Shown one piece after another: positions 1-64,000 of a stretch of DNA of 64,000 nt (position 1 is its first letter; the number at the start of each line of letters is the position of its first letter). The notes beneath the pieces were generated by a model that was not told the DNA's origin, ran no database searches, and saw nothing but the letters and a program-made list of their open reading frames with translations. This stretch comes from Isurus oxyrinchus (Eukaryota), in NCBI GenBank assembly GCA_026770705.1, contig JANJGN010000152.1, positions 310,001 through 374,000 of the forward strand, given 5' to 3'. The position numbers and the translations under genes were made by a program.

Positions 1-257
1 GAACCAAACGCAAAGAAACAAGAGAAAGGGAGGGTGTGGCAGAGACCACGGCCGCCTGGATCCCCATCACTGGTGCACACTTGGTGCAATATGTCTGCAC
101 GGCCCATCCTGGTTTTGCTGTAACCTTCCCCTCCAGCCCCCTCAGTCTGCCTATTCGCACACTGACACGGGTTTCTCAAAGAAAGGCATCGGCATTAAAG
201 CAGCTGGCCAGTGATCTACACTGCTGCCTGACTTTACACAGCCAGTGTTATGGAAAG

Positions 258-431
258 ATGGAGAATCAGGACAGGATCTTTGGGGAGGAAGAGGAGGAAG
301 TGTAGGTGGTGGAGCTGAATGGCGGAGCCCCCAGCTCAGCTGTGGGCAACAGGCAACGGAAAGCTGAGCCAAAGTGGAAAATCATCTGGAGAAACATCGC
401 CTTGATGAGCCTGCAGCACCTGCGCACCCTC
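258..431 (+). pseudogene. Stearoyl-CoA desaturase (SCD5-like) first-exon pseudogene fragment
   Basis: From ATG 258 it reads MENQDRIFGEEEEEV*VVELNGG...PKWKIIWRNIALMSLQHL, resembling the SCD/SCD5 motif (I/Y)VWRN(V/I)(V/I)LMSLLHLGA. In-frame TAG at 303-305. Homology ends abruptly at a CACT-rich repeat. Confidence 0.7.
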
Positions 432-890
432 ACTACCCACAATAACTCACCCTCACTCACTCACCCTCACTCACTCACCCTCGCTCACTCACCCAACTTC
501 ATTCATCCTCATTCACTCACCATCAATTGCTCATTCACCCGCACTCACTCACCCAGCCTCATTCACACTCATTCACCCACCCTCAGTCACCCACCCTTAT
601 TGATCCACCCTCAATTATCCTCACTCAAACTCACTCACCCACCCATCGTCGCTCACCTACATTCACTTACACTCAATAACTCATCCACCCACCCTCACAC
701 ACCCACTCACCCTCACTCATATCCCCACCCTCACATAACCACCAACCCTCACTCACCCACATTCAGAAACCCACCCACGCTCACTCACCACCAACCCTCA
801 CTCATTCCTTCATTCATCCACGCACCCCCGCTCTGTCATTCAGTCATCCTCACCCTGTCAATCAGGCACACGCTCACTCACACGATCACT
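430..890. repeat. Degenerate (CACTCACCCT)-type low-complexity repeat
   Basis: Reiterated cactcaccct/cactca units. Explains the His/Pro/Thr-rich ORF 306..962. Confidence 0.85.
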
Positions 891-959
891 TTTCCTAAAT
901 CGGTGTATGGGAAGGCGAGAACTGCGGGGAAGAGAGACCTGGAAGTGAGGACTGAGGCC

Positions 960-3660
960 TAGCAATTCCAGAAAGTGGAGCATGGCCCAAGGGAGCATCG
1001 AGCGTCGGTGGAAAATGCAGAGAGGCGGGGCTAAAGCGCAGAGAGCCTGGGGGAAAGGGCAGGCAGGTGGGGGGAAGGAAAGAGAGTTGGGGAAAAGGGT
1101 AGCGATCCAGTGGAAAGTGCATATAGATGAGGCAAAGGAATGGGCAGAGCCGGGGGAAGGGCAGGCACCCGTGGAATAAGTGCAGAGAGCTATGGGAGAA
1201 AGGGTAGAGAGGCGGGAGGGGGAAAGGGCAGGGCGGCAGAGATGGGAAAGGGCAGAGAGGCGGGAGGGGGAAAGGGCAGAGAGAGGAGAGGGGGCAAGGT
1301 CAGAGTGGGGGTATGGGCAAGGGCAGAGAGGGGGGAGTGGGCAAGGGCAGAGAGTGGGGATTGGGCAAGGGCAGAGGGACGAGAGGGGGGAAAGGGCAGA
1401 GAGGCGGAGGGGGGAAGGGCAGAGCAGCGGAGGGGGAAAGAGCAGAGAGGCAGGAGGGGGAAAGAGCAGAGAGGCGGGAGAGGGAAAGGGCAGTGAGGGG
1501 ACAAAATGGTTAATGAACTAGGGAAAAAGTCAGTGAGCCGGACAAAAGCACAGAGTCGTGGAGTAAATGCAGAGAGCTGGGGGAGAAAGGACAGAGAGGT
1601 GGGAGGGGGAAAGAGTAAAGAGGAGGCGAGCAAAGGGCAGAGAGGCGGGACGTGGAAAGGGCAGAGAGGCGGGACGTGGAAAGGGCAGAGAGGCGGGACG
1701 TGGAAAGGGCAGAGAGGCGGGACGTGGAAAGGGCAGAGAGGCAGGAGGAGGAAAGGGCAGAGAGGCAGGATGTGGAAAGGGCAGAGAGGCGGGACGTGGA
1801 AAATGCAGAGAGGCGGGACGTGGAAAGGGCAGAGAGGCAGGAGGGGGAAAGGGCAGAGAGGCGGGAGGTGGAAAGGGCAGAGAGGCGGGACGTGGAAAGG
1901 GCAGAGAGGCGGGACGTGGAAAGGGCAGAGAGGCAGGAGGGGGAAAGGGCAGAGAGACGGGAGGGGGAAAGGGCAGAGAGGCGGGAGGTGGAAAGGGCAG
2001 AGAGGCGGGAGGTGGAAAGGGCAGAGAGGCGGGAGGGGGAAAGGGCAGAGAGGCGGGAGGGGGAAAGGGCAGAGAGGCAACAGAAAGGTTAATGAACTGG
2101 GGAAAATGTCAAAGAGCTGGACGAAAGCGCAGAGAGCCGTGGAGTAATGCAGAGAGCCGGGGGAGAAAGGACAGAGAGGCGGGATGGGGAAAGGGCAGAG
2201 AGGCGGAGGGGGGAAAGGGCAGAGAGGGGGGGGGAAGGACAGAGAGGAGGGAGGGGGCAAGGGCAGAGAGGCAGGAGTCGGAAAGGGCAGAGAGTTGACA
2301 GAAAGGTTAACAAACTGGGGAAAAAGTCAGAGAGCCGGCTGAAAGCGTAGAGAGCCGTGGAGTAAATGCAGATAGCCGGGGGAGAAAGGGCAGTGAGGCG
2401 GGAGGGGGGATAGGGCAGAGAGGCAGGAGGGGGAAAGGACAGAGAGGCAGGAAGTGGAAAGAGCAAAGAGGCAGGTGGGGGAAAAGGACAGGGAGGCAGT
2501 AGGGAAAGGGCAGAGAGGCGGGAGGGAGAAAGGGCCGAGAGGCGGGGGGGACAGGGCAGAGAGGCGGAAAGGGCAGAGAGACAGGAGGGGGACAGGGCAG
2601 AGAAGTGGGTTGGAATGAAGGGCAGAGAAGTGAGGGGTGCGGGAAGGGCAGAGAGACAATGGAAAAGGCAGAGAGATGGGCGAAAGGTCAGCGAGCCGGG
2701 GGAAAGGTCAAAGGGTCAGGCAAAAGTGCAGAGGGCCTTGGACTAAGTGCAGAGAGCTGGGGGAGAAAGGGCAGAGAGGCAGGAGGGTGACAGGAAACAC
2801 AAGCAGGGAATGAAGGACAGTGAGGTGATGGAAAGGTCAGCGAGCCAGGGAAAAGGTCAGAGAGCCAGGCAAAAACACAGAGAACACTGGAGTAAATGCA
2901 GAGAGGCAGGGGAGAAAGGACAGAGAGGCGGGAGGGGTAAAGGGCAGAGAGGCAGGGGAGAAAGGGCAGAGAGGCAGGAGGTGGAAAGGGCAGAGAATTG
3001 GGGGGTTGGAAGGGCAGAGGGAAGGGGGGAATGGGCAGAGGGGAGGGGTGAAATGTCAGAGAGGAGGTGGAGAAAGGGTAGAGAGGAGGGGTAAAGGACA
3101 GAGAGATGGGGGAAAGGTCAGAGAGTCGGGCGAAAGTGCAGACAATCTTGAATTAAGTGCAGAGAGCTGGGGGAGAAAGGGCAGAGAGGCGGAGGGGGGA
3201 AAGGGCAGAGAGGCAGGAGGGCAACAGGGCAGACAGGCGGAGGATGAAGGGCAGTGAGGTGACGGAAAGGTCAGCAAACTGGGGAAAAGGTCAGAGCCAG
3301 GCGAAAACACAGAGAACCATGGTGTAAATGCAGAGAGCTGGGGGAGAAAGGACAGAGAGACGGGAGGGGGAAAAGGCAGAGAGGCGGGAGGTGGAAAGGG
3401 CAGCGAGGCGGGCGAAAGGGCAGGGAATCTTGGATTAAGTGCAGAGATCTGAGGGAGAAAGGGCAGAGAGGCAGGAGGGGTAAAGGGCAGAGAAGCGGGG
3501 GCAAAGGGCATAGAGGTGTGTGGGAAAGGGCTGAGAGGCAGGGGGAAGGGCAGAGAGGCTGGGGACAGGGCAGAAGGCGAGGTTGCAGCAGGCAGAGAGG
3601 TGGCAAAAGTGCAGAGTCGGGCTATAGCGGGGAGAGCTGGGCGAAAGCAGTTGTGAGCCG
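960..3660 (+). repeat. G/purine-rich tandem array: 24-bp core AAAGGGCAGAGAGGCGGGACGTGG inside a longer higher-order unit
   Basis: Near-perfect 24-bp units at about 1630-2075 (8-aa periodicity in the ORFs). A spacer motif ggttaatgaactgggg...gagtaaatgcagagagctggggg recurs at about 1507, 2087, 2305, 2838 and 3269. Confidence 0.95.
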
Positions 3661-4129
3661 AGGCCCCAGCCGCCCTAGGTCCCACTCTATCTCTCTCTCT
3701 CTCTCTCTCCCTCAGTGTCTCTCGTCCTCCTGAAATCCTTTCTATTCCCGGGGAAAGGCGCTAAGTGCCAGAGATAGAAGAAAGACAATGTCTCCATGCG
3801 CTTCCTCCCGGCTCCCTGCACCTTTCTCCAGCTGGTGCTCACTGCCCCTGCAATCACAATCTGTTTGTCTCCCACTTTTACTGCTGATAGGCCCACAAGC
3901 CAGTCTGTCAGCCGTTAATGGGATAGAAGGCCGGCCTGTGATTGGAGGAGCAGCTCCTCACTGATACCTTCAACTCCACTTACCCGACTTACCAGCATTT
4001 TGAACAATGGCTCCGGAGTCCATATAGAGGGGCTTCGGGGGCCACAATCCAACCGTGGGACATGGATTGGACACGCCCGTAATAAAGGAAAATAAGGAAA
4101 TGGGCTGAGATGTTGCACAAATATTTTGG

Positions 4130-5660
4130 CCTTAACGAGCTGGTTGCTAAAGTAGCAGAGGCATTGGTTTTAATTTTCCAAAATTCCCTAGATTCTGGAA
4201 AGGTCTCATCAGATTGGAAAACAGAGAATGAGGCTTTTATATTAATTAAAGGAGGGAAAGGGAAAGCAAGAAACTACAGGCTAGTGAGCTTTACATCTGT
4301 CAGAGTGAAAATGCTGGAATCGATTATTATGGAGTCTATCATGGATCACTCAGAAAATCCAAATGCAATTATGTGGATCCATTATGGCTTTGTTAAAGGG
4401 AAATCATGTTTGGCTGATTTATTTGAGGCCTTTCGGGGAATCAAAAAGGAACATTAATAAAGGAGAACCTGTGGATGTGCTGTACTTGCACTCCCAGAAG
4501 GCATTTGACAAAGTGGCACATGAAACGTTACTGCACAAAATAGTGGTGTCGGCTGTAACCTTTCAGTATGGGTAGACGTTTGGTTAGCTAACAGGAAACA
4601 GAGTTGGGATGAATTGTTTATTTTAGGTTGGCAAGATGTGACAAGTGGAGTACCACAGGGATCAATGCTGCAGCCTCAACTATTTGTAATTTATATCAAT
4701 GACTTAACGAAAGGGCTGAATGAATTTGCTAAATTTGCTGGTGACACAAAGATAGATAGGAAAGTAAATGGTGAAGAGGGGATAAAGGGTCAACAAAGGG
4801 ATATAGATAGGTTAAGTGAGTGAGCAAAAAATTGACACATGGAGTATAATGTGGGAAAATATAAATTTGTCCACTTTGGCAGGAAGAATACAAAAGCAGC
4901 ATATTATTGAAAGGGAGAGAGATTTCAGAACCCTGAGGTACAGAAGGACCTGGATCCCTCGGTGCCTGTATCACAAAAAGTTATAATACAAGTGATGAGG
5001 AAGGCAAAGGGAATCTTGTCATTTATTACAAAGGGAATAGAATATAAATGGAAGGAAATTTTGCTACAGTTTAACGGGGCATCGATGAGGCCTCGTCTGA
5101 ATTACTGTGTACAGATTTGGTTTCATTTAAGAAAGGATATAAAAGCATTAGAAGCTGTTCAGAGAATGCTCATTCAAATGCTACTGGGAGATGTCGTCAA
5201 CTATCTTATGAGGAAAGTGTGGATAGGCTGCGCCTGTATCCATTGGAGTTTAGAAGAATGAGAGCAGATTTTATTGAAACATATAAGATCCTAAGGGGAA
5301 TTGACAGGGTGGGTGCTGAAGAGATGTTTCCCCTTGTGAGAGAGACTAACCATAGGTAACACAGTTTAAAAATAAGAGGTCTCCCATTTCAGACAGAAAT
5401 GAGGGGATTTTATTTTTCTCTCAAAGGGTCGTGAAACTTTGGAACTCTCTTCCCCAGAGAGCGATGGATGAGGAGTCATTAATATTTCAAGGCAGAGGTA
5501 GAGAGATTCTTCGTTAACAAGGGAGTCAAAGGTTAGCGGAGAGTAGGTGGGAATGTGGAGTTAACGCCACAATCAGGTCAGCTATGTTCGTATTGAATGG
5601 TGGAGGAGGCTCGAGAGGCCGAATGGCCTACTCCTGCTACTAATCCGCATGTTCACATGT
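4130..5660 (+). mobile_element. CR1-type LINE, 5'-truncated, degenerate ORF2 (RT)
   Basis: Fragments NYRLVSFTSV, KAFDKV, SGVPQGS, FAGDTKI, RPRLNYCVQ with stops and frameshifts, plus a CR1 3' UTR. Confidence 0.9.
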
Positions 5661-6203
5661 ACATACGAATGGAAATGTCGTACTTACTGTCACTGGTATT
5701 CAAATTTAGGGTTCTATGGTCATTATGTAGGTACCATTACAAAGGTACTTTCGAAGGATTTTTGCAATTCTTTGTTTTGGGGGGACGTGGAGAGGGGAGG
5801 GGGCTTCAGTCAATTTGAACAAGCCAATTTCCAAACTGCAATGAAATAAATGACGAGACAATTTCTCTGTCACCAAGTGCTGCTGATTGAGAAATAAATG
5901 GTGGCGAAATAATGGGGAAAATCCTCTGCTCTTCCACTTTAATCCAATGAAAGGTACGTCATTCAAATGATATCAAAATGTTTTCTTTTAGTAATGGGAT
6001 AGAGGCAGAAAAATGAGGTGTGGGTTTCTAAAGAGGGAACCGACAAGCGAGGGCCATCAAATGATGGAAATAATAAATGATGAAATGTGGATGTGGGTTT
6101 TAGTTGGACATGTTTATAGTTATAGTCAAATTTTGAGTTGTTTGGTTACTTAATGATCACAAATCACAGAGTCTAACTTGTTCAATCGGCCATTCTTTCC
6201 CAG

Positions 6204-6503
6204 CGACACCGTCTTCGCCCACTCTCTACAAACTGGTCTCCTCCTGTCAGCAACACAACACTGACGGCTCCGTCACCTACGGCTGTTTAGTGATGGACTA
6301 CTCCCCAGAAATCACCAGCCTGACCTGGAAGAAAGATGGGCAGCAGATCCCCACTGGATTTAAGACATACCCGTCGGTGAGAAACCAGAAGGGAACCTAC
6401 ACCCTGAGCAGCCAGTTAACCATCACCGAATCAGAGGGAGAATGCAGCAAAATCAAGTGTGAAGTTCAACACAGCGGCTCAGACAAGAGCATTGAATGGC
6501 AAT
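6204..6503 (+). CDS. IGHM: IgM heavy chain constant exon Cmu1
   Basis: Acceptor tttcccag| and donor |gtaagt, phase 1. Reads [46 protein letters not shown]...SSQLTI...[16 protein letters not shown], a C1-set domain typical of shark CH1. Confidence 0.95.
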
Positions 6504-6720
6504 GTAAGTGTTGGGGAACCTGTGAGAAACAGAAAGGCTGTGATTGACCTGTATAGGGCCTTGGTTATAACGCATTTATAGTGCTCTGCATAGTTCTGAT
6601 CCCTGGAAAATCCAGGTTAGTGTCCACTGACGGCAAAGAGCCTGTTAAAATATAAGAACTCATTGTTTCTGTTATCAATTTCTTCTGCAAGAAATGGCTA
6701 ACCTGTGTTTTTTTTTTCAG

Positions 6721-7020
6721 GCCCTCCAACTGTTCTCCTCACCGTGAGTTCCCGGGAAGAAATCAGAACCAACAAATTTGCAATCGCCGTCTGTTCAATC
6801 ATCGATCTCCGTTCAAAGTCAATCACCGTGAAGTGGCTGAAGAATGGACAACCCATGAATTCAGGAATTGTCACCTCTCCTGTCTTTGAAGTGAACGGGA
6901 AATTCTCGGCAACCAGTCGGCTGAAAGTCTCCGCTGGGGAATGGTTCACCGACGCTGTCTATACCTGTCAGGTCACTCACCAAGGGGTCACCCAAAGTCG
7001 AAACGCCACCAAGTGTGAGG
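6721..7020 (+). CDS. IGHM: IgM heavy chain constant exon Cmu2
   Basis: Acceptor ttttcag| and donor |gtaaga. Reads [14 protein letters not shown]...VCSIID...WLKNGQ...FSATSRL...[27 protein letters not shown]. Confidence 0.95.
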
Positions 7021-7644
7021 GTAAGAAATACAAACCGAGGAAGCAACAGATCATTCTGCTCTGCGATGTTAATCAAATCAGGAATTTATTGGAGTTAGTA
7101 AAAAGCACGGAACAACGTCTAATTTACTTTCATGTAGTTATTGTTTAATTCCGATGTAAATGCTGCATGTGGATTGTTCACCATTCAGGATTTTATCACA
7201 TCACTTCTCTACATTGGCGTCACAGAGTGATTGAGGTGAACTTGATATCAGCTTTACCCTGAGTCAGCTGATCATATTTCGAAAGGCAGAAGATGTCTGG
7301 AACCCCTCACTGGTAACAGCTTCGGGATAGAGTGTTGGAAAGTGCATCCACCCTATTTATAAAATGGCTTTCAGTCCTGCATTCCAGGGCCCAGGAATGA
7401 TACATTTGTATTGGGACTGGGGTACAGCAGATTCGTGAGAATGTTACCGGGGCTGAAGGACTTAAATTATGAGAACGATTTACACAGACCAAGCTGCTTT
7501 TCCATTGTGTAAAGAAAATTAAAGATGATAGTTAGGTGTTGATATGTCCAAGGTGATTTATTTTCCTTCAGGCAGTGAAGGCTGAATACTGCTGTCCTGC
7601 TCCTGAAGGTGAAACTTTGATTGATCTTCATTTCTGTCTCACAG

Positions 7645-7956
7645 ATGATTCCCACTGCCCCAACGATCCCACAATTACTCTACTGCCACCTCCAATAGAA
7701 CAGGTCTTACTGGAGGCGACCGTGTCCTTAACCTGCATCGTTTCTAATGCTCCTTATGGAGTCCTCGTGTCCTGGACACAAGAGAAGAAGCCTTTGAAAT
7801 CAGAGATCGCCGTCCAACCGGGAGAGGATCCCAACAGCGTGGTCAGCAACGTAAACATCTCGACACAAGCCTGGCTGAGTGGGGTTGAGTTCAACTGTGT
7901 GGTGAGCCATCAGGATCTGCAGACTCCTTTAAGAAATTCCATCCACAAGGAAAAAG
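7645..7956 (+). CDS. IGHM: IgM heavy chain constant exon Cmu3
   Basis: Acceptor tcacag| and donor |gtaagc. Reads [39 protein letters not shown]...W...[17 protein letters not shown]...IHKEK. Confidence 0.95.
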
Positions 7957-8652
7957 GTAAGCGGTGAAATTGAAGCAATAAGTAGTTCAATGTGTCTATT
8001 TCCAGTGTAAGTGTAAGGATCAATATTTACTATTCAGTCTAATCTAATTAGCAATTTCGCCAACTAAACGACCTGGGCCTGTGGACTTTCAGGGGGAAAT
8101 TGATAAGTAGATGAATGAAAAATGAATTGAAGGCTGTGCCATTGAGTTTAGATGAAGTAAGATGGGAGGAGCCTAGTGCGAAGCTGAAACATGGACCAGT
8201 TGGGCAGAATGGCCTGTTTCTGTGCTGTAAACTTTGAGAAACTTTCTCGTCCAACCCCATAAGTTCTCAGGGAAAAGGATTGTGCCACCTCTGCTCCGAG
8301 CTGGAAAGCCGGACAAATTCAAAGTATTTTATTTCTTAATTCATGGATGTGGGCGTCACTGGCTGAGCCAGCGTTTATTGCCCATCCCTAATTGCCCTTG
8401 ACAAGGTGGTGGTGAGCTGCCTTCTTGAATCGCTGCAGTCGATGTGGTGTAGATACACCCACAGTGCTGTTAAGGAGGGAGTTCCAGGATTTTGATTCAG
8501 CTATAGTGAAGGATCGGTGATATATTTCTGAGAAGTGGATAATGAAACTCCTTAATATTCATCACAAAACACGTTTCTCTCACATCTAACCAGCGGTTTC
8601 ATTGTCTATGAAAGTATCCAGTTTATTGACATTTATTGTACATTTTCTGCAG

Positions 8653-9044
8653 TTAAAGACCCGCGGGAACCGACCGTGTCTGTCCTCCTGCCCTCGGCAG
8701 AAGATGTCTCCGCTCAGAGATTCGTCTCCCTCAGCTGCTTAGTGACAGGTTTCTCCCCGCGAGAGATTTTCGTCAAGTGGACCGTCAATGACAAGCCAGT
8801 GAATCCCGGGAACTACAAGAACACCGAGGTGGTGGCGGAGAACGGCAATCGCTCCTTCTTCATGTACAGCCTGTTATCCATTGCAGCGGAGGAGTGGGCC
8901 AGCGGCGCTTCTTACTCCTGTGTGGTGGGACATGAAGTGATCCCCTTGAAGATCATCAACAGAACGGTTGATAAATCCAGCGGTAAACCAAGCTTTGTGA
9001 ATATTTCCCTTGCACTGATGGACTCTGTTAATTCATGTCAATGA
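8653..9044 (+). CDS. IGHM: IgM heavy chain constant exon Cmu4 plus secretory tailpiece
   Basis: Acceptor ttctgcag|. Reads [43 protein letters not shown]...YSCVVGHE...DKSSG|[19 protein letters not shown], with tailpiece sequon NIS and penultimate Cys. Internal donor for the membrane form (G|gtaaac) after 8982. Confidence 0.97.
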
Positions 9045-9071
9045 GAATCTCTCGGTTACATTTCAAACTTC

Positions 9072-9087
9072 AATAAAAAATAATAAA
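9072..9087 (+). terminator. Secretory-form polyadenylation signals (two AATAAA)
   Basis: AATAAA at 9072-9077 and 9082-9087, just after the Cmu4 stop codon. Confidence 0.8.
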
Positions 9088-9479
9088 GTCCTTTTCTCCA
9101 ATCGTGATTTACATACACAATGTTGTTTTCCACTTTTGCTGATGTTAGACCTGTTTAGTTAAAATCGGATATTTACAGGGCTCACACCCAAGTCTTGTAT
9201 GTCCAGTGCTCCGAGCTCAGGTACACCCTGGGTTCGAGACAGAGTAAAGCTCATTCATTACGGGATTCTGCAAAATAACTTCACCAACTCCCCTCCCACT
9301 GAGATGAAATCTGATAATTCCCATTTCTGACAAACAAACACAGCACATTTAGATCTGGGTGTTCCTGCTTCTCTTATTATCCATCCCTTTAAAATGGATG
9401 TCAGCTTTAAGCTTCTGCACCACACCCACTGGGAACTGAAGTGGGGTCACACAGAAACATGTCCCAACAATCCCCCATC

Positions 9480-9860
9480 AGGGAGAGGGGGAAGGGAAAT
9501 TATTAACCCACTGTACCCCCTCTTCCCCAACAGAGAGAGGGGGAAGGGGACATTGTTCACCCACTGCACCTCCACTTCCACAACAGCGGGTGGGGGGGGG
9601 GGGTGAGAATTGTTTAGCCACCTTACCCCACTTTCCCAACTGAGAGAGGGGAAGGGAAGTTGGTAACCCACAGTACCCCACTTTCCCAACAGAGAGAGGG
9701 GAAGGGAAATTGGTAACCCACTGTGCCTCCACTTCCCCAACAGAGAAAACTGAAAGGAAAATTTTAAGCTGCTTTTACCTCCACTTGCTAAACAGAAAGA
9801 CGAGGAAGGTCATTGGTTAACCCAGTGTGTCTCCACCTTCTCAGCAGAGAGAACCGAAAG
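9480..9860. repeat. Minisatellite of about 50 bp (ccccactttcccaacagagagaggggaagggaaattggtaacccactgta)
   Basis: About 6 diverged tandem units. Confidence 0.8.
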
Positions 9861-10344
9861 GGAAATTGCTTAGACAACCAGACAGAGCAAAACTATTAGC
9901 TCCCTGGACCCTCACCGAGCAGAGAATCTGGAAGGGAACGGGTCTCTACTGTCATGACTCAGTTACCAACAGTCCATGTCGGCTTCCAGCTTACTGGCCA
10001 CAGATTTTAAACTCCCATCATGCTTAGGATGTTGTAAAAACATCTATTTATGCAACATAATTTGAAGATCTTTTAACACCCTTGTTCCTGTTAAGCTTAT
10101 GCTAAGATTGGTTTCCCATAATCCGAATCTAAACTGGTGATTGAATCCTCCCTGAGTTGTTCAAGGTTCTGTCCCTGAATTTTATGAGGCACATGGTTGA
10201 TTGTTTGCATTCGTTCACCTGATATCACCTTGCATCTCACAAAAAGCACGTTTATACACAGAACATTGAAACTATTCACTACAATTTTCACCATCAAGGT
10301 CAGACTCGATCATTGGTACTGGTAAAATTCTGGAAAATAGTAAA

Positions 10345-11043
10345 AATACACACAGCTGACACAAATGGACAGACACAAACACGCGTACGCACACACATAG
10401 GCACAGACATGCAGATACAAACAAACACAGGTACAGGCAGACACATTTACACCCACACATGTGCACCCACACAAACACAGGCAGACACAGGCAGACACAC
10501 ATAGACAAATACACACACACATGCACACATGCGCGCACAATCACAACCACATGGGTGCAGACGCATAAACATACACGTACACAGAATCACACACATAAAC
10601 AAATACACACACACAATCACACACATGTAGAAATACACACACACAGAGACACACTCACACACATGAACACAATCACACACACACAAACAGATAAAACCAG
10701 ACAAGCAGACTCATACAAAGACACAAAGCACAAATGTAACTATTAGCATATGCAGTATTACACGTTCACAATGACATAAATACAGACATAAAGACACACA
10801 CTATCGTACACATTAAAACAAATGCATGGACACACATTAACAGTTGCACACATATGAGCAGACAACACTCAGACACAAAGACACAGAGGAACAGACGAAC
10901 ACATTCACAGACACACATGTAGAAACAAACATGAATATACTCATACACAGTAGAAAACAAAAAACACACGTTAGTTCATATGAAAACACATTCACACATT
11001 GATACATAGTTCTAAATATCGATCAACACACAAATGCACATAT

Positions 11044-11083
<40 letters not shown>

Positions 11084-11450
11084 ATCACACAATCACACAG
11101 ACGCTGTGACACAGACATTAATATGCTGACAGACACGTGGAACAAATAAAGAAACAATAACACTCATATTAGCAGGCACACATTAAACAGGTAAATACAC
11201 ATTAACACAGATAGTAATAAGTAAATATAGACATCAAGACATAAACACACACAATAACATACTCATACATCCACATTGGCAGAAAAACAAAATATACGTA
11301 AAGATGCAGACACAAAAATACACAAATCAGCACTCATTGGCACATGAACACACACATTAACACACATGTACACATATGGACACCCAAACAAACAGTAATG
11401 CAAAGCGCGGGATACTCATGCAGACATACACAAAAGCTAAAGCACAGCAC
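10345..11450. repeat. Degenerate (CA)n / (CT)n microsatellite field in the Cmu4-TM1 intron
   Basis: Long ACAC-rich tract, with (CT)n at about 11050-11078. Confidence 0.9.
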
Positions 11451-11989
11451 AGACGCCAGGCTATTGAAGAAAGAATAATTCAAATGTTCATTTTTAACGG
11501 CATATCCTCCGGCAATTGTCTCTATTACATAATAACTCGATAAACACACTGAAACAATGCTCTTACTGAGAAACTGATTTAAGTTAATGATGCACCAAAC
11601 ATTTCCATCACAAATAAACAAACCAGATGGGAAATCACATCCGAGCTTTTAAAAAGCAACACGCATAGTTTCCAAAAAGTAGCTCAGTGAATCTCTCCCT
11701 ATACCTATCATAATATTCTCCAATAATAGATCGTACGAAATTGTTCGAAACTAACTGATACTGGAGAAAAGTTGCCATATTTTGCGACATGGACTGTACA
11801 AAGATTGTAAAGGAAGAACAGCTGTGGAGATAGTTACAGAGATGGGTTACTGAGCGTCACGAACTTAATAGGAGATATATATTGAACATTGAATACATTA
11901 ATAACTTAGGAAACAGTAAAGGAGATGTTTAAAAATGATATCCTAGATTAATAAACAATCTAATTATATTTCCTCATATATCCCCGTAG

Positions 11990-12117
11990 ATTCCACAGAC
12001 CGCATCTGGATTGAAGACTCTGAGGATGATAACAGCAACATCTGGACAACTGCTTCCACATTCATCATCCTGTTCTTCCTGAGCATTTTCTACAGCACTG
12101 CCGTCACTCTAGCGAAG
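11990..12117 (+). CDS. IGHM: IgM membrane exon TM1
   Basis: Acceptor ccccgtag| and donor |gtgaga. Reads [43 protein letters not shown], with an acidic spacer and the CART motif. Confidence 0.95.
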
Positions 12118-12255
12118 GTGAGAAGATTCAATCCACTCACACTTCAAACTGACAGAAGCAGTTTGAAATATCTCTCAATGTTTCATTGATTAGAACTCTA
12201 ACATAATAATCCCAGATTATAAACATCTGCTTCATTATTTCATCCTCTTTTACAG

Positions 12256-24299: not shown

Positions 24300-24975
24300 A
24301 CCTGAAGCATTCACAGTGGAAAGGGAAACAAGGTGAATGTTTCAGCTCGTTGACATTTTATCCAAACTGGAAGAATTTAGAGATTCAATAGTTTAGCAGC
24401 AAGTACAGAGTTAGGAGAAAGAGAGGGGGAGAGGAGGGAAGAACATCTGGAGAGATTAAATGACAAAGTGATTCAAGACAAAAGTGTGTGATAATGAGAC
24501 AAGTAAATAAACTAATGGGGCAAAAGAAGAAACGAAAAACACGTCCAGAGTGGGTTCATATGGTAACAGCAGAACTATTACCAGCACCTACTGTCCGAAA
24601 AAATTGGAGCGTGGTTATGATCTGAAATTGTTGAAGTGACCACTGAGTCCATAAGGTTGTAAAGTGTCTAATCAAAAATGCTGTTCCTCGAGCTTCCATT
24701 GAGCTTCATTGGAACAGTGCAGGAGGCCAAGGACAGAGAGGTCAGAGAATGAACACGCTTGAACACTCAATGGTAATATTTCACAAAACAATTGCCCAAG
24801 CTGGCTTGAGTCTCCTCAGTGCAGAGGAGACCGCATTGTGCCCAGTGAAACCACAATAATGAATAGCAAAGAGTAGCATTCACTGTGTCACCTAGAAAGT
24901 GTGTTTGGGGCCCTGGAATGTGGGAAGGGAGGAGGTGAAAGGGTGAGTACTGCATCGGTTGTGCTTGCACTGTGA
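24300..24975 (-). mobile_element. Penelope-like element fragment
   Basis: Paralogous to 14690-15575 (CGLLCTEET; gagcttcattggaacagt motif). Confidence 0.65.
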
Positions 24976-26039
24976 TGTTCATAAGAACGCAACAAATAGG
25001 AGCAGAGGGAGACCATACAGCTATCTGAACCTGCTCCACCATTAAACGATCTTGCAGCTCAACTTCACTTTCTCACCCTATCCCCACATCCATTGAATTA
25101 CTTAATATGCAAAAAGTAATGGATTTGTATTTCAATATACTTAAGACCAAGAGTGATAGATTCAATACATTTTCATCTGGAAAATGTAAAGAAGAAGTGT
25201 ACATGAATTGCAACTGCTCCATATCATTGCTCGGCAATAATATTAACAACTTAACCTGGCCTCGTGTCACCACACTGAAATCCTGCCATTCTCAGACAGC
25301 TGTTCTTCATGTCATTATTGATGGATAAACAGCCCACTGTTTCACTGTAAGGTAACTTTGTAGGTGCTCCGTAGTGTTACAGACTAGCTCATTGGATCTG
25401 CTTATTCCATCCCATCTCATATTTAGCTAAGGCGGAAAATTAATAAAATAGTGAAACATGCAGTGATTTGTGGACAGTGGTGAGTTCGTTGCTCAGATAA
25501 GCTGAGGTCTCCATATTATAACATGCATTTAGAAGCGATGCAAGAAGTGAGCGATGGAGGCAATGCACGAAAGATTTATTGGACGAATGCTATAGCTTAC
25601 AGGTAATACCTGTCAAGAAATAGTGAACAGGCTGGAGATGTTTATTGTGGAAACGTGAGTGAGGAGTGACTTGATCAGGGAATTTAAATCGCATAAGTGT
25701 TTTTACAGGTTAGACAGCTAGAAGATGTTCCCACTTGTGCAAGGACGAAAATAAATACAACTTAGTAATGAATCTAATGCGCAGTTCAAGAGAAACCAGA
25801 GATAAAAACAGAAAATGCTGGAAATACTCAGCATATCTGGCAGTTTCTGGGGAATGAGAAACAGACTCAACGTCTGTGTAATGATGCAATGCAGTTCTAA
25901 GGAAAGGTCATAGACCTTAAATATAAACGATGTTTCCCTTTTTACAAACACAACACGTCTGCTTAGCGTTTCGATTCAACAATTTCGACTCTGGATGGCT
26001 GGATGTTTACCCAGCATTCTCAGTGGGGAAGAATGTGTC

Positions 26040-26420
26040 CTTTCCAGGCGAAAGGGAGCTTGCTGCGCAGGCGTACTACCGAGCTGGAAGTTGAGCATGC
26101 GCAATGCAGTCCCTGACTAGTCCATGCGCAGTGCGAGTTGTGCCTGGAGTTCGGCGAAGGGGACAAACAATCGAGTGCGGTTGAATAATGGAGCCACTGG
26201 GTGGGTGGAGAGGATTAGAACCATCGGAGTGGGCGGGGAGGATTCATAAACACCTGGTGGAGGCCTCAAACCCTCCACTACGAAGCTACCGATTCTGCAT
26301 TTGCGCGGGACGGGACGACAGCTGTTCGCCTGCTCTGGATCACAGGCCGCCATCTTTACCAGGGGCGAGGTGCAGTATGGCGCATGCGCGGTCATCCCTG
26401 TCAGCAGGAGGCTCTGTTGT
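26040..26420 (+). promoter_or_regulatory. CpG-rich ZNF promoter/first-exon module (NRF1-like and YY1-like motifs)
   Basis: GCATGCGCA, CATGCGCAGTGCGAG, GGCGCATGCGC and GCCGCCATCTT. Homologous to the minus-strand module at 36460-36930. Confidence 0.65.
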
Positions 26421-26585
26421 GAATTCCTATCTTGAACTGACCGGGATGGATTTTGAAAGCTCCTTTTACAGGGGGTTAGAAGGGGACGATTTAGACACAG
26501 CAAACTCAAACCTAGAGTAATGTTTGTCTCTTCTAAATTTCTATACTGGACTGACAATAAAAGTCTTTGCAAATTTATTTTACAG

Positions 26586-26733
26586 GGTTATTAGAAATGG
26601 AGGTTTGACAGACGGGAAACTCAAACCAAACGTCACATCCAGATGTGACAGTCACTCAATTCATCAGAACCTGAATATCATCAGCATCTGAATGTGGAGT
26701 GAAAGAGGTTTGTCTGTTCTGTCTGTAGAAAGG
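26586..26733 (+). pseudogene. Truncated C2H2 zinc-finger gene: leader and first half-finger only
   Basis: After acceptor tttacag| it reads LLEMEV*QTGNSNQTS...SLNSSEPEYHQHLNVE*KRFVCSVCRK. Paralogous to the start of the exon at 30047. Confidence 0.65.
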
Positions 26734-26989
26734 CACCAAGATGCAGAAACCCTGGTTAGCCCACACCTAGATAATACAAAAAAAAACTGCGAATGCTGGA
26801 AATCCAAAACAAAAACAGAATTACCTGAAAAAACTCAGCAGGTCTGGCAGCATCGGCAGAGATAATATGTTCAGTTTTGTGCAACAAATCTAAGGATAGA
26901 ATGGTCATGAAGAGAGTGTAGCACAGATTTACCTGATTGATAACTGAACGCCATGGGTTTAATTACAAAATGAGATGGCAGGGAAGACC

Positions 26990-27610
26990 CACAGAGTCAT
27001 TATGGCACAGAGGCCATTTGGCCCATTGAGCCCATGCCAGCTCTCCAGAGCAATCCAGTGAGACCTATTCCTCTGCTTGACATCCCTGTATCCTTGCAAG
27101 TTTATTTCCGTCAAGTGCCTATTCTCCCTCACATCCCCCTGTATCCCTTACCCAAAAATTTAAACCTGTGCCTCCTAGTCCTTGTACAATCAACTGATGG
27201 GAATAGATTTTCTTTGTCAATCTTATCTAAAGCTTATCTATCAATCTACCCTCCGCTCTTTGCTAGAACCATTCGGTTAAATCTCCTCTGCACCTTCTCA
27301 AGGACCTTTACATCTTTCCTGAAGTGTGGTGATCAGAACTGGACACAAATACTCGGGTTGTGGCCTAATCAGAGCCTAACAAAGATTCAGCATAACTTCC
27401 TTGCTTTTGTACTCAATAGCTCTATTTAAGAAGCCCAAGATTCCAAATACTTTGCCAACTGCTCTCTTAATCTATCCTGTCACCCTCAAAAAATCTCTGC
27501 ACATAAAGGGCCAGATCCCTCTGACTCGGTACACTGTTTCGACCTGTGCCATGAGGCCGCTATTGTCTTTCTCTCTCTATCCTTCCTGTCAAATTCCATC
27601 ACCTCGCTGT
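26990..27610 (-). mobile_element. CR1 LINE fragment, degenerate
   Basis: Reverse complement of CR1 3' ORF2/UTR motifs (gatcagaactggacacaaatactc). Confidence 0.7.
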
Positions 27611-27789
27611 GAGGGTTGTAATCCCTGAAATTTAGAAGATTAACAGGTGATTTGATTCAAGTTTTCAGGATATTAATTGGAGCTGACAGGGCAGACAGAG
27701 GAACTATTTCCACTGGTTGGGGAATCTAGGACGAGTGAGCGGAGTCCAAACATAGAATCAGGTTCCAGCACCTTTTCAGGTAGAGAGTT

Positions 27790-28135
27790 CCAGATCCTGA
27801 TACCTCTCTGTTGGTGCAGAAACTGCTCAACTCGATGTTGAGTTCTGAAGGTGGTAAAGTGCAGAATTGAAGAATGAGCTGCTGTTCCTCGAGCTCCCAT
27901 TGAGCTTCATTGGAACAGTTCAAGAGGCCAAGGACAGAGAGGGTCAGAGTGGGAGTGGGGCGGAGAATTAAAATGACAAGTGATGGGAAGTTCAGGGTCA
28001 ACCCACAAACTGAACAGAGGTTGTTCCACAAAGTGATCACCTAATCTGTTTTTCATCTTCCCTGTGTAGAGCAGACCAGATCGTCAGCAGTTACCACAGT
28101 AACTGAGCTGCAAGAAGTACAAGTAAATCACTGTT
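27790..28135 (-). mobile_element. Penelope-like element fragment
   Basis: Minus ORF LSVLGLLNCSNEAQWELEEQQLILQFCTLPPSELNIEL, the Penelope C-terminus. Confidence 0.75.
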
Positions 28136-28259
28136 TGTTTCATCTCAAAAACCTCAAACGTAACCTGAAGAAATATACTTCATTTGGTGATGAAAGGATA
28201 CAAGGTAAAGCAAACCGACTGCCAGAATATTAAATTTCACCCAAGCCATAAAGATTGTT

Positions 28260-29195
28260 CGGGTGTAGGATTCGTAAGTTTGCGGATGATACAAAGATTG
28301 GCCAGATGGTTAACAGTGAGGTTGAGTGTCTTGGGCGACAGGAAGATATAGACGGGATAGTCAAATGGGCAGCTAAGTGGCAGATGGAATTTAACCCTGA
28401 AAAGTGTGAGGTGATACACTTTGGAAGGAGTAATTTGATAAGAAAGTATTCAATGAATGGCATGACACCAGGAAGTTCTGAGGAACAAAGGGACCTCGGC
28501 GTGTGTGTCCATAGATCTCTGAAGGCGGAGGGGCATGTTAGTGACGTGGTGAAAAAGGCATATGGGACACTTGCCTTTATCAATCAAGGCATAGATTACA
28601 AAAGTAGGGAGGTCATGTTGGAGTTATATAGAACCTTGGTGAGGCCACAGGTGGAGTACTGTGTGCAGTTCTGGTCACCACATTATAGGAAGGATGTGAT
28701 TGCACTGGAGGGGGAGCAGAGGAGATTCACCAGGATGTTGCCTGGGATGAAACATTTAAGTTATGAAGAGTGGTTGGATAGACTTGGATTGTTTTTATTG
28801 GAGCAGAGAAGATTGAGGGATGACCTGATCGAGGTATACAAGATTATGAGGGGCATGGACAGGGTGGATAGGGAGCAGCTGTTCCCCTTAGTTGAAGGGT
28901 CAATCATGAGGGGACACAAGTTCAAGGTGAGGGGCAGGAGGTTTGGGGGGGATGTGAGGAAAAGCTTTTTTACCCAGAGGGTGGTGACAGTCTGGAATGC
29001 GCTGCCTGGGAGGGTGGTGGAGGTGGGTTGCCTCACATCCTTTAAAAAGTACCTGGATGAGCACTTGGCACATCATAACATTCAAGGCTATTGGCCAAGT
29101 GCTGGTAAATGGAATTAGGTAGGTAGGTCACGTGTTTCTCACTCATGCAGACTCGATGTGCTGAAAGGCCTCTTCTGCATTGTGTGATTCTGTGA
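28260..29195 (+). mobile_element. CR1 LINE, young 5'-truncated copy with an open 287-aa ORF2 C-terminus
   Basis: KFADDTKIG...WQMEFNPEKCEV...RPQVEYCVQFWSP...FFTQRVV. Same family as 17420 and 39040. Confidence 0.95.
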
Positions 29196-29199
29196 TCAG

Positions 29200-29720
29200 C
29201 AGAAATAAACCCCAATGTCAAAGTCAACATGGTTCAGTCCTCAATGTGATTAACAGCAGCAATAACAGCAGAATCCAACCCCTGCTGTCACTTGTCAACT
29301 CCCTGGTTGGCCTGCAGGTTAGATTAATGAGTGAAGCTCTTTTCACACACGGAGCAGGTGAACAGACCCTCCCCAGTATGAACTCGCTGGTGTTTCAGCA
29401 GATCCCTTGTGCTTTTGAATCTCTTCTTGCAGTCAGAACATTTAAACAGTCTCTTGTAAGTGTGCACTCCCTGCTGTGACTGAAAGTGTGATATAAATCC
29501 TTTCCCACACTCAGTGCAGGAGAACAGCCTCTACCCTGTGTGACTGTGGCATTGAGTTTCCAGATCTGACAGATAATTGAATTGCTTTCAAGATCCCTGC
29601 ATGGACACAGTTTCTCTCCAGTGTGATTGCACTTGTGTTTTAACAAAAGAGATGATCAGTGAAGCCTTGACTATGCACAGAACACATATCTGGTTTCTCC
29701 CTGCTGTAAATGGTGCTCTT
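29200..29720 (-). pseudogene. Degenerate C2H2 zinc-finger pseudogene (minus strand)
   Basis: Minus strand HTGE-linked fingers ([26 protein letters not shown]) with frameshifts. The 3' UTR is homologous to that of the 30047-31291 gene. Confidence 0.8.
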
Positions 29721-30046
29721 TGTGGGGCTGAAGCGAGTCACAGTCCCAGTGACCAGGAGAGAAAATAATTGACTCATTTATTTTATTCTCACTCTGCAGA
29801 CAGGAGCTGGAGAACTGAACCCAGCGAGAGGAGAGAGAGGGAGAAAACTGGGAGTGGAGGAAAGAAATGCTGGAGATGGTGACATGGGTTTGGATTTCAG
29901 CCCAGGGAGGAGGGAGAGTGTGTGGGGTGGGGACTTACAGCTTTGGGGGAACTAGGGAGGAAAAAATATTCCATAGAAACTAGAATTGTCTGCTCTGAAT
30001 TTCTATCCTGGACTGACAGGAATGACTTTGTAAACTCCTTTTCCAG

Positions 30047-31291
<1,245 letters not shown>

Positions 31292-32714
31292 TCTGCATTA
31301 TTTCAAACAAATAGTGTGTTGTGCCCTTGATTTCTCTAACAGTGACCTTAGTCCCACAGCATGTCTCCCACCTTCGATGTGTGAAGAGACCATCACACCT
31401 ATAAACCTGGTTTAAATTTAAATCTGAATCCACTCAGCAAATTAATTTAACAAAAGGTGAAGAGCAAACCGATCACATCAAATAATTGGCAAAAAGCCAG
31501 AGGGGAGATGAGAAAAGATGTTTTACTGAGCGAGTTGTGATTTGGAACACACTGCCTGAAAGGTGAACGCAGACTCTATAGGAGCTTTCAAAAGAGAATT
31601 GAATCTCTAGCTACAGGGCTCTGGGGAAAGGGCAGGGGAGTGGGACTAATTGGCAGCTCTTTCAAAGATGACCCGGCTCTTTATGCAGTTCTATATTGAC
31701 AAGTGACAGTCTGATGTCCAACTCCCCAAGAATAAGGAACAATCTTGGCTCTCTGAAAACCCCTTCAGCTCTTTGTAAGTGTCTTTCAAATGCTGACAGA
31801 TTCTTTCTTTCTTTTGAAATTCCATTTCCATGTTAGGGGATGCAGACAGTGCTGGACATAGAGGGAGCAGCAAACCTGGTTCAGAATGGACACGCTGGGT
31901 TCGTGTTTGGCCTGGCTTTCTGCTGAGCATGTGCTGGGGCCCCGTGGGCCTTCACTGCTCAGGGACATTTCTGAGTATGTCATAGGCACCATTAGATATA
32001 GGAGGAGGCCATTCAGCCCCTCAAACCTGCTCCACCAGTTAGGTCAGGGTTGATTTCTATCCGAACTCCATTGACCTGCCTTTTAAGATGATGTTGTCCC
32101 CTTGTTCTCAATTCCCCCACCAGAGGAAATAGCTTCTCTACTTCGACCCGATTGGCTCATCAAGCAGATTTTGATCATTTCCCCTTAATCCAGAACAACT
32201 GTATAAGTTTATCTTTACATTCCAGGAGCAGCAGTACTCCTGGAATTGTTTATCACAAGGAATTCACTACATCCGTGATCTGGCCCTGCTCAAACCATAA
32301 CCACAAGGATATCTGTGCATTACTCCAATTGTGAGCACAAGGCTGTGTCACTATCACACACAGATACCGTTTCCTTGGTTCACATCTCCATACAAAGACC
32401 AGCTCTTTACGCATATCCCCTTTCTACACAATTGCAGGAGACATGAGCAAGGATGTGAGGCTCATTAATATACACCCATATTTCATAACAGCAAAGGTTC
32501 CACTGGGACAAAGGTTCAGTCATTTTCCATCACAGGCACATACAGAGCAGTACATGAGCACACTGAAAGTTTAAGAGACTTTCATCAGCTTGCAGGCTCC
32601 TGTTAAATACAGAGCAGTACAGGAGCACATTGACAGTCTAACAGAGTCTCAACAGCCTGCAGGCTCCTCTCCAATACATTTACTGAGTGGATTTCAATTT
32701 AAACCAGGTTTTCA

Positions 32715-33262
32715 GATGTGATGCTCTAGTCACACATTGGTCGCCACATTACCAGAAGGATATGGAGGCGTTGGAAAGGGTGCAGAGGACGTTTACCAGG
32801 ATGCTGCCTGGTCTGGATGTTATTAGCTATGAGGAGGGGTTGGAGAAACTCGGATTGTTTTCACTAGAGCAACGGAGATTGAGGGATGACTTGATAGAAG
32901 TTTACAAAATTATGAGTGGCATGGACACAGTAGATAGTCAGAAGCTTTTTTCCCAGGTGGAAGAGTCAATTACTAGGGGACATAGATTTAAGGTGAAAGG
33001 AGTAAACTTTAGAGGAGATGTGTGGGGCAAGTTTTTTACGCAGAGGGTAGTGAGTGTCTGGAATTCGCTGCCAGAGGAGGTAGTGGAAACAGGTACGATA
33101 GTGGTGTTTAAGAGGCAGTTTGACAAATATATGAATAGGATGGGAATAGAGGGATACGGACACCAGAAATGCAAAATGTTTTAGTTGACAGGCAATGTGA
33201 TCGGCGCAGGCTTGGAGGGCCGAAGGGCCTGTTCCTGTGCTGTACTTTTCTTTGTTCTTTGA
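32715..33262 (+). mobile_element. CR1 LINE 3' fragment
   Basis: WSPHYQKDMEALERVQR..LGLFSLEQRRLR..FFTQRVV. Confidence 0.9.
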
Positions 33263-33524
33263 GATGCTATGGTACACACACTAAGTCCAGTAGCTGAACT
33301 AATTAACAGACTGAGTTTGGGTTTCCTGATCCAGTGCATGTTACTGATACCTTCCCTGGATCTCAAGGCTAAGACAGACACTCGGGAAGGTATGGGGAGC
33401 TGGGACTTGTCTATGAGAGTAACTGAAGGTCTGAGAACTGAAATAATCTAAAGTTAGAAAGGAGAAAAGGTTCAGTCCTGGACGTGATTCTTAGCAGCAA
33501 CAACTGATTCTAACTTTGTCAGTA

Positions 33525-35249
33525 ACATGTGAAGCCACTAATGTTTCAGCAGGCTGTAAGACTGAGTAAATCGCTTCTCACACACACAGCAGGTGAACAG
33601 TTTTTCTCCAGTGTGAACTCGCTGGTGTCTCAGCAGGTGGGATGAATCAATGAATCCTTTCCCACACTCAGAGCAGGTGAACAGCTTCTTCCCGCTGTGA
33701 GTACATTGATGCCTCAGCAGGCCAAACGAATGAGCGAATCCCTTCCCACACTCGGAACAGAGGAACGGCTCTCCCTGGTGAGGGTGCGTTGGTGTTTCAG
33801 CAGGTCATTGCTTCTTTTAAAGCTCTTTCTGCATTCAGAACATTGAAAAGGTCTCTTATCAGTGTGAACGCGTTGGTGTTCAGTGTAGTAGGACAACTGA
33901 GCAAATTTCTTGCTACACACAGAGCAGGTGAACAGCCTGTCCTCAGTGTGAGTGCGTCAGTGTCTCTGGAGGCTGGATGACTCAGTGAAACCCTTCCCAC
34001 ACACAGGGCATGTGAACCACCTCTCCCCAGTGTGAATAGTCCAGTGTCTCAGCAGGTGTTGTAAACAAGTAAATCTCTTCTTGCACACGGGGCAAAGGTA
34101 CGGCCTCTCCCCAGTGTGAACACGCTCGTGTATCACAAGGTGGGACAAACGAGGGAAACTCTTCCCACACATGGAACAGAGGAACGGCCTCTCCCCGGTG
34201 TGAACTCGCTGGTGCTTCAGCAGATAGCAGGATCGAGTGAATCCCTTCCCACACAGCGAGCAAGTGAATGGCTTCTCCCCAGTGTGCACCCACTGGTGCT
34301 TCAGCAGGTCAGCTGGCTGAACGAATCCCTTCCTACATGCGGAGGTGAACGGCCTCTCTCCAGTGTGAATACTCTCGTGTGTCAAAAGGTGTGAAAATCG
34401 AGTGAATGTCTTCCCACACACAGAGCAGAGGAATGGCCTCTCCCTGGTGTGAACACGCTTGTGTGTCAGAAGGTGAATTGAATGAGTGAATCTCTTCCCA
34501 CACACGGAGCAGGGGAACGGCCTCTCCCCAGTGTGAATGCACCGTTGTCTCAGCAAATTAATGCTTCTTTTGAAGGTCTTCTCACATTCAGTACATTTAA
34601 AAGGTCTCTTTTCTGAGTGGACCAATTGGTGCTCAGTGTAGTGGAAGGACTGAGCGAATCTCTTCCCACACTGGGAGCAGCTGAACGGCCTGTCCTTGGT
34701 GTGAACTTGCTGGTGCTCAGTGAGATGCACTGACTTGCTGAATGACTCCCCACATTGGGAGCAGCTGAATGGCCTCTCATGTGTGTGAAGGAGCTGGTGA
34801 TCCACGAGGCAGGAGGACAGCCTGAACCTCTTCCCACAGTGGGAGCAGCTGAACGGTCTCTCGTCAGTGTGAACTTGCTGGTGTTGGGCCAGTTCCTTGG
34901 AGATTTCAAAGCTTTTCTCAGAGTCAGAGTATTGAAGAGGATCCTCATAAATGTGATCAAGCTGGTGTGCCAGCCGGTTGGATGAACACATGAATTTCTT
35001 CCCATACACTGAGCAGGTGAACGGTCTCTCGCTATTGTGAGTTCGCTGTCGTGTCAGCATGTTTACCAGCTCCATCAATCCCTTCCTACAGGAGGAGCAG
35101 GTAAGCAGCCTCTCACCAGTTTCCAGCTGAGGCAGTCAATTAAATCCTTTCAGATGTATGAATCTTCAGATTCCAATGAACCGATTGACCCTGTCAGACG
35201 TGAGGTTTGGTTTGCTTTATCTGACTGCAAATCCTCCTCCTCTATTATC
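33525..35249 (-). pseudogene. KRAB-less tandem C2H2 zinc-finger gene, probably decaying (longest ORF 33957..35078, 373 aa, about 13 fingers; more fingers beyond a premature TGA)
   Basis: Minus acceptor tttacag| at 35250. HTGERPF-linked fingers, several with lost Cys/His (CSVYGK, QYSDSEK, FTSACRK). The array continues in frame past TGA 33959-33957, then has a frameshift near 33770 and a TAG near 33540. A truncated product cannot be excluded. Confidence 0.8.
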
Positions 35250-35739
35250 CTGTAAAGTAAGTTACATACAGGCCATTCAGTCTATCCAGTTTGTACTGGA
35301 GTTTCTAGTCCACACAAGTCTCCCCCATTCTGCCAATCCCATCTCAGGCTTTCAGCTCATCTTTCTAATCCCTTTTCTCCCATGTCCTCATCTAGTTTCC
35401 TTCTAAAAATATCTGTTATTTTTCTTGACCACATCCAGTAGTACTGAGTTCCACATTTTCATAGCTGTCTGAGGAACCATATATCTCCTGTGTTCTTCTT
35501 GGATTTATTTGTGTCTATTGTGTATTCATGACCCCCAGTATTGGTTAGACCTGCAAGTGGAAACATTCTGTCCACGTCTACCTGCCCAACATAATCAGAA
35601 TTTAAAGACCTAGTTGACAAACATATCTCTCGATTTGAGTTTGCTGTGTGTAAATCTTTCCCATTTAACCCCCGGAAAGGGAGTTTGCAAAATCCATCCC
35701 TGTCAGTCCAGGATAGGAATTCACCACATTCTCTCAGGT

Positions 35740-36460
35740 AAGCAAGTAGTTAGGAAAGCTAAAGAACGTTATTGTTTATTGTGAGGGAAATCGCATACAA
35801 AAGTAGGAAGGTTATGCTTCAGTTGTACGGGACACCCATGAGAGATCTTGTAGTGTAGAGTATTTGAAGAAGGATATATATGCATTAGAAGCAGTTCCGA
35901 GAAGGTTTACCAGATTAATATCAAGAATGGGCAGATTACCTTAAGAGGAAAGGTTGGACAGGCGAGGCTTGTGTCCACTGAAGTTTAGGAGAGTAAGAGG
36001 GGACTTGATTGAAACTTTTAAGATCCTGAGGGGAGGGTCTGATGAAGGGTCATACGGACTTGAAACATCAACTGTATCCCCCTCTACAGATGCTGTCAGA
36101 GCTGCTGAGTTTTTCCAGGTATTTTCATTTTTGTTCAAGATCTTGAGGGGCCTTGACAAGGTAGATGTGGAGAGGATGTTTCCTCTTGTGGGAGAATCTA
36201 GAATTAGGGGTCATTGATGAGGAGTTTTTTTCACTCAGAGGGTTGAGTCTTTGGAGCTCTCTTCCTCAAAAGGCGGTGGAAGCAGTCTTTTACTTTTAAG
36301 GCAGAGCTACATAGATTCCTAACAAGCAAAGTGGGTGGAAGGTTATCGGGGGTAGGCAGGAATGTGGGGTTTAGGTTACAATCAGTTCAGCCATTATCTT
36401 ATTGAATGGTGGAGCACGCTGGTGGGGACGAAAGGTCTGCTCCTCATTCACATGTTCCTA
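35740..36460 (+). mobile_element. CR1 LINE fragment in the ZNF intron, with a nested short Penelope-type piece (about 36035-36135)
   Basis: LKFRRVRGDLIETFKILRG..LDKVDVERMFPLVGESR, interrupted by tctgatgaagggtcatacggacttgaaac... Confidence 0.8.
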
Positions 36461-36930
36461 CAGCCAGAGACGGTGATGACAGCGCATGCGCCTTGCTACA
36501 AGTTGCCCCCTAGAAAGATGGTGACTGCGCATGCGTCCTGCTGCTCTTTGCCCCCGATAAAGGTGGACCCGTTACCCCGGGTTTCAAAACCGGGGAAGGG
36601 CCCATAGATGCCGCTCGGTGTAGCCGCAGGCCGATGGCCTCTTGGTTGGCATTTCTCGCCTACAATGGGTGTTTATGAAACCTTTCCGCCCACCCACGGC
36701 CCCTAATACCGCCACAGTGTGGTCTAAAACTCACCGCCTGAAAATGGAACAAACAAGCGTCCGTCCAATGACGTCACTCGCACTGCGCATGCTCCTAATC
36801 ACTGCCCGTCTGGTTGACGGCAGCTGCGGACCAATAGGAAGAGGGGGCGGGACTGTGTCGGAGACTAACCAATCGGAGTGAAAGAGGGGCGGGGCTAAGC
36901 CCAGATCTCCCTCATTGGCTGAAACTGCAT
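36460..36930 (-). promoter_or_regulatory. Promoter and non-coding first exon of the minus-strand ZNF gene
   Basis: CRE TGACGTCA at 36769-36776, several CCAAT boxes, GC boxes (GGGGCGGGGC about 36886-36895), NRF1-like GCGCATGCG, YY1-like AAGATGG, and a minus-strand donor caggcg|gtgagt at 36735/36734. Confidence 0.75.
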
Positions 36931-37669
36931 CATTTTGGAAGCTGATTTGTCTCAAACTCCAGGAGAAAACTGGACCTTTCCGTTTGTGGCTTTAAACAGA
37001 TGAAACCCTGTGGGTGTGAAGAACATTTCAACATTTTTTAGTGAACTGCGGTAACATGAGGATAAAAGCACAATCAATTCAAGGGCTGACTTAAAGCAAT
37101 AACTGGGCAGAGAGGGAATGTCACCTTCAGACCAAGGAGAGTCCCTGGTTTCAATAAATGAACTGGCAAGACAAGTTAGGACAGGTTAGGGATAAGGGTG
37201 ACTTTCAAAACAACACAGATTATAAAGAAACAACTGATCTCAAAGACAATCTCTGGCAGTGCTAACAGAAATTAACAATCAGACCTTAAGGGGTTAAAAG
37301 ATATGTAAAAGCAAATTACTGAGGATGCTGGAAGTCTGAAATAAAAATATAAGTGCTGGAAAAACTCAGCAGTTCTGGCAGCATCTGTGAAAAAAGAAAC
37401 AGAGTTAATGTTTTGAATCCAATATGACCCTTCTTCAGAACTGAATTAAATTATATATGTTTTCTATGTTAAATAATCAATTTAAAATCTGGAACTCGGA
37501 TAGGGATGTGGATTGGTTTTCGGTGGGAAGATCTGGATTAGTATCTTACTCCAGGAAGCCTTAAAGTCAGAGTGGCAGTTTTTCAGAACTGAATCCTGTG
37601 AGAGCAGCAATCCCATTGCTATCTGTTAGTAAGACCAATGAAAGTGTTTAAAGTGGAGACATTGGACAT

Positions 37670-38290
37670 TTTTTTATTCATTAATGGGATTTTAGCATTA
37701 AGTATTTATTGCCCATCCCTAACTGCCCTTGAAGAAGTGGTGGTGAGCCAACATATTGAACTGTTGCAGTCCATGTGGTGTAGGTACACCCACAGTGCTG
37801 TTAGGGAGGGAGTTCCAGGGTTTTGACCAAATGACAGTGAGGGAACGGTGGTATATTTCCAAATCAGGATGGTGAATGGCTTGGAGGGGAACTTCCAGGT
37901 GGTGGTATATCCATGCATCTGCTGCCCTTGTCCTAGGTAGTAGAAGTCACAGGCTTGGAAGGTGTTGTCAAAGGAGCCTTCGTGAGTTGCTGTGGTGCAT
38001 CTTGTAGATGGTACACATTGCTGCCATTGTGCATTGGTGGTGGACGGAGCGAATGTTGAAGGTGGTGGGTGGGCTATCAATCAAGCAGGCTGGAAGGTGT
38101 GGAAAATCTTGAATGTTTTTGGAGTTGCACTCATCCAGGGAAGTGGAGAGTATTCCATTACATTCCTGACTTGTGCCTTGTAGAATATGGACAGGCTTTG
38201 GGGAGACAGGAGGTGGGCTATTCTGCACAGAGTTCCCAGCCTCTGACCTGCTCTTGTCACCACTGTATTTATATGGCTAGTCCCGTTCAG
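37670..38290 (-). mobile_element. LINE 3' fragment of a second family (also at 8330-8530, 45780-46390, 60690-61070)
   Basis: YKAQVRNVMEYSPLPWMSA..TIYKMH motif. Its 3' tail is shared with the SINE family. Confidence 0.8.
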
Positions 38291-38859
38291 TTTCTGGAGG
38301 ATGATGCACACAAGGAAGCTGTGAACAATCTGAGGGTCATAGTGAGGGGAAAGAAAGGTATCTGGAAAACAACAGACTCTTAATGTTGTTCCAGGAGAAG
38401 TGAGGTCTGGTTGTGCAGATAAAAACAGAAAATGCTGGAAAAACTCAGCAAGTCTAGCAGCATCTGTGGAGAGAGAGGCAGAGTTAACGTTTTGAATCCA
38501 TATGACTTCTTCAAAGCATCATATGGACTCGAAACGTTTACTTTGTTTCTCTCTACACAGATTCTGCCAGCCCTGCTGAGTTTTTTCCAGCATTTTCTGT
38601 TTTTATTTCAGATTTTCAGCATCCGAGTATTTTGCTTTTATTTTACTGGTTGTGCAGATGTCAGGTTTTACACAGGACGTGGTCAGCCTGTGGTTTCACC
38701 CTGTATGAGGAATCCCTGAATGGTACCATTCAAATCGCTCGATGGAACATCATCTGCTTGGAGAGGATGGTTTGTGTTACAGCTAATGAGAAGCAGCACA
38801 CACAGGCACACAAACTCATACACATGCACACCCACATACTCAGACACACACACACACAC

Positions 38860-39040
38860 ATTTCGCTGATGTGTTGGAAGTTTAAATGACTGAGTGAATC
38901 CTTTCCGACACATGGAGCAGGTGAACAGCCTCAGCCCAGTGTGAACTGCCGCTGGAGATTGGATGAATCAGTGAATTCAATCTTATGATTGAACAGACAA
39001 ATGGCCTTTACGTAGTGTAAATGTCCTGGTGATTCATCAC
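38860..39040 (-). pseudogene. C2H2 zinc-finger fragment
   Basis: Minus strand VHTGLRLFTCSMCRKGFTQSFKLPTHQR. Truncated upstream by a CR1 insertion. Confidence 0.7.
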
Positions 39041-40510
39041 AGAATCATACAGTGCAGAAGAGGCCCTTTGGCCCATCAAGTCTGCACCGACACGTGAGAA
39101 ACACCTGACCTACCTACCTAATCCCATTTATCAGCACTTGGCCCATTGCCTTGAATGTTATGACGTGCCAAGTGCTCATCCGGGTACTTTTTAAAGGATG
39201 TTAGGCAACCTGCCTCCACCACCCTCCCAGGCAACGCATTCCAGACCGTCACCACCCTCTGGGTAAAAATGTTTTTCTTCACATTCCCCCTAGACCTCCT
39301 GCCCCTCACCTTGAACTTATGTCCCCTCGTGACAGACCCGTGAACTAAGGGGAACAGCTGCTCCCTATCCACCCTGTCCGTGTCCCTCATAATCTTGTAC
39401 ACTCGATAGGGTGGCCCCTCAGTCTTCTCTGCTCCAACGAAAACAACCCAAGTCTATCCAACCTCTCTTCATAACTTAAATGTTTCATCCTAGGCAACAT
39501 CCTGGTGAATCTCTTCTGCACCCCGTCCAGTGCAATCAGATCCTTCCTATAATGTGGCAACCAGAACTGCACACAGCTGTGGCCTCACTAAGGTTCTATA
39601 CAACTCCAACATGACCTCCCTACTTTTGTAATCTATGCCTCGATTGATGAAGGCAAGCGTCCCATATGCCTTTTTCACCATCCCACTAACATGCCCCTGT
39701 GCCTTCAAAGATCTATGGACACACATGCCAAGGTCCCTTTGTTCCTCAGAACTTCCTAGTGTGACGAAGTTCATTGAATACTTCTTTGTGAAATTACTCC
39801 TTCCAAAGTGTATCACCTCGCACTTTTCAGGGTTAAATTCCATCTGCCACTTATCTGCCCATTTGACCATCCCGTCTATATCTTCCTGTAGTCCAAGACA
39901 CTCAACCTCACTTTTAACCACCCAGCCAATCTTTGTGTCATCCACAAACTTACTAAACTTACCCCCTACATAGTCATCTATGTCATTTATATAAATCATG
40001 AATAATAGGGGACCCAGCACAGATCCCTGTGATACGCCACTGGACCTTGGCTTCCAGTCACTAAAGCATCCTTCTGTCATCACCATTTGTCTCCTACAAC
40101 TAAGCCAATTTTGAATCCACCTTATCAAATTACCCTGTATCCTATGTGTATTTGCCTTCTTTATAAGTCTCCCATGTGGAACCTTGTCAAAGGTGTTGCT
40201 GAAATCCATATAAACTGCATCAACTACACTACCCTCATTGACACACCTGGACACCTCCTCAAAAAATTCAATCAAATTTGTTTGACATGACGTCCCTCTG
40301 ACAAAGCCATGCTAACTATCCCTGATCAAACCTTGCCTCTCCACGTAGAGATAGGCACTCTCCTCCAGAGCTTTCTCCAATAGTTTCCCTACCACTGACG
40401 TGATATTCACTAGCCTGTATTTCCCTGGCTTATCTCTACAACCCTTCTTATATAGCGGAACCACATTAGCTGTTCTCCAGTCCTCTGGCACCACCCCCGT
40501 GGCCATACTT
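39040..40510 (-). mobile_element. CR1 LINE (young family), 5'-truncated
   Basis: VPEDWRTANVVP, DFSNTFDKVPH, GVSQGSVLGP, FVDDTK, RPQL. Same 3' tail as 17420 and 28260. Confidence 0.95.
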
Positions 40511-40519
40511 AAGTTTCTT

Positions 40520-41705
40520 AGTTAACTATGGATTGTGCATCCTTCTCATAGAGTCATTCTTTGTCAATGGAATACATTGTTGTTCAGAGTTATGAATTAA
40601 ATATCTGCCACTCCCGATCTACAGCCTTATCTTTCAACATATTGTTCCGGTCCACTGCAGCCAACCTCTGAGTTCATCCCTTTATCGTTGCCTTTATTTA
40701 ACTTTAAGACCCAGTTTCAGACCTAGAGGTTCCTCATCGTCAAATTGAATGTAACATTCTTTCATGTTATGATCACTCTTGACTAGATGATGTTTTAGTA
40801 TGAAATCATTCCTAATTCTGCCTCATTACACATTTACTTGCCTGTTTCCTCATTAGTTCTAGAATATATTTTTGGATTAAACTGTCCTGATTATATTCAA
40901 TGAACTCATCCTCCGCCAATTCGCTTTGTCCAATTTATAAGCAAATTTACACTTACTCATGATTATTGAAGTACTTTTCTCACAAGTCCCCATGTTTTCT
41001 TCTGTTACTATCAATCCTACCACATCACTACTGTTCGATGACATATAAAATACTCCCAACAGTGGCTTCTTGGTCTCACTTGTATTATCTCCAAACAAGC
41101 TGATTCCACATCTTCATCTTCTGAGCCAAGATAATTTCTCATGACTGTGCTGATTTCAGCCTTTATTACTATACCTAACCCGTGACTTTTTCATTTTGTT
41201 CTATCCTTCAGAAATGTCAAATACTCCTGAATATTCAGTCCCCTGCCTTAAGAATGTTGCATACACATCCCTGTATTGGCTGTGATATCATACACCTTTA
41301 TTTCTAATTGTTCCATCAATTCATACATCTTGTTACAAATGCTGAAGCATTCAGATAAAGAGCTTTTAAATCTGTCTTTCTGTCAGTTTTCCCTACTCTG
41401 ACCCTGCTTGCTGTTGCACTCTTATATTTTATCATTCTGTTCCTTCCTATCACACTCTGGTTATCATTACCCATATTGCTAGCCTGCACTATTGCCTTGT
41501 CCTTTCCCGTCAACTTTCTAACTTTCCCTTCATCCCAAACCTGCCCCCTCCTCCACTATTTAGTTTAGAGCCCACTCTACAGCCCTATCTATGTGATTCA
41601 CCTGGGCACTGATCCCAGTGTGGTTCAAGTGAAGGCCACCCCAATGCTATGGTTCCCTCTTTCCCCATTGTTGGTGCTAGTGGCCCATGAATCAAAATCC
41701 ATTTC
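40520..41705 (-). mobile_element. Older CR1 LINE 5' part (ORF1 end and APE endonuclease), degenerate
   Basis: Minus strand LKALYLNAS.., LLGVFYMSSNSS (APE-like), and a SDHN-like motif. Confidence 0.6.
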
Positions 41706-41709
41706 TACC

Positions 41710-41990
41710 AACTGAGGGAGGGTCTGTACTGAGGGAGCGCTGCACTGTTGGAGAGTAAGCACTGAGGGAGCACTGCACTATCAGAGACGCAGAAGTGAGG
41801 GAGAGCTGCACTTTTGAAGAGTCAGTAATGAGGGAGTGCTGCACTGTCGGAAGGTCAGTACCAATGGGGAGCTGCACTGTTGGAGAGTCAGTAATGAGGG
41901 CGTGCTGCACTGTCAGAGTGTCAGTACTAAGGGAGTGCTGCACTGTCGGAGGGTGAGCACTGAGGGACTGCTGCACTGTTGAACACAGGT
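41710..41990. repeat. 33-bp minisatellite (gagggagtgctgcactgtcggagggtcagtact)
   Basis: About 8 tandem diverged units, followed by a SINE-like body to about 42275. Confidence 0.85.
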
Positions 41991-42889
41991 GAGACGTTAA
42001 ACCACCACTTCGTTTGCTTTCTCTGGTGGATATAAAAGATCCCATGGCCGCTATTTGGAAGCCAAGAGGAGAAAGTTCTCCCCAGTGTCCTGGGGCCAAT
42101 ATTTATCTCTCTTCCAATGATCTGGGTCATTATCACGTTGCTCTTTGTGGGAGCTTGCTGTGCACAAAATGGCGTCTCATTACAACAGGGACAACATTTG
42201 AACAAGTGATATAATTGGCTGTGATGTTCTTTGGGACGTTCTTAAGCTGTGAAAGGCGCTAGAGAAATGCAATACCTTCTATGGCTCTAGGACTGAGAGC
42301 TGGGTATTTCTGCTCTCGTCCGGGATCACTGGGTCTAAAAGTTGTCCCCCTTGCTAATTACCTGCCTAAGATTAGCTAAGCTGTAACTAATTACTTCATC
42401 TGCTTGAAGGGGAAAATACTTGCAGGGCTGTGGGGGGAAGAGCAGGGGGGACAGTTGGACTAATTGGATAGATCTTTCAAAGAGACTGCACAGGCACGGT
42501 GGGCCGAATGGCCTCCTCCTGTGCTATAAATCTCATAAATTTGGTGGCATCCCTTCGTTGCAGGAAACCAATGGATTAAACAGATAAATGGTAAGGTGAA
42601 ACACGGTGAGACCCAGTGGTAGTCGACAGACACTTAGTGAATTTAATATTCTCTCTCCTTGTTAAATGTTTAATTCTGGCTGGACTTAGATTTCTCATTA
42701 AACCCTTACCTGCTGCTAAGAGGCGAGTGATGGATCCCCCAGGCGGGATCCCTCAACTCTTAAACCCCTCCCCAGGACTGCAATGGTTAGCGGGGGGAAT
42801 TAATTTCTGGTCTGTTGAGTTGTAATCCGATTGGGTGTCTGGCTTATTGTGAGAGAACATCAAACTGACAGGGAGAGGGATGATGTTGA

Positions 42890-43088
42890 NNNNNNNNNNN
42901 NNNNNNNNNNNNNNNNNNNNNNNNNNNNNNNNNNNNNNNNNNNNNNNNNNNNNNNNNNNNNNNNNNNNNNNNNNNNNNNNNNNNNNNNNNNNNNNNNNNN
43001 NNNNNNNNNNNNNNNNNNNNNNNNNNNNNNNNNNNNNNNNNNNNNNNNNNNNNNNNNNNNNNNNNNNNNNNNNNNNNNNNNNNNNNNN
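42890..43088. other. Assembly gap (199 N)
   Basis: Run of N. Confidence 1.
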
Positions 43089-43329
43089 AGAGTTCGGTAC
43101 AGGCAGCACCAGTGCAGCCCTGAATGATCGAGAACATCTCTCTCTGCCGGAGTGAGACTGTCCGCTATGTGGATGCTGCAGGGAAGGAAGATTGGAAGGA
43201 CACTTGCAATGAGGAACTCGGTCTCTGGACGGAGCGGAAGTGAATGTGCTATCCAATTTTCAACACCAAATTATCAAGGGGAGAAAACAGGAATGAAACA
43301 CCAGCAGCGAAAGGTTGGTGATGCAGGTT

Positions 43330-44590
43330 GATAGAGACATTTAGAAGAGCAATAAACACTTGGTTTCATTTCTAGAGGGTGAGCATAGAAAAACAGAGGT
43401 TTTGTTCTACCCTGTATCAAGAGATGGGAGCACTGTGCACGGTTCTGGCCTCCATATTATAAAAAAGGATATAGAGGCACCAGAGAAGATGCAAAACAAA
43501 TAAGATTTACAAGGATGATTCCAGATCTGAGAGGTTATAACCATCAGGAAAAACTGAACAGGCTGAGGCTCTTTTCTTCAGAAAAGAGAAGGCTGAGAGG
43601 ATGACCTGATCATGGTCCCTAACATGATGAAAGGGTTTCGAGCGGGTAGCCATAGAGAAGATGTGGAGGAGACCAGAACTGGACTGTGGGTATAGGGATG
43701 GTTAGTGGTTATCAATATAAGATAGTCATTAATAAATCCAAAGGGGAATTCAGGACAATTTACCCAGAGAGTGGGAAGAATGTGGAACACGCTCCCATAG
43801 GGAGTGGTCGAGGTGTATAGCATTTAAGGGAAAGAGTTAGGGGTGGGGGTGGTGGTAGTGGGACTAACCCGATCGCTCGTCAGAAGTTCTGGCACGGACT
43901 CGATGGGCTGAATGGTCTCCTTCAGTGCTGCACAATTGGGTGAACGGGAGCAAACTTTCAGCCAAGCTTTCTTTCTATATCCAAACTGGTTGGGTTAAGA
44001 CCTGTCAAAACCTAATTGTACCACCCTGTGATAACCCACTCCCTCTCGAAGGTGCCGCACTGCCTCCCTTGTGGGGGACGGGGGACAGCTTTGGGGAAAT
44101 CAGTACGGGGCTGGGAAATGGCTGCTGGTGCCCTCCTGCCACACTTGGTAAAGCCTGGCACCTTCACAGTCAGTTATTTGAACTGTAAATGGTTGGGCAT
44201 TGATATCGTGACACCTTCCCTACAACCATCAGGGTTGTCGCTCGAGTAAACAAGGAGAAACTGTTTCCAGTGGCAGGAGGGTCGGTGAACAGAGGGAGAC
44301 AGATTGAAGTGAATCGGGAAAAAAACCAGAGGGGGAGATGAGGGGATTTTTTTTTCTACACAGCGAGTTGTTGTGATCTGGGAAGTGCTGCCTGAAAGGG
44401 CGGTGGAAGCAGATTCAACAGGAACTTTCAAAACGGGAATTGAATAAATAGTAGAAGGGGAAATTGTGGCAGGACTATGGGGGAAAGAGCGACGTGGGGA
44501 AAGTGGGACTAATTGGATAGATCTTTCAGAGAGTCGGCACAGGCACAATGGGCTGAATGGCCTCTTCCTGTGTTGTAAGATTTTATGAAT
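43330..44590 (+). mobile_element. Degenerate CR1 LINE 3' fragments
   Basis: EHCARFWPPYYKK-like segment, agaaggctgagaggatgacctgat, and CR1 3' UTR-like tails. Confidence 0.65.
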
Positions 44591-44689
44591 CATTTATTTC
44601 TGCCCACACACTGGATTGTGCACCCTCCACCGTCACTAACTAGCACGTTTGCTTGTTTTTGTCAGTTTTATTCTGTTCTCTGTCATACC

Positions 44690-45340
44690 CGCCTCCCTCT
44701 CCTGCTCTTCAATTTTCCCTCTCCTCCTCTCCCGCTCTCCCACTCCCCCCGTTCTCTCTCTCCTGCCCTCCCGCTCTCCCACTTCCCCTGGTCTCTCTCT
44801 GCTTCTCTTCCACTTTCCCACTCCCCCTGGTCTCCCTCTCCTTCCCACCCTCTCTCCCATTCTCAGCGGTCTCTTTTTCTCTCCTTCTCTCCCACTCCCA
44901 CTCCCTGGTCTCCTTCCCTTTCTTTCTGCTCTCCCACTCCCCTGGTCTCTCTGTCTCCTTCCCTCCTGGTCTCCCTCTCCTTCCCTCCCACTGTCCCACT
45001 ACACCAGTCTCCCTCTCCTTCTCTCCTGCTATCCCACACCCCCGCTGTCTCCTCCTCTCCTGCTCTCCCATTTTTCCCGGTCTCTCTCTCCTGCTCTCCC
45101 GTTCTCCCCGGTCTCTCCTTCCCTCCCACTCTCCCACTCCCCATGGTGTCTCTCTCCTCTCCCGCTCTCCCATTCTCTCTGGTCTCTCTCTCTCTCCTTC
45201 TCTCCCACTCTCCCACTCTCCCTGGTCTCTCTCTCGTTCTCTCCCACACTCCCATTCTACATGGTTTCTCCCTCCTTGTCTTCTGCTCTCCCGTTCTCTC
45301 CAGTCTCTTTCTCCTTCTCTCCCGCTCTCCCACTCCCCAG
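44690..45340. repeat. Pyrimidine-rich low-complexity tandem repeat (ctctcccactcccc(t)ggtctc), continuing at about 46400-46900
   Basis: C/T-skewed reiterated units that generate spurious Ser/Pro/Leu ORFs. Confidence 0.9.
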
Positions 45341-45344
45341 TTAG

Positions 45345-46390
45345 GGGAGGCGATGATGCAGTGATATTGTCGCCTGACTAGTCATCCAGAGACCCAGGGT
45401 AATGCTTTGGGGGCCCGGGTTCGAATGGTTGTGGGTTCAGATAGTGGAATTTGAATTTAGTAAAAATCTGGAATTAAAAGTCGTATGATAACCATGAAAT
45501 CATTGCCGATTGTTGTAAAAACCGACCTGGTTCACTAATGCCCCTTTAGGGAGGGAAATCTGTCATCCTTACTTGGTCTGGCCTTCATGTGACCCCAAAC
45601 CCTCAGCAAAGTGGTTGACTCCTAACTGCCCTCTGAAATGCCGAGCTGCCACTCAAAACCGCTATAACGTCTCGACAAAGGAACGAAACTGGATGGGCCA
45701 TCTGGCATCGACATAGGCACCGGAAATTACAACAGCAATCTCAGCCCCATCGACCCTAAGTCCTCCTTAATAACACCTGGAGGAACCATATAAATACTGT
45801 GGCTACAAGAGCAGGTCAAAGGCTAGTAATCCTGCGACGAGTAACCCACCTCCTGACTCTCTAAAGCCTGTCCATCATCTACAAGGCACAAGTCAGGAGT
45901 ATGATGGAATACTCCTCACTTGCCTGGATGAGTGCAGCTCCCTCAACACTCAAGAAGCTGGACAACGTCCAGGACAAAGCAGCCCACTTGATTGGCAACC
46001 CATCCACAAACATTCACGCCCTCCACCACCAACACACAGTCACTGAAGTGTGTACCATCTACAAGATGCACTGCAGGTATTCACCAAGACTCCTTTGACA
46101 GTATCTTCCAAACCTACGACCACTACCATCTAGAAGGACATGGGCAGCAGATAGATGGGAACACCACCACCCAGAATTTACCCTCCAAGTCACTCACATC
46201 CTGACTTGGAAATATATCGGCCGTTCCTTCACTGTCACTGGGTCAAAATCCTGGAACCCCCTCCCTAACAGCACTGTGGATGTATCTGCACCACAGGGAC
46301 TGCAGCGGTTCAAGAAGGCAGCTCACCACCACCTTCTCAAGGGCAATTAGGGCTGGGCAATAAATGCTGGCTCATATCCCATAAATGAAT
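45345..46390 (+). mobile_element. SINE head (45345-45650) followed by a LINE 3' fragment
   Basis: B-box GGTTCGAAT at about 45417 and the shared SINE body, then MMEYSSLAWMSAAPSTLKKLD from the LINE. Confidence 0.75.
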
Positions 46391-46904
46391 TTTTTAAAAA
46401 AGTCTCTCTCTCCTTCTCTCCTGCTCTCTCATTCCCCAAGGTCTCCTTCTCCGTCTCTCCAGCTCTCTCATTTCCCCTGGTCTCCCTCTCCTTCTCTCCC
46501 TGTCCCACTCACCCTGCCTCCTGCTCTCTCTCTCCCCCTTTCCCTTTCTTCCATCCCCATTCATCATCACCCTTTCTCGCTCTCTCTCTCTCCCTCGCTC
46601 TCCTCTAACCTGTTCTTCCTCTCTACCTCAATCTCTCTCTTTCTCCCCTCTCTCCCCCCCCCCCAACCCCCTTCCATCTGCCTCTCTCTGTCTCTCTCTT
46701 CCCCTCTCTGTCTCCTTCCCTCTCTTTCACTCTTCACCCCAACCCCCACCCCCTCTCCCTTCGCTTTCTTCCACCCCATCTTTGGAAAATAGAGGGTTTG
46801 AATCCCAACTCTGTCTCTTTCTCTCCCACTCTCCCATTTCTCCTGCTCCCTCTCCTTCTCTCCCGTTCCCCTGGTCTCCTACTCTTTCTCTCCCTCTCCC
46901 TGTT

Positions 46905-47210
46905 TATACAGAGGAAAGTGTCAGGATGAAATCCAGTGTGTTATAGAGAGGAGAGGGTGTCAGGGTGGAATCCAGTGGGTGATGCAGAGGTGAGAGGGTC
47001 GGGTGGAATCCAATGGGTTTTACAGAGGAGAAAGGGTCAGGATTGGATTCAGTGATTTTTACAGAGGAGAGAGGGTCAGGGTGGAACCCAGTGGTTTTTA
47101 CAGAGGAGAAAGGGTCAGGATGGGATCCAGTTGTTTTTACAGAGGGTAGAGGGTCAGGGTAGAATCCAGTGAGTTATACAGGGGAGAAAAGGTTGGATGG
47201 AATCCAGTGG
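46905..47210. repeat. Minisatellite of about 39 bp (tacagaggagagagggtcagggtggaatccagtgggttt)
   Basis: About 8 tandem units. Confidence 0.85.
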
Positions 47211-48571
47211 TTTATTCTTTCCTTCCCTCATATTTTTTCCTCCCTCCCTCCCTCCCTTCCAACAATTTCCACAATTTTTTCCTTCCATTCCTTCATCCTT
47301 CCTTCCTCATGCATTTCCTCCCTCCCCTTCTTTTAACCTCGGAAGAGAGAGGAGGGCACCCGAGGGTTAGCCTGAGGGACAGGATTGGCTGGTTGATACC
47401 CGGTGAGATTGGCCCATGTGGTTTACATTGGGATTGGAGGTCCACTTAGCAGGAAAAGAGGAGATGATTGGACAGTCTTCAAAGAGGTAAGTAGAGAGGA
47501 TGAGGCGGATTTATGTAGGGAAAGAATCTAGAGAGAGAGAGAGGGGAGGAGGCAAAGCAGACTGGCAAGTTTTTGTCCCTGAGTATAATCCTACCTCTGC
47601 AGATCATTATCTATTGATTAATTTAATTCTGTGTGTAGACCAGTCGACACACAATGAATGAGTTAAGTATAGTTTGGGGACCACAATTGTGTAGTTCATA
47701 TCATGGCTGCTGATAGATTTCATATAATTATCTTCTCAAGATATTGTGAACACACATCCCTCATGTGAACTGATTAATGCTTATAAATGGTCTGTGCACA
47801 ATGCTTGACACAGAAGAGGTTTTACTGAATTAATAAATGTCTTAATGTGGCGGTTTTAATGGAATCGGATTAAGTTACCATTGAACATCTGGAGAAAACA
47901 CCTTCACTGACCATAATCCTGTTGAACAAAGCCAATTAGATTGGATTAAGAGGCACTGTTTAAGGGTTGTTTATATGAACACTTTAGAGAACTATTGTTC
48001 GCATTTTAGACCTGCCCATGTCCCAAAGCCTTTTATAACAAATGACGGAAGTACCAAACGCAGGTGCCAAATTGAGCACAGCAAGATCCCGCCAACTTCA
48101 AGGTGGTTAATGACCAGATCATCTGATTTAACCCTCCTTGCGTTCCTCAATCCTGCCCTCTTGAGCATCCCCGATTCCCATCGCTCCACCATTGGCGGCC
48201 GTGCCTTTAGCTGCCTGGGGCCCTAAGCTCTGGAATTCCCTCCCTAAACCTGTCCGACTCTCCCTCTCTCTCTCCTCCTTTAAGATACCCCTTAAAAACT
48301 GACCTCTTTGACTGAGTTATTGGCTGCAATATCTCCTTATGTGACTTGGTGTCAAATGTAATAACGCTGCTATGAAGCACCTTGGGACGCTTTGCCATGC
48401 TAAAGGCACTCGATAAATATAAGTTGTTGTTGCCGCTATTGCTTCCTTTTTACCCTTGGTGCCTGGATCGCCGGTATTGTTGCACCATTTTCCCACTTGG
48501 TTGAAGTTAAATTTTTTGCCTTCTTTTCTCTGCATGCTCCTGAGGAGGTTGGAGTTCAAAGGCCGCGGCCA

Positions 48572-48850
48572 ATGGCTGCTCCAAACATGGCTGCCCTGAA
48601 TGACTCGCAGATGAGGGAGCTGGGGCACTGGAGCGACTCGACCGGTGAGCAGTAGAGGCATCGCTACAATTACTACGTGGCATTGCTCAGCCTCCTGATC
48701 TTCGTGGTGGTGTTTGGCAATGTGCTGGTGTACATGGCAGTGCCCAGCGAGATGGCACTGCAGACCACCACCAACTACCTCATCATCAGCCTGGCTGTGA
48801 CAGACCTACTGGTGGCCATGCTGGTGATGCCCTGGGTCATCTATCTAGAG
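48572..48850 (+). pseudogene. DRD2: Dopamine D2-type receptor pseudogene, coding exon 1 (N-term, TM1, TM2)
   Basis: MAALNDSQ...[71 protein letters not shown] at 48653-48655 and donor mutated to GC. DRD2 versus a D2-like paralog is not resolved. Confidence 0.9.
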
Positions 48851-49229
48851 GCAAAACCGTTAGTTCAGTCCCGCGTATCGATAGGCGGGAGGGCCCCGAA
48901 GGGCGTTGGGCCTCGCAGCTACTGACATCACGCCTCAACGATCCCACCCACCGCCAAAGAGGTCCTATGTCCTTTTCCCACTTCCCTTCCTGGAGCCAGT
49001 CACTTGCGCAGCAGTCACAGCCAGAACAAAGTCTCTCTTCTGGTCATCCATTTCGATACCAGGCGACTGGTGAACAACACAAGACTGAACTTGACCATAT
49101 AGAAACATAGGCCAGGATTTTATGGCCCCTCCTGCCCGGCGGGATATTACGATCCCGCCGAACTAAATGGAGATTTAAATGGCTCACCACTTCCTCTGGG
49201 GGAGAGACACACTGCGGTGGGGCCATAAA

Positions 49230-49790
49230 ATCCTGGCTATAGAAAATAGGAGCAGGAGTAGGTCATTCGGCCCTTGGAGTCTGTTCCACCATTCAATATG
49301 ATCATTGCTGATCCTCTATCTCAATGCCACACTCCCGTGCTCTCCCCACATCCCTTGATGCCTTTGGAGACTAGAAATCCATCTATTTCCTTCTCAAATA
49401 TACTCAGTGACTTCTCTGTGGTAGAGAATTCCACAGATTCACCACCCTCTGAGTGAAGAAGTTTCTCTTCATCTCCTCCCTCTATGGCCTACCCCATATC
49501 CTGAGACTATGATGCCTTGTTCTAGACCACCCCACCAGCCAGAGGAAACGTCATCCCTGCATCCAGTCTGTCCAGCCCTGTCAGAATTTTATACATTTCA
49601 ATGAGATCCCCTCCCATTCTTCTAAACTCCAGTGAATACAGGCCTAGTCAGCCCAATCTCTCCTCATAAGACAATCCTGCCACACCAGTAATCAGCCTGG
49701 TGAACCTTCACTGCACTCCCTCTATGGCAAGTATATCCTTTCTTAGGTAAGGAGACCAAAACTGCACACAATAGGGACAGGAGCAGGCCG
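49230..49790 (-). mobile_element. CR1 LINE 3' fragment
   Basis: Reverse complement of YCVQFWSPYLRKD..LGLYSLEFRR and the 3' UTR. Confidence 0.85.
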
Positions 49791-49876
49791 TTCAGTCCAT
49801 CGAGCCTGTTTCACCATTCGATTGGGTCATCATGAAATGGTCCAGCACAGAAGGAGCCCATTTGGCCCATCAAATG

Positions 49877-50275
49877 GGGAGACAGTGGCATAGTAGCAAT
49901 GTCACTGGGCTAGTAATCTGAAGGCCCAGTCCAACGCTCTGGGGACACGGGTTCAAATCCCTACAAGGCAGCTGGTAGAACTTAAATTCAATTAATAAAT
50001 CAGGAATTGAAAGCCACTCTCAGTCTTGGTGACCATGAAATTATCATCGATTGTCATAAAAACCCAACTAGTTCACTAATGCCCTTTAGGGAAGGAAATC
50101 TGCCGTCCTTACCCAGTCTGGCCTACATGTCACTCCAGATCCACAGCGATATGGTTTACTTTTAATTGCCCTCTGAAATGGCCAAGCAAGCCACTCAGTT
50201 CAGGGGCAATTGGGGATGGGCAACAAATGCTGACCTTGCCAGCGACGCCCACATGCCATGAAAAAGATAAAAAGA
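49877..50275 (+). mobile_element. Near full-length tRNA-derived SINE
   Basis: A-box-like TGGCATAGTAG, B-box GGTTCAAATCC at about 49950, LINE-derived tail gccagcgacgcccacatgccatg and an A-rich end. Confidence 0.8.
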
Positions 50276-52169
50276 AAATTGAGTCTGCTGCAGCTTTTTG
50301 AAAGATCAATCCAATTAGTCCCCACTCTCCCCGGCTCCCCCCACCCCCCCCCACCACCCCCCCCCCCCCCCCCGTCCCCCGCTGCTCTTTCCCCCGTCGC
50401 CCTGAAAATTTCTTCCCTTCCAGTATTTATCCAGTTCCCCCCTTTTGAAAGTCCCTGTTGAATCTACTTCCACCGCCCTTTCAGGCAGTGCCTTCCAGAT
50501 CACAACTCGCTGTGTGATTAAAAGCCGCTCTTCCTCATCTCGCCCCCTGCTGGTGACGCTCACTTGCACCGAAGGCTTATCTGCCTTAGCAAAAACCTTT
50601 CCCACGTTGTCGCGGCCAACCCTCGGCCGCTGAACGATCGTCATGGATGGGGGATAGTATTGCAGCTGTCGGGCACACTTCTGAGTGTTGTGATCCTCCT
50701 AAGAGTGAATCTCGCAATCCCATCTCTCAATTGCTTTCATTACTACTTCAAATAAAGAAAAAACAAACATGAAATCAGCCGGCATAATGAAGCTATTCAG
50801 TGCACAAATGATAAAATATTCATTCATTATCATCCAACTGCTAAATGATTAATTTTGTATAATGTCTCCGCTAGATATCTAATCATACTACTTTCACACA
50901 ATTAAACCTGGAGCAAAATTAGTTTTATAGGAAATGAGAATTACTGTAATATTCTTTGCTGCAGCGCTTGTCAAACTAATTTATACTTCGCACTATCTAC
51001 ATTGTCCACAAGCGTTTAATCTCTTGGAACATTCTTCATCTTGAAATTAACCAAATTAATATTTTCGCCTTTTATATTCTTTTCAATGGAGATGTAATAT
51101 CTCTATGGACCTCAGTGACTTTTGGGGGAAGAAAGTAAATGAGAATTTATGGTCAGGGAGAATTCATTAAAAGGGAATGAATTACTTAAATTAGAATCTA
51201 TAGGCAGGCCAATGCAAATCAGTAAATCAACAATTAAACAGTTAAACCAGATGAACCTTTTACACTCTCGAACTTTGGACACCCTCAGGGTTTGCAATCA
51301 CCAACAAGGTCCTGGGAATTAGATTGGAGTCAGAGGATGGCAATAACATAGATTAAGTGTGCTCTTCAACAGATAGGGGAAGAACAGATGGTCCCAGTTT
51401 AGATAGGAAGGCAGGTCTCTGCCTGGGTGAAAGTAGGGTCAGATGATGCATGTACCAGAGACTTGTCTGTTTAATGTAAACCTATATGTTAACAAGATCG
51501 GAATCTGGAGCATGTTCTTGTATGTGACCAATAATATAAAAATATTAACAGAGCACTGTCTCAAGCTGTATTGAGATGGTGACCTCCTTGCAATTGCTCG
51601 AATGAACGATTGTAACCTGTATCTGAGCCTCCTGTGGTCCGTTCATCCAAGGCACCACATCAGTCACAAATGTATAAAACGACCCAAGTGTTAAGCCAAT
51701 GTTCTCCAAGTTTGATTAATGTAGGTGCAGAATAAATGTTAGTTTCTCAACAGAAGATTGTTAAGATGATGTTATAACACATATTCAATGATTCAAATCA
51801 ACACATTCTCTTAGCATATTCATGTTTAGACTTTGAAAATGTCTAGGCTTTTTCTCTGGCAGGAATTAATAATTGATGTGTCATTTAATGAAAAAGACAA
51901 TGAGTGCAAATCTGTCAACAGCAAAACAGCAGCAGAAAGTTTATAATTTCAACAACAACTTATGATTCTACAGCACATTCAATTTAATGAAGTGTTTCCA
52001 AGATGCCTCACAGGAGTGATTATCAAACAATATTTGACCCCAAGCCACATCAGGAGATATGAGGGATCGGTGACTAAAAGCTCAGTCACACAGTGAGGTT
52101 TTAAGGAACGTCTTAAAGCAGAAGAGAGAGAGAGATAGAAAGAAAGAGAGAGAGAGATAGGAGCTGGAG

Positions 52170-52530
52170 GAAGTTCCAGACATAGGGAGGGTTGTAGGGG
52201 CTGGAGTGAGTTACAGAGATGGGGATCATTGTAGGGACTGGAGGAGGTTACAGAGATACGCAGTGTTGTGTGGGTGGAAGGAGGTTACAGAGATAAGGAG
52301 GGTTGTAGGGGCTGGAGGAGGTTACAGAGATAGGAAGGGTTTTAAGGACTAGAGGAGGTTACAGATATAGGAAAGGTTGTAGGGGCTGGAGGAGGTTACA
52401 GAAATAGGGAGCATTGTAGGGGCTGGAGGAGGTTACAGAGATAGGGAGCGTTGCAGGGGCTGGACGAGTTTACAGAGATAGGGGGAGGGGGCGGGTTGTA
52501 GGGGCTGGAGAAGGTTCCAGAGATAGGGAG
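52170..52530. repeat. Minisatellite of about 37 bp (agagatagggagggttgtaggggctggaggaggttac)
   Basis: About 9 tandem units. Confidence 0.9.
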
Positions 52531-53095
52531 GGGGCACAAGGAAAGATTTGAAAACAGGGATGAGAATTATAAAATTGAGTTTGGGTGAATCTTAAATTTC
52601 CATAAACATATTCCTTGGAGCCATTCTTCCCGTTAATTCTGATGAGCCTATTTGGGGGGTAACTACTGAAAGTGGGTATGGTAGGAGCGGTTGGTGGCCC
52701 TTGGGCCCTGTTCCCTGCAGCCTCCCCAGCCCCTCCCACACCCCCTGCAAAAGTGATCTACTAACGAAAGTGTTTTAGAAGCACTGCTGTTAGGTGTCTT
52801 GTGCCCAAAGGCAGTCGAAGAACAAAACACTGAGGACGCTGGAAATCCGAAATAAGAACAGAAAATGTTGGAATCACCCAGCATCTGTGAAGAGAGAAAC
52901 AGAGTTAACGATTCAGGTCAGAACCAAAGGGTAAGGCACTGCAGGAATGCAGATCTTTTATCTGGATTTAAGGCTGGATATAGAGCTCCAGATGGCTGGA
53001 GGTGTTCTGTGATCTTGTGGAAAGGTTTGTTTGAAGGGATGCTAACCTGGCTGTGAACTGTTGCTGATGCTGTTTGTACTTTGCTCTGGTTAAAG

Positions 53096-53205
53096 GTGGT
53101 TGGCGAGTGGCGTTTCAGCTGGGTTCACTGTGACATCTTTGTGACACTGGATGTGATGCTGTGCACAGCCAGAATCCTCGACCTGTGTGCCATCAGCATT
53201 GACAG
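53096..53205 (+). pseudogene. DRD2: D2-type receptor pseudogene, coding exon 2 (TM3)
   Basis: 110 nt, aaag|...|gtaat. Reads [36 protein letters not shown]. Confidence 0.93.
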
Positions 53206-53587
53206 GTAATCGGAGGGCTTTCAGTGACGTTCGCCAGTGTGGAAACAGGCCATTCGGCCCATCTGTTCCATGCTAGTATTTCTCCTCCACACGAGGTCCC
53301 TCCCTCCCCATCTTCACCATATCCTCTATTTCTTTCTGCTTCGTGTGTTTATCCTGCTTCCCCCTTAAATTCATCGATGCTATTCACCTCAACCATTCCC
53401 TGGATGCGAGTTCCACATTCTCCCCAATCTTTGGGTAAAGAAGTATCTCCTGAATTCACCATTGGATTTATTTTTAGGAATGTGGGCATCTGCTGGCAAG
53501 GTCAATATCACCCTTCAAATTTTGAATGACCCGTCAGTGTTAGGGTTAGAGTCAACCACATATCTGTGGGTCTATAAAAGGGTTTTC

Positions 53588-56310
53588 TGTAGTAATTATA
53601 GTTCTGATAAATATAGGATTGTACCTTTAACCACAGAGGAGGGAAAAGAGGAGAGTGATTCTCCTGAGTATTTATGGGGGCAAATCCTACAGTTTAATTC
53701 GAAGCTTGACGACCCCCAGTGCCCCTGACTTGAAGACCCTCAGTAAATTAGTAACAATAAGGAACATTTTCAACCCAAACCCTCAGTCACAATGCAGAGG
53801 TTCAGGTTCAATTCACTGAATACAGCCCCGAGAGAGACCATTGCTACCCATGTGGCGAAAGTAAAACAACTAATGGAATATTGTGATTTTGGTGAAAGCC
53901 TGAAGGATATGCTCAGAGATCATTTTTGTCTCTGGCGTGCAAGAGGATGCTATTCAGTGAAGATTGCTGACTGAAGTGGACCTTGATTTTAAGAAAGCAT
54001 TAGAAATAGTGCTTGCGATGGAAAGTGCTGGAAGGGATTCACGAGCGATTCAAGGTGCACAAAATGGCGCCATTTTCCTAGTTGGGCAGAAATGGTCAAC
54101 TGAAAGGAGCACGAAAATCCAGGACTCCGCCGTGAAGCGGGAAACAGCCCCCAATAACCGAAAACTGAGGAACCAGTTTATTAGCAAATTTGAAAACTAA
54201 TTTTATCGACGTGGAAACGATCACACTCCTAATGATTGGCAATTTTAAAAAGTGGAATGTTATTTTTGTTGCAAAAGAGGACACATATTGAAACATTGCA
54301 AAGCGACATTAAAACAGGCTTCCAGGCAATGAACAAAGTCCAATGAAGTATATAGTGAGGAAGAGCCAGAAACAACCAATTCTGACATTTAATCCTTGTT
54401 CAGCATGAGAGTTGGGAAGGCAGAGCCAGTCACTGTCACTTTACAGGTGAATGGGAAATTCTTAATAATGGAAGTAGACATTGGTGCTTCTATCACTGTA
54501 GTAGGAGAACACACTTTCAAATATTTAAATAAAAGTGCTCAACAATTAAATTTGGAACAAACGGCTACCAAGTTGAAAACGTGCACAGGCGAAGAAATCC
54601 AGGTAAAATATATCACCAGAGCACCTGCTTATTATAGACACCAAACAGCACAACTACCAGTGATGGTATTAGACCAAGCCTTCTAAGTCGAAATTGGTTG
54701 AGGAAAACTAACCTTGATTGGCCAGTGAGATTTCAAAAGGAAGCAGAAATAGTTCCTGAGTTGAAGAAGGAACAAGTCAAGGCCCTTCAGAAAGAGCCTG
54801 GAAAGTCCAAGGACCGCAATTGGATGAAAATGGAGTGTGTAGCTATTCAGCAACCTGAAGAAATGAAGACTGTTTTAAACAACGACATGGAAGAACAGCA
54901 AAATAAACTCAAGGCGACTCTGCTGAAATAGAGTTCAAGTTGAAGCGAATGAGTTTCGCACAAAGAAAAGAAAAACCCTGTTGAAAGACCCTCATACACT
55001 ACAAGGATCCCTCAGGTCAAAATTTGTACCTCTGGAAAATTACAAAGAGAAGCAGGAAGAATTTAACGTCACCATGAACAAACTGAAGAACCAATTGGCA
55101 CAGAAGATGCAGCAATGTTCAAGGTTCCAGGAGGAAGCCAACAGATACATGAAAGAGACAGAAGAGCTGAAGAATCAGCTGAATGCAGCTAAAGAAACCT
55201 TGAAAGGAAAGATCGTAGAACTGTCCAAGATGCAAGTAGATAATGAAGTCATGGGTAACTCAATTAGTGAACTAAGACAAGTTGAGAAACTACCTGAGAG
55301 AAGTCTGGCCGACAGTGAAGTCAAGAGGAAGGCCAAGACTAAACTCTGTGGTAGAAAGCAGAAGACAAAAAGGAGGAAGATCTTGAAAAGACAATAAAAG
55401 GCAGGAATGAAAAAGTTAACAGGTGAATCATCGGAAACTAAACTTGCTCGTTTCCTATTTCAATACAGAACAATCCCAATTTGGAGGGGAAGGTGGAAAA
55501 AAGTCAAGGGAACCAAAAAGCGACTCCTGATTGGCATAGTCATGAGCAACAATTTACTTGGAGAAACAGTGTCTGTAAGGAATGTCGGTGGAAGACCGAA
55601 GTGGCTAGCTGGTAAAGTAAGCTCTGTAACCGGACCATTGTCATACCACATGGAAGTGGAGGGGCGGATCACCTGTAAGTATGTGGATCATTGAGGAAGA
55701 GAGATATCCCAACAAAATTATATTCCACCTGTAACCATTGCTGAACCTATGGTTCCTGTTGAAGTTGCTCAGCCAAGGACAGACGTGCCCGATGTCTCTG
55801 TTGGAGTGGAAGACACTGAACTGCCTGTATCTGATGTTAATGCAGTTCCAGAGCATGTGGTTCCTGCAAAATAATCGGAAGTCAGGAGCTGCGACGTTCC
55901 ACAGGGATCGGGAAACCATCTTAAAGACTGAACTTGTAATTTGATGACCTGTGTAAGTATTGTGATGTAGTGAGATAAATCTCCTCTAAAATACAAAAGG
56001 TACAGAAAAGTTTACAGGTGGAGTGGGAGGTGTGTGTGTGTGTGTGTGTGTGGGGCGGGGGGGGGGGTGGTGGGTGGGGGCTGCAGTAATTATAGTTCTG
56101 ATAAACGTAGGACTGTAGCTTTAAGAGTATGCCTGTGTTGTAAAATAACATGAACTGTATAAACCAATGAATTAGAAGCACGGGGACCCTCGAGGAGAGA
56201 ATTCTTCTTTCGTTATAGAGTCCTTTGCACACATGTAACTGCTGCCGTCTTGTAAATAAAGTCCAACGTTTCCACCAAGCAAAGCTGCCTAGAAAATCAA
56301 CTCTATCACA
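53588..56310 (+). mobile_element. Internally deleted Gypsy/Ty3 LTR retrotransposon (gag, protease, foreign coiled-coil insert, integrase C-terminus)
   Basis: LTR start tgtagtaattatagttctgataaa at 53588 is repeated at about 56082 after a G-rich PPT, and the 3' LTR ends ...tatcaCA at 56310. Flanks ttttc/ctttc form a near-perfect 5-bp TSD. gag (QRFRFNS, CDFGESLKDMLRD, CYFCCKRGH), protease (MEVDIGAS), integrase tail (LARFLFQYRTIP, KWLAGKV..TGPLSY). No RT or RNaseH. Confidence 0.85.
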
Positions 56311-56329
56311 CTTTCCTTCCCGAAAGTAC

Positions 56330-57060
56330 GGGTTATATTATCTAAATGGTGAGAGTTTGCAGAGCTCTGAGATGCAGAGGGATCTGGGTGTCCTAGTGCA
56401 TGAATCACAAAATGCAGGTACATCATCTAATTAGGAAGGCTAATAGAATGTTATAGTTTATTGCGAGGGGAATTGATTGTAGGGAGGCTATGCTGCAGTT
56501 TTACGGGGCACTGGTGAGACCGTATCAGGAGTACTGTGTACAGTATTGGTCACCTTATTTAAGGAAAGGTCTGAAGGCAGCAGTTCAGAGGATGTTTACC
56601 AGGCTAATACCAGGAATGCGTGGGTTGTCGTATGAGGAAAGGGTGGACAGGTTAGGCACGTATCCACTGGAATTTAGATGTGTAAGAAACATTTAAGATC
56701 CTGAGGTGTCTTGACAGGGTGGATGTGGAGAGGATGTTTCCTCTTGTGGGAGAATCTAGAACGAGGGGTCGCTGTTTAAAAATAAGGGATCGCTCTTTTA
56801 AGACAGAGATTAGGAGATGTTTTTTCTCTCAGAGGGTCGTGAGTCTTTGGAGCTCTCTTCCTCAAAAGGCAGTGGACGCAGAGTCTTTGAATATATCTAA
56901 GGCAGAGCGAGATAGATTCTTGGTTAACAAGGGTTTGAAAGGTGATTGGGGCTAGGCAGGAATGTGGTGTTGAGGTTACAATCAGGTGAGCCATGGTCTT
57001 ATTGAATGGCGGAACAGGCTCAAGGGGCTGAGTGGCCTGCTCCTGCTCATATTTCATAAT
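56330..57060 (+). mobile_element. CR1 LINE 3' fragment
   Basis: YYLNGE..QRDLGVLVH, RPYQEYCVQYWSPYLRK, FFSQRVV. Confidence 0.9.
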
Positions 57061-57509
57061 TTGCGATGTGTCCATCTGAATTCATACACATCAGGGTCCC
57101 ATGAGAGTACATGACACATCTGTGCCATTGTCAGTGGAATGCCGTCTGGGCTGCACAAAGGTAGCTCTTCTGTTCTTCCATCTCTTCACCACGCCCCCCC
57201 CACCCCCCCCCCCCCCCCCCCCCCCCCCCCACCCACCACCTCCCTCCTCAGGCCTTTACGCCCCCCCCATCCTCCCTCCTTCCTCCATTACTTTCCCTGG
57301 GCTCCCTAGTTTTGGAATGAGTGGGGCCAGCGAGACCCAACGGGCAGTGATAGGCCCTTTCATGACTCTAGGTTGTCCTGATGTGCATTCACAAGGTTCC
57401 CCCCACCCCTCCTCCTGGCAGCTCAATAGAGAATGGGACCCTCCCATGAGAGAGGCTGTCCCGCTTGTGATCCTGGTTGGAAACGGTGGGAAACTGCGAA
57501 ATATTGGTC

Positions 57510-58430
57510 AGCATGTAGGTACAGCAAGGAACTCGAAAGGTAAATGGTATGTTCACCTTTATTGCAAACGGATTGGCATATAAAAGTAAAGAAGTCTTCA
57601 AATAATTATATAGGTCTTTGGTGAGACTACACCTGAAGTATTGTGCACAATTCTTGATCCCTAACCATACCCCTAACCCCTAACCCTTCCCCTAACCCCA
57701 ACCCCAACCCTAACCTCATCCCTAACTCCCTATCCCTAATCCTCACTCCATAACCCCATCCCTAACTCTCCAACACCATCCCTAACTCCTAACTCCAGCC
57801 CTAACCCCATCCCTAACTCCCTACCTCCACCCTAACATCTCAACCCCATCCCTAACTCCCTACACCAAACCCTAACCCCATCCCTAACTCCCTACCCCTA
57901 ACCTTAACTCCATAACCCCATCCCTAACTCCCTAACCCCATCCCTAACTTAAACTAAACTGATTCCTGGGATGAGAGGGATGTCCTATGAAGGGAGATCG
58001 AGTAGAATGGCCCCATATTCTCTAGAGTTTAGAAGAATGAGAGGTGATCTCATTGAAATGTACAAAATTCTTCGGGAGTTTAACACGGTCAATTCTAAGA
58101 GGCAGTTAACCCCACCCTGGCAGAGGAGTCTGGAACAATGTGGGGGGAGTGGGGTGGGGTCACAGGCTAAGGATTAGAGGTCAGCCATTTTGGACTGAGA
58201 TGAGGAGAAATTTCTTCACTCAAAGGGTTGTGAATCTTTGGAATTCTCTACCCCAGAGAGCTATGGATGCTATGTCATTGGGTATACTCAAGACTCAGAT
58301 TGATAGATTTTAAGGCTCTGAGGGTGGGAAGGTGGAGTTGAGGTAGAACCTCAGCCATGATCTTAATGAATAGGTGGGGCAGGCTCGAGAGGCCGAATGG
58401 CCTCCTCCTGCTCCTATTTGTCTGGATGTT
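57510..58430 (+). mobile_element. CR1 LINE 3' fragment interrupted by a telomere-like tract
   Basis: LVRLHLKYCAQF before 57660; LIPGMRGMSYE..LEFRRMRGDLIE after 57955. Confidence 0.85.
57658..57950. repeat. Degenerate interstitial telomere-like repeat (CCCTAA)n
   Basis: ccctaacccctaacc...ccctaaccccatccctaactccc, with many CCCTAA hexamers and variants. Confidence 0.8.
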
Positions 58431-58638
58431 TGCTAGTTCTTGGGAATACTGTGTACCTTTTTCCGATTGGATCAATGGATCCTCATCCTCAACCTCCCTT
58501 GGTTGCCATGGCTACAGGAGCAGGCCATTTGGCTTACTGAACTTACTTCCCTGCTTCACTCACCACCTATTTTGGAGCTTTTTAAAGACCGTCCGGTTCA
58601 TCAACAGCTCTAACCTGTTTCTTGTCCACCCCTTGCAG

Positions 58639-58778
58639 CTACACAGCGATTGCCATGCCAATGCTCTACAAAACCCACCTCAGCTCCAAGCAGAGAGTCA
58701 CGTTGATGATAACCATGGTCTGAGTGCTGTCTTTCGCCATCTCATGCCCGCTGCTCTTCAGGCTAAAAAACCACCCTG
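58639..58778 (+). pseudogene. DRD2: D2-type receptor pseudogene, coding exon 3 (IL2, TM4)
   Basis: ttgcag|...|gtaag. Reads [39 protein letters not shown]. W4.50 is TGA (58721-58723) and spliced DRY becomes DSY. Confidence 0.92.
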
Positions 58779-59946
58779 GTAAGCTGTGCCCATCATGAAC
58801 CCTTCTTTCACTTTTTCTTCCTCTATTGTCTCCTTCTATGGTGAGGGAGGGGCATGAGAATTCTCACAGCAGTCCCAGAGATTGGGAACTTCAGTTATAT
58901 GGAGAAACCGGAGCAGCTGGGGTTTTTCTCCTCAGAGCAGAGAAGGTTAAGGGGGAGATTTAATTGAGGCATGCAAATTCATGATAGGTTTTCACAGAGT
59001 AAATAAGGAGAAAATGTTTCCAGTGGCAGGAAGGCCGGTAACCAGAGGGCCACAGATTAAAGAGAATCAGGAAAAGAATCAGAGGAGGAGATTAGGAGAA
59101 TTTATGCTCCACACCAGCACCTGCCCACCCCCTCCTTATCTCTCCCATCACCTATTCTTTTCTCCTTCATGTGTTTATCTAGCTTCCCCCTTAAATACAT
59201 CGATACTATTCACCTCAACCACTCCCTGTGGGAGTGAGTTCCACATTCTCCCCACTCTCTAGGTGAAGAAGTTTCTCCCGAATTCCCCATTGAATTTACT
59301 GGTTGTTGTACTACGCTGATAGTGCTGGTATCTCACCACTGCCAACCATGTTGTATTATGGTGTGCAGTGGTGTCTCAATGATGAGACCTTGAGAATTGT
59401 AGATTTAAACATGAACTCTATCTATTTACAGATCTCAGGTTACTGTCATGCATGGCGCTGCTACCTCCATGCAGGCTGGTTGCAGAGTGTTCTCTCCAGA
59501 CTGTTCTCTCGGTCTGTTACCATGTGACTTTATACATCATACCGTGCGTGGTGTTATTCTCCAGTCCCACTCTAACTCTTACTCTGCTGAACACCTTTAC
59601 GTTACAGTGGCATGCCGGTACATACAACACTAGTGACTATCTTATTTTGATGACTGTCCAGTTCTGGTCTCCCACCCGCGTTACCCTCCCCCACCCCAAA
59701 AGTGGAAACAATTTCTCTAGGTTCACACTGTCAAAACTCTTTCATAGTTTTAAAAGTTTCTATCAGGTCACCCCTCAGCCTTCTCTTTTCTAGAGGAAAG
59801 AGCCCCAACCTCTTCAGTCTTGCCTGGTAGTTATAAGCTCGTAATTCGGCTGCCATCTTTGTGAACCTTTAGTTGCATATTCTCCAGTGACTCAAAGAGA
59901 GTTTTTGCAATTATGGAGACCAGGAATGTGCTCTGTCCTGTTCCAG

Positions 59947-60146
59947 ATAAAAAGAACGAGACCATCTGTGCCATCATGAACCCTTCTTTTATTTTATATT
60001 CTTCTATTGTCTCCTTCTATGTTCCCTTCATCATGACGCTGTTGGTTTATGTCCAGATTTATGCCATGCTGAGATGGAGGAGGAAGCGTGTGGCAGCTAT
60101 GAGGATTAGCATTGCCATGGAGCATGAAACCCAACCGCCCATAAAG
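59947..60146 (+). pseudogene. DRD2: D2-type receptor pseudogene, coding exon 4 (TM5)
   Basis: ttccag|...|gtcaga. Reads DKKNETICAIMNPSFILYSSIVSFYVPFIMTLLVYVQIYAMLRWRRKRV...PPIK. Confidence 0.93.
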
Positions 60147-61271
60147 GTCAGAAGCGTAAATAACAAGCTCAAATATTAAAATGAAGGGATGTGGGTAGTG
60201 GGCGTGGTGTAAGTGACTGACCTTTAACCTCTAGACTTTGCGATTAAATCCTGCACAAGTTTGCTTTCTATAGATGCTGCACGGGTTCAATTCGACATGG
60301 GTTAGAGTTGCTTCGATCCATTTTGTACCAGACACGCTGCCAATGATGCAGAGTTGCTTTCAACCTGCCATTTAAGGGAGGATACAGGATGACTGAGGAA
60401 GTGATGTCATCACAGGTATAGGATGTTGGTCTTTTGTAGGAGGCTGCAGATTGGCAGGTATAGAGGGAAATGTACATCTAACCTCACGTTGTCCTGGGAG
60501 TGTTTGGTGGGGACAGTGTAGAGGGAGCTCTACTCTGTATCTAATCCCGTGCTGTACCTGTCCTGGGAGTGTTTGGAAGGGACAGTGTCTTGCTTTATTA
60601 TTTAAAAAATATGCTTTTCAGGGTGATATTTCCTTGTGCAATATTACTGTGCATATCACATAATTATATTCCACCTGAAACAATCTCTCCCTCCACCACC
60701 GACGCACAGTGGCAGCAGAGTGTACCATCTACAAGACGCACTGCAGCAACTCACCAAGCCTCCTTAGATAGTACCTCCCAAACCCATGACCATGATCATC
60801 TAGAAAGACAAGGGTAGCAGATAGGAAACACCACCACCTGGAAGTTCCTCACTAAGTCACTCACTATCCTGACTTAGAAATACATCGTCTGCTCCTTCAC
60901 TGTCGCTGGGTCAAAATCCTGGAGCTCCCTCCCTAACAGCAATGTGGGTGTACCTACACCACATGGACTGCAATGGTTCAAGAAAGCAGCTCACCCCCAC
61001 CTTCTCAAGGGGCAATTAGGGATGGGCAACAAATGCTGACCCAGCCGGCGAAGCCCACATCCCATGAATGAATATTTTTTTTTTAAAAATGTAATACTTA
61101 AGTCAGTAATTTTGAAAGGATTTTTGCCCTATTTATTGGATAATCTCTCAATTCAAATTGTAAACAATGGCTTTTCTTTATGGCCAATATGAAGTATTCG
61201 TATCCATGTTCGTGCCTACTCTGTTGCTAGGGTCGATAATTCCATTTTTTTTTTGTTTTATTTAGTTCCAG

Positions 61272-61355
61272 AATAAGTGCACACACCCAGATGTCAAACT
61301 TTGCACTTTAATGGTCCAATCAAACGGGAGCACTAGTGTGAGTAAAAAGAAATTG
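61272..61355 (+). pseudogene. DRD2: D2-type receptor pseudogene, exon equivalent to the D2-long cassette exon
   Basis: 84 nt, ttccag|...|gtaag. NKCTHPDVKLCTLMVQSNGSTSVSKKKL versus human [29 protein letters not shown]. Confidence 0.9.
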
Positions 61356-62255
61356 GTAAGGCCTCACCTGGAGACATCAGAATCCTCGGAGCTGATTGAC
61401 AAATTCCCAGTTCAATTTCAGTGGCCGAAATTCCCACTTGTCACAAAGGTCACCAATCATTCCAAAGGTCATTGATCAACTCTCTTCCCATTCGCTGCCA
61501 TCGCATGGAATCTCAATGGACCCAAATCATTTCCCACTCATTCCCATTGCACACAATCCAATGGAACAAACCCCTTCTCCTTCACTCCTATTGTGCAGAA
61601 TGTCAATAGATCGATCCATTCCCATCGCACAGAACCCCAATTCCTTTCACTTCAATAGGGAGATTGGAGAAGTTGGGATTGTTCTCCTTAGGGCAGAGAA
61701 GGTACAGAGAGGGATTTAATCGAGGTGGGCGAAATCATGAGGGGTTTGGATAGAGTAAATAAGGAGAAACTGTTTCCTGTATCAGGAGGGTTGGTAACCA
61801 GAGGGACACAGATCGAAGAGAATCAGTAAAAGAAAGAGGGGGAGATGGGGAGATTTTTTTTTTCTTTTTGCACAGTGAGTTGCTGTGATCTGGAAGGCGC
61901 TGCCTGAAAGGGTGGTGGAAGCAGATTCAGTAGGAACTTTCAAAAGGGGAGTTGGATAAATATTTGAAGGGGAAAAATTTGCTGGGCTTTTGGGCAAAGA
62001 GTGGGCGGAAGTGTGGGACTAATTAGAAAGCTCTTTCAAAAAACCATCAGAGGCTCGCTGGGCTTAATGGCCTTCTCCTGTGCAGTATGATTCTGTGAAC
62101 AAGTTAACTGCCCACACCCCATGTACAAAATGGTGACTTGGAGACAAGGACCCTTTGTCATTCCCTTGCTTGTCCTCTCCTGTGATTTGTGTGTGCTCTG
62201 GTCTGTGCTATTGGCTGTTGGTAACACCCATTTCCTCTTCTTTTTGGCATCCTAG

Positions 62256-62582
62256 ACACTGGTACGAGAAGCAATCCCTTACTCTGAGGGAGCCAGATTT
62301 GTGGGGCCTCCCGAGAGGCCAAGGCCAACAGGAACTCCACTGGCTTTCCAGCTGGAGACCACTTCCAGATCCTTCCTAATGGCTGGTAATGGAAGTCACC
62401 TTCCTCCTTCGAGGTATCCGCAGACTCCAAGTGCGATGGCCAAGCAAGGTTCTTCAGGCGGAGCGCTTTTGAGGTGCGGAGGGTGTCAGATGAGAAACAG
62501 GTGCCAGCGGCCAAATCAGCAGGGAAAGCAAACTGTCCCACCAGAAGGAGAAGAAAGCAACAAATGTTGGTGGTTGTCTTAG
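62256..62582 (+). pseudogene. DRD2: D2-type receptor pseudogene, IL3/TM6 exon with frameshifts
   Basis: cctag|...|gtgagt. Contains PPERPR, AFEVRRV and KLSHQKEKKAT-(frameshift)-MLVVVL versus KLSQQKEKKATQMLAIVLG. Confidence 0.82.
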
Positions 62583-62589
62583 GTGAGTC

Positions 62590-63245
62590 CAGAACAAACT
62601 AGAACAAATAGACTATGTTCCAACGAGTCACAATGATCTAGAACAATAGCCCAAGATCCATCGTCTTGGTGGTCTAGAACAATTGGCTAGGTGTTGTTTT
62701 GTCACAATGATCGAGAATAGGCAAACGTCTATCGGTTCTTACAATGATCTAGAACAACAGACCGAGTTCTATGTAGTTACGACTATCTGGAAAAATAGAC
62801 GAGGTTCCATTGTGTCTCAATGATTTAGAAGAACAGGATAGATTCCATGGATTTTGCAATGATCTTGGACTGTAGGCTAAATTACGTGCTCTACAACTGT
62901 GGACTAACTTCCATAGTCTTGAAATGATTGAGAAAATAGGCAAAGTTGCCTTGTGGCACAATGATCGATAACCATAGGTTAAGTTGCATTGTAGCACAAT
63001 AATTTAGATCAACAGTCCAAGTTCTATGGGTTTTGCTGTAATCCAGAACAATAGGCTGCATTCCACCAGATCACAATGTTCTAGAGTAATAGGCCAAGCT
63101 GCATGTAAATGTAATGATCTAGACTAATTGGCTATGAATGGTGTACTATACTCCCAGTAGATTAGTCTGAGTCCTATAGTGTTACAATGATCTAGAACAA
63201 TAGGCTAAGTTGTATGGAATCACTATATTCTAGGATTGTATTCTA
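62590..63245. repeat. Diverged minisatellite of about 38 bp (acaatgatctagaacaatagg...)
   Basis: Core recurs at about 62630, 62666, 62704, 62741, 62779, 62817, 62856 and onward. Confidence 0.85.
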
Positions 63246-63457
63246 TACCGATGATACCAAATGTATAAGCTTGTGTGCCATGAATGTAATGTGAATTTTA
63301 TCAAAGAAGTAGCAACTGCAAGTAATTAATGGAGCCCTGTTGCCATATGGTTGAGGAGCTCTGAGTGGGGTAGGAACCCTTTCGCGAGTCATTGCGTTGC
63401 AATAACAAATGGACAGGTGCATTGACGACTCTTTTCCTCTCTGTGTCGGATTGGCAG

Positions 63458-63645
63458 GCGTCTTCATCATCTGCTGGCTGCCATTTTTCATCACTCACAT
63501 CCTGAACGTCCACTACTAGAGGTGCTACATCCTGCCGGTGGTCTATAGCGCCTGCGCCTGGCTGGGTTACATCATCAACCCCATCATCTACACGATCTTC
63601 AACGTGGCATTCCGCAAAGCCTTCATGAAGAACTTGCATTGCTGA
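63458..63645 (+). pseudogene. DRD2: D2-type receptor pseudogene, last coding exon (TM6, TM7)
   Basis: ggcag| [36 protein letters not shown](-NSA)[27 protein letters not shown] at 63517-63519, 3-codon deletion in TM7, AATAAA at 63898-63903. Confidence 0.95.
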
Positions 63646-64000
63646 CTCTGGAACAGGGAATGACTCTGGAACAGGGACTGATGCACAGTCACTGGCAACT
63701 GAGAGCCAAGTGGACCAGACCATGAAACTTGCAACTGATGTCTCCACACGAGAGACACAGGAATTTAAGGATCCCAGACTATAAACACCTTATCTCTGCT
63801 GTCTTAACCACACCATAACAGGAAGCCAGAATGATCCCTTCCTGCCAAAGATGGAGGAACATGAGTGCACCACACACTGGCACTTTCTGAACACGACAAT
63901 AAAAGGATGAGTGCTCACACCACAATGTTACGTAGTTTACATACAGTCTCTCTACACCTAAACACCTTCCATCACCACCTGCTCTGAGTTTAGTTGTTGT

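What the first reader, a model, noticed from the sequence alone, without database searches (positions are those of the whole stretch)
53588..56310. Gypsy LTR element carrying a captured UACA-like host gene fragment in place of RT/RNaseH/integrase core
Seen: after gag and protease (..LLSRNWLRKTNLDW..), at about 54820-55330, the frame becomes a coiled coil (ECVAIQQPEEMKTVLNNDMEEQQNKLK.. KDPHTLQGSLRSKFVPLENYKEKQEEFNVTMNKLKNQLAQKMQQCSRFQEEANRYMKETEELKNQL), then returns to the integrase tail near 55390. From memory this aligns ungapped with the UACA coiled coil (KELDTIQECIKVKYAP...F..T...LKDQL...EE...E...LK; UACA/RAI14/ANKRD24 family). Inference: retroviral-style transduction of a cellular mRNA segment into a non-autonomous element that then transposed, since LTRs, PPT and TSD are present. 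This may be an undescribed shark family spreading a gag-pro-coiled-coil fusion.
Basis: partly seen in the sequence, partly recalled or inferred. Interest (0 to 1): 0.75.

Follow-up and report, generated by a model that had tools for sequence, protein, structure and literature searches.

The report
Shark retrotransposon family carrying UACA fragment
This is a dead copy of an old shark jumping-gene family whose copying enzymes are replaced by a piece of the host gene UACA, likely picked up from its messenger RNA during copying and then multiplied to dozens or more sites, a known kind of gene capture on a large scale.

Summary
The capture is real. Window 54824-55275 matches catshark UACA-like protein residues 877-991 and 1142-1178 (E 9.6e-17). 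It lies sense, between a Gypsy protease and an integrase tail. It is not ungapped: 150 codons are missing, and about 40 further codons match nothing.

The family claim holds. Two basking shark gene models and one unnamed protein share the deletion and the tail. In four sequencing runs the insert is as deeply covered as gag, protease and integrase. Contigs of other copies (80-87% alike) cross the protease junction and the deletion. The copy number is only bounded: dozens at least, maybe over a thousand.

Two corrections: the 5' LTR is a 43-base stub with no primer site, so this copy is dead, and no gag-pro-UACA protein was found. Template switching is inferred; microhomology and intron loss could not be tested.

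The mechanism is published (Tan 2016). This scan noted four similar cartilaginous-fish captures on other DNA (CLIP1, RBM25, SUDS3, RBPMS2). I found no paper on the UACA case. Verdict: new member of a known kind.

The parts
53583..53587 (+). 5' target-site duplication TTTTC
   Evidence: 4 of 5 match to 56311-56315, chance 1.6%
53588..53630 (+). 43-base stub of the 5' LTR (starts TG); the rest of the LTR, the primer-binding site and the gag start are deleted
   Evidence: 5 mismatches in 43 to 56082-56124
53631..54390 (+). decayed gag, broken by stops and frame breaks; CCHC zinc knuckle 54258-54299, degenerate first knuckle 54201-54239
   Evidence: Atlas score 0.95 to Retrotrans_gag clusters; no Pfam hit
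54393..54812 (+). aspartic protease (DIG at the catalytic site, 54477) and the start of the protease-RT linker; same frame as the gag end
   Evidence: Pfam Asp_protease_2 E 9e-4, below its curated cut-off; the linker assignment is recalled
54824..55166 (+). captured piece 1 = UACA 877-991, sense, in frame with the protease end; frame break near 54927 in this copy
55167..55275 (+). captured piece 2 = UACA 1142-1178, after an in-frame loss of 150 codons that other copies share
   Evidence: bridged by other-copy contigs
55276..55397 (+). tail of about 40 codons of unknown origin, ending in a basic stretch and a stop; its start is shared by all four relatives that reach it, and the basic end and stop by basking shark P0009
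55398..55940 (+). integrase C-terminal remnant with an internal deletion near 55474 (deletion inferred from recalled Gypsy motifs)
   Evidence: Atlas 0.92, incl. a cluster 60% MLVIN_C and one 25% rve; Pfam and PDB negative
56017..56081 (+). purine tract, swollen by a GT microsatellite and G runs
56082..56310 (+). 3' LTR, 229 bases, TG...CA, TATAAA at 56158, AATAAA at 56255
56311..56315 (+). 3' target-site duplication CTTTC
53096..53206 (+). host context: exon of a D2-dopamine-receptor-like gene; the element sits sense in the following intron; the next exon has a stop, so likely a pseudogene
   Evidence: PDB D2 receptor E 2.5e-17; 7tm_1 hits at 48656, 53057, 59865; stop in the exon near 58720

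Best explanation
A decayed Ty3/Gypsy-type element carries a sense piece of the host UACA coiled coil in place of its reverse transcriptase, RNase H and integrase core; the piece was likely captured from co-packaged mRNA by template switching, and the enzyme-less form likely spread to many loci with enzymes borrowed from intact relatives. Steps: (1) capture of a longer UACA stretch plus an unidentified tail (inferred from the Scyliorhinus torazame model, which has the tail junction but keeps UACA 1137-1141); (2) in-frame loss of 150 codons in a master copy (shown as shared among copies); (3) amplification in trans (many dispersed copies shown, trans-mobilisation inferred); (4) insertion here into an intron of a dopamine-receptor-like pseudogene (shown), then neutral decay and loss of most of the 5' LTR (decay shown, order inferred). 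The cargo is most likely a passenger with no selected role.
For: UACA identity. Among 1.84 billion representatives, 7 scored E <= 0.001: one full-length ray UACA, five short UACA-like pieces and one unrelated 646-aa protein; none was named RAI14 or ANKRD24. Shared derived structure: basking shark XP_078401457 (104/155 identical) and XP_078395215 lie on contigs of different length (250 and 212 Mb) and, like unnamed P0014, carry the same 150-codon loss and tail. Many copies: mean summed contig depth over the insert is 34,000-45,000 in 4 of 4 runs, against 17,000-31,000 for gag, 11,000-43,000 for protease, 19,000-38,000 for the integrase tail and 24-257 for the flanking exon. Three variant sites in the insert are each shown by 59-109 contigs per run. 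Among 32 pieces shown of about 102,000, one 860-base contig (X5, X17; about 81-84% alike) runs from the protease into the insert, and four pieces cross the 55166 deletion. Seven distinct joints mark private deletions in other copies; four of them occur in both organisms at single-copy depth. Two of them (55180>55478, 55343>55476) tie the insert to the integrase tail. Precedent: replacement of internal ORFs by partial host mRNA, followed by further retroposition (PMC5131818, abstract, section 5 and passages).
Against: No donor DNA or intact parent element was obtained, so microhomology and intron loss are untested. The DNA around the basking shark and catshark models was not seen, so their residence in Gypsy elements is inferred. 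Contig depth is no copy number (tool caveat) and is uneven: only 1-7 contigs show variants at 54928 and 54949. None of the 32 pieces shown spans the 3' junction itself, and one joint has only 21 letters on its shorter side. Independent target-site duplications of other copies were not seen. Gag and integrase assignments rest on Atlas scores and recalled motifs, not on Pfam cut-offs.
Confidence: 0.75

Rival explanations
1. Same origin, but the coiled coil was kept because it was translated as a Gag-protease-coiled-coil fusion that helped the element's own RNA to be packaged or to outcompete intact relatives.
For: The piece is sense and in frame with the protease end (ORF 54638-54931), and the shared 150-codon loss keeps the frame. 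Two basking shark copies are open for 168 and 177 codons. The insert is as deep as gag and protease. Cis effects of translation are cited for IAP I-delta-1 in PMC10924933 (passage only). An unchecked scan note reports a second shark family with a CLIP1 coiled coil in the same place.
Against: Two in-frame events have a 1-in-9 chance on their own. No fusion protein was found. P0010 and P0015 start at the UACA methionine and P0009 inside the piece. Other scan notes show non-coiled-coil cargo (RBM25, SUDS3, RBPMS2), as random capture would give. A few open copies among hundreds are expected without selection.
Confidence: 0.15
2. The UACA piece first spread by another route (a diverged UACA paralogue, a LINE-made retrocopy, or DNA-level repair) and entered the Gypsy element later by recombination.
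For: The S. torazame model has the tail junction without the large deletion, and its context is unknown. The tail has no identified source. From memory, this part of UACA lies in one large exon in mammals, so an mRNA origin would leave no intron signature.
Against: The insert replaces pol rather than interrupting it, is sense, and shows no poly(A) at its 3' end. Other copies share the protease junction.
Confidence: 0.08
3. The copies come from segmental duplication of this locus, not from transposition.
For: The flanking exon is itself at depth about 190-260 in three runs, roughly 5-10 times single copy.
Against: The insert is over 100 times deeper than the flank, and other copies are only 80-87% alike, with private deletions.
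Confidence: 0.02

Closest known systems
LTR-mediated retrocopies of animals (Tan et al. 2016, PMC5131818; abstract, section 5 and passages read)
   Same: A partial host sequence replaces part of the internal ORFs, is mostly sense, and the chimera can retropose again as a non-autonomous element.
   Different: [quoted passage not shown] This one is old, shared between shark species, and present in dozens or more copies. The word 'shark' does not occur in that text.
Crocodilian ERV captures of nectin3 (CrocERV31) and KIT-ligand (CrocERV29) (Chong et al. 2014, PMC4299795; passages read)
   Same: A vertebrate LTR lineage carries host coding sequence through several insertions, older than a speciation, with a deletion shared by most copies.
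   Different: Those are retroviruses with six and nine copies, near-complete cargo under purifying selection, placed at env. Here it is a Gypsy element, the pol core is lost, the cargo is a coiled-coil fragment, and selection is untested.
Maize Bs1 (as reviewed in PMC13317346; passages read)
   Same: An LTR element carrying transduced host gene segments.
   Different: Plant element with three donor genes and a described chimeric gene; no product is shown here.
Central-swap defective ERVs: MusD/ETn, KoRV/recKoRV, bovine ERVK D-type (PMC10924933; passages read)
   Same: The centre is swapped for foreign sequence while the gag side and pol tail are kept; mobilisation in trans, outnumbering the helper.
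   Different: Their filler is old retroelement DNA, not a host gene.

Membership tests
Ty3/Gypsy LTR retrotransposon (Mag-like) | Two LTRs with TG...CA ends and a short TSD | tested here: inconclusive
   3' LTR complete (229 bases); 5' LTR only a 43-base stub; TSD 4 of 5
Ty3/Gypsy LTR retrotransposon (Mag-like) | gag with CCHC knuckle, then aspartic protease | tested here: met
   Atlas Retrotrans_gag 0.95; CX2CX4HX4C at 54258; Asp_protease_2 E 9e-4, below cut-off
Ty3/Gypsy LTR retrotransposon (Mag-like) | Integrase last in pol (not Copia order) | tested here: inconclusive
   An integrase-tail-like piece lies last (Atlas 0.92); Pfam and PDB negative; fold pLDDT 47
Ty3/Gypsy LTR retrotransposon (Mag-like) | RT phylogeny places it in Ty3/Gypsy | not testable with these tools
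   RT is absent; no intact relative was retrieved
Ty3/Gypsy LTR retrotransposon (Mag-like) | Mag traits: two knuckles, no gag-pol frameshift (PMC5408684 passages) | tested here: met
   Gag end and protease share one frame; one full and one degenerate knuckle
Ty3/Gypsy LTR retrotransposon (Mag-like) | Primer-binding site after the 5' LTR | tested here: not met
   The LTR stub runs straight into gag; lost by deletion in this copy
LTR-mediated retrocopy (Tan 2016) | Partial host coding sequence replaces internal ORFs | tested here: met
   About 580 bases lie between the protease end and the integrase tail; about 450 of them match UACA
LTR-mediated retrocopy (Tan 2016) | Microsimilarity at the switch points | not testable with these tools
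   No UACA DNA and no parent pol DNA were available
LTR-mediated retrocopy (Tan 2016) | Loss of introns (mRNA template) | not testable with these tools
   Exon map of shark UACA not available
LTR-mediated retrocopy (Tan 2016) | Further spread as a non-autonomous element | tested here: met
   Diverged copies share the protease junction and the deletion; their separate TSDs were not seen
UACA (donor) rather than RAI14, ANKRD24 or a generic coiled coil | Best and only significant full-length hits are UACA | tested here: met
   no direct comparison with shark RAI14 or ANKRD24 was made

The most novel reading that the evidence does not exclude
Shark Gypsy lineages have repeatedly swapped their polymerase core for host coiled coils (UACA here, CLIP1 in an unchecked scan note) because an in-frame Gag-protease-coiled-coil product gives the parasite's RNA a packaging advantage. 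The UACA form dates from before ground sharks and mackerel sharks split, came to outnumber its helper, and has seeded small expressed coiled-coil genes such as the two basking shark models.
Probability: 0.15. Interest if true: 0.72.

Novelty: new member of a known kind. Interest (0 to 1): 0.42.

Why it matters
It extends LTR-mediated gene capture, described mostly from young, few-copy cases, to an old vertebrate family in which the cargo-bearing form appears as abundant as the retrotransposon genes themselves. With many copies, several species and nested deletions, one can test directly whether captured coding sequence is selected while it transposes. It also likely explains 'uncharacterized' coiled-coil gene models in shark annotations as transposon cargo. 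The retrocopy pipeline in PMC13320880 (passages read) removes repeat-overlapping candidates and needs an exon junction, so it would likely miss such families.

Tried and rejected
No own genome is held, so no genome-wide blastn of the junctions was possible. Searching longer proteins with the gag-protease frame, stops read as X, gave 0 of 852 candidates. No relatives were found in viral or metagenome contigs: insert, integrase tail (78, 80), gag (79). The integrase tail had no Pfam or PDB hit (8, 36, 39) and its single-sequence fold was poor (pLDDT 47), so no fold search was run. The insert folds as long helices (pLDDT 82, pTM 0.38), which is uninformative. A UACA origin for the 40-codon tail was not supported: 156-806 of 1000 shuffles reached the observed scores and profile scores were negative. 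No RNA holder was listed. P0013 (646 aa, E 5e-5) was dropped from alignments as an unrelated hit. Rejected: a generic coiled-coil likeness, and UACA being derived from the element (shark and ray UACA are full length and keep the deleted part). Paper searches found nothing on this case: UACA+retrotransposon+shark gave 0 papers; the listings showed no title on it (listings only). Repbase and Dfam entries could not be searched and may already hold this family. The IAP paper (Saito 2008) is not held and is known only from its citation in PMC10924933. No supplements were read; those of PMC5131818 and PMC13320880 could list further cases. The scan index had no look-alike of this sequence or place.

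Full report
Observation. ORF 54638-54931 runs without a stop from the end of the protease into the coiled coil, and ORF 54927-55397 continues it in another frame. A search of proteins of 274-2000 aa gave 1 hit among 965 candidates, a catshark UACA-like protein (XP_038669139, E 9.6e-17). The two frames match adjacent parts of it: 20/37 to residues 874-910 and 40/73 to 914-985, then 24/60 to 1142-1195. A frameshift-aware alignment gives one frame break near 54927 and a flat loss of UACA 992-1141 at 55166. The score of 252 compares with 89 for the reversed protein and at most 118 in 300 heptad-block shuffles, so this is not a generic coiled-coil likeness.

Anatomy. From 5' to 3': TSD half TTTTC; a 43-base 5' LTR stub; gag lacking its start; one degenerate and one full zinc knuckle; protease in the same frame as the gag end; UACA 877-991; UACA 1142-1178; about 40 codons of unknown origin ending in a stop at 55397; integrase tail; G-rich tract; a 229-base 3' LTR with TG...CA ends; CTTTC. 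Gag is supported by the Atlas (0.95, Retrotrans_gag clusters), the protease by Pfam below its cut-off (E 9e-4), and the integrase tail by the Atlas only (0.92; Pfam and PDB negative). Two knuckles and no gag-pol frameshift fit the Mag clade as described in passages of PMC5408684; the RT that would settle the clade is absent. The 5' LTR stub agrees with the 3' LTR at 38 of 43 bases and runs straight into gag, so the primer site is gone. This copy, with stops and frame breaks throughout, cannot move. It lies sense in an intron of a D2-dopamine-receptor-like gene whose next exon carries a stop.

Relatives at the protein level. Of 1.84 billion representatives, 7 scored E <= 0.001: two basking shark models (XP_078401457, 168 aa, 104/155 identical to the window ORF; XP_078395215/6, 177 aa), a ray UACA, a Scyliorhinus torazame hypothetical protein (GCB69511), two unnamed pieces, and one unrelated 646-aa protein that I dropped. 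The two basking shark models lie on contigs of different length and share the 150-codon loss, as does unnamed P0014. XP_078401457 also ends in the same basic tail and stop as the window. The S. torazame model keeps UACA 1137-1141, so it lacks the big deletion. It is 32/41 identical to UACA up to 1177 and then switches to the same non-UACA tail. This suggests a longer first capture followed by deletion. If inheritance was vertical, the tail junction predates the split of ground and mackerel sharks (recalled as well over 100 million years). I could not see the DNA around these models. No protein joining gag or protease to UACA was found.

Copies at the DNA level. Twenty of 24 listed runs hold part of the stretch. 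I laid 4 of them (3 samples, organisms A and B, 50-65% of each read) at 80% likeness. Mean summed depth is 34,000-45,000 over the insert, 17,000-31,000 over gag, 11,000-43,000 over protease, 19,000-38,000 over the integrase tail, and 24-257 over the flanking exon bin. Most long pieces lie at depth 13-39. The tool warns that summed depth is no copy number. The raw ratio is 1,100-1,800; if every base were counted 31 times by overlapping short contigs it would still be 35-58. Three variant sites in the insert are shown by 59-109 contigs per run, but two sites near 54930-54950 by only 1-7.

Junctions in other copies. Of 32 pieces shown (about 102,000 not shown), one 860-base contig seen in X5 and X17 runs from the protease into the insert at about 81-84% likeness. 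Four pieces (X1 record 7, X17 record 13, X5 records 28 and 29; 82-87% alike) cross the 55166 deletion; two of these may be one locus. Among the 15 of 367 joints and 12 of 78 filled joints shown, seven mark private deletions starting in the insert. Four of them occur in both organisms at single-copy depth, which suggests old shared insertions, and two link the insert to the integrase tail. No shown piece spans the 3' junction directly. Segmental duplication (flank about 5-10 fold in three runs) cannot account for this.

Mechanism. Shown: a sense host fragment replaces the pol core; diverged copies share the junction and the deletion; the local copy decayed. Inferred: capture by template switching on co-packaged UACA mRNA, and spread in trans. 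This is the model of Tan et al. 2016 (PMC5131818; abstract, section 5, passages), in which partial mRNAs replace internal ORFs at short microsimilarities and the chimera retroposes again. Microhomology and intron loss could not be tested without donor DNA. From memory this part of UACA lies in one large exon in mammals, which would make intron loss uninformative. I put the passenger model at 0.75, a selected translated fusion at 0.15, entry by another route at 0.08 and duplication at 0.02. For the fusion: the 5' junction and the shared deletion both keep the frame, and the cargo form looks as common as the retrotransposon genes. Against it: that has a 1-in-9 chance, no fusion protein is on record, and the relatives start inside UACA.

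Comparison and novelty. The closest cases are LTR-mediated retrocopies (PMC5131818), crocodilian ERV captures with six and nine copies (PMC4299795, passages), maize Bs1 (PMC13317346, passages) and central-swap defective ERVs (PMC10924933, passages). PMC3597677 (passages) treats host-gene uptake by transposons and does not mention UACA or sharks. A search for UACA, retrotransposon and shark gave 0 papers, and the listings of seven other searches showed no title on it; repeat libraries could not be searched. Unchecked notes of this scan describe four like cases in other cartilaginous fish genomes (CLIP1, RBM25, SUDS3/RNF213, RBPMS2). If they hold, capture-and-amplify is common in this group, which makes this case less singular but the pattern more interesting.

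Verdict. A real, apparently undescribed, old multi-copy shark family: a new member of a known kind. Interest 0.42. The selected-fusion reading would merit about 0.72 and has probability about 0.15.

Noticed in passing
window 48656-48850, 53096-53206, about 58680-58780, 59865-60130 (+): Four exons of a D2-dopamine-receptor-like gene with an in-frame stop near 58720, likely a pseudogene. Its exon at 53096 is at about 5-10 times single-copy depth in three of four runs, so it may belong to an amplified receptor pseudogene set.
   Followed up: partly
window 55276-55397; P0012 residues 43-120: A tail shared by the UACA-derived fragments, longest in the S. torazame model, with no identified source: a second captured gene or a fast-diverged piece.
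   Followed up: partly
window 56097-56306, X1 record 8: A contig 98% alike to the 3' LTR at about 3 times single-copy depth stops matching 4 bases before the LTR end, although other copies of the family are mostly 80-95% alike; unexplained.
   Followed up: no
P0010 (XP_078395215.1, XP_078395216.1): Two transcript models give the same 177-aa protein, which hints at RNA support for an expressed copy in basking shark; not tested.
   Followed up: no
window 30475-34883: Tandem 84-base repeats on both strands, typical of C2H2 zinc-finger gene arrays (identity recalled).
   Followed up: no
window 39550-40311 (-) and 56336-57000 (+): An RVT_1 fragment (E 4.7e-22) and a very high-copy LINE-like 3' end directly after the element.
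   Followed up: no
window 56017-56081: The purine tract has grown into a GT microsatellite plus G runs.
   Followed up: no
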